The notes below the pieces were generated by a model. The model searched no databases, was not told where the DNA came from, and worked only from the letters and a program-made list of their open reading frames with translations. From contig CAZPJY010000008.1 in the NCBI GenBank assembly GCA_964587045.1, forward strand, positions 1 through 54,378: a DNA stretch of 54,378 nucleotides, in the 5' to 3' direction. Below are positions 1 through 54,378 of the stretch, piece by piece; within the stretch, counting starts at the first letter, position 1; every line of letters begins with the position of its first letter. Position numbers and translations under genes: made by a program. The stretch is from an uncultured Methanosarcinales archaeon (GTDB lineage: Archaea; Nanobdellota; Nanobdellia; Woesearchaeales; CAZPJY01).

Positions 1-50
1 ATGGAGTACGCCGACGAGCTTTTCCCCTTTCCGATTCTTGAATTCGATTC

Positions 51-1139
51 TCATCTCAATCCCAGGTAGGCGGCTGCCCATATCATTGAGTCGTCGCAGT
101 AATATAAAAAGTTGTGGTAAGGCGTCCCGTCAGGCGAAAAGACCTCGAGGAAGTTCCTGTACTCCTCTATCCTCCACTTGTACCTTTTCAGGTACTCACC
201 GGCAAGCTTCTTGTCATGCTCCTTGACCGCGCTTATGAAGCATAGCCCCAGGTGCGCCCATATGCTGTCAGTCTCGTACCCGGGAGCGAGCTTCGACGCC
301 CAGTTCAGCCTGACCTTAGGCGCATCCCCGGACGAAACGTACCTCAGCGGGAACGGCGCGTCAAGGCCTTTCTCCTGTACGGACTTAAGGCAGGAAGAAA
401 ACATCTCTCCGTCGTCGAAGACCCCGCAGTAGAACGGGAATGTGTTCGCATCGCCTGCGACGTAGCCTTCCCTTGAGAGGTCGTCTTCGAAGAACGTCCC
501 GTTCCAGAAATGTTTCTTGATTAATCTTCGGTAGTCGAACTGCTTCAAGGGGTTGTGCAGGCCCAAGGTTTCGAGGTCTGAGGCGAGCATCCCGGCCATC
601 GAGTTGTTGTAGCAGGAGCTCTCCCTTATGGAATGGTCCTTCATGGAGGAGAACCTCCTCTTCCTGACTAGCCCGGTATCGCGGTCGATGGCGGTGTCGA
701 ACCAGCGCTGCGCCTCAGCGTCCAGGAAGTCCTGGTGGGCGGCAACGAGCTCCTCATCTCCCAGCATCCTCATCGCTCTTGCCAGGAAGGCCAGGCTGTC
801 GGGCGCGAAGGTGTAGACATCCATCGGCCTGCCGCTTGGGGATATGTTGGTAGTGACCCTGCCTGCCTTCCGGAACTTGGACAGAGCATAGTCGAGTGTG
901 GTGCGAACCCTCTCAGCACGGCCTTCCTTTATCAGGCCTTCTGCCGAGAGGCCGAAGTCCCGGCAGTAGAAGCCATTGAAGTGCCCTGCGCTGGTCTGGA
1001 AGAAAGTGCCGTTGTCGCACGCCCTGACGATCGCCCTGCAGATGGCGTCCGCGTCGCCGGGGTACTGACGCAGGCCTTCGCGCGCAACCCTGATCCGACG
1101 CCCCAGCATGCGGAGGCCCTCTCCAGTCAGGTCAATCAT
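51..1139 (-). CDS. Putative six-hairpin glycosidase ((alpha/alpha)6 glycoside hydrolase-like protein)
   Basis: 362 aa ORF; FYCRDF resembles the W-x-R-D motif of GH15/63/debranching-type enzymes; helical C-terminal region with YETDSIW and FLEVF; overlaps the stop of the upstream gene. Confidence 0.55.
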   Translation of the reverse strand: MIDLTGEGLRMLGRRIRVAREGLRQYPGDADAICRAIVRACDNGTFFQTSAGHFNGFYCRDFGLSAEGLIKEGRAERVRTTLDYALSKFRKAGRVTTNISPSGRPMDVYTFAPDSLAFLARAMRMLGDEELVAAHQDFLDAEAQRWFDTAIDRDTGLVRKRRFSSMKDHSIRESSCYNNSMAGMLASDLETLGLHNPLKQFDYRRLIKKHFWNGTFFEDDLSREGYVAGDANTFPFYCGVFDDGEMFSSCLKSVQEKGLDAPFPLRYVSSGDAPKVRLNWASKLAPGYETDSIWAHLGLCFISAVKEHDKKLAGEYLKRYKWRIEEYRNFLEVFSPDGTPYHNFLYYCDDSMIWAAAYLGLR

Positions 1140-2127
1140 TTTTCCGAATCATTCTCCAGGTGATTCCGACGTAGGAAAGGAAAGCCATCCCTACAAAAGT
1201 CCTTATCAGGTCCTTGGCTCGCACAAGGAGGGATAAAGCGACAGCGACCGAGCTCTGAATTCCGATTATCGCCATGATCGACAGCTGCGACAGCTCCAAG
1301 ATACCCAGAGCGGCGGGCACAGGCACGAGATAGGCAAATCCGACCCCGAAGAGGACGAGGAAGACAGTCGTCAGGCTCGCGTCTATCCCCACAAGGCTCA
1401 GCGCCGACTTGTACTCTATGAACATGAAGAACCAGAGCAGGACGGATATGAAGACGGCCTGGTAGAGGACCTTCCTGTGGTTGGCGAAGAACTCGAGGGT
1501 CACCTTTTCGGTGTGCTCGAAGTCCTCCTCATACTTCTGGAACATCTTGGTCTTGTGGATGTGGAGGCGCCTGACCCACTTCGAGATGAACAGGTGCCCG
1601 TGGGCAAGCCTCCTGTAGAACCTGATGATCAGGAATAGGGTGATGATTATTATGACCACCATCAGCACCATCATGTTTGACGGTATGGCTATGGTGATGA
1701 AGACAAGCAGCAGGCCAACTGCCGCGAAGAGGACGTTGGACACCACGTCGACCGACTTGTCGATGAGCACGGAAGACACCCCTACGGGTAGGGGGACGTT
1801 GTTCCTCTTGAGCATGTAGGCCCTCGACGCCTCGCCGCCAATGTGGGCGGTCGGCATGATGAAGTTGACCGAGTACGCGACGGTCTTGTACATGAAGAGA
1901 GTGATGAAAGAGACCCTTTGATCCTCTGCTCTCAGAATCAGCTTCCACCTGTAGACCAGGAGGCTTTGGATAAACACCACAGCCAGTATGTAGGATACGA
2001 GCGGGACTGTGGAGAAGTTGAGGAACTTGTAGAGCACGTCGAACACGTTTATGTTCGAGTATACAATAATCGAGGCCACGAGGCCGAAGAAGAGTGAGAT
2101 TATTGTTACGATAATTTCTTTTCGCAA
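1132..2127 (-). CDS. Lysylphosphatidylglycerol synthase TM-region / flippase-like (UPF0104) membrane protein
   Basis: About 8 hydrophobic segments; RW, NFIMPTAHIGGE and PVPAALGILE motifs; TTG start. Confidence 0.8.
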   Translation of the reverse strand: MRKEIIVTIISLFFGLVASIIVYSNINVFDVLYKFLNFSTVPLVSYILAVVFIQSLLVYRWKLILRAEDQRVSFITLFMYKTVAYSVNFIMPTAHIGGEASRAYMLKRNNVPLPVGVSSVLIDKSVDVVSNVLFAAVGLLLVFITIAIPSNMMVLMVVIIIITLFLIIRFYRRLAHGHLFISKWVRRLHIHKTKMFQKYEEDFEHTEKVTLEFFANHRKVLYQAVFISVLLWFFMFIEYKSALSLVGIDASLTTVFLVLFGVGFAYLVPVPAALGILELSQLSIMAIIGIQSSVAVALSLLVRAKDLIRTFVGMAFLSYVGITWRMIRKND

Positions 2128-2202
2128 CGAGCCCGGGGGGATTCGAACCCCCGACCTAGTGCTTAGGAGGCACTCGCGCTATCCAGGCTGCGCTACGGGC
2201 TC
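2128..2202 (-). tRNA. tRNA-Arg(CCT)
   Basis: Reverse complement GAGCCCGTAGCGCAGCCTGGATAGCGCGAGTGCCTCCTAAGCACTAGGTCGGGGGTTCGAATCCCCCCGGGCTCG folds as a cloverleaf; anticodon arm AGTGC-CT-CCT-AA-GCACT; no encoded CCA. Confidence 0.95.
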
Positions 2203-2320
2203 ACTCCGTCGAGAAGGGCATGAACATTTATTAATCTTTTCGTAATCTATTTAATAAAGCCAGTTAGTCTTCGCTTCCCCTCCGGAACTAATAAGTATCA
2301 ATCCCGCTTTCTTGAGTCCC

Positions 2321-3250
2321 ATGTACAGGATTAAGCAATCCCCGGAGGACTTCTGCGTTTTTGAGAGGATGGACCTCAAGCTCTCCGACGAGGGCAGGTA
2401 CATGGTAGCGCTCATGGAAAAGAAGGGCCTCACGACCGAGGAGGCGGTAAAGATCGTCGCCGGCAAGCTGGGGGTGAGGTCAAAGGATGTGGGGTACTGC
2501 GGCGCAAAGGACAAAGATGCGGTAACATCCCAGTACATATCGGTCAAGGGCGGCGGCATACCAAAGGATATGGGCCCGAACCTCAAGCTCACTCCACTCG
2601 GCCGTTCCGACTCGCCCCTCTTCATAGGCGCGCACCACTCCAACGAGTTCAGAATCGTCGTGAGGGGAGTCGATGGCCTGCCGGAGGCTGTGGCCCACGT
2701 GCCGAACTACTTCGACGACCAGCGCTTCTCAAGCATGAACGTGGAGGTGGGACTGGACCTGCTCAGGAGGGATTTTGCGGCCGCGAGCGAAAAGATTGGC
2801 CTGGTCCCGCAAGGGAACGACTTCTTGGCAGCCCTGCGGGCTGTGCCGATTAGAATACTCAGGATGTACATCCACTCGGTGCAGTCCAAGATATTCAACG
2901 AACTCTTGGCAGCAGAGATCAGGAGGCTTGACGGCGCTGTGGAGGTGCCGTACTCACAGGGCAGCATGGCGTTCGCAGATGTGGGCCCGGGCGACCTCCC
3001 GGATAGCATTCCTATCGTTGGTTTCGGCTCCGACGAAGTGCCAGGCGATTGCTCCCTCTCCCCGCGGGACTTCGTTTTCAGGGAGTACCCTCAGCTCTCG
3101 GCAGAAGGCGGGCGCAGGCCCAGCCTAGTCCAAGTGGAGGGGCTAAGGATCTCGAAGCGGGGATCCGACGCCGCGGAAGTGAGCTTCTCCCTTCCCAAAG
3201 GCAGCTATGCAACAGTGGTTATCAGGGCGCTCTGGGCAGGAAGGCCTTGA
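2321..3250 (+). CDS. truD: tRNA pseudouridine(13) synthase TruD
   Basis: IKQSPEDFCV, GAKDKDAVTSQ, NEFRI, PNYFDDQRFS and FSLPKGSYAT motifs; ATG at 2321. Confidence 0.92.
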   Translation: MYRIKQSPEDFCVFERMDLKLSDEGRYMVALMEKKGLTTEEAVKIVAGKLGVRSKDVGYCGAKDKDAVTSQYISVKGGGIPKDMGPNLKLTPLGRSDSPLFIGAHHSNEFRIVVRGVDGLPEAVAHVPNYFDDQRFSSMNVEVGLDLLRRDFAAASEKIGLVPQGNDFLAALRAVPIRILRMYIHSVQSKIFNELLAAEIRRLDGAVEVPYSQGSMAFADVGPGDLPDSIPIVGFGSDEVPGDCSLSPRDFVFREYPQLSAEGGRRPSLVQVEGLRISKRGSDAAEVSFSLPKGSYATVVIRALWAGRP

Positions 3251-4409
3251 CTGCCTTGTAGGTCAGAAGGAACGATTTCGGAAGCCGCTTCCTCTCCGTG
3301 CTCCTGAGCATGCCAAAAAGCCTCGCAATCCTCCAGAAAGCGACAGCACGGGGAGGCATCCACTCGTCGCTGAGCATCCTATGCAGCTCGTCATCGCTGG
3401 GCCCTGAGAAGACACCCCCAAGCGCGCCGTACTTGTACCCAAGGGCTATGATGTCACGGAACTGGATGCCGAAGCGCAGGGCCTTTCCGTACTCCTTCTT
3501 CCAGCGCCGCTGGTACCTCTCTAAGAATCCCGAATCGGCCCTCCCATGTTCCAGGGCTTCGAGTGCGGTCTGGCCTGCGATGCTCCCTCCTTTCAGGGCG
3601 AAATAGATACCCTCGCCGGTTCCGGCTATGACATGGTTGGCTGCGTTCCCGCAGACCATCACCCGGTCAGAGTACGATTTAATCGGTGCCGCAGCAGGCA
3701 CTATGCCCGAGTACTGACTGACCTTTTCAGCGTCGCCGAGATGCTCCTTTACGTGCTGCTCCAGAAGCGACATGAGATTGAGACCTCTCGTCCTCCTGAC
3801 GAAACCGCCAATCCCCGCGTTGACCAAATTTGTACTTTTCGGGAAGATCCAGAAGTACCCCTTGTTCTTCTCGTCGAAGACGTAGGTGAAGGTATTGGGA
3901 TCGGCATTCTTGCATCGGTATATGCCGCCCACGCATGCGAGGATGAAGGGGTCCTGATCCATGAGGCCGAGCCTCTCCTGGATGGCGTAGTGCGCACCGT
4001 GGGCGAGGATTACGAGCTTGGCCTGGTAGGTGCCTTTGTCAGTCATGACTTTTGCTGAATCCCGCAAGACCGAGACGTCCCTTACGCTTTCGCCCAGCCT
4101 CAGGGCACCCTTGATGGGCTCAGCGAGCCACTTCTCGAAACTGGGCCTGTCCAGCTCCAGCATGGGCATCCCAAACTCCCTAATAAGCGGGCCGTAGATG
4201 ATCCTATGCCTCGTCGGGCGGTTCTTGACGAATGGGAAATTCGTCCTTCCGAATATCTCCTGGAACTTATGCGCGGCTATGCCCTCGCCGCACCTGAGGG
4301 GCAGGCCTATCTCCTTCTTTGGGTCGATGATCAGGATATTCTTGCTTTTTAGCGCCCTTGCGGCCATCAGCCCGGCCGGCCCAGCGCCCGCGATTATTGC
4401 ATCATACAT
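3222..4409 (-). CDS. Geranylgeranyl reductase family FAD-dependent oxidoreductase
   Basis: True start MYDAIIAGAGPAG at 4409; PLRCGEG, GYFWIFPK and GNAA...GEGI motifs; overlaps the adk stop. Confidence 0.85.
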   Translation of the reverse strand: MYDAIIAGAGPAGLMAARALKSKNILIIDPKKEIGLPLRCGEGIAAHKFQEIFGRTNFPFVKNRPTRHRIIYGPLIREFGMPMLELDRPSFEKWLAEPIKGALRLGESVRDVSVLRDSAKVMTDKGTYQAKLVILAHGAHYAIQERLGLMDQDPFILACVGGIYRCKNADPNTFTYVFDEKNKGYFWIFPKSTNLVNAGIGGFVRRTRGLNLMSLLEQHVKEHLGDAEKVSQYSGIVPAAAPIKSYSDRVMVCGNAANHVIAGTGEGIYFALKGGSIAGQTALEALEHGRADSGFLERYQRRWKKEYGKALRFGIQFRDIIALGYKYGALGGVFSGPSDDELHRMLSDEWMPPRAVAFWRIARLFGMLRSTERKRLPKSFLLTYKAVKAFLPRAP

Positions 4410-5025
4410 CAAGGCTCGCCATGATACGCTCGAAAACCTTGTCAGGCGGGTCGCTGGCGTCGAAGGTCTGGACCACTCCCTTCTCCCTGTAGAACTCGAT
4501 GACAGGCTCAGACTGCCTCTTATAGACCTCAAGCCGCTTCTTGACTGAGTCCTCGTTGTCGTCGTCCCTCTGGATGAGCTTCCCTCCGCATTTGTCGCAA
4601 ACCCCTTCGGACTTCGGCGGCATGAAGAGGAGGTTGAAGTTCGCCTTGCATTTGGAGCACACCCTCCTGTTGACCAGGCGCTTGATGATGAGGTCCTCAG
4701 GGGCGTCAAGGTGGATCACCTTCTCTGTCGGGGCTATCTCTTCCTCCAGGAAGCGGGCCTGGATCATGTTTCTGGGGTAGCCGTCCAGTATGTAGCTGTC
4801 GAGTCCTGCGACTGATTCCTTGACCATGCTGTTGGTGATGTCGTCGGGCACGAGCTTGCCCTCTATAATGAGCTTGTCCGCCATCTTCCCCAGCTCGGTC
4901 TGGCGCTTGATGTGGTCCCTGAAGATGTCGCCTGTGGAGATGCGCTTTATCTTGAGCTTCTCTGCTATGCGTGCCCCTTGCGTCCCCTTGCCCGAGCCTG
5001 GAGGTCCGAAGATTATGAGTTTCAT
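4402..5025 (-). CDS. adk: Adenylate kinase (bacterial-type, Zn-binding LID)
   Basis: MKLIIFGPPGSGKGT, ISTGDIFR, LDGYPR, CSKC...CDKC, QRDDD. Confidence 0.95.
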   Translation of the reverse strand: MKLIIFGPPGSGKGTQGARIAEKLKIKRISTGDIFRDHIKRQTELGKMADKLIIEGKLVPDDITNSMVKESVAGLDSYILDGYPRNMIQARFLEEEIAPTEKVIHLDAPEDLIIKRLVNRRVCSKCKANFNLLFMPPKSEGVCDKCGGKLIQRDDDNEDSVKKRLEVYKRQSEPVIEFYREKGVVQTFDASDPPDKVFERIMASLDV

Positions 5026-5029
5026 GGTA

Positions 5030-5485
5030 TCACCCGAAGTACAGGGGGCTGTCGTCTGCGAGTGCATCCTTTGACCAGCAACCCTGCAGTTCTTCAAGAG
5101 TCCTCCTGAGCACAGGAAGCATCTTAGAGAATCTGCTGAATGAGTCCTTGATGAACTCTGCATCGTCCTCTTCCGTTGAGTCCAGCTCAAGGAGGTGCGA
5201 ATTGCGGATGAGCCCCATCATGCTCCTGTAGGTGTCGTAAAGCTCCTTTTTGTCCTCGAGGAGCTTGTACTCATGCAGGGATGAGAGGCTCTCGTTTGGC
5301 TGGAGAACGCCTTCGATGATTTTTGCGAAGAAGTCGAGTTTATCTGTCATCCGATGCCTCACCGACCTGAGCAGCGCGTCGTAGTTGTCGATGCTGACTA
5401 GGTCGAAGTGCCTGTCTAGCTCGCTGAACTCAGGCAGACCGTACTTCCCCCTCTTCTGTTTGAATATGTCAAGAAGATCTGACAT
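5030..5485 (-). CDS. Hypothetical protein (151 aa, helical)
   Basis: Clean ORF ending 4 nt before the adk start; protein-like composition. Confidence 0.75.
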   Translation of the reverse strand: MSDLLDIFKQKRGKYGLPEFSELDRHFDLVSIDNYDALLRSVRHRMTDKLDFFAKIIEGVLQPNESLSSLHEYKLLEDKKELYDTYRSMMGLIRNSHLLELDSTEEDDAEFIKDSFSRFSKMLPVLRRTLEELQGCWSKDALADDSPLYFG

Positions 5486-5535
5486 GGGCTGTGGAACGCC
5501 TGATGTTCTTATTAAGGTTTCGCTTCAACGCATGC

Positions 5536-5673
5536 TTATTCTTTTTCTTCAGGGTCGTACTCGATCACGAGCGTGCCTATGTAGTCGCAGTTCTTGCACT
5601 CGTAAAGACCAGAGATGCCTCCGGCGTGCTGGATCAGCGTCGGCTTCTTACAATTGGGGCAGAGCATCACCAT
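5536..5673 (-). CDS. Small Zn-ribbon protein (45 aa; not in ORF track)
   Basis: Translated by hand: MVMLCPNCKKPTLIQHAGGISGLYECKNCDYIGTLVIEYDPEEKE; two CxxC pairs; alternative ATG at 5667 overlaps the upstream stop (TGATG). Confidence 0.8.
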   Translation of the reverse strand: MVMLCPNCKKPTLIQHAGGISGLYECKNCDYIGTLVIEYDPEEKE

Positions 5674-6200
5674 TTGGCATCGAGCTCCTCAAGGCTTGAG
5701 AAATATTGTATGTCCCTTATCTGGTCATGGAACGACTTGGGCAGGCGTTGGCTGATGCAGCGCTCGTCTATGAACCAGCGGATGTCCTTTTTAGCATACT
5801 TCTGGTGGTACTTGATGAAGCCCCCTTCGATCAGCACCCCTGGCGAGAATCCGATGCTGATCACCGCGTTTGCCTGCTTGGTTAGTTCGGCGTTGAGCTT
5901 GTACCAGTCACCCCCTATAGGCCGGACGTCGAACTTGGGGAAGTTGGGCTTGAGATGCTCGTAGCCGTAGAACTTGTCCTGGTCTGGATAGTAGGCGATC
6001 GCCTTTCTTCCCTTGAGCTCACCGAACCTGACCGCTATGTCTGTGTATACGCCGTCGTCGGGCGTGACTATCACGTTTTCGAAGTTCTTGGCGAGGTATC
6101 TTGCGTATTCCTCTACGAAGGATTCGTAATCCTTCTCCTTGAGTTTCCCGTCCTTCCAGAGAAGGGAACGGTCCGAGACGCCTATCAAAACTACATCCAT
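5667..6200 (-). CDS. Hypothetical protein, possible SLOG/LOG-like Rossmann fold
   Basis: VVLIGVS, VIVTPDDGV and NAELTKQANAVISIGFSPGVLIE resemble the SLOG pattern (GxxxGTLxE). Confidence 0.5.
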   Translation of the reverse strand: MDVVLIGVSDRSLLWKDGKLKEKDYESFVEEYARYLAKNFENVIVTPDDGVYTDIAVRFGELKGRKAIAYYPDQDKFYGYEHLKPNFPKFDVRPIGGDWYKLNAELTKQANAVISIGFSPGVLIEGGFIKYHQKYAKKDIRWFIDERCISQRLPKSFHDQIRDIQYFSSLEELDAKW

Positions 6201-6294
6201 AATGGTTGGTATTTAGGGGGGAAATAAGAATCTTGTGATATGTGATGCTCATAGGAGGATACACTTATAAATAGGGCTTTTTTTCTGGGGCGGG

Positions 6295-7023
6295 ATGGCG
6301 ATAAAGCTCATAACACTCAACATCGAAGCAAGCAAGCATTTAGATAGAGTGGTGGAGTTCATCAAGGACGAGAAACCCGACGTCGTCTGCCTTCAGGAGG
6401 CGTTCCGAAGGGATGTAAACACGCTTAGTGATATTCTTGGTATGGACAAGGACTTCGGACCCATGGTGTATGTTACGGAGGAGCCCCAATACGGCGACGA
6501 CCTGGTGCCGGACGTCATCGGCGTTGCGATGCTCAGCAGAGTCGATCATTATGTAGCTGTGAGCGAGTACTATATGGGAGAAGGGAAGGTGCCACTCTAC
6601 GTAGGAGGGGAACAGGTTGATCGGGTTTTGACTCATGCGAGATTCAAGAAGGATGGGGATGAGGTGAGGATTGCAACGACCCATTTCGAATGGACCCCTA
6701 AAGGCGTGCCGACCCCGCGGCAGTATCAGGCCTTTGACAACCTTGAAAGGATTACTTCCCAGTATGCTGACCTGATCCTTTGCGGGGATTTCAACGCAGC
6801 GCGCGGCGAGGAGATGTTCACAAAGTTTCTCAAGGATTTCACAGACAACCTACCACCAGAAGTGGAGACTACTCTCGATCCTAAGTTCTTCAAGAAGCCG
6901 CATCTCCGGTTGGTGGTTGACACGATTTTCTCGAAAGGGAAGTATAGGGCAGACAACGTGCGCACCGTTGACGGTGTGAGCGACCACATGGCGGTTGTGG
7001 GCGAGGTCTACTCAATCACGTAA
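6295..7023 (+). CDS. Endonuclease/exonuclease/phosphatase (EEP) family protein
   Basis: TLNI, DVVCLQE, TTH, LCGDFN, VDTIF and SDH motifs. Confidence 0.9.
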   Translation: MAIKLITLNIEASKHLDRVVEFIKDEKPDVVCLQEAFRRDVNTLSDILGMDKDFGPMVYVTEEPQYGDDLVPDVIGVAMLSRVDHYVAVSEYYMGEGKVPLYVGGEQVDRVLTHARFKKDGDEVRIATTHFEWTPKGVPTPRQYQAFDNLERITSQYADLILCGDFNAARGEEMFTKFLKDFTDNLPPEVETTLDPKFFKKPHLRLVVDTIFSKGKYRADNVRTVDGVSDHMAVVGEVYSIT

Positions 7024-7261
7024 CAATAATTCTGTTTAGGTCCAAATTCAGTAAAACTGCACAACACCGGATATTATTGAGATAATACTAAAAAATCACT
7101 ACTCTTTCTCAGTTAATAAAGAAATTATATCGATAAAGGTCAGTTACGGGGCATTTAACCACATATTTTTACTACTATTAAGTAGATTGAAATCAATAGA
7201 TTTAAGAATAGCACATTTCTTCCCGTATTCCTAATCTCTAAACTGTGTGAGGTGTGAATGT

Positions 7262-8359
7262 ATGAAAAAAAATTGGAGAGAGACCACAGAAAGGGGCAGT
7301 GATGAATGGATTGTCCGTAATTTCTGGGAGAAAAACGGGAAATGGTTTAAATGGGGTGGTGGCGGATTAGTCGCCCTCATCACTGGGCTTTCGAGCTTCT
7401 ATACCATCTCCAACGATAGTGTTGGAATCGTCACGACATTCGGACGCTACACAAAGACCGCCGGACCTGGGCTTAATTTCAAGCTTCCCTACGTCCAAAG
7501 CGTTGAAAAAGTCCAAAACCAGGCCATATTCTCCGAAGCGTTCGGCTTCCGCACCCTGAAGGCAGGCGTCAAGACTGAGTACATCGACAACGAGGCTATC
7601 AAGAGTGGCAAGGTAGGCAAAGGCGACCTCTATGACATCATAGATACAGAAGGGCTGAAGCACGTAGGGGATGTGGAAGAGCAGGCGATGGATGTGCTCA
7701 GGGACGAATACCGAATGCTTTCTGGTGACCTGAACATGGCCGATGTCGAATGGGTAGTCCAGTACAAAATCAAGGATCCCGTCGCGTACAAGTTCAACGT
7801 CAAGAACCCAGAGAAAATACTAAGGGACGTATCAGAGGCTTCTATGAGGATTGTTGCGGGTGACGCGAGCATCGACGAAATAATCACCACAGGCAAGTCC
7901 CAAATCGAATTTGAGGTAAAGAAGCGCCTCCAGGACAAGCTTGACTCATACGGTTCAGGACTCGAGGTCACCATGGTACAGCTGCAGTCCCTGAACCCAC
8001 CTGAGAACGTGAGGAACTCCTTCAACGAGGTCAACGAGGCCATACAAGAGAGGTCTGCCAAGATTAACAACGCACAGGAGCTCTACAACAAGGAGATACC
8101 AAAGGCGAAAGGTGAGGCAAAACGCCTCATAGAAGAGGCAGAGGGTTATGCGACCGAGCGCGTCAACAAGGCAAAAGGAGATGTCGCCAGGTTCAAGGAG
8201 ATCTACGCGGAGTACAGGAAGGAGCCCGAGATCACGAGGAAGCGTATGTTCCTCGAGGCGCTGCCTGAGATCCTCAAGAACACCGACAAGATAATCTACA
8301 CTGAGGATGAGACCGGACTCCTGCTAAAGCAGCTTAACCTGGGGGGTGAGTCAAAATGA
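7262..8359 (+). CDS. hflK: HflK-like SPFH protein
   Basis: N-terminal TM; PGLNFKLPY, MLSGDLNMADVEWVVQYKIKDP, IPKAKGEA, AKGDVARF, PEITRKRMFLE; GAGGTG RBS upstream. Confidence 0.9.
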   Translation: MKKNWRETTERGSDEWIVRNFWEKNGKWFKWGGGGLVALITGLSSFYTISNDSVGIVTTFGRYTKTAGPGLNFKLPYVQSVEKVQNQAIFSEAFGFRTLKAGVKTEYIDNEAIKSGKVGKGDLYDIIDTEGLKHVGDVEEQAMDVLRDEYRMLSGDLNMADVEWVVQYKIKDPVAYKFNVKNPEKILRDVSEASMRIVAGDASIDEIITTGKSQIEFEVKKRLQDKLDSYGSGLEVTMVQLQSLNPPENVRNSFNEVNEAIQERSAKINNAQELYNKEIPKAKGEAKRLIEEAEGYATERVNKAKGDVARFKEIYAEYRKEPEITRKRMFLEALPEILKNTDKIIYTEDETGLLLKQLNLGGESK

Positions 8360-9408
8360 AATCGCTGACCAAATGGATCACAGGAGGCATATTGAGCTTT
8401 GCGGCGCTGATCACCTTCAATTCAAGCTACTACACTTTGGATCAGCATGAGCAGGCAGTCGTTACCCAGTTCGGAAAGCCGGTGAAGGTCGTGCTAAACC
8501 CGATATCAAACAATCCGGCTGAGAAGGACGCGCTGGTTGACCACATCGAGAAGGACATCAAGGCGTACACCACCAAGGGCAGTCTCCTCAATCCGGAGAT
8601 CGATGCGTCAGGAGCAGGCTGGAAATGGAAGGTGCCTTTCATCCAGGATGTCAACACATTCGACAGGCGCCTGCAGGAATGGGACGGATTCCCAGAGGAG
8701 ATCCCAACCAAGGACAAGGTGTACCTGCATTTCGACCCGACTGCGCGATGGAGGATTACCAACCCATACATCTTCTTCAACACCCTGCAGGGTCTCGAGA
8801 GCAATGCGCTGGCGAAGCTCGACGACATCATCGACGGCGTGCTTAGGGAAGAGGTAAGCAACCGGAACGCGATCGAGAGCATCAGGACCAGCAACCGGAA
8901 GATGTCGGTCAACGACCCCGAGCTCGAGGAGACCGTGAAGGTCGAACAGATCGCCGAGGGCCGCGACAAGCTGGTGCACTACATCACCGAACAGGTCAAC
9001 AAGAAGTGCGAGCAGTTCGGCATCGCTGTCGAGGACTTCATGATCAAGAGGCTGGTCTACGTCGACAGGGTAAAAGAGAAGGTCGAGCAGCGCATGATAT
9101 CCGAGCGAAAGCGGATCTCTGAGAGGTACAGGTCGGAGGGCGAGGGCGAGTACTCCCGCATCCAGGGCGAAAAAGAGCGCGAGCTAAAGAGGATAAGGTC
9201 CGAAGCTTACAGGACCGCAGAGGAGATCAAGGGCAAAGCTGACCGCCAGGCTGTCAAGATATATGCCGACGGCTACAAGACCGACCCGGAGTTCTACTCC
9301 TTCATGCAGTCTCTCGAGAAGCTCAAGGACGCTAAGAACTCGACGCTCATCGTCGGTCCGGACAACGAGCTCTTTAAGTACCTGTACAAGGGAGACAGGA
9401 AGAGATAA
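8356..9408 (+). CDS. hflC: HflC-like SPFH protein
   Basis: QAVVTQFGKP, WKVPFIQ, WDGFPEEIPTKDK, RMISER, RSEGEG, DPEFYSF; ATGA overlap with hflK. Confidence 0.9.
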   Translation: MKSLTKWITGGILSFAALITFNSSYYTLDQHEQAVVTQFGKPVKVVLNPISNNPAEKDALVDHIEKDIKAYTTKGSLLNPEIDASGAGWKWKVPFIQDVNTFDRRLQEWDGFPEEIPTKDKVYLHFDPTARWRITNPYIFFNTLQGLESNALAKLDDIIDGVLREEVSNRNAIESIRTSNRKMSVNDPELEETVKVEQIAEGRDKLVHYITEQVNKKCEQFGIAVEDFMIKRLVYVDRVKEKVEQRMISERKRISERYRSEGEGEYSRIQGEKERELKRIRSEAYRTAEEIKGKADRQAVKIYADGYKTDPEFYSFMQSLEKLKDAKNSTLIVGPDNELFKYLYKGDRKR

Positions 9409-9430
9409 ATTTTTTTCTCTTTTTCTTAAA

Positions 9431-9549
9431 AGCCCCCGGTGGGAGTTGAACCCACGACCTGCGGATTGCTTGAAATCCGGAGATTCCATGCATCATAACC
9501 TCCGGTTGTTGTTACAAGTCCGCCGCACTAGCCACTATGCTACGGGGGC
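9431..9549 (-). tRNA. tRNA-Thr(TGT) with 46-nt intron at 37/38 (intron 9467-9512)
   Basis: GCCCCCG acceptor stem; GCGGA-CT-TGT-A^A-TCCGC anticodon arm; CTTG/CAAG central helix of a relaxed bulge-helix-bulge; mature length 73 nt. Confidence 0.92.
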
Positions 9550-9586
9550 GCGTGATAGAGAATTCCCAGTGCATATATAAAATTTC

Positions 9587-10150
9587 TCACTCGTGTCCCT
9601 TCTCGGGATGGAAGGCCTTTGGAAGGCTCACGAATGTCGCGAGCTCCAGGTGCTGCTTGATGGTGTTCTGCAGCCTGTAAGCCTTGTTGTAGACGACCGA
9701 CATGTGGGCGTCTATCTCCTTTTTGTATATCCTCTTTTGGAAGCTCTCCTTGAACCTTGAGATAAAGGAGCTCTTCTCGAAGTTCTTCCTGTAGTCCAGA
9801 TCGAGGCTTGCTCGCAGGAATATGGTTATCTCCGCCTTGTTGGTAGCGATCTTCTTGCCCTGGTGCATGACCTCCTGATCGCTCATGCCCAGGACGTGCA
9901 TGTCGATGTCAATCAGGTACCTGAGGTAGGAGTTCTGGTCAGGCACCTTGCCGGTCCGCCACCAAACCCATATCTCCTTGCCTCCCATCTGGGTGATCTT
10001 CTCAAGGTAGAGGGTCTCGAACTTGTCATCGCCGGTCGCCATGTCCCTGTAGCCCTCCTCGACCAGCCACTCGTGCATCAGCTTGTACAGCGACTCGACG
10101 TTCACGACCTGCTTGTTGGTTATCTCGAAGTTGGCTACAGTGACTGCCAT
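9587..10150 (-). CDS. Hypothetical protein (187 aa)
   Basis: Likely start MAVTVANF at 10150 downstream of a TTAAATA box; protein-like composition. Confidence 0.75.
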   Translation of the reverse strand: MAVTVANFEITNKQVVNVESLYKLMHEWLVEEGYRDMATGDDKFETLYLEKITQMGGKEIWVWWRTGKVPDQNSYLRYLIDIDMHVLGMSDQEVMHQGKKIATNKAEITIFLRASLDLDYRKNFEKSSFISRFKESFQKRIYKKEIDAHMSVVYNKAYRLQNTIKQHLELATFVSLPKAFHPEKGHE

Positions 10151-10176
10151 GGTATAAAAATGCCGTTTCTCACTAT

Positions 10177-10884
10177 TTAAGTTTTGCGGAAAACGGCCCT
10201 CAAGAGTTTGCCTTTCGGGAACCAGAAGAACACCTTGCCTCCCAGCATGAACCACCTCAGCGACGGCATGGGGGTGCTGACCACCTCGACCCTGCCCTTC
10301 TTGATCGCGTCGATCACAGAGTCGACGTTTTTTTCGGCGTCTATCATGGAGTACGTGTAGCCGAACTGCTCCATGTAGTGGGTGTCTGAGCTCCCGATTA
10401 GTGTCAGGCCGTGCTCCCTCGCTGCGTCGACTGCCTTTCGGTTGAAGTTCGGGAAGTCCCTGCCAAAAACCCTCGTGTAGAAGTTGGAGAACTCCAACGC
10501 ATCAATGACATCCAGATAGTTGAACAGGTCGTCGCCCATGCAGTTCAGCGCCGGATAGAACGGGTGCGGGACATTGACTGCGATGCCCTCGAGGCCTTTT
10601 AGGTCTTCCATGCTCTTAATCCGGTCGAACCTGTCAGGAGGGGGGTTGTAAACTATCACCTCCTTGTCCCCAAACATGAGCTCTGAGCCCGGGATGAGCA
10701 GGATGCCCTTGCTCTCGGCATAGTTCCTGACATCCTTGGGGAAGAAAAGCTTCTTGTGGAAGGTGAACGACAAGACGTCGAACTCCTTCGCAGCGGCGTA
10801 GTCTATCAGCTGCCTTGCGGAATAGTTGATGAAAGGGTCCTTTTTGTCCTCCGACGCGTGGAGGTGCAGGTCGCACTTAAGCAT
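10177..10884 (-). CDS. PHP-domain phosphoesterase
   Basis: MLKCDLHLH, LLIPGSE, VPHPF and GSSDTH metal-binding motifs. Confidence 0.85.
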   Translation of the reverse strand: MLKCDLHLHASEDKKDPFINYSARQLIDYAAAKEFDVLSFTFHKKLFFPKDVRNYAESKGILLIPGSELMFGDKEVIVYNPPPDRFDRIKSMEDLKGLEGIAVNVPHPFYPALNCMGDDLFNYLDVIDALEFSNFYTRVFGRDFPNFNRKAVDAAREHGLTLIGSSDTHYMEQFGYTYSMIDAEKNVDSVIDAIKKGRVEVVSTPMPSLRWFMLGGKVFFWFPKGKLLRAVFRKT

Positions 10885-11024
10885 CTCCCTTCTGGAAACC
10901 TCGAGGCCTATTAAGCTTTGTGAAAGTTCTCGTCTTCGGGATGTCAGGCGAGGTGTTCTCGGAATCCTGCTTATCTTCAAAAAAGGTGAAAAGACTTAAA
11001 TACACCTGTGAATCATTCGTTTTC

Positions 11025-11321
11025 ATGTCGGGCGAGCGTCTTAGGGACATCCAAAAGGACTTCAGGAGCCTTGACCTAGCGCATTATTCCGGATTCCATA
11101 ACAGGATGGTGTCCATGGAGCACCTACTTGTCCAGCACTTCGGCGAAAATTCCGATGTCGCGATTGCATGGAAGATGGCAGTCAAGGAATTCGATGAGAT
11201 CATTGAGGCCAAGAGGCTTGACAATTCGCACAAGGCTAAAAGGGTGATCATCCTTGGTCATATGTCCTTCGTCATAGACAAGGTCAATAGGATGAAGTAT
11301 TTCATCCGTGACCATGAGTAG
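11025..11321 (+). CDS. Hypothetical protein (98 aa)
   Basis: ATG about 25 nt after a TTAAATA box; helical composition. Confidence 0.6.
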   Translation: MSGERLRDIQKDFRSLDLAHYSGFHNRMVSMEHLLVQHFGENSDVAIAWKMAVKEFDEIIEAKRLDNSHKAKRVIILGHMSFVIDKVNRMKYFIRDHE

Positions 11322-11356
11322 ATATCTTTTTATACTTTCTTGGATTCTTTGGGTGG

Positions 11357-12556
11357 ATGCTTGTCGGGGTGGTAGGGAAAGCGAATGTAGGCAAGAGCAC
11401 GTTCTTCAAGGCATTGACTCTGGCCGACGTAGAGATAGCCAACTACCCTTTCGCAACCATCAAACCCAACCAAGGGATAGGCTTCGTCAGGATCGACTGC
11501 GTCGACTCCTTCTTCGGCAAGCAATGCCAGCCCAGGGAGGGGTTCTGCATCGAGCATCAGCGCTTCGTCCCCGTAGACATAATCGATGTTGCCGGCCTGG
11601 TGCCCGGCGCGCATGAGGGCAAGGGGATGGGCAACCAGTTCCTGGACGACCTCAGGCAGGCCGACGTGCTGATTCACGTGATAGATGCCGCCGGCTCCAC
11701 CAACGAGAAGGGCGAGCCGGTGACCCCTGGCACCTACGACCCGGCAGAGGACGTCAAGTTCCTGGAGGTCGAGCTAGACTACTGGTACCTGGGCATCCTC
11801 AAGAAGGGCTGGGAGAAGTTCGCAAGGCAGGTCCAGCAGGAGCATCAGGAGATACACAAGGCGCTGGCAAAGCAGCTGTCAGGGCTGAGGGTGACTGAGG
11901 AGATGGTGTCGTCCTCCCTTAAGAGCAGGGGGATTTTCGAAAAGCCTGCCACATCTTGGACGGATGACGACCTGCTCGGACTCGCAGCTGAGCTCCGCAA
12001 GCTGACCAAGCCCATGGTAATCGCCGCAAACAAGATAGACATGAAGTCCGGGGAAAAGAATCTGGAGAAGCTTAAGAAAGAGTTCCCGGAGCACATGATC
12101 ATCGGCTGCTGCGCCGAGGCTGAGCTCGCACTAAAAGAGGCCTGGCACCACAAGCTCATCAGCTACATACCCGGCGACGCCAAGTTCTCATTGGCCCAGG
12201 GCGCCGAGCTCTCCGAGAAGCAGAAGGCGGCGCTCGACTTCATACAGAAAAACGTCCTTGACAGGTTCGGCTCATCGGGAGTGCAGGAGACCCTCAACAG
12301 GGCCGTGTTCGATCTGCTGGGATACATTGCGGTGTTCCCCGGAGGGACCAAGAAGCTCGAGGACCAGTACGGTCACACCCTGCCGGACTGCTTCCTGATG
12401 CCGCCGAAGAGCACGGTCATCGACTTCGCCTACAGGCTACACTCGGACTTCGGCGACAAGTTCATACGCGCGGTGGACGTCAAGAAGAAGCAGACGGTCG
12501 GGCGCGAACACGCCCTGCAGAGCCTAGACGTCATAGAAATCATCAGTGACAAATAG
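11357..12556 (+). CDS. ychF: YchF/OLA1-family Obg-like ATPase/GTPase (archaeal type)
   Basis: GKANVGKST, NYPFATI, DVAGLVPGA, ANKID, C-terminal TGS domain. Confidence 0.93.
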   Translation: MLVGVVGKANVGKSTFFKALTLADVEIANYPFATIKPNQGIGFVRIDCVDSFFGKQCQPREGFCIEHQRFVPVDIIDVAGLVPGAHEGKGMGNQFLDDLRQADVLIHVIDAAGSTNEKGEPVTPGTYDPAEDVKFLEVELDYWYLGILKKGWEKFARQVQQEHQEIHKALAKQLSGLRVTEEMVSSSLKSRGIFEKPATSWTDDDLLGLAAELRKLTKPMVIAANKIDMKSGEKNLEKLKKEFPEHMIIGCCAEAELALKEAWHHKLISYIPGDAKFSLAQGAELSEKQKAALDFIQKNVLDRFGSSGVQETLNRAVFDLLGYIAVFPGGTKKLEDQYGHTLPDCFLMPPKSTVIDFAYRLHSDFGDKFIRAVDVKKKQTVGREHALQSLDVIEIISDK

Positions 12557-12883
12557 TCCCTCTATGTACCTGTTCTCCCCGTCGAGGGAAACCCCCTTGA
12601 AGACCAGCTCTATGCAATCTTCGTTGAGCCCGCCGGCCGCGAAGGGGTTCTTCTCTCTGTTGTGAGGGCAGACATCCAGGCAGACCTTCTCTATGTTCTC
12701 ACCTTTGAGCTGCTGGTTGTATCTCAGACAGCACAGGTGCCCGTGCAGATTCGGAAAAGGCGCGGTATATACGCCGTCCACGTACCTGCCAGTCTTGCCC
12801 TCAAGCTCGAGCGCGGCGATGTCCCTATCGATAAGCTCATCATCGATGTACACCATGTTGCCATGCACGAATTGCAGTATCAT
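12524..12883 (-). CDS. Hypothetical Cys-containing protein (119 aa)
   Basis: Fills the gap downstream of gatE on the same strand; overlaps the ychF 3' end by 33 nt. Confidence 0.5.
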   Translation of the reverse strand: MILQFVHGNMVYIDDELIDRDIAALELEGKTGRYVDGVYTAPFPNLHGHLCCLRYNQQLKGENIEKVCLDVCPHNREKNPFAAGGLNEDCIELVFKGVSLDGENRYIEGLFVTDDFYDV

Positions 12884-12909
12884 GTTGACGCGGGGAGAAC
12901 TCGTTACTT

Positions 12910-14703
12910 TTAAGGTTTGGCAATGTGCTTCTTGACCAGTTCAGAAATCTTCTTTCCGTCGGCCCTGCCTCGGAAGCGGCCCATGACCATGCCCATGAGG
13001 GCGCCGAAAGGCGCACCCTTGTTCTTGGACACGGTTTCCTTTACTGCCTTCTCAAGCTCCTCGTCGCTTACCATCTTGAACTTGGAGAAGTCAGGCTTCT
13101 TGCCGTGCGCGATGTCGACGAGAAGCTCGAACACGGCATCGTTGTTGATCTCGCCGGCATCCAGCTTCTCAAGGACTGTGTGTATGTGCCTCTTGATGTC
13201 GAGCTCTTTGTTGTGCCTGCGCTTGATCTCCTTTGGGAATACGAGCGCGCTCTCGGCGATCAGGGCGGGCTTCACGTTCTTGTACCTGCCCACCATCTCG
13301 TCCAGGTCGAACCATGCGCTCTTCGCAGCCATCCTGGCCAGGTCCGGGCTGACCTTGTAGACCCTCTCGAACCGGGTCGCCTTCTCTGTCAGGAGCTCTC
13401 CGGTCGTGATGGCCTTCAGCCTCTCGCCAGAGAGGGTGATAGGGTGAATGTCTGTCTCAGGATACATCCTCGCGGCTCCAGGCATGGGGCGTAGGAAGCT
13501 GGTCGTCCCGTCCTTGTTGGCCTTGCGTACCTCCTTTGGGACTCCGTCAGAACACATCTTCGCCCTGAGCCTGACCGCTTCTATCGCGATACGGCATTTC
13601 TCCCTGGTCCCGACCACAAGTGCGAAAGCGTCGTTCTCGCCGACCTTCAGCGAGTCCCTGATCCTCACGACCTCCTCCTTGGCAAAGCCGTACTTGCCTA
13701 GGTCCTCGTCGGAATGTATAATCCCGCCGACGCCTGCCTTTACCTTGGCGTAGTCGGAGAATTCGGTGCCAAGCCTCCTACCAGGCTGCAGCTCCTTTCC
13801 CAGCAGGCCTGCGAACCCGTCCAGCTTGAGCCCGATAACGCAGTCCGCCTTGGCTGCGAAAGAGCATCCGCAATCCTTGAGGTCGAGCTCTTCTGGGTTT
13901 GAGTCAAGCTTCGGTTTGAGGACCTTGAAGGCTTTCTTGATCTCGATGAGGCTCTCCTGGCGCTTGACCTCGAGCTCTGCCAGCTTGGAGATCATCTTGA
14001 GGTCCTGGGCGCCTTTGATCTCAATACGCCTGCCTCCCTCGGTCGACACGTTCACGTCCTGCCTTATGGTGCCAAGACCCCTCTTGACCTTCCGTGTCGA
14101 CCGCAGTATCATACCTATCTTCTCAGCCACCTCCCTGACCTGCTCGTATGTCGTGATGTCAGGATCGGTCGCAATCTCTATGAGTGGGATTCCCAGCCGG
14201 TCAAGGCGGTAGGTAACTTCGTCGCCCTCCCTTGCTATGTCCCTTGCGGCATCCTCTTCTATGCATATGGTTGGTATGCCCACGTCGCCAGAGGGGGTCT
14301 CGAGCTTCCCGTCGGTCGCCACCAGCGCTGTCCTCTGGAAGCCTGACGTGTTCGAGCCGTTGACCACAGTCTTCCTCATGACCTGCACCTGGTCGACGAA
14401 GGAGGCTTTGAGCATCTTCGAGACCTCCAGCACGATGTCAAGCGCCTCCTCATCCATGGGAAGCGGTGGCTCCTCGTCGGCCTCCACCAAACAGGTGGTG
14501 TCGTCGTAAGCCTCGTAGATGTATGTCAGGTCTCGGGCCTGCTCCTGCATTGCAGCTATATCTATGTCGCCGGTCTCGCCTGCCACAGCCCTCAGCTTGC
14601 GGCGGAAGACCCTGTGTGGGACGTCGTCCCTGATTTCGCTTGGGCATCTGCAGAACAGCTTGCCCGTATCGAGCTGCTGGTGAATCTCAATGCCGCATTT
14701 CAT
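12910..14703 (-). CDS. gatE: Glu-tRNA(Gln) amidotransferase subunit E
   Basis: MKCGIEIHQQLDTGKLFC, MRKTVVNGSNTSGFQRT, LDRLGIPLIEIAT, RPMPGAARMYPETD. Confidence 0.97.
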   Translation of the reverse strand: MKCGIEIHQQLDTGKLFCRCPSEIRDDVPHRVFRRKLRAVAGETGDIDIAAMQEQARDLTYIYEAYDDTTCLVEADEEPPLPMDEEALDIVLEVSKMLKASFVDQVQVMRKTVVNGSNTSGFQRTALVATDGKLETPSGDVGIPTICIEEDAARDIAREGDEVTYRLDRLGIPLIEIATDPDITTYEQVREVAEKIGMILRSTRKVKRGLGTIRQDVNVSTEGGRRIEIKGAQDLKMISKLAELEVKRQESLIEIKKAFKVLKPKLDSNPEELDLKDCGCSFAAKADCVIGLKLDGFAGLLGKELQPGRRLGTEFSDYAKVKAGVGGIIHSDEDLGKYGFAKEEVVRIRDSLKVGENDAFALVVGTREKCRIAIEAVRLRAKMCSDGVPKEVRKANKDGTTSFLRPMPGAARMYPETDIHPITLSGERLKAITTGELLTEKATRFERVYKVSPDLARMAAKSAWFDLDEMVGRYKNVKPALIAESALVFPKEIKRRHNKELDIKRHIHTVLEKLDAGEINNDAVFELLVDIAHGKKPDFSKFKMVSDEELEKAVKETVSKNKGAPFGALMGMVMGRFRGRADGKKISELVKKHIAKP

Positions 14704-15977
14704 GGGAACGTACCTATCTCGGTCCTTTCGCTTATCTCGCCCACCAGGTCCTCTGCGATCAGCTCCGCGACCTCCTTGGGCCTGTTCGACAGCAGCCAGG
14801 CCAGCTTGATGTAAGCGGTCTCTGGGGTCATGTCATGGTGGTTGCCAAGCATCCCGCACTTCTGAATGGTCCTTCCGGGCGAGTAGACATCCATGTTTAT
14901 CCTTCCGTAGATGGTCTGGGACGCCATCACGAGGAAGGTCCCGCCCTTCGACAGGTCAGTCAGCGACTTCCTTATCCGGGTGTGCTCCTTGGTGAATTCG
15001 TCTATCTCGGATATGGGCGCGTGCCCCAGGCCCGTGCCCTCGACCACCAGGCCGTCGAAACCCTTGAACGCGAGGACCTCGCCTGCGTACATGTTTGGGT
15101 GTACCTTGAGCAGCCCGACCTTGAGTGACGGCTTGATGTGCGTCACCTTCAGCTTCCTTGACGCGTCCCTTTTGGCCATGCTCCTCAGCATCTCGATTCT
15201 TTCCCCGTTCACCTTGGCGATGGGCAGGCAGTTGATCGGCCTGAAGGTGTCCCTCCTGGAGGTGTGCATCTTCCTGACCTTGCTTCCCTGGAGCATCACG
15301 CACGAGTCGTCGCTCATGTTTGCGTGCATGCAAACTGCGACACCTGCGAAGTCTGAGTTGGCAGCGAACCGGACGGCGCTTAGGAGGTTCACCCCCGCGT
15401 CGCTGGAGCCCCTGTCGGAGCTGCGTTGCGCCCCTACCACGATGACAGGGACAGGCAGGTCCTGGAGCATGAAGCTGAGGGCGGCCGCAGTGTAGTGGAG
15501 CAGGTCGGTTCCGTGCGTTATGATTACCCCGTCGAATCCCTCGGAGACCTGCTTCGCAATCTCGTCTGCGATGAGGTTGAAGTGGTCGAATCTCATGTCG
15601 TCCGACTGCATGTTGCGGATGAGCTTGGATGATACCTGCGCGATGCTGGTGAGCTCAGGGAACATCTCGACAAGGTCGTCGGGAGTGAACTGGGCGATCG
15701 TTCCGCCCGTGTTGTAGTCGACCCTGCTGGCGATTGTGCCTCCGGTGTGCAGGATCATGACCTTCGGCAGCTTTGAGTCCTGCTTTTCCTTCCGAGGCAG
15801 ATGCTTCTGAGCCTTGTAAGCCTCGATGACCTTTGCCTCCTTGACCTCGCCCTTGTCGATCCCGACGTTGTACCCGTTGGACAGTTTCACAACGTAGAAC
15901 TTGTCATCCCCGGGCATGAGAGTGCCTTGCACCTCTCCGCTGCCTGTCCTGACCAAAACTTTGTCACCGGGTTTCAT
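14700..15977 (-). CDS. gatD: Glu-tRNA(Gln) amidotransferase subunit D
   Basis: KLSNGYNVG, TGGTIASRVDY, HGTD, GAQRSSDRGSSD, KMHTSRRD; ATGA overlap with gatE. Confidence 0.97.
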   Translation of the reverse strand: MKPGDKVLVRTGSGEVQGTLMPGDDKFYVVKLSNGYNVGIDKGEVKEAKVIEAYKAQKHLPRKEKQDSKLPKVMILHTGGTIASRVDYNTGGTIAQFTPDDLVEMFPELTSIAQVSSKLIRNMQSDDMRFDHFNLIADEIAKQVSEGFDGVIITHGTDLLHYTAAALSFMLQDLPVPVIVVGAQRSSDRGSSDAGVNLLSAVRFAANSDFAGVAVCMHANMSDDSCVMLQGSKVRKMHTSRRDTFRPINCLPIAKVNGERIEMLRSMAKRDASRKLKVTHIKPSLKVGLLKVHPNMYAGEVLAFKGFDGLVVEGTGLGHAPISEIDEFTKEHTRIRKSLTDLSKGGTFLVMASQTIYGRINMDVYSPGRTIQKCGMLGNHHDMTPETAYIKLAWLLSNRPKEVAELIAEDLVGEISERTEIGTFP

Positions 15978-16053
15978 CTCACGAACGAATCCTGCAGGAT
16001 ATAAAAATATTTCTAGGAAACATTTATATCCAAGCTGCCCCTAAGCGTTTGTC

Positions 16054-16218
16054 ATGGGGCACAGCACATTCACAGCGCTTGCGATGGCGCTCCTTTTCAG
16101 CATCGCGTTGGGTGTTATCATGTATTTCCAGCAGAAGGATGTGATGTTCTCTGCTATATCCTTTGGGGTATCGCTTATCGTCCTTTTCTTCCTGTATTTC
16201 GGTATCCTAAGGCACTAG
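16054..16218 (+). CDS. Small two-TM membrane protein (54 aa; not in ORF track)
   Basis: MGHSTFTALAMALLFSIALGVIMYFQQKDVMFSAISFGVSLIVLFFLYFGILRH; TTTATA box at 16023-16028. Confidence 0.65.
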   Translation: MGHSTFTALAMALLFSIALGVIMYFQQKDVMFSAISFGVSLIVLFFLYFGILRH

Positions 16219-17106
16219 GCTGACCGCCAAGACTATGCCGTAGCCGACGAAGCATCCCAGCGTCAGGAAAGGCATCGCCGGGTAGAACTTGTCCTTCTTT
16301 GCGAAGTAGAACAGCAGGAACAGGGAAATAGTGACGACTATCGAGATGGTGATGGCGTTGATGATGCCCATGGACTTCATCACGACAGCCGAGAATATGA
16401 GGGGGAACGCGACGTCGCCGCCGCCGAGTATCGCGGTCCTAGGGGCTTTCGGGGCCGAAGTGTTGGCCTTCTCTGGGACCGCCTCCTTGATCTCCGGAGC
16501 CGCCTTCCTGTCATACGGGATGAAGAGGCCTGCGAAGAGCTTCTGGCCGGTCTGGAACTTGGCTAGTGCCACCATGTGCTTGCTGTGCCAGACGGCATAC
16601 ATATCGTATGCAGATATAAGGATTAGCAGCATCACTGCTGCGAATAGGTTCATGATGGGCACGAATATCGCCGCTATCCCTGCGTACAGGAATATCTCTG
16701 TGAAATTGTGAACATAGATGTTCGAGCGGAACACCTTGAAGATGCTGAGGACGAGAGCGAGGACGAAGGCTATCAGCTCTGGGAGGAATGCCCCGAAGGC
16801 GAAGGTCAGGCATATCAGCACCGACACAAAGAACCACCCCTTCCATATCATTCTCTTCTTGTACTTCATGATCAGGATCGCGATTCCTGTGCCGATCAGG
16901 ATGGCCAGTATTATGAATATGTAGGACTGGGACTCGTTGACCTCGGGGCGCTGCACGTCGAAGGGAAGCTGCTTCCACTGGATCACCTCCACCCCGGCCT
17001 CAGTGACTGTCGTCGTGATGTACTGGCTCGTTATCACGAGACCGACAAGCTGGGTCAGCAGGAACATCAGCACGAGAGCGAGCGTGATAGGTATGGTGTG
17101 CTTCAT
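16207..17106 (-). CDS. Presenilin/signal-peptide-peptidase family intramembrane aspartyl protease
   Basis: YD (SAYDMYAVW), GxGD (LGGGD) and PAM motifs; about 9 TM segments; start MKHT at 17106. Confidence 0.92.
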   Translation of the reverse strand: MKHTIPITLALVLMFLLTQLVGLVITSQYITTTVTEAGVEVIQWKQLPFDVQRPEVNESQSYIFIILAILIGTGIAILIMKYKKRMIWKGWFFVSVLICLTFAFGAFLPELIAFVLALVLSIFKVFRSNIYVHNFTEIFLYAGIAAIFVPIMNLFAAVMLLILISAYDMYAVWHSKHMVALAKFQTGQKLFAGLFIPYDRKAAPEIKEAVPEKANTSAPKAPRTAILGGGDVAFPLIFSAVVMKSMGIINAITISIVVTISLFLLFYFAKKDKFYPAMPFLTLGCFVGYGIVLAVSLVP

Positions 17107-17179
17107 GCGAGTTACAATTGCTCGGCCATATTTAATTGTTTGCACAAGCCATAATAATGACTTGTTGTTTTCTTTTGGC

Positions 17180-17638
17180 ATGGGCTTTTACCGCGTGACC
17201 GTTTCAGTTTTTTCCAAACCCGAGGACGAACCGGCGAGAATAGAGGAGGCGTTGAGATCGTTGTTCCCTTTCAGCCTTGAGGATCAGAAGATAGTTCTCA
17301 AGAGGACGAAGGCGATCGGCTTCAACGAGCGGGAGATAATAGTGTTCGAGGTGACGCTGGACAAGAGGTCTCACATAAGGAAGTTCTCCGACCAATTCTT
17401 CGGCAGCCTCACTGAAGACCAGCGCGGCCTCCTCGTTAGGCAGCTGGAATCACGGCTTGACGAGCACCTTCACTTCTTCATCAGGCTCGACAAGCCCAGG
17501 CTCCTCTCCGGCAAGAGGTTCATCACAGACTCGGGAGACTGCTTCCACTGCAAGTTCTCGGTCGAGGTCTTTCCCCGCTCAAGGGAGAATGCACTCGAAG
17601 ACCTAAGGAGCCTGCTGGGTGGTGGTGCTGATGCCTGA
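17180..17638 (+). CDS. Archaeal RNA-binding protein (DUF54/COG1325-like)
   Basis: ED..RIEEAL, GFNEREI, RLDE.LHFFIRLDK, GDC motifs. Confidence 0.75.
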   Translation: MGFYRVTVSVFSKPEDEPARIEEALRSLFPFSLEDQKIVLKRTKAIGFNEREIIVFEVTLDKRSHIRKFSDQFFGSLTEDQRGLLVRQLESRLDEHLHFFIRLDKPRLLSGKRFITDSGDCFHCKFSVEVFPRSRENALEDLRSLLGGGADA

Positions 17639-18227
17639 CTTCGTCTACAGGTACAAGGGCAACATCTACATCAACCTGACCAACAGGTGTGTGAACAGGT
17701 GCACTTTTTGTGATGTCTCGGTGCTGTCGAAGGATACTGGAGCACAGCTCAAGCTCGACCGGGAACCGAGGATATCCGAAGTCATCAGTGACCTCAAGGC
17801 TCGGTTGAAGACCGAATGCGGTGAGATAGTCTTCTGCGGGGTCGGCGAGCCCCTGCTCAGGCTCGACGACGTGATCCAGATCACCAGGTGGATGGTCCAT
17901 AACACCGAGATACCCGTGAGGGTGAACACAGCAGGCACGGTGCAGAGGCTTTACCCCGGGCGGGACGTCGCATCGGAGCTCAGGAGGGCTGGAGTGAAGA
18001 GGATATCCATATCCCTAAATGCTGTCACTCCCGACGACTATGATAATCTCTGCAGGCCGAAATATGATGATGCGTACGAAGACCTGCTCAGGTTCGTCCA
18101 CAGGTGTAAGGAGAAGGGGCTTGAGACCACTGTAAGCTTCATCACCGACCTCGCAGACGAGGAGCAGGCGGAAGCACTGGCCCTGGCGCTCGGGGTGAAG
18201 GCAATCTTCCGCAGCCTCAGGAAATAG
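17631..18227 (+). CDS. TatD-associated-type radical SAM protein
   Basis: YINLTNRCVNRCTFC (CxxxCxxC), LKLDREP, EIVFCGVGEP, SISLNA, CRP. Confidence 0.85.
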   Translation: MPDFVYRYKGNIYINLTNRCVNRCTFCDVSVLSKDTGAQLKLDREPRISEVISDLKARLKTECGEIVFCGVGEPLLRLDDVIQITRWMVHNTEIPVRVNTAGTVQRLYPGRDVASELRRAGVKRISISLNAVTPDDYDNLCRPKYDDAYEDLLRFVHRCKEKGLETTVSFITDLADEEQAEALALALGVKAIFRSLRK

Positions 18228-18264
18228 TCAAGTTTTTATTCTATCCAGAAATTCCACCCAACCA

Positions 18265-19344
18265 ATGGCAAGGGTTTTTTTGTACGTCGCAATGTTCCTA
18301 CTGTTCTTCAGCGTACTTTTCATGATCCACGTCGTCGTCGGTCTGAGGCTCCTTAAGATGTTTTCCATCAGGCCTTCATGGCTCATCTTTCTCGCATCAG
18401 GTCTCCTTACGCTGTCGTTCGTGGTAATGACCGTGCTTGAGAGGACCTGGCCCAATTTCATCACAAAGGTTTTCTATATCGCGAGCAGCACCTGGCTTGG
18501 GGTGCTGCTACTGCTTTTCGGACTGGTGCTCATCGCGGAACTGCTCATGCTGGCTTTGCCTGCAGCAAGGCCTTTCATGGGATGGTCTGTAATCATTCTG
18601 ACGCTGATATTGACAGGGATATCAGTTGCGAATGCTGCCACCGAGACGGTGAGGGAAGTGAGCGTCAGAATCGACGGTCTTGATGAGGAAGTCCGTCTGG
18701 TCCAGATATCGGACCTGCATCTCGGCACAGCCCGGGGAGGAAAATACCTCAAAGGCATCGTCGACAGGGTCAACTCGCTCTCACCGGACGCCGTAGTTAT
18801 AACAGGCGACCTGTTCGACAGCTCCAGGAAGCTCCCTCCAAGTGATTACGCTCCCCTCAACCAGCTGGAGGCGCCAGCCTATTTCATAACAGGTAACCAT
18901 GAGGTCTACGAAGGCCTGGACTACGTTAGGAGCACGCTCAAGACGACCAAGGTGAGGATGCTCGACGACGAGATAGTGGACTTTAAGGGGATCCAGCTGG
19001 TCGGAATATCATACCCTCCGGATGAGAGGAGGGGCAACGACAAGGTCGCAAGTGTCGGAATCGACAAGGATAAGCCGGCGGTCCTGCTCTACCACGCACC
19101 CCTCGGGCTTGATGAGGCTAGGGATGCTGGGGTCGACCTTCAGCTGTCGGGCCACACTCACGCCGGGCAGGTTTTCCCGTTCAACTTGTTGGTCAGGCTG
19201 GTCTATCCATATGTCTCAGGGCTGCATGACCACGGAGGGATGAAGATATACATCTCGCCTGGCACTGCCACGTGGGGGCCTCCCATGAGGCTTGGCTCGA
19301 GGAACGAGATAACCCTGCTGACCCTCAGCCCAAAAGATTTATAA
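18265..19344 (+). CDS. Membrane-anchored metallophosphoesterase (YkuE/YaeI-like)
   Basis: 4 N-terminal TMs; SDLH, TGD, GNHE, SGHTHAGQ, WGPPMR. Confidence 0.9.
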   Translation: MARVFLYVAMFLLFFSVLFMIHVVVGLRLLKMFSIRPSWLIFLASGLLTLSFVVMTVLERTWPNFITKVFYIASSTWLGVLLLLFGLVLIAELLMLALPAARPFMGWSVIILTLILTGISVANAATETVREVSVRIDGLDEEVRLVQISDLHLGTARGGKYLKGIVDRVNSLSPDAVVITGDLFDSSRKLPPSDYAPLNQLEAPAYFITGNHEVYEGLDYVRSTLKTTKVRMLDDEIVDFKGIQLVGISYPPDERRGNDKVASVGIDKDKPAVLLYHAPLGLDEARDAGVDLQLSGHTHAGQVFPFNLLVRLVYPYVSGLHDHGGMKIYISPGTATWGPPMRLGSRNEITLLTLSPKDL

Positions 19345-19370
19345 GTCCGTCAGGACCACGATTCTTAATC

Positions 19371-20453
19371 ATGACCAAGTTGATAGACCCTTACGGGTCA
19401 GAGCTGGTAGAGGATTATGCCAAGATCATAAAAGACTTCGGCCTAGAGCCCTTCGACCCAGGCAGCATGCCGGACCCGAACCGTGCGATGCGCAGGGGTG
19501 TGGTCTTCGCAGGCAGGGACCTGAAGATTATCGCCCGGTGCATCAAGGAAAAGAAGCCTTTCTACGTGCTCTCCGGCATAATGCCCACCAATGAAAGGAT
19601 CCATTTCGGCAACAAGCTGGTGGTCGAAAACATAAGGTACTTCCAGGAGCACGGCGGCCACGCCTACATGCTAATCGCCGACCTCGAGTCAGCTGCAGCC
19701 AGGGACGTGTCCCTTGAGGAGGCGAGGAAGAGGGCCATGGATTTCCACGTCCCTGCCTATATCGCGTTGGGGCTGGACCCCAAGAAGACCACGTTCTACT
19801 TCCAGTCCGAGAACAAGGACGTGATCCACCTGGCGTTCGAACTTGCACATAAGGTCACGTTCAATGAGTTCAAAGCGATCTACGGCAACACCGATCCGGG
19901 CAGGATCATGTCAGCTATCACTCAGGTCGGTGACATACTGTATCCCCAGATAGCAGAGCGCATGCCGGGAGTGATACCTGTCGGCATCGACCAGGATCCG
20001 CACATCAGGCTGTCCCGCGACATAGTTGCGAGGACCCGGAAGAAGAAGTTCTTCCCCCCCTCTTCGATCTACCACAAGTACACTCCCTCACTCGACGGAG
20101 AGATCAAGATGTCCAAATCCAAGCCGGACTCATGCATAACCCTGCCTGAGGACGACAAGGAAGTCGCAAGAAAGCTCCGCAAAGCACTAACAGGCGGGAG
20201 GGAGACCGTCGAAGAGCAGAGGAAGAAAGGTGGCAGACCAGAGCAGTGCATCATATTCGAGCTGCACAAGCAGCACCTCATAGAAGACGACGAGGAGCTC
20301 GAGAAGATTTACAATGACTGCAAGAGCGGCAGGATGCTCTGCGGCGAGTGCAAGAACATAGCGATAGAAAGGATGCAGGCCCTGCAGGACCGCCTCGTCC
20401 GAGGCATGTCGGAGGTAAAGACATCCGAGCTCAACTTCATAAAGTTCAATTAG
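19371..20453 (+). CDS. trpS: Tryptophanyl-tRNA synthetase
   Basis: HFGN (HIGH-like), PVGIDQDPH, KMSKS, TGGR, C-x23-C-x6-C-x2-C. Confidence 0.95.
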   Translation: MTKLIDPYGSELVEDYAKIIKDFGLEPFDPGSMPDPNRAMRRGVVFAGRDLKIIARCIKEKKPFYVLSGIMPTNERIHFGNKLVVENIRYFQEHGGHAYMLIADLESAAARDVSLEEARKRAMDFHVPAYIALGLDPKKTTFYFQSENKDVIHLAFELAHKVTFNEFKAIYGNTDPGRIMSAITQVGDILYPQIAERMPGVIPVGIDQDPHIRLSRDIVARTRKKKFFPPSSIYHKYTPSLDGEIKMSKSKPDSCITLPEDDKEVARKLRKALTGGRETVEEQRKKGGRPEQCIIFELHKQHLIEDDEELEKIYNDCKSGRMLCGECKNIAIERMQALQDRLVRGMSEVKTSELNFIKFN

Positions 20454-20498
20454 CAAACTTTTTATAGTCAGGGAGAGACTTAGGATAGGGGTGATAAA

Positions 20499-20684
20499 AT
20501 GCGGAACGTCTTTGCGCCGTTATCAAGCTCATTCATGCTCGCGTCAATGCTAGGCTTCCTTTTTTCTGCTGTTTGGATTATTCCAAGGAACCTGCAGTGG
20601 GGCGTGGCGTTTTGCGTGGTTTTCGCGGTGATGTTCATTTCAGCAGTGGTGTCCATGACACACGCGCCAGCTGAGGATATGTAG
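20499..20684 (+). CDS. Small two-TM membrane protein (61 aa)
   Basis: GGGGTGA RBS, TTTTATA box upstream, two hydrophobic helices. Confidence 0.75.
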   Translation: MRNVFAPLSSSFMLASMLGFLFSAVWIIPRNLQWGVAFCVVFAVMFISAVVSMTHAPAEDM

Positions 20685-20715
20685 TGAGGGGAAGAGGTGA
20701 GTATGCGGTGAGAAC

Positions 20716-21876
20716 ATGGAAATCGATTACGATTCTGTCTGGGAACTCGCATACTCAAATGTCCAATCGCACCTCATCGATGAGGGCAGGGAAAGCCTAA
20801 AAGAGAACATACTCAAGGCGCAGGAATTCTTGACAGACATTAAGGCAGGGCATTCGAAGAGCCTTGAGAGGATACTTATCCCTCCGCTTAGGTGGCTGTT
20901 CGCCTCCCTTTACCCAAAGATAGAGGCTGACGGCGTAGGTCCGGTGAGGGAACAAAGGGATGCTGTCAGGATATACACGCCGACCCACAGGAGCATCATT
21001 GACCCTTTCATCCTCGGTCTGGGGCTGATCGACGAAGGGGAGGACTATCCCCACTTCGCAGCCGGCCGCAACCTGTACAACCCCTTAACCTCCTGGTTCC
21101 TGAGAAGGCTGAAGGCTATAGCGACCAAGCGCAACTTCCGAGACAGGAGATACCACCTCTGCCTGAAGGAATACGCAAAGAGCGTCCTGATCCATGGTGG
21201 GGAACTGTGTTTTTTCCCTGAAGGGGGGAGACCCAGGAACGGCGGGCTCGGACGGATGCGGCTGGGTCTCCTGGGTGCTGCTGTCGGGGCCGCGATAGAG
21301 GCGGATGCGCGGTACGTGATGTTCCCAACAGGGATAGCATACAACCACATAATGGAGGAGAGGCAGCTGGCCCGGGAAGCCAAGACGCTCACGGGCTGGC
21401 GGGCCTTACGGGAGCTGATCGCGCACACAGCCAAGAACATGGGCAAGGGCGAGGTTGCCATCAATTTTGCCGAACCCATCGATCTCACCTCGTTTGTGGA
21501 GGGCAAGACCAAGCAGGACATACCTGACCTCAGGGAAGAGCTCGCCTCAAAGGTCCGTGCGGAGCTAGCCAAGAGTTTCCCAGTGTTTCCTACAGCCCTC
21601 ATGTCATATTCGCTCATCAAGTCACCGGACATCGGGGGCGGGTACAGCCGTTTCCTCCTGGACATGGGGGTCCTGCTCGGGCGAAAGGACTACCGGCCCC
21701 CTATGGTCGGCGGTTTTGAGAGACGACCCAAAGAGGTCTTCGACCAGTCGATTGACGACTTTGTGAGCAGGGGAATCATCCGCATCGAGGACTCCAACCT
21801 GAGCATATTGGAGATGGACGTGATGAAGGTCTACTCCAACACCATCTGCCATCATTTCGACGAGGTGCCCATATGA
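20716..21876 (+). CDS. PlsB/DHAPAT-like glycerolipid acyltransferase
   Basis: HRSIID (HxxxxD), PHFAAGRNL, FFPEGGRPRNG, FPTGIAY, INFAEPIDL. Confidence 0.85.
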   Translation: MEIDYDSVWELAYSNVQSHLIDEGRESLKENILKAQEFLTDIKAGHSKSLERILIPPLRWLFASLYPKIEADGVGPVREQRDAVRIYTPTHRSIIDPFILGLGLIDEGEDYPHFAAGRNLYNPLTSWFLRRLKAIATKRNFRDRRYHLCLKEYAKSVLIHGGELCFFPEGGRPRNGGLGRMRLGLLGAAVGAAIEADARYVMFPTGIAYNHIMEERQLAREAKTLTGWRALRELIAHTAKNMGKGEVAINFAEPIDLTSFVEGKTKQDIPDLREELASKVRAELAKSFPVFPTALMSYSLIKSPDIGGGYSRFLLDMGVLLGRKDYRPPMVGGFERRPKEVFDQSIDDFVSRGIIRIEDSNLSILEMDVMKVYSNTICHHFDEVPI

Positions 21877-23216
21877 AGCTGTACAAGAAGGTCGCAGTTC
21901 TCCCTGAGGGCGTTTGGAGCCAGACAGTTGCGAGCCTCGGTGCGGACCCCAAGAGGTGGCATCCGGCAGACAAGTTTTCAGACAAGAAACCTCCTGAAGA
22001 AATTAGGATGTTTTCATACTTTGATTGGAGGCAGGAGGCGCTTGAGAAGATGATAGGTGACCGGTCGGCCTATGCCCCGCCAGCGCACTTCGACTGGGGG
22101 TCCCTCGGCATCGCTGTCAGGGCATACTCTCCCAGGCACTGCCAGCTCTCAGTGGAGGAGCTGGGCATCTGCGACCAGATAGGTTTGGGAGATTTCGGAC
22201 GTGCTGTATTCAAGACGGTCAAAGACGCTGACCTGATCATACTCGGTCCGAGGTCTAACGAGTTCACCATGTACACGAGGGCATTGAGGGACATATTCGA
22301 CTCGGCACCGATGGCCAAGCAGAGCCCTGACCTGGTCTCGTTGACCAAAGGCCTCTTCCTCGAATACGACAAGCAGGGCAAGGTGTCTGGAGTAAAACTT
22401 CCATATGAGATTATGGAGGACCACATACCCCAGAGGATAAGCAGGGCAATCATGGTCGGTCCGAACATTTCCAAGGAGGTGAATAAGTACGCTCCCACGA
22501 CCTCGCTGCTCGCCACGAAGCAGCACCGCCTGGGAGGGCGCAGGGACGAGTTCCTCCAGGACCTGAGACGTTATCTCAAGGGCTTCAATTTCGGCGTGGA
22601 CTTCTCCGTGCATCCCCACGCGCTGGGCTGGGCGACCGCGGTCAAGAACATAACTGCCATCGCCATGGGCCTTGGAAACTACTACCTGTTCAAGCAGATG
22701 GGCGATGAGTATACAGACTACAACTCCAACCTTTTGGGATGCGTCGTCACGATGGGTTCTCGAGACTCCTGGAACACCTTCACCCAGCTTATAAACAGGC
22801 ACGGGCTGTGGTTCCGCCTTCATCCGGAGGAGTACCACAACAGCTTCGCAGTCCAGGGAGACCGGGTGGCTACGGCCAGTTCGCTCAACTCAAGGAACGT
22901 CAGGTTCGGTTTCGAGTTCGCGAAGCAACTTGACATGAGGGGAGGGGAAGTCTCACCTGAGGACAAGGATGAGATCAGGGATCATGTGATGAACGATGTC
23001 ATCAAGATGGCTGTGGAGGGCGTACCGACGGTCAAGGACCTTCATGAGGTCATGGAGGCGTATTCCATCAAGGGCACGCCTTTCTACAGAGGGGTTTATG
23101 AGACCCTGTTCGGCTCCCTTTCCACAGAGAAGTTTGCGGGCATGCTGCTCGACCTCACAGGCAGGTATGAGTCCATCGGCACCAGGACATTTACTCGCTT
23201 CCTCAAAAAGCCTTAA
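21873..23216 (+). CDS. Divergent NAD(P)H-dependent glycerol-3-phosphate dehydrogenase (GpsA-like)
   Basis: SLTKGL, MVGPNISKEV, AVKNITAIAMG, GDRVAT..SLNSRN, AVEGVPT; Rossmann motif altered to LPEGVWS; ATGA overlap with the acyltransferase. Confidence 0.8.
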   Translation: MKLYKKVAVLPEGVWSQTVASLGADPKRWHPADKFSDKKPPEEIRMFSYFDWRQEALEKMIGDRSAYAPPAHFDWGSLGIAVRAYSPRHCQLSVEELGICDQIGLGDFGRAVFKTVKDADLIILGPRSNEFTMYTRALRDIFDSAPMAKQSPDLVSLTKGLFLEYDKQGKVSGVKLPYEIMEDHIPQRISRAIMVGPNISKEVNKYAPTTSLLATKQHRLGGRRDEFLQDLRRYLKGFNFGVDFSVHPHALGWATAVKNITAIAMGLGNYYLFKQMGDEYTDYNSNLLGCVVTMGSRDSWNTFTQLINRHGLWFRLHPEEYHNSFAVQGDRVATASSLNSRNVRFGFEFAKQLDMRGGEVSPEDKDEIRDHVMNDVIKMAVEGVPTVKDLHEVMEAYSIKGTPFYRGVYETLFGSLSTEKFAGMLLDLTGRYESIGTRTFTRFLKKP

Positions 23217-23243
23217 ATATAATCCTTTTCTGGCCGTTCCTTC

Positions 23244-23837
23244 ATGGGTTTCGAGAGCGCGTTTTCCGATGAGAGGAACAGGGGGATAATCAACCTTTAC
23301 ATCAAGGGAGAGCGTAGAATGCTGGACCATTACGCCTACAGTGAGCTTGAGAGGTCCCACCCCGCACTGAAGGCGATGCTTGAGGACCTGAGGCATTCCG
23401 ACCCCCTCTCTGATCTTGAAATGGAGATTCAGTACTTCGAGGGGCTGAAAAAGGCGCACACCGGGAGCCCTGACCATCCCCAGACCATATTGATTACGCA
23501 GTACGACAAAGTGATGCCCTTGCAGAAGACTACTTACCTATTGACATTAGATGTGATAAATTCCTTCGCGTCCAACAAGGGACAGGACCCCTTAAAGGTA
23601 GCTCAGGAATCCTGGGGTGATGTCAAGAGGAGAATATTTCCCTCACTTGAAGACGCCATGAACTACGAGCTGAAGATAATAACACTCGATACCATGGCGA
23701 TCGAGTCGATGAGGCCTGTCGCTGAAGCGATGGAGAGGATGGGGTTTCCGTCAAAGCAGGACATCTCGGCGCTCAAGAGATACCACCTCCGCGGATACAT
23801 CACTATTTATCGGAATCTTTATCGAACTTCTCCTTAG
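23244..23837 (+). CDS. Hypothetical protein (197 aa)
   Basis: ORF downstream of a TTAAATA box; no family recognised. Confidence 0.65.
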   Translation: MGFESAFSDERNRGIINLYIKGERRMLDHYAYSELERSHPALKAMLEDLRHSDPLSDLEMEIQYFEGLKKAHTGSPDHPQTILITQYDKVMPLQKTTYLLTLDVINSFASNKGQDPLKVAQESWGDVKRRIFPSLEDAMNYELKIITLDTMAIESMRPVAEAMERMGFPSKQDISALKRYHLRGYITIYRNLYRTSP

Positions 23838-24111
23838 CCATCTCTTCTTTCCAGAACACTTCATGGCTCGCCCTCTTCTCGAATAGGGCTATCGAGAGGT
23901 TTATGATGCTGGTCTCGTAAGCTTTCATGCCTTTTCCCTTAAGGATGCTCTTTGCGTCGTCGATGCATTGGGCCATTATGCGGAGGTTCTCCTCCCTGGC
24001 CTTGGCCTCGATCGCCCCTTCCTCATTCTCGGAGAGGTAGACGTCCACCCATTTGGGATAGACACTCTTGTCAGTGCGTTTTGGAAACGATTTCGAAAAC
24101 AATTGGCTCAC
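23803..24111 (-). CDS. Hypothetical protein (102 aa)
   Basis: GTG start; helical, charged composition; convergent overlap with the previous ORF. Confidence 0.7.
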   Translation of the reverse strand: MSQLFSKSFPKRTDKSVYPKWVDVYLSENEEGAIEAKAREENLRIMAQCIDDAKSILKGKGMKAYETSIINLSIALFEKRASHEVFWKEEMAKEKFDKDSDK

Positions 24112-24151
24112 CCCCGAGTTGGGGTTGTCGGTAGATATAAAAAGATTATGC

Positions 24152-25474
24152 TCAGAAATCCGTCGCTTTCTTGTCCTTGTGCACAGCTATCGGAGCCTCA
24201 CCACCATGCCAAGTGAACCTGGGCCTGATCCTCATCGGGTAGATCCTCTCGTTCGTGTCGTCGAAGATGACTGCCGAGCCCTTGACCCTGGGCAGGTTAT
24301 TCATTGCCGCAGTCAGGCCTTCGCGCATGTAGCTTTGTGTCAGGTCTCCGAGGGCTTCTGTGTCGACTTTTGCGGTTACCCTGTGGCTCAGGACTATATC
24401 GGACTGGGTCATTACGTCCCTGTGGATCTTGCCCGGCTGCTGGCTGGCTATCATCAGTGATATGCCGGGCTGACGGCCTTCCCTCATGACCGTCACCAAC
24501 GGCTGGGTCGACGCGTTTTCGCCTTCCTTAGGGAGGAACTCGTGTGCCTCGTCGATTACAAGCCAGACCAGAGGAGTCTTTTGCTTCTTCTTTTTGTCCT
24601 CCTCACCGAAGTAGTGCATGGCAGAGTGGAGATCCTGGTACTCCTCATCCTTCCTGGAGAGCATCCTCTGTATGAACAGCTTCTTGGCTATCAGCCCGAC
24701 AACGAGGAACTTGATCTTCCACCCGTTTTGGGCAGTCGCATAGCAGCTTACATCGAGAATGCTGATCCTGCCAGGCTGGGCGAGCTCGCTTATCTTGGTC
24801 CCACCCTGCTGGAACAGACCCCACGTGTCTGCAGCGAGGAACCTGTTCTCGACCGCGTCCTTGACTGCCTGTTCAGTGCGGTCGTCAGCGCGGATCCGTC
24901 CGATTATATCCTGGATTGAAAAGGAGCCTTTCTCCTTCTTGAGGGTGTTGATCGTACGTTCGATTAGGACGCCAATTGGGTCGTTTTCGCTCACCTCAAA
25001 GGTCATCAGCCAGTCCTGCGCGTCGAATTCTGAAGGGTCTATCGAGAAGGGCTTGTCTGTCGGTATGCCTTTCTCCTTGAACTCCTCGTAAAATTTGTAG
25101 GGTGTGAAGATGGTCACATCCATTCCCTTGGGCTCAAGACCCCACTGCTCGAGGAGCAGCTGGTCCTTCTTGTTGGGGTATTTCATGGTCCAGTATATAC
25201 CCATGGTGTCAAGCAGGATGAAGGATAGGTTGCCCATGACGTCTGGTTCGAGGCTTGACAGACCTTCGGCTATGACTCCCATCGTATATGACTTTCCGCT
25301 TCCCCTCTTGCCGCAGACGAAGACGACATGCGACCTCGCAACGTCGAGGAACATCTTGTTTGAGAGGGATGTCGTCTGGCCCATCTTGACGTAGTGCTTG
25401 CCTATGAACACGGTGCCTGAGGTCCCGAACTTTTCCATATCTGCCTTGCTGCGGCCGATGATGACGTCGTACAT
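24152..25474 (-). CDS. HerA/FtsK-like P-loop ATPase (DUF87)
   Basis: Walker A GKRGSGKS, LLDTMG, Walker B LVIDEAH, REGRQPG, ASQQP. Confidence 0.88.
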   Translation of the reverse strand: MYDVIIGRSKADMEKFGTSGTVFIGKHYVKMGQTTSLSNKMFLDVARSHVVFVCGKRGSGKSYTMGVIAEGLSSLEPDVMGNLSFILLDTMGIYWTMKYPNKKDQLLLEQWGLEPKGMDVTIFTPYKFYEEFKEKGIPTDKPFSIDPSEFDAQDWLMTFEVSENDPIGVLIERTINTLKKEKGSFSIQDIIGRIRADDRTEQAVKDAVENRFLAADTWGLFQQGGTKISELAQPGRISILDVSCYATAQNGWKIKFLVVGLIAKKLFIQRMLSRKDEEYQDLHSAMHYFGEEDKKKKQKTPLVWLVIDEAHEFLPKEGENASTQPLVTVMREGRQPGISLMIASQQPGKIHRDVMTQSDIVLSHRVTAKVDTEALGDLTQSYMREGLTAAMNNLPRVKGSAVIFDDTNERIYPMRIRPRFTWHGGEAPIAVHKDKKATDF

Positions 25475-25707
25475 ACAACTATCATGCTGTAAAGATGGTT
25501 ATAAAACTTTATCCGTACTTGAGAGTGAGGATTGTTACATGTGGGTAGGAGCAATATTTATGTTTTATCCTCGGTAGGGGTAATCTCTTATGTGTCTGTT
25601 TTCCAAAAGTTTTAAATACTACAACTTATGAGGATGCAAGGTAGCGATTTTTTGCTATCATTCGACAATGATAAAAGGGATTGGGTGGTCCCAGGAGGGT
25701 GATCTCT

Positions 25708-26985
25708 TTGGCAAAGAAGAAACACAAGAAAAAGGTGAAGCGGAAAGGAATGTTAGGGTTTCTTGTGCTGATTCTCGCGATTATTATCATCGCAGTCGCG
25801 CTATTCAAATATTCAACGTATCTCTTCCCGCCCAAGGCGGAAGAAGCAGCTGTAGCTGCGTACGTCAACGGCGAGCCGATCTACATGGCTGATCTCAACG
25901 AGGCCTACGACAGTCTGCCTGACCAGTACAAGTCCTTCATAACCAAGGAGGCGCTGCTGGAGCAGATGGAGGAGGAAAAAATCCTTCTCATGGAAGCAGA
26001 GAAACTCGGGTTCACGGCCTCAGATGAAGAAGTCAATACCCTACTGGACGAAGCCTTGGCCCAGAGCCCCTACACAATGGACGAGTTCGAGGCGCAAGTG
26101 GCTGAGCAGGGGATGACCATGGACGACGTCCGCGACTACTACCGAAAGCAGGTGCTTGTGACCAAGCTGCTCAATGAGACTGTAATCAGCAAGGCCACGG
26201 TCACTGAGCAGGAGATTGAGGACTACTATAACGCCAACCCGTCGCTTTTCCAGGCACCCGAGACCATAAGGGCTAGCCACATCTTGGTGGATACCGAAGA
26301 GGAGGCCCAGGAAGTTTTAGAAATGCTACAGAACGGCTCTGATTTCGCTGAGCTGGCCAGGGAGAGGTCCATCGATACTGGATCGGCCCAGCTGGGAGGG
26401 GATCTTGACTTCTTCCCGCGAGGGGTCATGGTGCCAGAGTTCGAGAATGCCGCTTTCGCGCTAGATGTCGGTGAGCTGTCAGATATCGTGAAGACGGATT
26501 TCGGATATCACATCATACTCGTGACCGACAAGAGCGAGGCCAGGACCGTAACCCTTGCTGAAGCGCATGATCAGATTCAGCAGCAGCTGGAGGCCGAAAA
26601 GCAGAGGACGCTCTACTTGGACTACATCAACAACCTCAAGAGCTCCTACGATGTGGTGCCTGAGACAGGCATACTCGAGGGCGAGTCGTTGGAGGTCACT
26701 GACGATACCGTAGACCTCGAGGCCTTCGCATCATGCCTTGCGGACAAGGGAGCCGTGGTCTACGGCGCTGTCTGGTGTACATCCTGCAAGAAGCAGGCCG
26801 ACATGTTCGGCGACAGCTGGTCGCTCATAACCTACGTCGAGTGCGCTGACGGCAACACCCAGACTGTGGAATGCACGGAAGCCGGCATCACTGGATACCC
26901 CACGTGGGTGATAGATGGCGAGCAATACCTCGGCTGGATGGATCTTGGGGAGATATCTACCATAAGCGGGTGCCCGCTTTCTTAA
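25708..26985 (+). CDS. PrsA/SurA-like parvulin peptidyl-prolyl isomerase with C-terminal thioredoxin-like domain
   Basis: TTG start after GGAGGGTGA; TM anchor; AYVNGEPI, ASHILV, SIDTGSA..GGDL, FGYHII; C-terminal YGAVWCTSC...YVEC...GYPTW. Confidence 0.88.
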   Translation: MAKKKHKKKVKRKGMLGFLVLILAIIIIAVALFKYSTYLFPPKAEEAAVAAYVNGEPIYMADLNEAYDSLPDQYKSFITKEALLEQMEEEKILLMEAEKLGFTASDEEVNTLLDEALAQSPYTMDEFEAQVAEQGMTMDDVRDYYRKQVLVTKLLNETVISKATVTEQEIEDYYNANPSLFQAPETIRASHILVDTEEEAQEVLEMLQNGSDFAELARERSIDTGSAQLGGDLDFFPRGVMVPEFENAAFALDVGELSDIVKTDFGYHIILVTDKSEARTVTLAEAHDQIQQQLEAEKQRTLYLDYINNLKSSYDVVPETGILEGESLEVTDDTVDLEAFASCLADKGAVVYGAVWCTSCKKQADMFGDSWSLITYVECADGNTQTVECTEAGITGYPTWVIDGEQYLGWMDLGEISTISGCPLS

Positions 26986-27098
26986 TTTCTTTTTATTTAC
27001 CTTCTTTAATCTTAAGGATGGAATGGAATTCCGATTCATATTTCTCTTTCAGAATCTAATTAAGGATGCTACCGATACCTCTACCTGAGGTGGTAAAC

Positions 27099-27677
27099 AT
27101 GGAAACAACCAAAGACATAAGTTTAATTGTGGACACTGCGCCCGAAGTGACGTTTGTCCTGACCAACATGGACAAATTGACGCGGGAATACGGTGACAAC
27201 ACCTACATCGCAGTGCACAACTCCAAGGTTGTCGGAAGCGACATGGACCGGATGAAGCTGAGTTCGAAGATAACGAGCAAGTATTCCGGCCAGAGGGTTC
27301 TGATAACCAAGCCCGGAAATCTCAAGGAGAACGGCATGGCATGGCACAACGACCAGCAGAAGTACTTCTCGACTGGAATCGAGACCAAGAGCCTCGTGAA
27401 CTCCATCATAGCAGTGCCAAACCTTGAGAGCAAGAAGCTAAAGGATGTGAATGCCCTTGAGAACGTGCTTGTTGACAGGATGAACTCCTACAACAAGTTC
27501 ATGGACCTCAAGAATGAGTTCTCAGACATCCCGTACTTCTCGTCGAACACCGAGAAGGTCGAGGACAGCATCGGATTCCTGAAGTCAGAGGTCCGCAGGG
27601 TCTGGGACAAGGGTGACCGGACGATCAAACAGATCTTCGACAAGAACCCGTCCATCAAGAGCTTCTACACCAGATAA
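27099..27677 (+). CDS. Hypothetical protein with DUF5678-like N-terminal domain
   Basis: GAGGTGG RBS; NMDKLTREYGDNTYIAVHNSKVVGSD resembles DUF5678. Confidence 0.55.
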   Translation: METTKDISLIVDTAPEVTFVLTNMDKLTREYGDNTYIAVHNSKVVGSDMDRMKLSSKITSKYSGQRVLITKPGNLKENGMAWHNDQQKYFSTGIETKSLVNSIIAVPNLESKKLKDVNALENVLVDRMNSYNKFMDLKNEFSDIPYFSSNTEKVEDSIGFLKSEVRRVWDKGDRTIKQIFDKNPSIKSFYTR

Positions 27678-27685
27678 ATTTTTTC

Positions 27686-28471
27686 TTAATATTTTTTTCC
27701 AACTATACCTATGTGGTTGGCCGTGCCTACAATAGACGGCTCGTTTGCGTACATCATCTCCATTCTCATCGCCCAGTTGAAGAATCTCCTGCTCCTCAGC
27801 CTGCGGTCCCGGACCTTTTCATCCGTCTTGTTGATTATTCCGAGCAGGCCGAAGGTGTCCATGACCCTGAGCCTGTTGGCCAAGAAGAGCTGGTGCAGCT
27901 CAGCGACCCGGAAGTTGTGCTGGGGGAAGGAGATTGGGTAGTTGGTGGTGCCTGTCCTCTCTAGGCGCTCGAGCTCCTTTAGCCTTCCAGCTGCGAATAG
28001 CATTCCCATCACGCGGAAGAAAGAGTCCACTGTTATGAAGACGTAGCGGTTGCGCTTGGTGACCCTGGCAAGCTCAGCAATCGCCTTCCTTGGGTCCTTG
28101 CAGTAAGAGACTGGATCGCCCAGAGAGGCTGTGAAGTCGAAGGTTGAAGTCTCGAGCTTCCTCATGTTGGTGATGTCCAGGCGAAGGACCCTGATGTCAA
28201 GCTCTTCCTTCTTGATCTTCTTCTTGGCTTGGGCCAGCATTCCGGCAGAGATGTCGGTCAAGGTCACATCGTGCCCGAGCTTGGCCATGCGGATCGCGAA
28301 GTTGCCCGTGCCGCCACCTGCGTCGAGGATCTTGGAAGGTCTCTTCGGGAGGAACTCATCCAGCTTGGCATCGAGAACCGCGCCGTGGATTTTCCAGCGC
28401 TCGTCTGTGTAGGAATTGTCGTACTTGGCTGCCGCTTTAGTGTGAAACCTGGCTGATGAGGATTCCTTCAT
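27686..28471 (-). CDS. Class I SAM-dependent methyltransferase
   Basis: ILDAGGGTG, LTDISAGML, ELARVTK; start MKES at 28471. Confidence 0.88.
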   Translation of the reverse strand: MKESSSARFHTKAAAKYDNSYTDERWKIHGAVLDAKLDEFLPKRPSKILDAGGGTGNFAIRMAKLGHDVTLTDISAGMLAQAKKKIKKEELDIRVLRLDITNMRKLETSTFDFTASLGDPVSYCKDPRKAIAELARVTKRNRYVFITVDSFFRVMGMLFAAGRLKELERLERTGTTNYPISFPQHNFRVAELHQLFLANRLRVMDTFGLLGIINKTDEKVRDRRLRSRRFFNWAMRMEMMYANEPSIVGTANHIGIVGKKY

Positions 28472-28506
28472 AGATAGAAAAGAGGAATGAAGAAAGATAA
28501 ATCTTT

Positions 28507-29733
28507 CTATAAATCGCTGGCTGTCAGGAGCGTCAGCTTGGTTTCGGACGGCTTTACCTTGGAGTCCATGCTGACCAGGTACTTCAGCGAAGTGCGTTCG
28601 GCTGTCTTGCAAAGGTTCCTGTCGATGGAACCGTCGAATATCACCGCGAAGACACCGCTGGTCATTCCCTTGATGGTGGTCGGAAGCTCAGATACAGGGA
28701 CCTTGCCCAGGACGTTCATCTTGTCGTCGATGATGGTCGCACCCCTCGTTCCCACGAGGTTTTCGAGCATATCCTTGAACTTCACCTTCTGCTCCTCGCT
28801 GACCGGCGCTGCCCTCCTGTATGGCGGCTTGCTCGGAGGAGGACTCCTCTGCTGCTGCCGCGGCGGGTTTCTCTCTTCGTCCCTCCTGCCTCCGTTTGAC
28901 ACGCCCATGTCCAGCTTGACCTGCTCTGCCGCAACCTTGCTGCGCAGGGCCTTGTGGATCTCCTTTTTGGTTATCTCCTCGACCTCCTTTCCGTCAGGCG
29001 CTCGTGTGACAAAGTCGATTTCAGCCACCTGCATCAGCTCCTTGATGATCAGGTTGCCTCCGCGGTCGCCGTCTACGAACGCTGTGAGTATCTTCTGCTT
29101 GGAGAGCTCCTTGATGGTTTCTGGGACCGAAGTACCGTTGATTGCTATGCAGTTCTTGATGCCGTGCTTGAGCAGGTTCAGGACGTCGGCGCGGCCCTCA
29201 ACCACGATGACCTCATCTGACTCGTCGACAGCCGGACCTGCGGGCAGGCGCTCCTTGCCGTATTCAGTCACTTCCATGACCCTGACTGAGTAGGCCACCT
29301 CGTCTGCCAGCTCCTGGGAGTCTGGCAACACAGAATCAGTAAGCTGCTTGAGCAGCTCCTTTGCGCGGTCGATTACGAAGTTACGCTTCGAGATCCTCAC
29401 ATCTTCAATATTCTCCACCTTTATCTTGGCGTTGCAGGGCCCGATGCGTTGGATGATCTCAAGTGCAGCAGCGACGATCGAGGTCTCTGCCTTGTCAAGC
29501 GAGCTCGGGATGATGATTTCGCCCTTGGTCTTGCCGCCCCGGGTGTCGACATTGACCTCTATCCTGCCGATGCGGCCTGACCTCTGCAGCTCCCTGAGCT
29601 CAAGGTCAGAACCGAGCAGGCCTTCTGTCTGGCCGAAGATCGCCCCTATGACATCTGGGCGGTCGACTACCCCTTCGATTTGGATTGAAGCGTGAACTAT
29701 GTATTTGGCTGATACTGGGCTTATTTTTGCCAT
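28507..29733 (-). CDS. dnaG: Archaeal DnaG (TOPRIM primase-like, exosome-associated)
   Basis: [57 protein letters not shown] at 29741-29747. Confidence 0.96.
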
Positions 29734-29747
29734 TTATATTCCTCCTT

Positions 29748-30076
29748 ACTCAGAATAAGCTTAAGGCTCTCAATATCCCTCATACCCTGGCTGAACCCAA
29801 ACGGGATTAAAGCCCGAAATGACCTTATTTTAATGAAATAACAGTAAATGACCGTGATATTTATGAATATGCCTCAAAGCTTATTCGATTTGATGTTTAG
29901 TGATTATAATAGGGTTTGTTGCCCGAAACACTAACTCCCGAGTTCATAGCTTGACATCGTCGTTAGCTCCCGCGGGTACTCTCGTGACGGGCTGTTATAC
30001 GCGAGAGTGTCTCCGGTTCACGGCCAAAACAGACGTTTCAGCTCACAAAAGGACCCATTCGCGTATGGATTTTTGT
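29748..30076 (-). ncRNA. Candidate structured ncRNA / long 5' leader of dnaG
   Basis: No credible CDS; several stems (30045-30076; 29978-29984/30002-30008; 29897-29902/29929-29934; 29753-29767/29871-29886); begins about 23 nt after a TTTAAATA box. Confidence 0.55.
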
Positions 30077-30098
30077 ATATTAGGAAAGAGCTATCCGA

Positions 30099-30106
30099 TA
30101 TTTAAA
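30099..30106 (-). promoter_or_regulatory. TATA box for the putative dnaG leader transcript
   Basis: TTTAAATA on the minus strand, overlapping the epimerase stop codon. Confidence 0.55.
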
Positions 30107-31025
30107 CTTGTTGGTAACTCTGGACAGTCATCAGAAGGCCGCTCTCGAGCTCGTATTTCGGCTCCCATCCGAGGATTCTCTTGGCAAGATTGTTGTCCAG
30201 GCAGCTCCTCTGCAGTTCCCCAGGCCTCACATGGGCATAGACAGGTATCTTGTCATAACAGCCCGAGAAGGTGCCCTTCAGCCTCTCGAACACTTCGTTC
30301 ACGCTCGTTTCCACGCCGGTCCCGATATTGATGGAAAGCCCATCACCCCTCGCCATCGCCAGTACGTTGGCCCGCACGACATCATCCACAAAGACGAAAT
30401 CCCTGGTCTGGTCCCCGCTGCCGTATATGACCACCGGATCGTCCTTGAGCATGGCCTCGGTGAATATCGCGACAACTCCGGCCTCGCCTTTGGGGTCCTG
30501 CCTTGGCCCGTAGACATTTGAATACCGTAAAATCGTGTATGGGAGGCCCTTGACCTCCCCAAAAAACCTTATGTAATTCTCAGCGGCTAGCTTTGCTATG
30601 CCATAAGGTGCTGCCGGCAACTTCTTTGCATCCTCCCTCGCTGGGAGGTGGATGTTCTCCGCGTAGAGCGCCCCTCCTGTGCTTGCGAAAATGAATTTCT
30701 TGACCCCGAATGTGAGGGAGATGTCGAGAAGGTTGAGCGTTCCCATGATGTTGGTATCGGCGTCTAAGCCAGCATCCGACACTGATTTGCGAACATCGAT
30801 CTGGGCGGCGTGGTGGTCGACGACGTCTGGCTTGAAATCCATGAAGACAGCCCTGAGAGTGCCGCTTCTCACATCCAGATTATAGAACTCTGCTTTTGGG
30901 TTTACGTTCTCTTTCCTGCCCGAGCTCAGGTTGTCGGCAATCGCTACTGTGTGCCCGTGCTCGATCAGCCTGTCGACCAGGTTGCTGCCGATGAATCCGG
31001 CCCCGCCTGTTACCAGTACTCTCAT
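30102..31025 (-). CDS. NAD-dependent epimerase/dehydratase (UDP-glucose 4-epimerase-like)
   Basis: TGGAGFIG, HHAAQIDVR, YGIAK (YxxxK), RYSNVYGPRQ, QTRDFVFV. Confidence 0.92.
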   Translation of the reverse strand: MRVLVTGGAGFIGSNLVDRLIEHGHTVAIADNLSSGRKENVNPKAEFYNLDVRSGTLRAVFMDFKPDVVDHHAAQIDVRKSVSDAGLDADTNIMGTLNLLDISLTFGVKKFIFASTGGALYAENIHLPAREDAKKLPAAPYGIAKLAAENYIRFFGEVKGLPYTILRYSNVYGPRQDPKGEAGVVAIFTEAMLKDDPVVIYGSGDQTRDFVFVDDVVRANVLAMARGDGLSINIGTGVETSVNEVFERLKGTFSGCYDKIPVYAHVRPGELQRSCLDNNLAKRILGWEPKYELESGLLMTVQSYQQV

Positions 31026-31096
31026 CTTGCGAAGGGGTTATATCTGACTATTTTTATGCCTTGTCTTTTAATATAACTTATTCCCTCCCAAACCCG

Positions 31097-32050
31097 ATGA
31101 ACATAAAGGACATGTTGTTGGGGATAGCGATAGGAGACGCCTTCGGAACTGGGATAGAGTTCCAGGACAGGCAGTGGATACTGGACAACGTGGACTTCAC
31201 CCGCTACATCAACAAAAGGGAGGGCAAATACGCCCGCGGCTACACCTTGGGAGACTACAGCGACGATACCGAGATGACAGTAGCCCTTATGAAGGCCCTG
31301 ATGAGCGGGCGGGAGGTCACGCCCGAGCTCCTCGTCGCTGCCTGGAAGCAGGAATACGACGATGGTAGGATGATGAGAGGGGGTGTGCCCAGGGCAGGAC
31401 ACGGCTCGATCCGCTTGTACTTCGACGGGGAGGAGACCCTCGAAAACGTCCGGAAGTTCCAGCACAGCAGGAAGTACCCAGGCAATGCCCCGCCGATGAG
31501 GGCAGTGCCTATCGGCCTTATGGGGGATGGCCTTGTCCGCTGCGCCGCAGCCAACGCTGAAGCCACACACCCCCACCCAAAAGCCCTTGCTGCCAGCGCC
31601 ATTGTCGCCTACGCTGCGGAGTACGTGATGGTGAAGGAAGGAGACCCTTCCTGCATAATACCCTACTGCAGATCGAAGACCAGCACGATTGACGAGGAGA
31701 CTTACGAGTACCTTGGAAGGGTGGACAGCCTAGATGAATTCGACCTGGAGACGATCTGCGGACCGCAACCGGTGAAGGAAGGCGTGAATGGAGTCCCTGC
31801 CAGCTCGATGCACGTGGCCGGAGCGGCGCTCTACATCCTCTCGAGACGTGCAGACCCGTTCGAAGCCCTGAAGGAGTCCGTAAGATTCGGAGGGGACGTC
31901 GACACACTTGCCGCGATAACTGTCGGAATAGCAGCAGGCAGGCACGGCCTGCGCTCTTTGCCGGGCTTCCTACTCGAAGGGCTCAGGGAAAGGGATTATC
32001 TTGAGGAGATCGCTGAGCGGTTCGGCAACTGGCTCTCGACAACTTTATAA
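31097..32050 (+). CDS. ADP-ribosylglycohydrolase family protein
   Basis: GIAIGDAFG, YSDDTEM, GNAPPMR, TH, GGDVDT. Confidence 0.9.
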   Translation: MNIKDMLLGIAIGDAFGTGIEFQDRQWILDNVDFTRYINKREGKYARGYTLGDYSDDTEMTVALMKALMSGREVTPELLVAAWKQEYDDGRMMRGGVPRAGHGSIRLYFDGEETLENVRKFQHSRKYPGNAPPMRAVPIGLMGDGLVRCAAANAEATHPHPKALAASAIVAYAAEYVMVKEGDPSCIIPYCRSKTSTIDEETYEYLGRVDSLDEFDLETICGPQPVKEGVNGVPASSMHVAGAALYILSRRADPFEALKESVRFGGDVDTLAAITVGIAAGRHGLRSLPGFLLEGLRERDYLEEIAERFGNWLSTTL

Positions 32051-32073
32051 ATTCTCCTGGCTTATCATCTGCG

Positions 32074-32772
32074 ATGGCAAAGCGTTCGCTGGAGAAATTC
32101 AAGACGTACAAGAACGTCTTCGACAACCATACTCTCAGGGCTCTTTACAAGCTGGCGACGGAAGGCCATTTCGATGAGCTGGTCTCCCCGGTGACGTTGG
32201 GCAAGGAAGCAAACATCTTCGTAGCCGACAAAGGAGATAGCGAGGTGATCGTGAAGATATACCGTCTCGAGGTCGCGGATTTCACGAGGATGTACAGGTA
32301 CATCAGGGGCGACCCCAGGTTCATGGGGCTTGCGGGAAGCAGGCGCAAGGTCATCTTCGCCTGGTGCCAGCGCGAATTCCGAAACCTCCTGCTCATGAGG
32401 GAGCTGGGCGTCCCCGCACCGACCCCGATCGCATTCAAGGACAATGTTCTCGTGATGGAGATGATCGGCGAGCCAGCGCCCCTCGTCAAGTACGAGAAGC
32501 CCAGAGACGCTAAGGGTTTCTTCGATATATTGACCGATGCCATGCGCAGGATGCACAAGGGGCAGATAGTGCACGGCGACCTTTCCGAATTCAACATAAT
32601 AAACGACAAGGACAAACCAGTGCTCATCGACTTCTCCCATGGTACTCCGAAGGCGAGCCCGATATATGCGGAATTGCTGGAGCGCGACATAGCAAATGTC
32701 TCGAGATTCGCTTCCAAATGCGGAGTGGACCTCTCAGTCCAGTCGTTGCGGGCAAAAATCGGCTTACCATAA
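32074..32772 (+). CDS. rio1: RIO1-family atypical kinase
   Basis: GKEANIF, VKIYR, WCQREFRNL, HGDLSEFN, IDFS. Confidence 0.93.
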   Translation: MAKRSLEKFKTYKNVFDNHTLRALYKLATEGHFDELVSPVTLGKEANIFVADKGDSEVIVKIYRLEVADFTRMYRYIRGDPRFMGLAGSRRKVIFAWCQREFRNLLLMRELGVPAPTPIAFKDNVLVMEMIGEPAPLVKYEKPRDAKGFFDILTDAMRRMHKGQIVHGDLSEFNIINDKDKPVLIDFSHGTPKASPIYAELLERDIANVSRFASKCGVDLSVQSLRAKIGLP

Positions 32773-32804
32773 AGCTTATAATGTGGCCTTCCTTTTCACT
32801 TGAC

Positions 32805-33344
32805 ATGGATGAGTTTTTGTACCAGCTGAAAATCCCAAAGGAAAGGGTCGCAGTGCTGATCGGCAAGAACGGTGAGACCAAGAGGATGATAGAGGAGGCT
32901 ACCGGAATCGAGCTCGACATTGATTCCCATGAGGGCGATGTCAGGCTCGTCGGTGATGATGCTCTCACACTATACACCGCTCGTGAGATAGTGAAGGCGA
33001 TAGGCAGGGGTTTCAATCCCGACCTGGCGATGATGCTTCTCAAGCAGGATATGACCCTCGAGATAATCAATGTTGGTGATTTCGTCAAGAGCAAGGGTCA
33101 GCTGATGCGCCTGCGCGGCCGGGTAATCGGCACCGAAGGCAAGTCGCGCAAGACTGTCGAGGACCTCACCGAGACCAACATATCGGTCTACGGCAAGACC
33201 ATATCTATCCTGGGCTCTGTCGAGAGGGTCGAGCTTGCCCGCAGAGCTGTCGAGTCGCTCCTTTCAGGGAGCATGCACTCGAACGTGTACAAGATGCTCG
33301 AGAAGAGACGACGAGAGATGCGCATGAAGCAGATGGAAGAGTGA
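32805..33344 (+). CDS. KH-domain rRNA-processing protein (Dim2/Pno1/Krr1-like)
   Basis: [39 protein letters not shown]; follows rio1. Confidence 0.92.
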
Positions 33345-33349
33345 GGGTT

Positions 33350-35005
33350 ATGGCTGAGAACAAGGGAGCGACTGCTGAGGAGATGGCCACGAAGCAGAGG
33401 GAGATCTCCATTGCCGAGTTCTTCGAGAAGAACAGACACCTCCTCGGCTTTGACAACAAGAGAAAAGCGCTGCTTACGACTATCAAAGAGGGAGTGGACA
33501 ACTCTCTGGACGCTTGTGAAGAGGCTCAGATTCTGCCAGAGGTAAGCGTCGAGATAGTCGATATGAAGAACGACAGGTTCATGGTGGTAATAGAGGACAA
33601 CGGGCCTGGCATTGTCAAGGACCAGATACCAAAGATATTCGCTAAGCTCCTGTACGGCTCGAAGTTCCACACGCTGAAGCAGTCGAGAGGCCAGCAGGGC
33701 ATCGGTATTTCGGCGGCAGGCCTCTACGCCCAGCTTACCACCGGGAAGCCGGTCAGGATAACATCGAAGATAGGCGATGACAAGCCGGCGCACTACTACG
33801 AGCTCAGAATCAACACGCAGAAAAACGCCCCCGAAATTCTAAAGGATGACGTGATAGACTGGCCCCACGCCCACGGCACTCGCGTCGAGATGGACATCGA
33901 GGCATCCTACCAGAAAGGCAACCAGTCTGTAGACGAGTACCTGAAGGAGACGGCTATTGTCAACCCTCATGTGACTCTCATCTACACCAACCCGAAGGCA
34001 GAGCAGATAATCTTCCCGCGGGCGACCGACAAAATGCCCAAGATCCCGGCGGAGATCAAGCCTCACCCTTACGGCATGGAGCTGGGCATGCTCATCAAGA
34101 TGCTCAACGTCACGCAGTCGAGGACGCTCCAGTCCTTCCTCACGCAGGAGTTCTCCCGTGTAGGGGCGGGCACCGCGAAGCAGATATGCGAAGCGGCAGC
34201 TCTGCTTCCCAACACCAAGCCTTCGAAGATGTCAAGGGAGATGGCTGAGCGGCTGATGGAAGGCATAAAGAAGACTAAGCTCATCAGCCCTCCGACAGAC
34301 TGCATCTCGCCGCTTGGTGAGGATCTGCTCGAAAAGGGCCTCCGCAAGGAGATAAATGCCGAATACTACTGCTCTGTCACGCGGCCTCCTTCAGTGTACA
34401 GGGGCAACCCCTTCCAGATTGAAGCGGCGATTGCTTACGGCGGAGAGATGAAGGGTGATTCTCCAGTCACCCTCATGAGGTTTGCCAACCGCGTACCCCT
34501 CCTCTACCAGGCGGGTGCCTGCGCGATCACCGATTCTTTGACTAAGACCAACTGGCGCTCCTACGGCCTGCAGCAGAGCTCTGGATCCATGCCGATTGGG
34601 CCTGTCGTGATACTGGTCCACATGGTGAGTGTCTGGGTGCCGTTCACGTCGGAGGCAAAGGAGGCTATCGCCCACTACCCCGAGATAATCAAGGAGGTCA
34701 AGCTCGCGCTCCAGGAATGCGGAAGGAAGCTGCATTCCTACGTTGCCAAGAAGAAGCGTGTCAAGGATGAGTTCAAGAAGAGGAGCTACATCGAAAAATA
34801 CATCCCTCATGTCTCTGAAGCACTCAAGGATATACTGTCCCTGACCGCGGCAGATGACCAAAACATCCAGGACGCGCTAAGGGAGCTGCTCGAGAAGAAG
34901 AGGGGAAAAATCGATTCCATGGAGTTCGACCCCACCAAGAATGTGGATTATGATGAGGAGATGGCAAGGATAGGCAAGGAAGAGGGGGCTGATGAAGATG
35001 AATGA
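33350..35005 (+). CDS. top6B: DNA topoisomerase VI subunit B
   Basis: [41 protein letters not shown]. Confidence 0.97.
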
Positions 35006-36083
35006 GGTCATCCAGAAGATAATCGCTGTCGCTTCCCGGATAAGGGACAGCATCAAGAGCAAGAGGCTTCCTACTGTCAGCATGCCTGTGCGCTCCCTGC
35101 AAAACGTGAAGTATGATGATGAGATTGGGTTCTTCGAGCTGAACGGCAAGATGAAGGAGAGGACCCTGACGGCATCGACGATTAAGACCTTCGCCCAGAC
35201 CCTGAGAATGATGTCGTTTTCCAAAGAGCTGATCGAGACCGATGACATGGCGACGAAGAGGGAGATGTACTACACCGCCTACAACTGGGAAGAGGCCCGG
35301 TTCAACTCCCAGCCAGAGTCAGATTCCGTGATGGATGACATTGAGGCCATGATGATGACCAACAGGGAGAAGATGGGCTTCATCGCAGGAGAGAAGGGAG
35401 GCGGACTGGTTGCGGGAGAGCTGATCGTCGTCGACAGGGACTTTGAGACCAAGGAATGGATAAGGATAGACTGCACCAAGTTCGGTTCAGGCGCCTACTC
35501 GATCCCAGCCATCGTAGACCATTTCGGTTTTGAGACCAAAGCCAAGTACATACTTGCCATCGAGACTGCGGGCGCCTTCGAGAGGCTCAACAAGCACAAG
35601 TATTGGAAGAAAACCAACTGCATCATCGTCGGCATGGGAGGGGTGCCGACACGCTCTACCAGGAGATTCATCAGGAAGCTCTCCGACGACTACCACCTCC
35701 CGGTCTATGTCTTCACAGATGGCGACCCTTACGGGTACTTCAACATCTACCGCACCCTGAAGGTCGGTTCCGGCAACGCTGCCCACATCAATGAGTTCTT
35801 CTGCGTTCCAAACGCTAAGTTCATAGGGGTAACACCGCAGGACATCATCGACTACAAGCTCCCCACTCACTCGCTCAAGGAAGTGGACATCAAGAGGGCG
35901 AAGGACGCAGTCAAGAACGATCCATTCGTCAAGGAGCACAAGGAGTGGCAGGAGGCTATCAAGCTGATGGTCAAGCTGGGCAAGAGGGTCGAGCAGCAGG
36001 CGTTCGCAAAATACGGCTTGAACTACGTGATGGACACCTACCTGCCGGAGAAACTCTCCGCCAAGAAGAAGTGGCTGCCCTAG
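34992..36083 (+). CDS. top6A: DNA topoisomerase VI subunit A
   Basis: TKREMYY catalytic Tyr, [20 protein letters not shown]. Confidence 0.97.
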
Positions 36084-36119
36084 GAAAGCTTTAAATAAAG
36101 CTTTTTTACCTCCCTTCCG

Positions 36120-36887
36120 ATGGGCGAGATATACTTCATGAGGCGGATAAACGAGCAGGAAGTCTACTTCGGGCTCCATGACATGGGCAGGTCGGCCTGG
36201 AGCGTGGACGTCGATTTCATGTGTTCTGAGGGTTACGAGCGCCTGAGGAAACAGGTCGGCAGGTGCCTGGATAAACAATCCCTGACCTCTAACTTTTCAT
36301 ATACCCAGGATGGGGAGTATCCATACAGCTTTAAGGTTGACATGCCTTCCCTTAATGGCCCGTTCGGCATCACGATTACCCCTCCCTCAAACAACTTTGA
36401 AGGATCTAGCTTCGGTTTCCAGTCATCTTTCCTCGCCACAGAAGAAGCTGTAAGGGATGTTGGGGAACACGATTCCCTATGTTCGATGGTCTATGTTTCT
36501 TACGGAACCATGCTCGGGATATTGGGCTCAAGCCACCGCATTCCACAGCATGAGTTCCCTTCGTCAGATGACATCGCGCGCGGGACCGCATATCTTTTCA
36601 AGCGGTACACCCGGGCGTACGGCAGCCAGGTCGACGCCATGCTGACCTATGCAAAGATTGACAAGCTACCCATCGAGCCTGCCTGGTCGATGATGCTTCG
36701 CAAGGCCAAGGCGTTCGCGTCGATTGGCGACCATTCTGCCATAATATACGCCGGTATCCTCGACGGGGAGCTGAACAGGATGTCTTGTGCGTACAACCAA
36801 AATAAGGATGACAAGCTGCTTGATGACATGATCAGCCTCAGGAAAGGTCTGGAAGAAATTTCTGAGAAGCTGGGTGGTTCCAAATGA
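36120..36887 (+). CDS. Hypothetical protein (255 aa), paralogous to the C-terminal part of the next ORF
   Basis: CTTTAAATA box upstream; shares sequence blocks with 36884-38080. Confidence 0.7.
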   Translation: MGEIYFMRRINEQEVYFGLHDMGRSAWSVDVDFMCSEGYERLRKQVGRCLDKQSLTSNFSYTQDGEYPYSFKVDMPSLNGPFGITITPPSNNFEGSSFGFQSSFLATEEAVRDVGEHDSLCSMVYVSYGTMLGILGSSHRIPQHEFPSSDDIARGTAYLFKRYTRAYGSQVDAMLTYAKIDKLPIEPAWSMMLRKAKAFASIGDHSAIIYAGILDGELNRMSCAYNQNKDDKLLDDMISLRKGLEEISEKLGGSK

Positions 36888-38080
36888 TTCCCAGCGGTGT
36901 CGCCGACGAATTCATTCATTCATACGACGAGGGCGGAAGCGAGATACAGACCCTTCTTAGGACATACGACTATGAGTGGAAGTTCGGCCTATTCTTTGAA
37001 AACGAAAGTGCCCTAATCAAGGAAGTGAAGCATAAGGGCAGGAAGGTTGATGCGTCAAATTTCGTCTGGAGTTTCAAGTTCTCCCCCGAACCTTATACCC
37101 TCCACATCGAAAAGGAAGGAGAGAGCTACAAGTATGCCTTCAACACTTTCACCTGCATTGATGATACTATCGAACCGGAAAACAACAAGGCAAACATCAT
37201 GCGTGATTACCAGCATTTCCTATCAAGGTTTTCCAATGAAGCATCCAAAGCCGGGCTGTTCCCTTCAATGCAGGGCCTGGACAGGGCCTTGGATTCCCTC
37301 GTCGAGAAATATCTGGCAAAGTGCGGCATCCGACTCTCTGGTCCCTCAGCCAATCCGGACGTGATCACCAAGGTGGACTCTGGGATCGAGGTGAGGATGA
37401 AACTCAACAGCCTCGGGGACAACTGGTCATTCGATGCTGAATTCCCTATCCAGCAAAGCTATCGGCTCTTCTGCAGTTTCATCGAGAAGAGGATGCCTAC
37501 CGCGAGACCAAGCGTTGACAAGAGGGTTGCTCACTATGAGTTTGAAGTGCCAGATGACCACCCTCCCCAGCCACATCCTCAACTTTGGGTTGTCGACGGC
37601 GAAAACCAGCGTAAACTGAGGTTCTCATCCCGCATTCTCGCTACAGAGAAGGCCATCATACAGGAAGGGACTATGGATAAGGATACCAGGTGGATGGTGA
37701 AGAGGGCAGCAAACGAGTACGCTTACCTCCTGAGCAGGATCACTTATTTCGGGTTCCCGAAATTCCCCAACCCCCACACCCTCCATGACGGCTTCACTGA
37801 GCTCGTCGAGAGCTATGCGAGACTGAAAACAGGAGGAGCTGACCTATTAAGCCAACCTACTTATGAGGACTTGGCTCTCTTGAAACTGGAGGAAACTCTA
37901 GCAATGGTAGGCGATGCAAATAGAACGCACGAGTTGGAAGAGAACGCCAAACAACTGCTGGGCTTCTTCAACAACCTTGGGCGGGGCGATTTCGAGAGCA
38001 ATCCGGAATCCATCGACGTTCGTGTCAAGCTGTGGGAAGGGCTACAGACCTTGAAAGAAAAACTGGGAGATAAGTTTTAA
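36884..38080 (+). CDS. Hypothetical protein (398 aa), probable duplicated domain
   Basis: ATGA overlap with the previous ORF; long clean ORF. Confidence 0.75.
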   Translation: MIPSGVADEFIHSYDEGGSEIQTLLRTYDYEWKFGLFFENESALIKEVKHKGRKVDASNFVWSFKFSPEPYTLHIEKEGESYKYAFNTFTCIDDTIEPENNKANIMRDYQHFLSRFSNEASKAGLFPSMQGLDRALDSLVEKYLAKCGIRLSGPSANPDVITKVDSGIEVRMKLNSLGDNWSFDAEFPIQQSYRLFCSFIEKRMPTARPSVDKRVAHYEFEVPDDHPPQPHPQLWVVDGENQRKLRFSSRILATEKAIIQEGTMDKDTRWMVKRAANEYAYLLSRITYFGFPKFPNPHTLHDGFTELVESYARLKTGGADLLSQPTYEDLALLKLEETLAMVGDANRTHELEENAKQLLGFFNNLGRGDFESNPESIDVRVKLWEGLQTLKEKLGDKF

Positions 38081-38105
38081 ATAGTCTCCTTCTACTCTCT
38101 TCGAC

Positions 38106-38180
38106 GGGCCCGTAGCACAGCCTGGATAATGCGCTGGCCTTCTAAGCCGGAGATCGGGGGTTCGAATCCCCCCGGGCCCA
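38106..38180 (+). tRNA. tRNA-Arg(TCT)
   Basis: GGGCCCG acceptor stem; CTGGC-CT-TCT-AA-GCCGG anticodon arm; GGGGG-TTCGAAT-CCCCC T arm; TTTTAAATA box upstream. Confidence 0.95.
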
Positions 38181-38325
38181 TTCAGATTGGCTTTACAAGT
38201 TATCGATCATTACATCCCTCCTAGGGATTTATCACCCATCTTGCTCCGAGAAAAATCTTTTTTTTACACAACATATAAAAATAGAACCCCTCCCCTCAGG
38301 CCCATAAAGAATGAGGTTGATACCA

Positions 38326-39021
38326 ATGAGATGGATTTTTACGATCGCTTTGATGCTGTTCCTAGTCGGATGCAGCACGGCTCCCTCTAATGTGATGGAG
38401 CAGGGGAGTATGACGAATGAGCCTTCTGTTGTGGATGAGCCTGCTGTTGTGGATGAGCCTCCTGACAGCGGTTTCACCGGTTTCAAGGAGATGATAGGGC
38501 TTACCCCGACGTACATGGTGAGCTATACATATACTGCTGCTGGAGAAAGCTCTACGATGACACAGTACTTTAAAGGTGGCAAAATGCGCGTCGACAGCAC
38601 AGCGGAAGGCGTATCCTCCCGTGTCTATATTATTGATGGCACCGCCACCACCTGCACAAACCAAGATGGTTGGATGTGCCTGGAAATGCCTGAGGCAGAA
38701 GGAACAGAAGACAACGGCCTTGCGAACATCCGCACTGATGTCGATTCCTATGAGGACTCAGTCACGTTTAAAGGGACGAGGAATCTCCTGGGAGAGACCA
38801 CGAACTGCTATGGCGTAACGATGCCAGGGACTGCATATACCTATTGCTTCACTGCTGAAGGGATCCCCTTGCTCATGGAGGGCAGCTCTCAAGGAGTGGA
38901 GTGGAGCTGGGTGGCGACTTCGTTTTCTAGGGATGTGGATGACTCAGCCTTCGACCTGCCCGCGCAGCCTCAGAGTCTGGAGTCGATGCTGCCGCCAGGC
39001 GTAGAGATGCCGCAGATATAG
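38326..39021 (+). CDS. Predicted lipoprotein, beta-rich
   Basis: Signal peptide with lipobox LVGC; GAGGTTGA RBS; KMRVDS and DDSAFDLP resemble LolA-like beta proteins. Confidence 0.7.
   Translation: MRWIFTIALMLFLVGCSTAPSNVMEQGSMTNEPSVVDEPAVVDEPPDSGFTGFKEMIGLTPTYMVSYTYTAAGESSTMTQYFKGGKMRVDSTAEGVSSRVYIIDGTATTCTNQDGWMCLEMPEAEGTEDNGLANIRTDVDSYEDSVTFKGTRNLLGETTNCYGVTMPGTAYTYCFTAEGIPLLMEGSSQGVEWSWVATSFSRDVDDSAFDLPAQPQSLESMLPPGVEMPQI
38417..38460 (+). repeat. 18-bp in-frame tandem repeat (about 2.5 copies) encoding a VVDEP linker
   Basis: ATGAGCCT-(T/G)CTGTTGTGG repeated with period 18. Confidence 0.8.
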
Positions 39022-39081
39022 CTATTTTTTTCTCTTTTTTGTAATTTACTACAGCGAGCTTGTTTGCCGGAAACTCTGTAG

Positions 39082-39963
39082 TCAGCTCTTCTCCTTATTC
39101 CCTAACAGCTCCTGGATATGGAACAGTGCGGCCAATGATATGAACCGGATGTTCCTCAACCTGTACTCCGTTTTAGGTAGGAGCGAATGGTGCTGGAATA
39201 AGTGGTAGCCCCAGGAGAATAGCAGCCCAGGCACTTCACAAGCCTTGTAGCCGTGACCTTCCTCATGGTCGTTCTTGAGGTCCTTCAAGTCGTCAAAGAG
39301 GTTGGCAGTGATTCCCTGCTCATCGAGGAAGGGTTGGCAGCCGTTGGGATAAGCGGGCACATACTGCTGAGCTAGTGCGGTGGTGAGCCTCGCGGCCCTA
39401 AAGCCCACCTCTTTTGATATATCAAGTTTCCTTGAGTGGGAAGAGTTCGCTCTGGCCAAATCCTCAAGTTCTGACCTGTACAAATATATCTCACCAACAA
39501 CGCCCTCAGCAGCGACCTTCCTTGCGCTGTTTATTATCCTGTCCTTGTCAGGGTTTCTGTCTGAGTAGGGCTTGCCGTCGATGCAAGACTCCATCAGCTG
39601 GCCTAAGAAGTCCTCCCTTTCGGCCCCTGAGATTTGATTCTTGTCGAGGTAGGAATCTATTAATTTTATTCCAGCCCATAGAGTCCCTATGGCGAAGGCT
39701 GCCTGTTGGGAGTACGGCTGGTAGGATTCGGCGTTGAGTCCACAGATTTCCATGTTGATCAGGAAGGCCTGGGCTGGCACATCGAAGTTGGCCCTGTTTG
39801 CGTAAAGTGCCATCTGGCTGGTCATGTATTCCTCATCCTCTCCCAATAGGGTTGCCAGGTTTTTGAGCTTATCTGCGGCGAAGAGGCGAAACTCTACTCC
39901 AAGCTGACGGTAGTAATATACCTTGGGAAACATGGAGGTGTGGATTTTATTCAGGATTGACAT
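39082..39963 (-). CDS. Hypothetical protein, possible class I isoprenoid-synthase fold
   Basis: Two aspartate-rich motifs, LIDSYLD and LFDDLKDLKND; all-helical composition. Confidence 0.5.
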   Translation of the reverse strand: MSILNKIHTSMFPKVYYYRQLGVEFRLFAADKLKNLATLLGEDEEYMTSQMALYANRANFDVPAQAFLINMEICGLNAESYQPYSQQAAFAIGTLWAGIKLIDSYLDKNQISGAEREDFLGQLMESCIDGKPYSDRNPDKDRIINSARKVAAEGVVGEIYLYRSELEDLARANSSHSRKLDISKEVGFRAARLTTALAQQYVPAYPNGCQPFLDEQGITANLFDDLKDLKNDHEEGHGYKACEVPGLLFSWGYHLFQHHSLLPKTEYRLRNIRFISLAALFHIQELLGNKEKS

Positions 39964-40065
39964 ATGCACCGAGAGAATCCGGTTATTTAAAAAGGTTCAT
40001 ACATATAATCCTCATTCGAATTCACAATGTTTTTATATCCCTCCACTTTCTTTGTTGTGGACTTT

Positions 40066-40192
40066 GCGGGGGTAGCCAAGCGGCTAAGGCGATCGGCTGC
40101 AGCAAACTTGTTTGCTGGAACCTCGGTATGATGAGCTTCGGCGATGATTTGTGGATACCGATTATTCGTGGGTTCGAGTCCCACCTCCCGCT
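40066..40192 (+). tRNA. tRNA-Cys(GCA) with 54-nt intron at 37/38 (intron 40103-40156)
   Basis: GCGGGGG/CTCCCGC acceptor stem, U discriminator; ATCGG-CT-GCA-G^A-CCGAT; BHB helix CTGC/GTGG with AG^C and AT^A bulges; T-tract follows. Confidence 0.9.
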
Positions 40193-40239
40193 CTTTTTTT
40201 CCATAACCCTTAAAAATAGAGCATATTCTGTGCTGTTCA

Positions 40240-40620
40240 ATGGACCTGATAAAGCACCTGACAATCGCGTATTCGATACTAATCATACTGCTGGTCCTCC
40301 TGATAGGAATCTACGTCTTCGCTGACTTTGAGGAAGTGGAGAAACCCACCTCTGTGACTTACTACATAACAGAGCAGGGCCCGCAGACCGTCGTTATGGG
40401 AGAGGAGGCGCAGCCCGCCGTCGACCCTTTCCAGAGGCGCAGGGAAGTACTCGCGATCGAGGCTGAGGAAGAAGAGCTCCAGCGCTGCATCGAGACGCTG
40501 AGCAGCAAGTGGGAACGCAATATCGATGGGCAGTTCTATGAGGGATACAATGAGGAGCTCGACGCTCAGTGGGTCCAGGATCTCCGTATGCGCCTGATGC
40601 TCGGTGAAGACATCTGCTAG
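40240..40620 (+). CDS. Hypothetical membrane-anchored protein (126 aa)
   Basis: N-terminal TM followed by an acidic domain. Confidence 0.7.
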   Translation: MDLIKHLTIAYSILIILLVLLIGIYVFADFEEVEKPTSVTYYITEQGPQTVVMGEEAQPAVDPFQRRREVLAIEAEEEELQRCIETLSSKWERNIDGQFYEGYNEELDAQWVQDLRMRLMLGEDIC

Positions 40621-40657
40621 GAAAGGAATATAAACCCCGTAGGATTCTCCAACGCTC

Positions 40658-41233
40658 ATGATATCTGAGTTGCTCACGGCATTCTTCTCTATCTTTGTAG
40701 TGATGGACATCTTCGGCAACATCCCTTTGTTTGCGATCCTCCTGGAGAAGTACCCTGAACATGAACGCAGGAAGAGGGGGAACAGGGCAATTCTCTACGC
40801 CACCGGCCTGCTGCTACTATTTCTGTTCCTGGGGAAATATGTCTTGGCTTTTTTCGGTATATCCTTTGAGAGCTTCAAAATAGCAGGAGGTCTCATCCTA
40901 CTAATTATGGGGATTACATACGTCCTCAACCTCAAGCTTCCCCACCAGCATTCCGACTACTACGACGTCGCAGTTTTTCCGATAGCCACACCCCTGATAA
41001 CCGGACCGGGTGTCATCACCACCATCATAATACTCACCCAGCAGCTGGGCTGGATTGCCGTTCTCATCGGCAGCGTGGCGAACCTTCTACTGACCTACAT
41101 AGGGCTCCGCAACGTGAAATGGCTGCTCAAAGTCCTGGGCAGGCAGGGCTGCGATGTCATGACACGGATCTTCGGACTGATCCTGACTGCCATCGCCGTC
41201 GAGTACATCCTTCAGGGCGTGCTGGCATTCTGA
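40658..41233 (+). CDS. MarC family membrane protein
   Basis: D.FGNIP, FKIAGGLIL, PIATPLITGPG, TRIFGLILTAIAVE. Confidence 0.9.
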   Translation: MISELLTAFFSIFVVMDIFGNIPLFAILLEKYPEHERRKRGNRAILYATGLLLLFLFLGKYVLAFFGISFESFKIAGGLILLIMGITYVLNLKLPHQHSDYYDVAVFPIATPLITGPGVITTIIILTQQLGWIAVLIGSVANLLLTYIGLRNVKWLLKVLGRQGCDVMTRIFGLILTAIAVEYILQGVLAF

Positions 41234-41275
41234 ACCGCGGAAGCTTTTTATAGCCGAAGCCAATACTAAACCGCC

Positions 41276-42007
41276 ATGCAAAGGGTGCTAGTAGCTGACG
41301 GTGGGAGGTGGTTCTACTGGAACGGCCAAGACCTGCACACACAGTTCGGATTCATCAGGTCCGACGAGATATCAAAGGCCAAGCCTGGCGCTGTGCTGAA
41401 GACCAACACAGGAAAGCAGATGCGCGTGATGGACGCCTCTTTCATCGACCTGTTTAGCAGGCTCAAGAGGATGCCGCAGATCATCCCTAGAAAAGATGTG
41501 GGGATAATAATCGCCGAAACAGGGATAGGCAAAGACAGCGTCGTAATCGACGCTGGCACCGGTTCTGGGGCGCTCGCCTGTAGCCTCGCACACATTGTAA
41601 GGAAGGTGACCAGCTACGAGCTTAGGGAGGACTTTGCAGAAGTCGCCCAAAAGAACAGGGAGAGGCTTGGGCTGAAGAACCTGAATATCAAGATAGGTGA
41701 TGTGTACAAGTCCGTTAGGGAGCGTAACGCCGACCTGGTCGTCCTCGACCTGCCGGAGCCCTGGCTTGCCATACCCCAAGCAGCGAAGGCGCTGAAGGTC
41801 GGGGGTTTCCTGGTCTCATATTCCCCTTCCATACCACAGGTCAGCGATTTCGTCGAAGCGCTGACCGAGGACTTCATCTTCATCAAGACAGTAGAAGTGG
41901 CGGAGAGGGAATGGGAGGTCAACAAGCGGAAGATCCGTCCCAAGAGCCCTGCAATCGGGCATTCAGGTTTCATGACATTCACGAGAAAGATTGGAGGTGA
42001 GAAATGA
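41276..42007 (+). CDS. trmI: tRNA (adenine-N1)-methyltransferase (TrmI/GCD14)
   Basis: PQII.RKD, DAGTGSG, YELRED, LDLPEPW, YSPSIPQV, GHSGF. Confidence 0.9.
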   Translation: MQRVLVADGGRWFYWNGQDLHTQFGFIRSDEISKAKPGAVLKTNTGKQMRVMDASFIDLFSRLKRMPQIIPRKDVGIIIAETGIGKDSVVIDAGTGSGALACSLAHIVRKVTSYELREDFAEVAQKNRERLGLKNLNIKIGDVYKSVRERNADLVVLDLPEPWLAIPQAAKALKVGGFLVSYSPSIPQVSDFVEALTEDFIFIKTVEVAEREWEVNKRKIRPKSPAIGHSGFMTFTRKIGGEK

Positions 42008-42234
42008 TGCAAGCTTTCGTGCTTATCAAGGCCCAGTCAGGCGCAGAGAACGCAGTTATCCGGAACCTGCACAAGCTTGACGAGGTAGTGGACGACTACA
42101 TACTCTTTGGCGAGTGGGACATCCTCCTCAAGGTAGAGCTGCCCTCACCCGAAGCGCTGGCGACTTTTGTAATGGAGAAGATCAGGACCATCAAGGAGGT
42201 CAGCCTGACCTCGACCCTCATCGTAGCCAAGTGA
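42004..42234 (+). CDS. Stand-alone Lrp/AsnC ligand-binding domain protein
   Basis: AFVLIK, LFGEWDILLKV, IRTIKEV..TSTLI. Confidence 0.85.
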   Translation: MMQAFVLIKAQSGAENAVIRNLHKLDEVVDDYILFGEWDILLKVELPSPEALATFVMEKIRTIKEVSLTSTLIVAK

Positions 42235-42240
42235 ACCAGC

Positions 42241-43218
42241 ATGAGCCTTGAGCTGCTCCTGTCTCCAAAAAAGATTGAGAAGAAGCCGCAGCTAATCTTC
42301 CTTTTCTCGATTCTCGCGGCCACCATAGCCATACTGCTGTCGATTCGCATCTTTCCCTCCCATGCGTCCATCGTGATGATAACCTTCACAATCCTTCCTC
42401 TGATTCCCCTCATGGTCAAGTTCATCGAGATAGAGGAGTATTCCTACGAGCACACCAAGCACCCCTTGAGGAGGCACAACCTGCTCAAGATTTACTGCTT
42501 CATCTTCCTAGGCCTGGTGGTCGGGTTCTCGTTTTGGTACACCTTCCTCCCGACCGGAGTGACCGAAGGTCTCTTTTCCGAGCAGCTTAACACCATAAGC
42601 TCTGGAAGGTTCCAAGCCCAGAAGGCCAACTACATATCGCCCTACTGCGTCGAGCCCATACCTGAAGGGGTTACCGGCTGCAGCATCACGGATTTCGGGG
42701 GCGACAGCGAGTATGAGTATGTCCTTTACACCAACTTCAACGACAGGCCGAGCCACATACTTAGCCTGGAGGACGGAAATGTGGAGGAGTTCGACTCGTT
42801 CTTCTTCCGCTATGTGCTATTCAACAACCTACAGCTTCTCCTGATGGTCTTCCTCACCTCCTTCATCTTCGGAGCTGGCGCCATTTTCATCATCGCATGG
42901 AATGCCTCGCTCGTCGGTATATTCATAGGTGAAACAGTCCATAAGATGCTCGCCATGTTCCCGATGTTCTACTACGCGCGCGTCCCGGCGTACTTTGCGG
43001 CGCTTCCCTTGTCGCTGGGCTCGATACTCCTCCACGGCATCCCGGAGTTCCTGGGTTTCTTCATGGCCGCCTTGTCAGGGGGAGTGATATCGGTTGCCAT
43101 GATCAGGCACAGGTTCATGGACGCGCATTTCAGGCTGGTCATGAAAGACGCGCTATTGCTCTTCTTCATCGCTGTGGCGCTGGTGCTTGTCGCAGCCTAT
43201 ATCGAGGTGCTAGTGTGA
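42241..43218 (+). CDS. SpoIIM (DUF95)-like membrane protein
   Basis: LFNNL, GAGAIFIIAWNASLVG, HGIPE, AAYIEV. Confidence 0.8.
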   Translation: MSLELLLSPKKIEKKPQLIFLFSILAATIAILLSIRIFPSHASIVMITFTILPLIPLMVKFIEIEEYSYEHTKHPLRRHNLLKIYCFIFLGLVVGFSFWYTFLPTGVTEGLFSEQLNTISSGRFQAQKANYISPYCVEPIPEGVTGCSITDFGGDSEYEYVLYTNFNDRPSHILSLEDGNVEEFDSFFFRYVLFNNLQLLLMVFLTSFIFGAGAIFIIAWNASLVGIFIGETVHKMLAMFPMFYYARVPAYFAALPLSLGSILLHGIPEFLGFFMAALSGGVISVAMIRHRFMDAHFRLVMKDALLLFFIAVALVLVAAYIEVLV

Positions 43219-43775
43219 AACGCCAGATAAGGGTAATCGGCATAGACGACGCTTCGTTCGACAAGTACAAGGACACCGAGGTGCTGGTGATAGGAACAGT
43301 GTTCAGGGGCGGCGACTTCATGGACGGCCTTGTCTCCACCAGGGTCAAGAGGGATGGAGATGATGCCACAGGCAAAATAATCGAGATGATAAAGGGCACC
43401 AAGTTCCTCCCTCAGTTGCAGGCGGTGATGCTGGACGGAATCGCGGTCGCTGGATTCAACGTCATCGACATAGAAAGGCTCTATGATGAGACAGGTCTGC
43501 CTGTGATAGTAGTGATTAGGAAGGATCCCGATGTGGGCACCATTAAGGCCACGCTTGCCAAGCTGGGGATGGGAGACAAGGTGGCTCTCATCGAACGCGC
43601 AGGTCCTGTCCGCAAGGTGGGCAGGCTTTACGTCCAGCAGAAGGGATTAGAAGAGGATGAGCTCAAGGAGCTCCTAAGGATAACCTGCACGCATGCGAAC
43701 GTGCCCGAGCCGATCAGGATGGCCCATATCATCGGTTCAGGCATCAGCCTAGGGGAGAGCAGGGGCAACGCTTAG
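43215..43775 (+). CDS. DUF99/UPF0215 endonuclease V-like protein
   Basis: VIGIDD, DGDDAT, LDGIAVAGFNVID, PEPIRMAH. Confidence 0.88.
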   Translation: MKRQIRVIGIDDASFDKYKDTEVLVIGTVFRGGDFMDGLVSTRVKRDGDDATGKIIEMIKGTKFLPQLQAVMLDGIAVAGFNVIDIERLYDETGLPVIVVIRKDPDVGTIKATLAKLGMGDKVALIERAGPVRKVGRLYVQQKGLEEDELKELLRITCTHANVPEPIRMAHIIGSGISLGESRGNA

Positions 43776-44339
43776 GTATATTCTGAAGCCAGAGCCCCTC
43801 GCAAGCACCCTGACATTGCCGAATACGTTCTCCATATGGGATTCCAGCTGCCTTCCTCCCTTGCTGCGGCGGGCCACGAGCTGGAGGGTGCCTTCTGCAT
43901 TCAGGCGCTTCTTCGCCCCTTCTATCATGCTGAAGCATACGTCCTTACCTGCGCTCTGGGGGGGATTTAGGAGTATGGTGTCGAACTTGCCTTTCACGTT
44001 CCTGAAAAGGTCGCTCTTGACCGCTTCGGCGTTCATTATGTGGTTGGTCCTGATGTTGTTCCTGGCTGCGCTGACTGCGCGCTCGTTCACGTCGCTGAGA
44101 ACGACCTCTTCGCATTCAGGCGCCACAGCAACGCCCACTGCGCCGTAGCCGCATCCCAGGTCCAGGACCCTGCCGGTAACAGAGCATTTCTCGATTAGCA
44201 GGCGGCTTCCGGTGTCGATCTTGCCGTACGAGAACACGCCGGAGACGGTCAGAAGCTCCAACTGCCGCCCCCTGAGACTTGCCATGACGGTCTTGCTCTT
44301 CAGGCGCGAGTCCTGCTTTGCATCGTAATAATGTGCCAT
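43749..44339 (-). CDS. Small RsmC-like (MTS) SAM methyltransferase
   Basis: GVFSYGKIDTGS, LDLGCGYG, DVNERA, NPP. Confidence 0.88.
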   Translation of the reverse strand: MAHYYDAKQDSRLKSKTVMASLRGRQLELLTVSGVFSYGKIDTGSRLLIEKCSVTGRVLDLGCGYGAVGVAVAPECEEVVLSDVNERAVSAARNNIRTNHIMNAEAVKSDLFRNVKGKFDTILLNPPQSAGKDVCFSMIEGAKKRLNAEGTLQLVARRSKGGRQLESHMENVFGNVRVLARGSGFRIYLSVAPALP

Positions 44340-44439
44340 CCGGCTAGTGATTTGGGCTCCAACAATAAATAATATTCGAAAAATATTAATAGGAGACTCC
44401 CCTCAGAGGATGTATCCAGGGTAAAAGAGGTGTACTCCT

Positions 44440-44625
44440 ATGGCTAAAGCTCTCGAATTTGTCCTTATCGCCGTCGCGCTCGGTGCAGTTCTCGCAATCG
44501 CATATCTCGTTCGCATGCTAGTCCGAAACAGGATGCGCAGCATCGAGGTACGTGAGGATTTTCTCAAGCACAGCGACAAGCTGGAAAAATACGCTAAGAA
44601 ACCGGCGAAAAAGAAGAAAAAATAG
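44440..44625 (+). CDS. Small single-TM protein with Lys-rich tail (61 aa)
   Basis: GAGGTG RBS; hydrophobic N-terminus. Confidence 0.7.
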   Translation: MAKALEFVLIAVALGAVLAIAYLVRMLVRNRMRSIEVREDFLKHSDKLEKYAKKPAKKKKK

Positions 44626-44678
44626 TTCTAGCCGGAGAACCCGCCTCCTCCTCCGAATCCACCGCCGGAGAACCCGCC

Positions 44679-44778
44679 NNNNNNNNNNNNNNNNNNNNNN
44701 NNNNNNNNNNNNNNNNNNNNNNNNNNNNNNNNNNNNNNNNNNNNNNNNNNNNNNNNNNNNNNNNNNNNNNNNNNNNNN
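44679..44778. other. Scaffold gap (100 N) with an identical 55-nt sequence on both sides
   Basis: 44624-44678 is identical to 44779-44833. Confidence 0.95.
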
Positions 44779-44782
44779 AGTT

Positions 44783-46279
44783 CTAGCCGGAGAACCCGCC
44801 TCCTCCTCCGAATCCACCGCCGGAGAACCCGCCGCCTCCTCCGAATCCACCGCCGGAGAACCCGCCGCCTCCTCCGAATCCACCGCTGGAGAACCCGCCG
44901 CCTGAAGACCAGCTGCTGCTGGATGAGCCTCCGCTACTCCAGGTCGTGGAACTGCTATAGCTGCTTGGGGGGTTGTAGTTGAGGTTGTTCTCGAGATGTC
45001 GCTTGAGCCGGCTGTTGTCGAATGCACCGATAGAAAATCCTTTGAGGTACCTCGAGATGCCGTTCCCTTCGTAGTCGTAGTCGTCGTCGTTGTAGTCGTT
45101 GTACCTCATCCAGTCAGTCACTTCGTCGAGCTCCTTTATATCATGGGAGATTGCGTTTTCTTTCTTTTGAAGTTCCAGGCCCTCATCATTCAGCCTGAGC
45201 AAGGTCCTACGCAGCTCGATGATGTGCGGGACGTACTCATTGACCTCAGGGTCGTTATCGCTGTGCATCATACCGAGCAGCTCCTCATCGCTCCGTCCTC
45301 GGAGGCCGCCGATTAGGGATTCCAATGCCTGCTTGTGGTATTGGTTCTTGGGTTTTGAGAGGGCATCCTGCTTTTCCATCAGCCGGCCGTACTCCTCCTG
45401 GATGCTCGCTATGCTGTTCTCAGTTCTTGCGATGGCATCTTCTGTGGAAGCGCGCTGCTCCCTGACCCTGTCAAGGCCAACCTCTTTGGTGACTTCTGCT
45501 TCCGTCTCATGAGTCTTGGCAACCAGCTTGTCATGTTCGCCGTTGATTTTTTTGATGGTATTGTCGAACTCCTCTATCCGACCCTGGATGGTTTGGTACA
45601 TCTTCTTCTTCTCTGCATAGCCTGACCTTTTGGCGATCTTTTTGTCCATCCAGGAAGTAAACCAGCCGGTTAGGAGGCCTGTCTTGTATTCTGGTGTGCC
45701 GAAGTTCCTGCTCTCAAGGTAAGCGATCTTTTTGTTCTTCTTGTACGCGTTGAGGAAATATGCGTTCATTGTTACATACCTACCCTTGATGGCTTCCTTC
45801 TCCTTTGCAAGATTCTCTTTTCCGTTGATTTCCCTGACAGTATCGTTGTAGGTATCATCACCTGCGAGAATCGACCTGGCCTCGTTGGCGAGCTCCTTTT
45901 CCCTGTCCAGAATCTCTTCGAGATTGTCCCTCTGCTCTTCTAGGATGCTGACATTATCAGAGTATTTCACCCTGTTGCTCCTGGTAATTTCCTCAAGCAG
46001 TTTCTGTTTCAAGATGAGTTCTTCATAGAAATCCTCGACGTCCTTGTGTGGGAAGGACCTTTTCAGCCGTTTGAGCACTTTTATATCAGTTATGTCCCTC
46101 AAGCGCGGCATGAAATCGAGTGCGGTGAGAGTCAGGTACCTGTCCTTTTCGATATTGGTCTCCCTCATCTTGTCGTCGATGCTCTTTATTTCATTCTGGA
46201 CTGAGTTCCTGTCCTGCTCCCAGCTTCGGAGGGTTGATGTGATTTTCCTGTATATATCGTCTCCGTCCATTTTCACCAC
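44783..46279 (-). CDS. Long coiled-coil protein with Gly/Phe-rich C-terminal tail
   Basis: 498 aa, charged heptad-like composition; central YLESRNFGTPEY block; GGGF repeats. Confidence 0.8.
   Translation of the reverse strand: MVKMDGDDIYRKITSTLRSWEQDRNSVQNEIKSIDDKMRETNIEKDRYLTLTALDFMPRLRDITDIKVLKRLKRSFPHKDVEDFYEELILKQKLLEEITRSNRVKYSDNVSILEEQRDNLEEILDREKELANEARSILAGDDTYNDTVREINGKENLAKEKEAIKGRYVTMNAYFLNAYKKNKKIAYLESRNFGTPEYKTGLLTGWFTSWMDKKIAKRSGYAEKKKMYQTIQGRIEEFDNTIKKINGEHDKLVAKTHETEAEVTKEVGLDRVREQRASTEDAIARTENSIASIQEEYGRLMEKQDALSKPKNQYHKQALESLIGGLRGRSDEELLGMMHSDNDPEVNEYVPHIIELRRTLLRLNDEGLELQKKENAISHDIKELDEVTDWMRYNDYNDDDYDYEGNGISRYLKGFSIGAFDNSRLKRHLENNLNYNPPSSYSSSTTWSSGGSSSSSWSSGGGFSSGGFGGGGGFSGGGFGGGGGFSGGGFGGGGGFSG
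44786..44902 (-). repeat. 33-bp tandem repeat (about 3.5 copies) encoding GGGFSGGGFGG
   Basis: CCGGAGAACCCGCC(T/G)CCTCCTCCGAATCCACCG with period 33. Confidence 0.9.
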
Positions 46280-47349
46280 TCCAACTTCCTGCTCGGGATT
46301 GTCTTGAGCTTACCATTATACTCAGATATCTCGACGTTTTCGTTGATTTTGTTACGGGATAGGTATCCGATGTCCTTCTCTGCGAAGATACGGTAGACCG
46401 GTCCGACCCTTTCGGCAGCGACCCTTCTGTAGGTATCTTGGGTTATGCCGACGCCGTATTCATACATCCAATCCTTTTCGACCTTATCCGTCTCCCAATC
46501 ATCGATTGGGGCTTCAATTTTATCACCAGTATCGCGGTCTATTCTGTGGACGTTGAGGAACCAGTGCGCGGGGATGTCGTTGTATGTCCTGATTGTTCCG
46601 CCTTTTACTACTTCTTTCCATCTTCGTTTGAGTTCCGCTGCGTTCCAATCTAGGTCCTTGAGGGCCTCCTCAGCCTGAATATAATCTCCCCTTGCCAGGG
46701 CGGTCGTGGCCTGGTATGCCAGGTCATCGAATACTTCGTCGTCCTTGTCCAGGAAGGCCTCGCTTTTCAGCTGCTCGACCCTTGCGGGAAGCGCTGATAC
46801 AGCATCTAAAACGGCCTGCCTGCCCTGTTTCTGGACGTGACCAATATAAGCGACTGTTCCCCCAATCAAGGCGCCGCCTACAATGAAGGCAAGCGCTATC
46901 AGGCTGGTCTTCTTTGCGGTCTTCTTGTGCGCATCCCTATTCATGTAGATTCCGGCAAACCAGTCGAAGAAGGTCCTCTTTCCTGTCATTATCTGGAACG
47001 GTTCTGTCGCGTCGACGAACAGATCTGAAACCCCTACCGTAAACCTGCCCAGGGGCTTGTCGACAAATGTAGGGATGTCCTTGAGGTCATATTCCTTTGT
47101 GAAGCTTGAGTTTGACAGATAAAGGTTTTCTACAAGGGTATTGTCAATAGTATTGACAATCTCATTCCTGATTTTCTCAAATGTCTCTCGTTGGTCCGCC
47201 TTGATGATTTCTGACAGGTTATCAGGATACCTACTCACGAAGAGCTCATTAAGCAGCGATTGGTAATCCTTGCCGTCCAGGTCTGAAGGGATTCTCAGCT
47301 CAAGTGCGTCATGGTCGCCTGTCGTGTTGATTCTCAAAAGTTGGTCCAT
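46273..47349 (-). CDS. Single-TM protein with DUF6384-like C-terminal domain
   Basis: Central TM; WFLNVHRID...IDDWETDK...YGVGITQDTYRRVAAE...EKDIGYL recalls DUF6384 (from memory, not searched). Confidence 0.55.
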   Translation of the reverse strand: MDQLLRINTTGDHDALELRIPSDLDGKDYQSLLNELFVSRYPDNLSEIIKADQRETFEKIRNEIVNTIDNTLVENLYLSNSSFTKEYDLKDIPTFVDKPLGRFTVGVSDLFVDATEPFQIMTGKRTFFDWFAGIYMNRDAHKKTAKKTSLIALAFIVGGALIGGTVAYIGHVQKQGRQAVLDAVSALPARVEQLKSEAFLDKDDEVFDDLAYQATTALARGDYIQAEEALKDLDWNAAELKRRWKEVVKGGTIRTYNDIPAHWFLNVHRIDRDTGDKIEAPIDDWETDKVEKDWMYEYGVGITQDTYRRVAAERVGPVYRIFAEKDIGYLSRNKINENVEISEYNGKLKTIPSRKLEW

Positions 47350-47466
47350 TGTGAGTTGGAGGGCTGAATCTACTATTTATAAATCTTTTCGAAATGTTAC
47401 TATCAAATAGGGGCAATTATCACTCTTGCAAACCTATTTATACTTGGCGTGGTGACCTGCAGAGGG

Positions 47467-48207
47467 ATGAAAACCGACCAGGCACCGAATTACCAGGCCA
47501 TACTTTCAGAAGCCGTCGAACGCAAGGCATTCATCGTCGTCTATGCGAGGTGCGAGGTCAACTACTCAGGCAGGGCTGAAAGCTACCTTCCCCTGGGAGA
47601 GCGGGTGATAGTAATAAAATCAGACGGCACCGTGCTCATCCACCAGCCGACAGGCAACACGCCGGTCAATTACATGAAGGAAGGTGCCTCCATCAACCTG
47701 ACGCAGCATGAGGGCAGGCTTCTCCTGTCTGTCAGGCAGGGAAAAGAGTACCTGGATGTGACCATACACAGAGTGATCTCATTCGACTTCCACAACCTCG
47801 ATGACGATGGCAAGCTGCAGCTCGTGGGAAGCGAAAAGGACATGGCAGACATGCTGTTCTCCCACCCAGACATGATTGAGAGGGGATTCAGGCCCCTCTC
47901 GAGGGAAGAGCACACCAAGTACGGCTTCATAGACCTGTTCGGTTACGACAAGGAAAAGGTCCTGGTGATAGTGGAGTGCAAGCGCTACGGCGCCGATCTC
48001 AAGGCTGTCAGCCAGCTGCGCAGGTACGTGGAAAGGATTAAGAAATCGAAGGGCCTAGACAAGGTAAGGGGCATCATCGCGGCGCCGAAGATAAGCGGCA
48101 ACGCAAGGAAGATGCTTGAGGACTGGGGATTCTCGTTCGCAGAGGTCAAGCCGCCCAAGTACCTTGAGAGGCACGATAAAAACCAGGCCAAGCTTTTCGA
48201 TTTCTAG
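47467..48207 (+). CDS. nucS: Endonuclease NucS/EndoMS
   Basis: CEVNYSGRA, IKSDGTVLIH, GSEKDM, IDLFG.D, IVECKR, AVSQLRRY. Confidence 0.95.
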   Translation: MKTDQAPNYQAILSEAVERKAFIVVYARCEVNYSGRAESYLPLGERVIVIKSDGTVLIHQPTGNTPVNYMKEGASINLTQHEGRLLLSVRQGKEYLDVTIHRVISFDFHNLDDDGKLQLVGSEKDMADMLFSHPDMIERGFRPLSREEHTKYGFIDLFGYDKEKVLVIVECKRYGADLKAVSQLRRYVERIKKSKGLDKVRGIIAAPKISGNARKMLEDWGFSFAEVKPPKYLERHDKNQAKLFDF

Positions 48208-48866
48208 CCGGGCTTTATAATCCCGACGAGGAAGTACGCCAGCTTGTCAGCCGCCCTCACGACATCATCTTCAGTCTTGCCGGTAACGCTGACGCAATAG
48301 GGGTATTGTTTCGAGCTCTTCACGGAAGTCTCATTGCTGACGTAGAACTGCAGGACAACATCATCAGGGTCTGAGTCCGCGCAGGTGACGACTGAGATGT
48401 TATCCGCCCCTTCAAGAGCCCTCGTGAAGGTGCCTTCAGTTGCTTTGTTGAGCATGTTGTACTTGGTACCAATGATCCTGCCTACTTCTATTGAGGCGAG
48501 AACCATCTTTGAAGAGGCTTCAGGGTCCATTGTAAAATACACGCGCTGGGAATTGTAGATTTTCCCTAATAACGCCAGTTCGGTGGGTATGTTTTGGACG
48601 TTCCTGGGATCGTAGGCCATAGGTAGGGTGTAGAGGTCCCCGCCCTTCTGTATCTGGGTGAACCAAAGAGGCCCTTCCTTGACGATGGCGTACCCATTGT
48701 AGATGTAGTGGTTTGCATCCTCCTTGCCCTCGAGCGTGGCTTGGAAGATGTCGTTTGGCCCGCTCTTGTTAAACATCTGTGGAACCAGGAAGATCAAGAT
48801 CAGCACTACAACGATAACTCCAAAAGCTATTAACATGTTGCGCTGCATATTGTCCTTATTTGCCAT
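48204..48866 (-). CDS. Membrane-anchored hypothetical protein (paralog of 48875-49501)
   Basis: N-terminal TM; YNGY, VYFTMDP, VTC, RAADKLAYFLVGII. Confidence 0.8.
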   Translation of the reverse strand: MANKDNMQRNMLIAFGVIVVVLILIFLVPQMFNKSGPNDIFQATLEGKEDANHYIYNGYAIVKEGPLWFTQIQKGGDLYTLPMAYDPRNVQNIPTELALLGKIYNSQRVYFTMDPEASSKMVLASIEVGRIIGTKYNMLNKATEGTFTRALEGADNISVVTCADSDPDDVVLQFYVSNETSVKSSKQYPYCVSVTGKTEDDVVRAADKLAYFLVGIIKPG

Positions 48867-48874
48867 ATTCTCAC

Positions 48875-49501
48875 CTAAACCATTATACCAAGGTATGTGT
48901 AGAGTATCCTATCCCTCATGCGCCAGAGGTCGTTGCCCGAGCTCACGCTCATGACTATGCACTGCCCGTCCAGCAGCATGCTGGTCTCATTTGACTCCAC
49001 TGCGTAAATGACCGGCACCATCCCTCCTGCGTCTTGGCATGTGACAATGGGCAGGTCATATGAGATCTCCCTTCCCTTATAGTCCACCACAGTCTCATTG
49101 GTGGTGACTGCGCTAACGAACTGGATGCCGTACTTGGCCGGGATGGTCGTGTCGAATTGAAGGCGTAACAGGTCCAAGTAGGAAGAGTCCTTCCAACCCG
49201 GGTCGAAAGTGAAGTACACGATGGGCGATGTGATTATCTTAGCCAGTGCCTGGGGGCTGACGTTGAGATTCTCGAGCTCGGTAGGATGGTAGTCGAATGT
49301 GTAAGTTTGGCCGTCCACCTTGACCTGCCACCTGTTGTTGACCAGTGAGAAGTCGTACCCGTTGTACTCGAGCCTCCCGCTCTCGTCGCTGTTCCTGTTG
49401 CTGATAATACCCAGGATGCTGCTCACCATCAAGAACACTATCAGACCGGTTATCAGCGTCTTTGGGCTGATCTTTTTCCTCTTGGACTTCTGGAGTGGCA
49501 T
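48875..49501 (-). CDS. Membrane-anchored hypothetical protein (paralog of 48204-48866)
   Basis: N-terminal TM; YNGY, VYFTFDP, VTC, RMRDRILYTYLGIM. Confidence 0.8.
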   Translation of the reverse strand: MPLQKSKRKKISPKTLITGLIVFLMVSSILGIISNRNSDESGRLEYNGYDFSLVNNRWQVKVDGQTYTFDYHPTELENLNVSPQALAKIITSPIVYFTFDPGWKDSSYLDLLRLQFDTTIPAKYGIQFVSAVTTNETVVDYKGREISYDLPIVTCQDAGGMVPVIYAVESNETSMLLDGQCIVMSVSSGNDLWRMRDRILYTYLGIMV

Positions 49502-49583
49502 GACGTGTCAGAACATGTAAGGAATATAAAAACGTTTGCGCAGAGAGAAACTTTTTTAAATATCCCCACGTGACATAGTCCAG

Positions 49584-49805
49584 ATGGTCAAAAAGTGTAT
49601 AATCTGCGGCAAGGAGGCCGTATTTACAGTGAAAGGCTCCAGCGAGTACTATTGCGATGAGTGCGCTCACGAAAGTTTCTCTGACATCACACTCCTGCAA
49701 AGGGTCGAGGATGAGGCAAGAGCGCTTAAGGAGGCCTTATTCTCCGACTACGAGGCGGTTGACGAATCCCATCCTAAAGAGCGCGATTCTGAAAAGAAGC
49801 CTTGA
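49584..49805 (+). CDS. Small Zn-finger protein (73 aa)
   Basis: CIICG...YYCDECA; TTTTAAATA box upstream. Confidence 0.75.
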   Translation: MVKKCIICGKEAVFTVKGSSEYYCDECAHESFSDITLLQRVEDEARALKEALFSDYEAVDESHPKERDSEKKP

Positions 49806-50323
49806 CAGGAACTGGTCCTTCATTCTCCTGTAATCCACCACCTCCCATCCGAAGAGGTAAGGGTCGAACGCGTCCTGCTTTGAGTGGATGACCCTATCAA
49901 CAGAGTCGACGATTATGATTCCTGCCTCCACATCTGCTATGCAGGTCCTTTTGGGTAGCACGTCCTGACCGCTTATGAGGTCTTCTACCACCTCCTGTGC
50001 CTTCCTCCAATGCATGACTGAAGAGCCACACCCATTTTCGGTTCTTGTGCCAACGGTTACTAATGACATGGAGGAAGCTCTAGGCCATGCATTGATATCC
50101 CTTTCCGCCAAAGTCCCGGAAGGCTCACGATTTGAAGTTATAGAAAACCGTTGCATCCATGAACAGCGAGGTCATTAATCCAAGGTAAACCTTGTCATCA
50201 TGTACCCTGGTAGAATTGGAGGGCCTTTATTATGTTGGTGATCCCCCACCAAAAGAGGAGACCAGCAAGTCCGAGGCATACCCAGTTCCACTTGTCCCCC
50301 CAATCTATGTCGAAAAAGCCCAT
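49737..50323 (-). pseudogene. Possible degraded gene
   Basis: ATG at 50323 (MGFFDIDW...) is in frame with ORF 49737-50156 but interrupted by TAA TGA; TTTAAA box upstream. Confidence 0.3.
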
Positions 50324-50419
50324 GCATAGCATCCTGAATTTAGCGTTTAAATACTTTTCTTTTTCAGGTAAAGCATTATCACCTTTTCATAACATTTATA
50401 TACTAAAACATTTTACATT

Positions 50420-50453
50420 TTCAGAAAATATTGAATATTCAGTTTATATCGAA
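50420..50453 (+). promoter_or_regulatory. Tandem imperfect palindromes, putative operator of the GbsR-like regulator
   Basis: TTCAG-N6-TTGAA (50420-50435) and TTCAG-N6-TCGAA (50438-50453), between TTTATATA (about 50395) and the ATG. Confidence 0.55.
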
Positions 50454-50454
50454 A

Positions 50455-50928
50455 ATGGTGACCTTCGAAGATGAATTCCTGGATTTCTTCATCCAAGTAT
50501 TCAGGAATTTCGGCCTTGACACCTTGGGGGCCAAGCTCATAGGAGCACTGTTCCTTGAGCCTGGCGAGCTTTCGCTCGACGAGCTTTCCAATAGGACGGG
50601 ATACTCATTGGCGTCAGTCTCCAGCAAGCTGAAATCCTTTGAGAGCCTGGGCCTGATCAAGAGGCTCAAGAAGCCTGGCTCAAAGAAGATATACTATTAC
50701 ATGGACAGCGATGTCACAGTCATCATGAGGAACAAGTTCCGAGCGTTCAACAACCTCTATTTTGAGCCAGCCAAGAAGGTTTTGCCGACACTGATTGAGC
50801 GCAACAAGAACAAAAACCTGACTCCGCTCGAGAGGAAAAAGCTTCAAATAATCATTGACTACTATGCACAGATTAAGAAGATCGAACGTCTTATGTCAGA
50901 GATGAGTGCGAAACTCGAGAAGATGTGA
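50455..50928 (+). CDS. GbsR/MarR-family transcriptional regulator
   Basis: FGL...AKLIGAL, LSLDEL...TGYSLASVS..LK.F, KKPGSKKIYY winged HTH. Confidence 0.85.
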   Translation: MVTFEDEFLDFFIQVFRNFGLDTLGAKLIGALFLEPGELSLDELSNRTGYSLASVSSKLKSFESLGLIKRLKKPGSKKIYYYMDSDVTVIMRNKFRAFNNLYFEPAKKVLPTLIERNKNKNLTPLERKKLQIIIDYYAQIKKIERLMSEMSAKLEKM

Positions 50929-50933
50929 TACCA

Positions 50934-51743
50934 ATGGCTAAGAAACTCATAGAGCTCAAAGATGTATGGAAGATCTACACCATGGGAACAGTCAAGGTGG
51001 AGGCCTTGAGGGGACTTACATTGACTGTCAACAAGGGCGAGTTCGTCTCCATCATGGGACCCAGCGGATCGGGCAAGAGTACGGCCGTGAACATGGTAGG
51101 TTGCCTCGACCTGCCGACGAGAGGGCACATACTGCTTGAAGGGGATGACATCGCTGAGATGGAAGAATCTGACCTCGCGCAGATCAGGGGGAAGAAGATA
51201 GGTTTCATATTCCAGACCTTCAACCTCATATCAACGCTTTCGGCGCTGGAGAACGTCATGCTTCCAATGACCTTCCAAGGCTACTCCTATGAGGAGAGGC
51301 TGCATCGAGCGCAGGACCTCCTGTCTTTGGTTGAGCTAAAGGACAGGATGGACCACAAGCCCAACGAGCTCTCCGGTGGCCAGCAACAGAGGGTGGCCAT
51401 CGCTCGCGCGCTTGCAAACGACCCTGATATCATCCTTGCTGACGAGCCCACTGGCAATCTCGACACCAAGACAGGAGTCATAGTCATGGAGTTCCTGAAG
51501 AAACTCCATAAGGAGCAGGGCAAGACCATCATAATGGTCACCCACAACCCCGATCTCATATTATACTCAGACAGAGTCGAGTTGCTCAAGGACGGAAAGA
51601 TCATACCGGAATTCAGTTGCCTGACATCTGATCCTGATTGTGTTAACAAAGTCAACCGTGGTCTTCGTACGACTGCTGAAGTTGACAGAACCCCTCCTAA
51701 GAGGGACCCCAAAGACAAAATGGGTTTGAGGTGGAAAGAATGA
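50934..51743 (+). CDS. ABC transporter ATP-binding protein (LolD/MacB type)
   Basis: GPSGSGKST, LSGGQQQR, ILADEPTGNLD, VTH. Confidence 0.95.
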   Translation: MAKKLIELKDVWKIYTMGTVKVEALRGLTLTVNKGEFVSIMGPSGSGKSTAVNMVGCLDLPTRGHILLEGDDIAEMEESDLAQIRGKKIGFIFQTFNLISTLSALENVMLPMTFQGYSYEERLHRAQDLLSLVELKDRMDHKPNELSGGQQQRVAIARALANDPDIILADEPTGNLDTKTGVIVMEFLKKLHKEQGKTIIMVTHNPDLILYSDRVELLKDGKIIPEFSCLTSDPDCVNKVNRGLRTTAEVDRTPPKRDPKDKMGLRWKE

Positions 51744-52969
51744 AAAGAGTATTATGGATTGCACTGGTAATCATGCTTCTGAGCATGGGGCTTGTACAGG
51801 CCGCTTCGAACATACGCGTTACGCTGCTGAACCAAGACCCTGATCCTGTCGAGCCGGGAGATTATGTCGACGTCAGGGTTAAAATTGAGAATTCAGGGAT
51901 AGACCTGGCGCAGGACGTGAGGGTACGCTTCGAGCCAGCCTACCCCTTCACCCTTGAGACAGGCACGTCCGAACGCTTCCTCGGGACCATGCGCGGCTAT
52001 CAGACCGGAGAGGAGGCTGCGATTGAGCGGTTTCGCCTACGCGTCGACACCAACGCCATCGACGGCGACAACGACATCACCTTCAGCTATCACACACTGA
52101 AATCAGGATGGGTAGAGCTCCAGCCCTTCACTGTTCATATTGACAGGGATGAGACCCTCCTTATGGTGGACAACGTGATCTCACAACCCCATGTTGTCAT
52201 CTCAGGCGACGAAGTGCAGGTCACCATCAAGGTGTCCAACCTTGGCACCCTCGATCTCAAAGACTTGAGGTTCGGACTCGACTTCACGGGCCTACCCTTC
52301 TCCCCTATCGGTTCGACCAACGTGAAGACATTCAAGAGTCTCGACGCGGGCCAGAGCGCAACTGTCACATACACACTCATCTCTGACTATGATGCTATAC
52401 CAGGCATATACAGGGTGCCGTTCAGCATCATCTACACTGATGAGAACAACAATGAGGGCACGATAACGACAGTCATAACACTCATCGTAGGCGACGTTCC
52501 GTCACTCGCAGTGACACTTGAGGATGCTAGCTCCCAGCAGCCGGGCACGCAGTCGGATGTGAGCTTCAAGTTCGTGAACCAGGGTCTCAACACCCTCAGG
52601 TTCCTCAATGTCAAGCTCACACCTGGTGAGGGCTACCGCCTTCTCAGCACGGCCGAGGACTACATAGGGAACATAGATTCTGACGACTACGAGACCGCAG
52701 ATTACACCATCTACATCGAGCCCACAACGACAGGGAAGATTCTCTTCCCCTTGAGTTATACTTATCAGGGGCAGGACAATCAGGAATATAACGGGAACGT
52801 AGAGCTTGAGCTCCCCCTCTATACCCTAGAGGAGGCGACACAGCTCGGGCTCGTGAAAGGCAACGGCTCGTTGACCTGGATTTACGTGATCATCGTGGTT
52901 GTGGTTGGCTTCATCGGCTACAGGATGTGGCGCAAGCGCAAGACCAAGAAGATTCTCAATAAGGGATAA
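51740..52969 (+). CDS. COG1361-type S-layer/Ig-like domain protein
   Basis: Signal peptide; QDPDPVEPG, YIGNIDSDDYET; C-terminal TM with basic tail. Confidence 0.85.
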   Translation: MKRVLWIALVIMLLSMGLVQAASNIRVTLLNQDPDPVEPGDYVDVRVKIENSGIDLAQDVRVRFEPAYPFTLETGTSERFLGTMRGYQTGEEAAIERFRLRVDTNAIDGDNDITFSYHTLKSGWVELQPFTVHIDRDETLLMVDNVISQPHVVISGDEVQVTIKVSNLGTLDLKDLRFGLDFTGLPFSPIGSTNVKTFKSLDAGQSATVTYTLISDYDAIPGIYRVPFSIIYTDENNNEGTITTVITLIVGDVPSLAVTLEDASSQQPGTQSDVSFKFVNQGLNTLRFLNVKLTPGEGYRLLSTAEDYIGNIDSDDYETADYTIYIEPTTTGKILFPLSYTYQGQDNQEYNGNVELELPLYTLEEATQLGLVKGNGSLTWIYVIIVVVVGFIGYRMWRKRKTKKILNKG

Positions 52970-52972
52970 GAT

Positions 52973-54196
52973 ATGCTGGGCGATTACCTCAAATACGCCG
53001 TGAACGCCATCACACGACGCGGGACCCGATCCTGGCTGACTATGATAGGCATCTTCATAGGCATAGCCGCGGTGGTCGCCCTCGTATCGCTTTCGCAGGG
53101 CCTCCAAGAGGCCATCAACAACGAGTTCACCAAGGTTGGCGCGGATAGGGTCATAATCACACCTGGAGGCGCGAACTTCGGCCCAGTCGCTTCGAGCGCC
53201 ATCACCACTGCGAAATTCTATCAGGTGGATGTCAATGTCGTCCGGAAGGTCCCTGGTGTCCAGTACGCCGCAGGATTCTACACGACCATCGCCACAAAAG
53301 TGGAGTACCGTGGCGAGGTCAAGTACGTCTCAATGTTCGGGCAGCCCACTGACTCCGAGAGCCTTAAGCTCATCGACACTGTGAGTTTCCTCGATATCAT
53401 GAATGGACGTGGTCTCCGGTCGGGGGACGGCAATAGGGTCGTCCTGGGTTACCTAATCGCGACTGACACCTTCAATAAGAATCCGCAGGTTGGAGACAAG
53501 CTGTTCATCGAGGAACAACCTTTCACCATCATAGGAATCCAGGAGAAGGCCGGAACAGGAGTGCATGATATCATCATTAGGATTCCCATCGAGAAGGCAT
53601 GGGAACTGCAGAACATCACAACCGGTGAGGTGTCTACCATTATGGTCAAGACCAGTTCGGGCTTCGATCCTGCTGTCGTTGCCGATGACATCACGAAGGC
53701 CCTCGACCGGTCCCGGGGACTCAAAGCTGGTGAGGAGGATTTCACTGCCCAGACCTCGCAGCAGGCAATCGACACGCTCAACAACATACTCAATGTGATG
53801 CAGTTCTTCCTGGTCGGCATCGCAAGCATATCCCTCATTGTGGGTGGCGTCGGCATAATGAACACGATGTATACGGCCGTCCTCGAGCGGACGAGGGAGA
53901 TTGGTGTGATGAAAGCTGTAGGCGCGAGGAATTCCCACGTGCTTACCATATTCCTCATCGAATCGGGCCTCCTGGGCCTCGTCGGTGGGGTTATAGGCGT
54001 GATACTCGGCTACGCCATCAGCAAGGGTGTGCAGTTCGCAACTGACCTCATGAAGGTAGCAGAACTCAACGTGTCGTACTCCCCATACATAATCTTCGGC
54101 GCTCTGGGCTTCTCGTTCGTCGTTGGTTCGCTCAGCGGTGTCCTTCCTGCCATACAGGCCATGAGACTCAAACCAGTGGATGCGCTCAGAAAATGA
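52973..54196 (+). CDS. ABC transporter permease (MacB/FtsX)
   Basis: RSWLTMIGIFIGIA, GIMNTMYTAVLERTREIG, PVDALR. Confidence 0.95.
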   Translation: MLGDYLKYAVNAITRRGTRSWLTMIGIFIGIAAVVALVSLSQGLQEAINNEFTKVGADRVIITPGGANFGPVASSAITTAKFYQVDVNVVRKVPGVQYAAGFYTTIATKVEYRGEVKYVSMFGQPTDSESLKLIDTVSFLDIMNGRGLRSGDGNRVVLGYLIATDTFNKNPQVGDKLFIEEQPFTIIGIQEKAGTGVHDIIIRIPIEKAWELQNITTGEVSTIMVKTSSGFDPAVVADDITKALDRSRGLKAGEEDFTAQTSQQAIDTLNNILNVMQFFLVGIASISLIVGGVGIMNTMYTAVLERTREIGVMKAVGARNSHVLTIFLIESGLLGLVGGVIGVILGYAISKGVQFATDLMKVAELNVSYSPYIIFGALGFSFVVGSLSGVLPAIQAMRLKPVDALRK

Positions 54197-54378
54197 TATT
54201 AGACTACATACGGTTCGCACTATCGAACTTCAAGGCGAGGAAGATGCGCTCAGTCCTTACCATGATAGGTATATTCATAGGCATTGCAGCAGTGGTCTCG
54301 CTCGTGGCCTTGGGACAGGGACTGCAGGCGTCGATAGCGGGACAGTTCGAGGCGATGGGGGTTCCCAAGATCATCGTC
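54193..54378 (+). CDS. Second MacB/FtsX permease, truncated by window end
   Basis: MILDYIRFALSNFKARKMRSVLTMIGIFIGIAAVVSLVALGQG; ATGA overlap with the first permease. Confidence 0.9.
   Translation, partial: MILDYIRFALSNFKARKMRSVLTMIGIFIGIAAVVSLVALGQGLQASIAGQFEAMGVPKIIV

Follow-up and report, generated by a model that had tools for sequence, protein, structure and literature searches.

The window analyzed here, a stretch of 54,378 nucleotides, carries two coupled plus-strand genes that encode a short PlsB/GPAT1-type acyltransferase of 386 aa (20716-21876) and an enlarged GpsA-family NAD(P)H-dependent glycerol-3-phosphate (G3P) dehydrogenase of 447 aa (21873-23216). The former was assigned by Pfam, NCBIfam, BLAST-type comparison with PlsB and AF2/Foldseek, and the latter by Pfam, alignment and AF2/Foldseek. 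Their reading frames overlap in the sequence ATGA at 21873-21876, which bears out the PlsB-like and GpsA-like pair described in the first-pass annotation. Immediately upstream, on the same strand, lie a gene for tryptophanyl-tRNA synthetase (TrpRS; 19272-20453, probable start near 19371; PF00579; NF008926, 372.9 bits against a cut-off of 320) and a 61-aa ORF (20499-20684) whose two hydrophobic stretches suggest a small membrane protein with two helices that belongs to no known family. Downstream, a plus-strand ORF of unknown function (197 aa, 23244-23837) begins 27 bp 3' of the dehydrogenase; it has no Pfam or NCBIfam match, and no counterpart is labelled at this place in the relatives' loci displayed. 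It is followed by a conserved 102-aa ORF (23803-24111, minus strand), a HerA-like ATPase (DUF87, PF01935; 24152-25474, minus strand) and a SurA/PPIase (Pfam; 25681-26985, plus strand), which, together with TrpRS, anchor the locus.

The source genome (G000; other G numbers denote genomes of the same order, for which 251 order genomes were available) is probably that of a woesearchaeote (DPANN), an uncultured archaeon with a small genome. The assembly is 100% complete by markers and is divided among 50 contigs. The archaeal host assumed at first reading is confirmed by TrpRS, with archaeal-type best matches, and by GatDE, TopoVI, RIO1 and NucS.

The acyltransferase and the dehydrogenase

Inspection of the acyltransferase places it in the AGPAT/LPLAT superfamily (PF01553, 57.1 bits against a cut-off of 23), with a GPAT_C region (PF19277, 28.7 against 25). 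The HxxxxD, AAGxNL and FPEGGR blocks previously attributed to the PlsB/DHAPAT subgroup are found as H91-x4-D96, A-G117-R-N119-L and F-P-E169-G-G-R172. By the superfamily motif list in PMC8753187 (HxxxxD, xxEGxx, P), motifs 1, 3 and 4 are represented by H91/D96, E169-G170 and P204, respectively. Motif 2 (GxxFxxR) is partly present, with R139 retained and G and F replaced by K133 and A136. In both sequence and fold the protein is closer to PlsB/GPAT1 than to PlsC. It aligns with E. coli PlsB at 28% identity over 276 aa (E 5e-24), versus E 0.004 for PlsC, and its AF2 model (pLDDT 88.2) retrieves human GPAT1 (8e4y) in Foldseek with E 5.6e-18 and TMq 0.77, versus TMq 0.37 for PlsC (5kym). The match to 7zkq chain T, which we take to be tafazzin, is weak (TMq 0.39). 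Once self and one 157-aa fragment are set aside, the best matches among 1.84 billion representatives are mostly of PlsB size (~800 aa; 27-35% identity), and one that was looked up carries the name PlsB.

The acyltransferase shares with bacterial PlsB (E. coli NP_418465; TIGR03703/NF003441; PDB 9vuq) and human GPAT1 the catalytic domain, HxxxxD, the G-x-N-L block, EGGR and part of GPAT_C. In contrast to these ~800-aa enzymes, it lacks the N-terminal ~210 and the C-terminal ~170 residues of the 807-aa PlsB, leaving about half the PlsB length, and it misses the NCBIfam PlsB equivalogs TIGR03703 and NF003441 (109 and 120 bits against 618.5 and 610). That is to say, the original family call holds for the PlsB/GPAT1 subgroup, but the enzyme is PlsB-like and truncated and is not a PlsB equivalog, with a putative role in sn-1 acylation of G3P. 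Neither the acyltransferase, as judged by hydropathy, nor the dehydrogenase contains a transmembrane span. In phylogenetic trees, a check proposed in the first-pass annotation, the short PlsB-like proteins, drawn from 34 order genomes, group in a single clade separate from bacterial PlsB, and the acyltransferase falls outside the bacterial group. A first tree, in which PlsC served as outgroup, gave no resolution and did not recover PlsC as monophyletic; no donor lineage is therefore inferred.

The dehydrogenase contains both Pfam domains of the G3P dehydrogenases (PF01210, 29.9 against 23.1; PF07479, 48 against 25) in a two-domain fold (AF2 pLDDT 88.8), and the best 19 listed Foldseek matches are all G3P dehydrogenases (E 3e-18 to 9e-13). 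As in GpsA/GPD1 (E. coli NP_418065; PDB 3k96, 1x0v, 1txg), all substrate and catalytic residues are kept: K159, G196-P-N198, K258-N259, D330, S340-R341-N342 and E382, which map to E. coli K110, G139, K195, N196, D248, S258, R259, N260 and E285. When aligned with 47 relatives including E. coli GpsA (48 sequences in all), K159, K258, N259, D330, R341, N342 and E382 fall in invariant or near-invariant columns. Unlike GpsA/GPD1, the protein is coupled to a PlsB-like enzyme, exceeds E. coli GpsA in length by ~110 aa, has ~12 short insertions, and lies below the NCBIfam GpsA equivalog cut-offs (PRK00094, TIGR03376; best 64.8 against 257 bits). It also departs from the Rossmann GxGxxG motif, for which it has P11-E-G13-V-W-S16 (PEGVWS, or PxGxxS). 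The first position of this motif is Gly in 45 of the 48 sequences and Pro in G000 and G003, which leaves NAD(P)H binding in doubt. We classify the dehydrogenase as a GpsA-family enzyme with an altered nucleotide-binding loop, for which DHAP reduction is predicted; the GpsA-like label given earlier was right as to family, fold and catalytic residues and overlooked both the loop and the added length. Only one close relative was found in 185,579 species genomes, and matches at E 1e-25 occur in 2 of 151 genomes, G000 included. An AlphaFold-type prediction of a complex between the two proteins (score 0.01, mark 0.32) counts neither for nor against their association.

A conserved slot between TrpRS and HerA

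Across the order the locus follows one layout, TrpRS, small membrane gene, slot, HerA and SurA, and the pair occupies the slot. Adjacent acyltransferase and GpsA genes are present in G000, G003, G096, G155, G229, G202, G144, G088 and the unpublished G105, and in G060 the two genes sit at two contig ends. HerA takes the same position in G003, G096, G155, G060, G116, G114 and G158, as well as in genomes with an empty slot such as G094 and G237. SurA lies next to HerA in G003, G096, G155, G060 and G116, and homologs of the 102-aa ORF lie beside HerA in G003, G096, G132, G116, G089, G195, G220 and G212. Many relatives have nothing in the slot or just one of the two genes, and motifs are degenerate in many members of the acyltransferase clade, both of which are consistent with decay. 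FabF adjoins the pair in two genomes (G144, G088) and the acyltransferase in G057, which ties the acyltransferase family to acyl-lipid synthesis.

Two further genes had been mentioned alongside the module at first reading. The small membrane gene is near-universal and mostly single-copy (profile A5 matches 214 of 251 order genomes; TrpRS lies 5' of it in 27 of 30 loci viewed), has no Pfam or NCBIfam match, and is rejected as a dedicated lipid-module partner. The geranylgeranyl-reductase (GGR)-family ORF at 3222-4409 is real, but it scores below the family cut-off (TIGR02032, 144 bits against 158.8) and is rejected as a module member, being ~16 kb away on the strand opposite to the pair.

Lipid genes in the genome and in its relatives

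Within the limits of our searches, G000 contains neither an acyl-donor supply (FAS II with ACP, an acyl-CoA ligase or PlsX/Y), nor the set of PlsC, CdsA/CarS and CDP-alcohol phosphatidyltransferase, nor the archaeal G1P ether-lipid set (G1PDH, GGGPS, DGGGPS, CarS). These searches, which include those proposed in the first-pass annotation for plsC, acyl-CoA ligases and the archaeal pathway, found in G000 no FabF/B or fatty-acid synthase, ACP, AMP-binding (acyl-CoA ligase) protein, CoaBC, PlsY, PlsC or other second PF01553 protein, CdsA, CarS, CDP-alcohol (CDP-OH) transferase, G1PDH family member or GGGPS. The sole UbiA protein passes the DPPR-synthase cut-off and not that of DGGGPS, and among the 251 order genomes GGGPS is detected in just 3. 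Several candidates were rejected on inspection. A weak CarS match (C22:12260-12472, E 0.003) is antisense to an 880-aa gene, and the CarS profile found nothing; a CoA_binding match considered as an acyl-CoA synthetase is a stand-alone 124-aa protein; and apparent CdsA matches in G096 and G003 are CarS-like instead. G000 does encode triose-phosphate isomerase (TIM) and possible remodelling enzymes, namely two DAGK/YegS kinases, a PLD-like protein, and HAD and alpha/beta hydrolases.

Relatives are variously equipped. G096 combines the same slot pair with FabF, an AMP-binding ligase, CarS and a CDP-OH transferase. Other order genomes carry plsC(-plsC)-gpsA operons, preceded by acyl-CoA dehydrogenase/ETF, and encode CarS and CDP-OH transferases at other places; of 16 selected relatives with such operons, all have CDP-OH transferases (16/16) and AMP-binding ligases (16/16), and most have CarS (14/16). 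Like these operons and the genes reported in PMC6431249 and PMC8204110, the pair represents bacterial-type G3P acyl-lipid genes in DPANN genomes mostly lacking GGGPS. In contrast to the operons, which encode short PlsC-type enzymes and canonical GpsA, it belongs to the PlsB subgroup, lies at another locus and has no downstream genes.

A proposed first-step glycerolipid module and competing readings

We favor, at a probability of about 0.5, a reading in which the pair uses DHAP and scavenged acyl groups to form lyso-phosphatidic acid. It would be what is left of a bacterial-type glycerolipid capacity that extended across the lineage, and would constitute an ancient first-step module passed down vertically within this archaeal order. 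DHAP, for which TIM is present, would be reduced by the dehydrogenase to sn-glycerol-3-phosphate, which the truncated PlsB-type enzyme, bound at the membrane surface, would then acylate to yield 1-acyl-G3P (lyso-phosphatidic acid). E. coli PlsB is G3P-specific (PMC13400652). Because fatty-acid synthesis, ACP, acyl-CoA ligase and CoA synthesis are all missing from G000, the acyl source would be external, either host acyl-CoA or scavenged phospholipid via enzyme-bound CoA; a precedent within the superfamily is tafazzin, a CoA-mediated transacylase according to 10.64898/2026.02.05.703992. Likewise, because PlsC, CdsA/CarS and CDP-alcohol transferase are absent, the product would remain a lyso-lipid or feed remodelling of host-derived bacterial-type lipids. 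Against this reading stand the absence from G000 of an identified acyl donor or downstream enzyme, and hence of a closed pathway, together with the altered GxGxxG loop and the loss of G and F from motif 2. The suggestion made at first reading that the organism makes or remodels acyl-G3P lipids from scavenged chains gains support, but a bacterial-type membrane does not follow for this genome, which has no route past lyso-phosphatidic acid and no acyl-donor supply.

A broader proposal is more tentative. The acyltransferases may form an order-specific ancient clade of truncated PlsB-type enzymes at a core locus, through which Woesearchaeota, after loss of the G1P ether pathway, would place G3P acyl-ester lipids in their own membranes: lyso-lipids from scavenged acyl groups here, and full phospholipids in better-equipped relatives via a chimeric route of GpsA, acyltransferase, archaeal CarS and CDP-alcohol transferase. 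If this is true, these archaea would natively belong on the bacterial side of the lipid divide. An order-wide PlsB-like clade coupled to GpsA suggests that bacterial-type acylation replaced ether-lipid synthesis in these archaea, a claim that the incomplete pathway limits for this genome. The usual description of Woesearchaeota is that they are incapable of membrane lipid synthesis (PMC8421398). A bacterial G3P dehydrogenase and fatty-acid genes were already noted in them (PMC8204110, PMC6431249). Archaeal PlsC, PlsY and GpsA have been reported, in a survey of lipid genes that found no archaeal PlsB (PMC6431249); this absence was restated for Asgard archaea in 2026 (PMC13400652), PlsB is mentioned only generically in PMC13014828, lipid terms occur in PMC5994134 only within the reference list, and our literature search found no text report of an archaeal PlsB. 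The acyltransferase is also a candidate enzyme for the lyso-lipids reported from small-cell groundwater fractions, which consisted mostly of CPR bacteria (PMC7242380).

Among the competing readings, the one that fares best, although we consider it unlikely, is an acyl-DHAP route: the acyltransferase would acylate DHAP, and reduction of the resulting acyl-DHAP to lyso-phosphatidic acid would fall to the enlarged dehydrogenase, with its leaning toward the membrane. Eukaryotic GNPAT, a member of the same subgroup that PMC8753187 assigns to the same family, is a precedent for DHAP as acceptor, likened here by description. Four dehydrogenases of 447-462 aa are each coupled to an acyltransferase at this locus, versus 309-390 aa for 36 other GpsAs of the order, and with G229 they form a long-branch clade (SH-like 0.995), although long branches can attract. 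Residues next to their catalytic Lys are altered (ALG for GVE; in G155/G060, Pro/Ser for Asn), and the dehydrogenase of G000 ends in a basic, amphipathic tail. The DHAP-binding residues K159, K258, D330 and R341 are nevertheless intact, the coupled dehydrogenases of G096, G144 and G088 are normal in length and motif, and the top sequence matches of the acyltransferase are PlsB-size. Known acyl-DHAP reductases, moreover, are SDR-family enzymes.

We give less weight to the pair being a decaying or repurposed relic of a fuller pathway, with one or both proteins having lost the ancestral chemistry in this lineage. The PxGxxS loop, the partial motif 2 and the missing acyl source and downstream genes would fit, as would the many empty slots and G073, in which 70 aa of the acyltransferase remain. 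On the other hand, the two reading frames are uninterrupted and coupled, and both AF2 models fold confidently. The dehydrogenase retains its catalytic residues at 48% overall identity to its nearest relative, and its altered loop is conserved above this average (13/16 residues identical; binomial p 0.007 for a region picked post hoc).

Ranked next, and also improbable, is a catabolic or redox use, whereby the pair would strip acyl groups from scavenged lyso-lipids and feed lower glycolysis by oxidizing G3P to DHAP, or GpsA would serve as an NADH sink. Both reactions are reversible in principle, and besides TIM the genome contains enolase-like and phosphoglycerate-mutase-like ORFs (named by eye from N-terminal sequence). 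In addition, 26 of 251 genomes have GpsA but no A2-profile acyltransferase match, and G188 and G080 encode a fusion of GpsA with a HAD phosphatase. Against this, biosynthesis is the normal role of GpsA-family enzymes, the FabF linkage in relatives favors synthesis, and searches of G000 for GlpQ, GlpT, GlpK, GlpF and beta-oxidation genes found none.

Lower still, we doubt that the organism builds complete bacterial-type phospholipids with the missing genes lying in assembly gaps or diverged too far for detection. G096 and the operon-bearing relatives lend this some credence, and one gap among the 50 contigs could hide both CarS and CDP-OH transferase genes, since these cluster in relatives. Against it, marker completeness is 100% and several unlinked loci would all need to be absent; CarS is missing in 7 of 9 other genomes with the long acyltransferase and GpsA, and CDP-OH transferases are missing too in G144, G202, G229 and G088.

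Finally, mis-assembly or bacterial contamination, conceivable for bacterial-type genes in a metagenome-assembled genome, is very improbable and largely refuted by synteny, the same locus architecture recurring in other families of the order. Metagenome scans with a two-sequence profile found no relative, and with a single protein only L193, a near-identical sequence that matches 22200-24746 at 99.9%. Runs X2 and X3 gave short pieces only, and stretches left uncovered by X1 prove nothing. Contigs of run X1, which like L193 may derive from the source sample, span the joints between small gene and acyltransferase and between acyltransferase and dehydrogenase with 0 differences. Codon use of the pair is typical for the genome (37th and 54th percentile), with GC3 of 0.71-0.72 versus a mean of 0.70, and the locus, as the first-pass annotation had asked to be checked, is genuine.

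Sequence and predicted fold of the coupled genes

Inspection of the window confirms the arrangement put forward in the first-pass annotation. ORF calling returns a 61-aa small gene (20499-20684, +), a 386-aa PlsB-like acyltransferase (20716-21876, +) and a 447-aa GpsA-family dehydrogenase (21873-23216, +), with an ATGA overlap joining the latter two. The acyltransferase, ACYLTRANSFERASE, exceeds the Pfam cut-offs for PF01553 and GPAT_C, and its top NCBIfam models are those of PlsB, yet at 109-120 bits against cut-offs of ~615. Residues 219-490 of E. coli PlsB align to it at 28% (E 5e-24), and the alignment with PlsC is marginal (E 0.004). The best structural match to its AF2 model (pLDDT 88.2) is human GPAT1 at a Foldseek TMq of 0.77, with plastid GPAT, PlsC and PatA at TMq 0.28-0.43. 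Under the motif definitions in the available text of PMC8753187, motifs 1, 3 and 4 are intact and only the Arg of motif 2 is kept. The best 150 matches among 1.84 billion representatives comprise the protein itself, one 157-aa fragment with 61% identity and, for the most part, proteins of ~800 aa with 27-35%; in ten of these inspected by name, one is a PlsB, one an acyltransferase and most are nameless. The earlier PlsB-like call holds for sequence type and fold but not at equivalog level: the protein is predicted to work like PlsB/GPAT1 without being a PlsB equivalog.

For the dehydrogenase, the GpsA-like call is borne out at family level: both G3PDH Pfam domains exceed cut-off, the first structural matches of its model (pLDDT 88.8) are G3PDHs, and all catalytic positions are preserved in an alignment with 46 other sequences of the order and E. 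coli GpsA. The protein carries ~12 short insertions and ends in a tail that is basic and amphipathic. Its glycine loop reads PEGVWS (PEGVWG in the related genome G003), where Gly occupies the first position in 45 of 48 sequences. Residues 7-22 are identical at 13 of 16 positions between these two proteins, versus 48% overall; this post-hoc test suggests selection on the changed loop and not decay.

Archaeal core genes surround the pair (TrpRS, GatDE, TopoVI, RIO1 and NucS by Pfam/NCBIfam), and the sole close dehydrogenase homolog among 6,308 candidates (P0002, 43% BLAST identity, treated as one case with the G003 protein) is labelled Candidatus Woesearchaeota archaeon. The host is therefore read as a member of the Woesearchaeota, of an order that we take to be Woesearchaeales.

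Recurrence of the pair across the order

A conserved locus runs TrpRS, small gene, a variable slot, 102-aa ORF, HerA and SurA. Both genes occupy this slot in the present genome (G000), G096, G155 and G003, whose contig begins within the acyltransferase, and in G060 across two contig ends. Six genomes (G132, G240, G114, G158, G170, G223) have only the acyltransferase there, G007 and probably G116 have only gpsA, and in seven (G094, G237, G089, G195, G220, G212, G179) the slot is vacant or taken up by something else. The pair also lies at other loci in G229, G202, G144, G088 and the unpublished G105. All four dehydrogenases of 447-462 aa (G000, G003, G155, G060) sit at the TrpRS-small gene locus, and they cluster with that of G229 (SH-like 0.995; long branches). 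We regard the pair as a real, old, lineage-specific module.

A profile search detects the small gene in 214 of 251 order genomes. Among its 30 best-scoring loci, a set enriched for acyltransferase by construction since copies next to an acyltransferase served to build the profile, 27 have TrpRS upstream; the gene immediately downstream is PlsB-like in 11, in one case as a 70-aa remnant, and is gpsA in one. The product is an unannotated two-helix membrane protein of 60-80 aa with the pattern APL..SFML.S...F..MF.....SMT (window 20499-20684; loci L141-L170). Mostly single copy and usually directly after TrpRS, it is a previously undescribed core gene and may serve as a marker.

Across the 251 genomes (at least 85% complete), GpsA occurs in 64, FabF in 18, CDP-alcohol transferases in 141 and GGGPS in three; the acyltransferase profile matches 80 at E 1e-5, PlsB-like and PlsC-like proteins counted together. 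Both GpsA and acyltransferase are matched in 38 genomes, GpsA only in 26, acyltransferase only in 42 and neither in 145, kin being non-independent. As many as six of the genomes behind these tallies are unpublished (G105, G124, G166, G185, G187, G189), and no conclusion rests on those alone. A search of 151 genomes from the class, ~130 of them from other orders, matched only G000 and same-order G030 at E 1e-14.

The acyltransferase tree was built from 35 long order sequences (~15 further long-frame matches were left out) and 45 others: every third of 119 PlsB-size matches, E. coli PlsB and four more. In it, all of the 35 but one (34) group in a single clade together with an unnamed 538-aa protein, P0015 (FastTree SH-like 0.985; SH-aLRT 98.5 with IQ-TREE -fast on a 60-sequence subset). 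Because branches are long, within-clade relations are not resolved, the copies in the slot do not group together and bacterial sequences were sampled mainly from matches of the G000 protein, a bias, this monophyly is only suggestive and no donor is named. The exception, a 680-aa G203 protein with full GPAT_C (L071:884-2926), clusters with mid-length bacterial P0004, P0011 (labelled Acidimicrobiia) and P0017, and reflects either an independent transfer or contamination by a foreign contig.

Lipid pathway context and possible roles

The first-pass annotation had proposed looking for egsA/G1PDH, GGGPS, plsC and acyl-CoA ligases, and none was found in G000. Family profile searches, each of which gave matches in control genomes, returned no G1PDH family, GGGPS, CDP-OH transferase, CdsA or CarS, and no second PF01553, AMP-binding ligase, ketoacyl synthase, ACP, PlsY or CoaBC. 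Single-sequence searches of 12,016 ORFs, less sensitive than profiles, returned no PlsX, FabH/D/Z, AccA, DgkA, Aas, LplT, GlpQ/T/A/K/F, ClsA, Dxr, thiolase, acyl-CoA dehydrogenase, ETF, desaturase or Psd. The genome encodes TIM, two DAGK/YegS kinases, a PLD-like protein, HAD and alpha/beta hydrolases, an SDR, two cis-prenyltransferases and a DPPR-synthase-type UbiA. Among nine genomes with long acyltransferase and GpsA (G000, G003, G096, G155, G060, G144, G202, G229, G088), CarS occurs in two, an AMP-binding ligase over cut-off in three, and FabF in four of the eight within the 251-genome sample. ACP (PF00550) was detected in none of five searched, three of them with FabF (G096, G144, G155); FabF often stands alone, with no other fab genes adjoining.

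The most likely reading, at roughly even odds (about 0.5), is a dehydrogenase that would reduce DHAP to G3P and an acyltransferase that would convert G3P to 1-acyl-G3P with acyl groups from outside the cell, the product remaining a lyso-lipid or feeding remodelling. An acyl-DHAP route is unlikely, and survives best among the alternatives. Next comes a relic, which we doubt. Catabolic or redox use of the pair is a shade more doubtful again, followed by a full pathway concealed by gaps in an assembly of 1.6 Mb and 50 contigs (completeness 100%, contamination 0.53%), of which the window is contig C8. An artefact is very improbable: chimerism, raised at first pass, is countered by the recurrent locus in relatives, codon use typical of the genome, and gene junctions repeated in contigs of sequencing run X1 and metagenome locus L193, which may come from the source sample.

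Such a pair is unexpected in view of the lipid divide and could be tested at low cost, but publications foreshadow it in part and the pathway in G000 is incomplete. PMC8204110 describes Woesearchaeota with fatty-acid genes and a G3P dehydrogenase, both of bacterial type. Since plsb, plsc, plsx and plsy each have a row in one of its supplementary figures, that work may already include a plsB call in DPANN. Its G3PDH may not mean GpsA, since the family id cited is, in its table, a broad FAD-oxidoreductase family. Other reports describe genes for FabG/I/Z and cyclopropane synthase in DPANN (PMC10936187) and lyso-lipids in small-cell fractions (PMC7242380), and one infers that the ancestor of Nanoarchaeota lost lipid synthesis (10.1101/2025.11.11.687807). 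The literature searched, with most subscription papers outside its reach, contained no description of the PlsB-like and GpsA pair or the order acyltransferase clade.

Other genes of note in relatives and in the window

A second module comprises acyl-CoA dehydrogenase, etfB, etfA, plsC, plsC and gpsA (L126-L129 in G139, G098, G022 and G127; L125 in G015). Thiolase, in most cases with an SDR, lies further upstream in G098, G022 and G127, and a fatty-acid desaturase directly follows gpsA in G015. This gene order suggests acyl-CoA supply to phosphatidic-acid synthesis without ACP. G127, which has plsC-plsC-gpsA and no GGGPS match, carries a head-group cluster (L188, G127:C6:53000-64000) of three CDP-alcohol transferase genes (one tandem), phosphatidylserine decarboxylase, archaeal CarS and a flippase domain, possibly a chimeric phospholipid pathway.

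GpsA with a fused C-terminal HAD phosphatase (L079:1538-3139 and L080:4638-6221, in G188 and G080) would yield glycerol from DHAP within one polypeptide. A 1035-aa fusion of AMP-binding ligase and HMG-CoA reductase (L136:7795-10902, G135) lies near a PlsB-like gene, a DAGK-family kinase and plsC-gpsA. PIG-L-type deacetylases adjoin PlsB-like genes at L002 (G018, Pfam-confirmed, with a GT4 glycosyltransferase) and L140 (G159, by eye), hinting at glycolipid synthesis.

Within the window, several ORFs of 139-498 aa (23244-23837, 36120-39969, 44783-47349, 48204-50156) have no Pfam match apart from one DUF6384. A GGR-family FAD protein (3222-4409, -; TIGR02032 144 bits, cut-off 158.8) sits in this genome without GGGPS/DGGGPS. 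A flippase-like LPG_synthase_TM gene (1132-2127, -; PF03706) lies downstream of TruD on the opposite strand, and two tandem SPFH/Band 7 genes (7247-9408, +) lie within an A-rich stretch, with lower GC upstream.

Follow-up and report, generated by a model that had tools for sequence, protein, structure and literature searches.

A conserved RNA upstream of archaeal dnaG is very probably a two-hairpin box H/ACA guide with predicted targets in helix 69 and the A-loop

The DNA directly upstream of dnaG in an uncultured archaeon (GenBank assembly GCA_964587045.1, contig CAZPJY010000008.1, whose 54,378 nt are called the window below) very probably encodes, at positions 30068-29917 of the minus strand, a conserved two-hairpin archaeal box H/ACA guide RNA with predicted targets in helix 69 and the A-loop of 23S rRNA. 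This RNA displays every defining feature of H/ACA guides that could be tested, the search for Gar1 apart, and is an unannotated guide of a known class rather than a new RNA class, belonging to no Rfam family. Between it and dnaG lies a separate conserved leader module, made of a long stem and a UCAY-rich stretch, and as we model the region a cis-regulatory role is possible only for this 3' part (29916-29734). The initial annotation had proposed a single novel structured RNA of some 340 nt, acting as a riboswitch or as a DnaG template. A structured RNA is indeed present upstream of dnaG and is conserved, but the region does not form a single new element of that length, and its 5' ~160 nt are better read as a box H/ACA guide with rRNA-complementary pockets.

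The literature searched, with most subscription journals and bioRxiv supplements outside its scope, yielded no description of this RNA or of a link between H/ACA guides and dnaG.

Locus and gene setting

The guide/dnaG unit and its surroundings comprise the following features.

31025-30102, minus strand: NAD-dependent epimerase gene, 5' neighbour of the guide/dnaG unit
30099..30106, minus strand: TATA box of the guide RNA gene, predicted transcription start near 30076
29993..30068, minus strand: H/ACA hairpin 1, predicted target 23S U2555 (A-loop)
29917..29992, minus strand: H/ACA hairpin 2, predicted target 23S helix 69 U1915/U1917
29753..29886, minus strand: separate conserved dnaG leader module, stem 29886-29871 with 29767-29753
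29741..29747, minus strand: Shine-Dalgarno (SD) sequence of dnaG, AAGGAGG, 5 nt past the 3' stem
28507..29733, minus strand: archaeal-type DnaG, 408 aa, Toprim domains
32718-33344: Dim2/Pno1-like gene

The TTTAAATA box at 30106-30099 (minus strand) coincides in part with the epimerase stop codon, the end of that gene being at 30102. This TATA-like box, the long-range stem, the SD sequence and the dnaG start had all been placed correctly in the initial annotation, which also counted the region among the longest non-coding stretches of the window. The gap before dnaG is free of ORFs over 368 nt and ranks sixth among the 10 gaps of at least 250 nt (a ranking based on ATG ORFs of at least 150 aa only). 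GGAGG is enriched in 99 dnaG spacers, where it occurs 75 times versus 12.7 expected, and an anti-SD 16S tail was seen at 10/10 loci of relatives. A scan of the region for sigma-70 promoters and terminators, which is unsuited to archaeal signals, gave nothing useful.

Genes for Rio1, a Dim2/Pno1-like KH protein and topoisomerase VI lie on the opposite strand, from 32074, and the epimerase gene together with an ADP-ribosylglycohydrolase gene (window 30102-32050) separates this divergent Rio1-Dim2-Top6B-Top6A group from the guide and dnaG. In many relatives a divergent ORF of ~236 aa is found directly upstream of the guide, and its size and start sequence indicate that it is probably Rio1. Four loci of relatives (L009, L014, L017 and L019) share a motif starting CACCTCTTTT and followed by a hairpin, located after the divergent gene and ahead of the promoter of the guide; this motif may be part of the leader of the divergent operon.

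At gathering score, no Rfam family other than four tRNAs is found in the window, and even at E<=10 the locus gave only a chance lncRNA match (E 3.5) and no H/ACA family. The initial annotation saw no RNase P hallmark motifs; the locus has no match to RF00373, and the RNase P RNA of this genome was located on contig C16. No other copy of the guide was found in the same genome. As for tRNAs, two matches in the window, of 119 nt (9431-9549, minus strand) and 127 nt (40066-40192, plus strand), were returned by Rfam and not by ARAGORN; the former carries an insertion of ~48 nt in the anticodon arm, and both are probably intron-containing.

Conservation and linkage to dnaG

Among 41 genomes of as many families, 39 gave a DnaG match, and 30 dnaG loci, likewise of separate families, were fetched. 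A hairpin of ~72 nt, corresponding to hairpin 2, was matched by pattern at 29 of these 30, at 95-572 nt from the dnaG start codon, and the remaining locus carries a diverged version, so that the proposed conservation upstream of orthologous dnaG genes holds and is far beyond chance. A model of hairpin 2 (R1) finds a single copy in 76/78 genomes of the same order and in 94/101 overall; in a sample of 151 genomes spread over the class, it matched 43 and missed 108. Among 21 dnaG loci taken mostly from these misses, five have a diverged hairpin at E<=0.001 and two more a weak match, and several have a protein gene directly upstream of dnaG. Many genomes of the class have dnaG with no guide directly upstream. 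At five loci of distant genomes (L196, L206, L207, L211 and L214) dnaG is immediately preceded by a small ORF, with a diverged guide standing in front of that ORF at L196, L206 and L211.

Matches of the pattern scan come chiefly from records titled Woesearchaeota, Nanoarchaeia or Nanoarchaeota and from many titled uncultured Methanosarcinales, on which basis the window is probably Woesearchaeota-like. Some contigs titled Alphaproteobacteria, Acidobacteriota or Methanosarcinales (including L068 and L078) carry the guide and a DnaG that is ~67-85% identical to that of the window, which suggests that they are mislabelled or misbinned Nanoarchaeia contigs.

When the search started from the motif, dnaG was downstream at 77 of 80 loci (those of the 119 motif loci with long flanks), and the three without dnaG also lack a closed P1 stem by the pattern used. 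Likewise, 29 of the best 30 model matches across the class have dnaG downstream, including 13 of the 14 outside the order; the guide is separate from dnaG in genome G050. The spacer between the two is 95-575 nt long (99 spacers), and since a U-tract after the guide (7/99) and a TATA-like box within the spacer (17/99) are both rare, guide and dnaG are likely to share one primary transcript. The position of the TATA box shifts together with the RNA's 5' end: among 42 loci with no hairpin 1, 20 have a TATA-like box at 30-33 nt from the start of hairpin 2, on its 5' side, and among 32 loci with hairpin 1, 24 have it at 102-132 nt. The tight tie to dnaG and the RNA's own TATA box, both part of the initial annotation, are borne out. 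The available portion of PMC2643942, which discusses the neighbours of dnaG, makes no mention of such an RNA.

Hairpin architecture

The elements of the two hairpins, all on the minus strand, are as follows.

30065-30059/30004-29998, minus strand: hairpin 1 P1
30058-30052 and 30010-30005, minus strand: hairpin 1 pocket strands
30051-30045/30017-30011, minus strand: hairpin 1 P2
GA 30044-30043, bulge 30022-30020, GA 30019-30018, minus strand: hairpin 1 K-turn
29995-29993, minus strand: hairpin 1 ACA
29992-29984/29931-29921, minus strand: hairpin 2 P1
29983-29977 and 29936-29932, minus strand: hairpin 2 pocket strands
29976-29971/29942-29937, minus strand: hairpin 2 P2
GA 29969-29968, bulge 29948-29946, GA 29945-29944, minus strand: hairpin 2 K-turn
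29919-29917, minus strand: hairpin 2 ACA

The succession of a lower stem (P1), an internal pocket and an upper stem (P2) is borne out by covariation in both hairpins. For hairpin 2, in an alignment (A2) of 21 of the 30 dnaG loci, which omits eight with long apical insertions and L030, 92.6% of cells are paired and 9/20 pairs show two-sided changes; none of 500 shuffles equalled this, and slid controls reached 22-44%. The two strands of its pocket are nearly invariant while the stems vary. Hairpin 1 was matched at 51/119 motif loci, and its alignment (A3) contains the window and 47 of these 51 matches, the remainder being dropped by a length filter, as duplicates or, in the case of L150, as a near duplicate. 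Here, over 48 rows, 87.9% of cells are paired, versus 34-48% in slid controls, with two-sided changes at 17/18 pairs (0/500 shuffles), and the pocket strands are conserved.

Both hairpins keep the tandem GA, the 3-nt bulge and the flanking stem of a K-turn. In both hairpins of the window the distal G:A pair is 9 positions from the base of P2, where the rule for archaea is a K-turn or K-loop in P2 with that pair at 9-10 positions (PMC7075261). An ACA follows the stem of hairpin 2 in 73 of the 107 motif loci with a closed P1, and the triplet after hairpin 1 is ACA in 25/48 homologues and NCA in 22. The distance expected of the class is 15 +/- 1 nt from the target U to the ACA; it is 15 nt from the pocket of hairpin 1 to the ACA position in 47/48 homologues, and for hairpin 2 it is 16 nt with U1915 unpaired and otherwise 17 nt.

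As for the protein partners, genes for Cbf5, Nop10 and L7Ae were found in the same genome, Cbf5 being above its curated cut-off there and in 29/31 class genomes. The Gar1 profile (PF04410), which matched three of four control archaea, has no match in this genome, whose assembly is also devoid of SRP RNA and of most of the 23S rRNA.

Other hairpins occupy the place of hairpin 1 at six loci (L165 in G016, L168 in G148, L195, L197, L201 and L203), and some of these start with GGCAAGG and resemble H/ACA hairpins with different pockets.

Predicted rRNA targets

When the hairpin 2 pocket was compared with five whole 23S rRNAs of relatives, from which the target was read (the genome's own helix 69 falls in an assembly gap), the best site was the loop of helix 69 in 5/5; with a shorter 3' pocket strand helix 69 came first in only 4/5, narrowly. 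In E. coli numbering, based on the annotated 2904-nt 23S, the pocket would pair with U1911-U1915 and from A1919 onward, leaving 1916-1918 or 1915-1918 unpaired.

Guide and target vary together. The target ACUCUC is found with the guide strand GAGAGU in 10 genomes, AUUCUC with GAGAA[U/A] in two, ACCUUC with GAAGG[U/C] in four and ACCCUC with GAGGGU in one, while G061 is imperfect, and all 18 genomes pair at at least 5 of 6 positions. The 5' pocket strand of hairpin 2 thus tracks three separate helix 69 substitutions, in a set of genomes that are related rather than independent and whose distant guides were chosen from weak model matches and by eye. These 18 are the genomes readable on both sides among 23 with a 23S locus (G107, G060, G041, G048 and G021 being left out). 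The conserved loops follow changes in the rRNA, and complementarity to the rRNA explains them. Two of the 23S loci (L038 and L039, in G024 and G007) have genes of 3209 and 3646 nt with insertions, one of which begins right after helix 69; these insertions are likely rRNA introns.

For hairpin 1 the A-loop is the best site in the 23S rRNA of 5/5 relatives, and the genome's own A-loop, in the 23S sequence on contig C30, ranks first among two qualifying sites genome-wide. The predicted duplex has 6+6 bases (11 Watson-Crick pairs plus a single G-U) that flank an unpaired UC, whose U is U2555. In 9/48 homologues a C replaces the first A of the 3' pocket strand, which leaves U2554 also unpaired, and since the most 5' unpaired U is the one modified (PMC7075261), these nine would act at 2554. 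Three 23S loci (L224, L226 and L227, in G052, G060 and G041) have a C in place of U at 2555 in the A-loop, and these genomes would therefore have no need of hairpin 1.

The leader module upstream of dnaG

The long-range stem of the initial annotation (29886-29871/29767-29753) is real. It belongs to the module at 29753..29886, which encloses a UCAU/UCAC-rich stretch starting at 29866. Over the 99 spacers, TGTTCT occurs 74 times versus 4.7 expected, TCAT 384 versus 196 and TCAC 213 versus 94. The 3' arm of the stem is present in 81/99 spacers, and in 55 of these the upstream complement beats shuffles at p<=0.05. Within the loops of the 56 strong stems, 137 copies of UCAY fall in the initial 45 nt and six in the remainder. 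Departures from perfect pairing (42 G-U, 10 A-C and 21 other) favour a stem that forms in RNA of the dnaG strand. Support comes mainly from one-sided G-U changes, few being two-sided, of which the stem in the window carries one relative to the consensus. By eye, many loci seem to have a further module of this kind immediately ahead of the SD sequence, and UCAY-rich leaders are kept in some distant genomes with a diverged guide. Neither a conserved terminator nor an alternative helix was seen in the 3' module, and no leader of this kind (stem plus UCAY) was found in the literature searched. A third H/ACA hairpin was considered for this module and rejected by eye, since it would lack both a K-turn and a conserved second strand of the pocket, and its loop would measure 34-156 nt.

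The balance tips slightly towards the 3' stem and its UCAY motifs being a protein-binding signal, used in processing of the guide or in control of dnaG translation. Our best guess for the ligand, prompted by the resemblance of the UCAY motif to the 3' tail of 16S rRNA, would be Dim2/Pno1 or another protein with a KH domain. At 10/10 loci UCAC occurs in the 16S tail, similar to the UCAC/UCAU repeats of the leader, and the structure of a Dim2 homologue (aDim2p) has been solved with a 3' fragment of 16S rRNA (PDB 3aev; title cited in PMC12127562). The window also encodes a Dim2/Pno1-like protein (32718-33344). The genome contains 18 clusters with at least four UCAY per 50 nt outside long ORFs, the dnaG leader being one of two with five. 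A UCAY regulon was looked for and discarded, no common gene set being found among the 18 clusters.

Alternative explanations

That the whole region would be a riboswitch-like or autoregulatory leader of dnaG, switching between helices, is very improbable, despite the near-invariant position of the guide upstream of dnaG, the likely single transcript (U-tract in 7/99 spacers, TATA-like box in 17/99) and, in this window, a 3' stem that ends 5 nt before the SD sequence. For the two hairpins this reading fails because their conserved loops track the rRNA sequence. In addition, the guide lies apart from dnaG in G050 and in Nanoarchaeum equitans, the spacer ranges from 95 to 575 nt, and the partners that a switch would use are rare: the second CGGGC copy was found in 6/99 spacers and the CACTAA of a proposed TTAGTG/CACTAA helix in 3/99. 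The first CGGGC copy, thought to form a pseudoknot, is actually the nested lower stem of hairpin 2, and the first hairpin once drawn (ACAAAA...TTTTGT) has the complement that it needs in 3/48 homologues. The proposed ACTCTCG/CGAGAGT helix, which could favour a switch, is possible in 26/48 homologues, but what it joins is the two guide pockets. Folding energy over the whole 340 nt is like that of shuffles (z -0.98), the values by domain being -2.25 for hairpin 1, -1.49 for hairpin 2 and -3.03 for the 3' stem domain. A related idea, in which DnaG would form a ribonucleoprotein with this RNA as its stable partner or its template, is scarcely credible: it draws on the synteny of RNA and dnaG and on the association of archaeal DnaG with exosome components (PMC2643942), Rrp41/42-like exosome core genes having been matched here below the family cut-off, but the H/ACA model accounts for all conserved features of both hairpins, many genomes of the class have dnaG and no such RNA upstream, and no template-like conserved element was seen.

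A guide of H/ACA type might also pair with pre-rRNA as a folding chaperone without making pseudouridine at these sites, which would fit the missing Gar1 match, the imperfect ACA boxes and the atypical 3-4 unpaired bases at hairpin 2. We judge this unlikely by a wide margin, considering that Cbf5 is above its curated cut-off, that the ACA spacing of hairpin 1 is constant to the base and that Haloferax has an active guide with the same atypical geometry at helix 69 (PMC7075261). A divergent SRP RNA, finally, has a negligible probability. What could speak for it is that the genome has no match to RF01857 or RF00169 despite two SRP54-family genes (C3:10489-11061 and C2:53061-53642, FtsY also being present, with a completeness score of 100%). 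However, among 40 genomes of the same order, most of which also have the dnaG RNA, 39 encode a normal archaeal SRP RNA at a separate locus, and a motif scan gave no convincing SRP helix 8, so that this reading was rejected. Since these 39 relatives have an SRP RNA, the lack of a detectable one here, in a genome where most of the 23S rRNA is also missing, is probably an assembly gap.

Proposed mechanism and significance

Transcription of the guide would start near 30076 and continue into dnaG, and the ~160-nt guide would be freed either by cleavage or by early termination, its 3' end then being trimmed. It would likely assemble with Cbf5, Nop10 and L7Ae, upon which (i) hairpin 1 is predicted to direct pseudouridylation of U2555 in the A-loop of 23S rRNA and (ii) hairpin 2 is predicted to direct pseudouridylation at U1915 and/or U1917 in helix 69, where it would act like the 3' stem-loop (SL2) of Haloferax sR-h45, with 3-4 target bases unpaired. 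A more speculative scheme, which we consider rather doubtful, is that dnaG serves as host gene for the helix 69 guide of Nanoarchaeia, and that binding of the leader motif by a KH protein (Dim2/Pno1) or by the DnaG-exosome would choose between release of the guide and production of DnaG, coupling rRNA modification to RNA turnover. If this were true, one transcript would combine a guide, a UCAY leader that mimics the 16S tail and the message for an exosome subunit.

An annotation gap is filled by these findings, as model R1 finds a guide that has no Rfam match and is single copy in 76/78 genomes of the same order, and specific rRNA pseudouridines (helix 69 and A-loop) can be predicted in uncultured DPANN archaea. 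As a guide the RNA is unremarkable, and what may deserve attention is its near-fixed link to dnaG and the conserved stem-UCAY leader in between.

Comparison with known guides

Several known guides act, or are predicted to act, on the same regions of 23S rRNA. We take Afu4, Pab40 and Pf7 to be Rfam HgcG, and positions 2601 of A. fulgidus and 2647 of P. abyssi presumably correspond to U2555, by an offset of 92 based on E. coli Rlu positions. Unlike the guide described here, Afu4 has three motifs; the targets of its motifs 2 and 3 are the same, in the same order, if 2601 is U2555. These three-motif H/ACA sRNAs target helix 69 with motif 3 (PMC2377435, PMC4652768), and motif 2 of Afu4 has been proposed for A. 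fulgidus 2601, or P. abyssi 2647 (PMC4652768, PMC2377435), an assignment that PMC2377435 disputes, preferring 2632.

The sR-h45 RNA of Haloferax volcanii resembles the guide in its architecture of two stem-loops, of which the 5' one targets domain V and the 3' one, leaving four target bases unpaired, forms both pseudouridines of helix 69 (1940/1942) (PMC7075261).

The most detailed likeness is with N. equitans, in which a 159-nt box H/ACA sRNA is the sole expressed H/ACA sRNA (Randau, 2012; PMC3491384). Like the guide, this sRNA has two K-turn hairpins with nothing but an ACA as hinge between them, a length of ~160 nt and its own TATA box. Its stem 2 is identical to hairpin 2 at 22/26 and 27/31 positions in the two arms (by eye), with the same 5' pocket strand, whereas the pocket sequences of its first hairpin are other than those of hairpin 1. 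It lies between NEQ389 and NEQ392, not beside dnaG, and is followed by a T-stretch terminator. The targets predicted for stem 2 were 23S U614 and 16S U796 (Randau, 2012; PMC3491384). By our reading stem 2 would target helix 69, which suggests a revision of the target published for N. equitans to this site.
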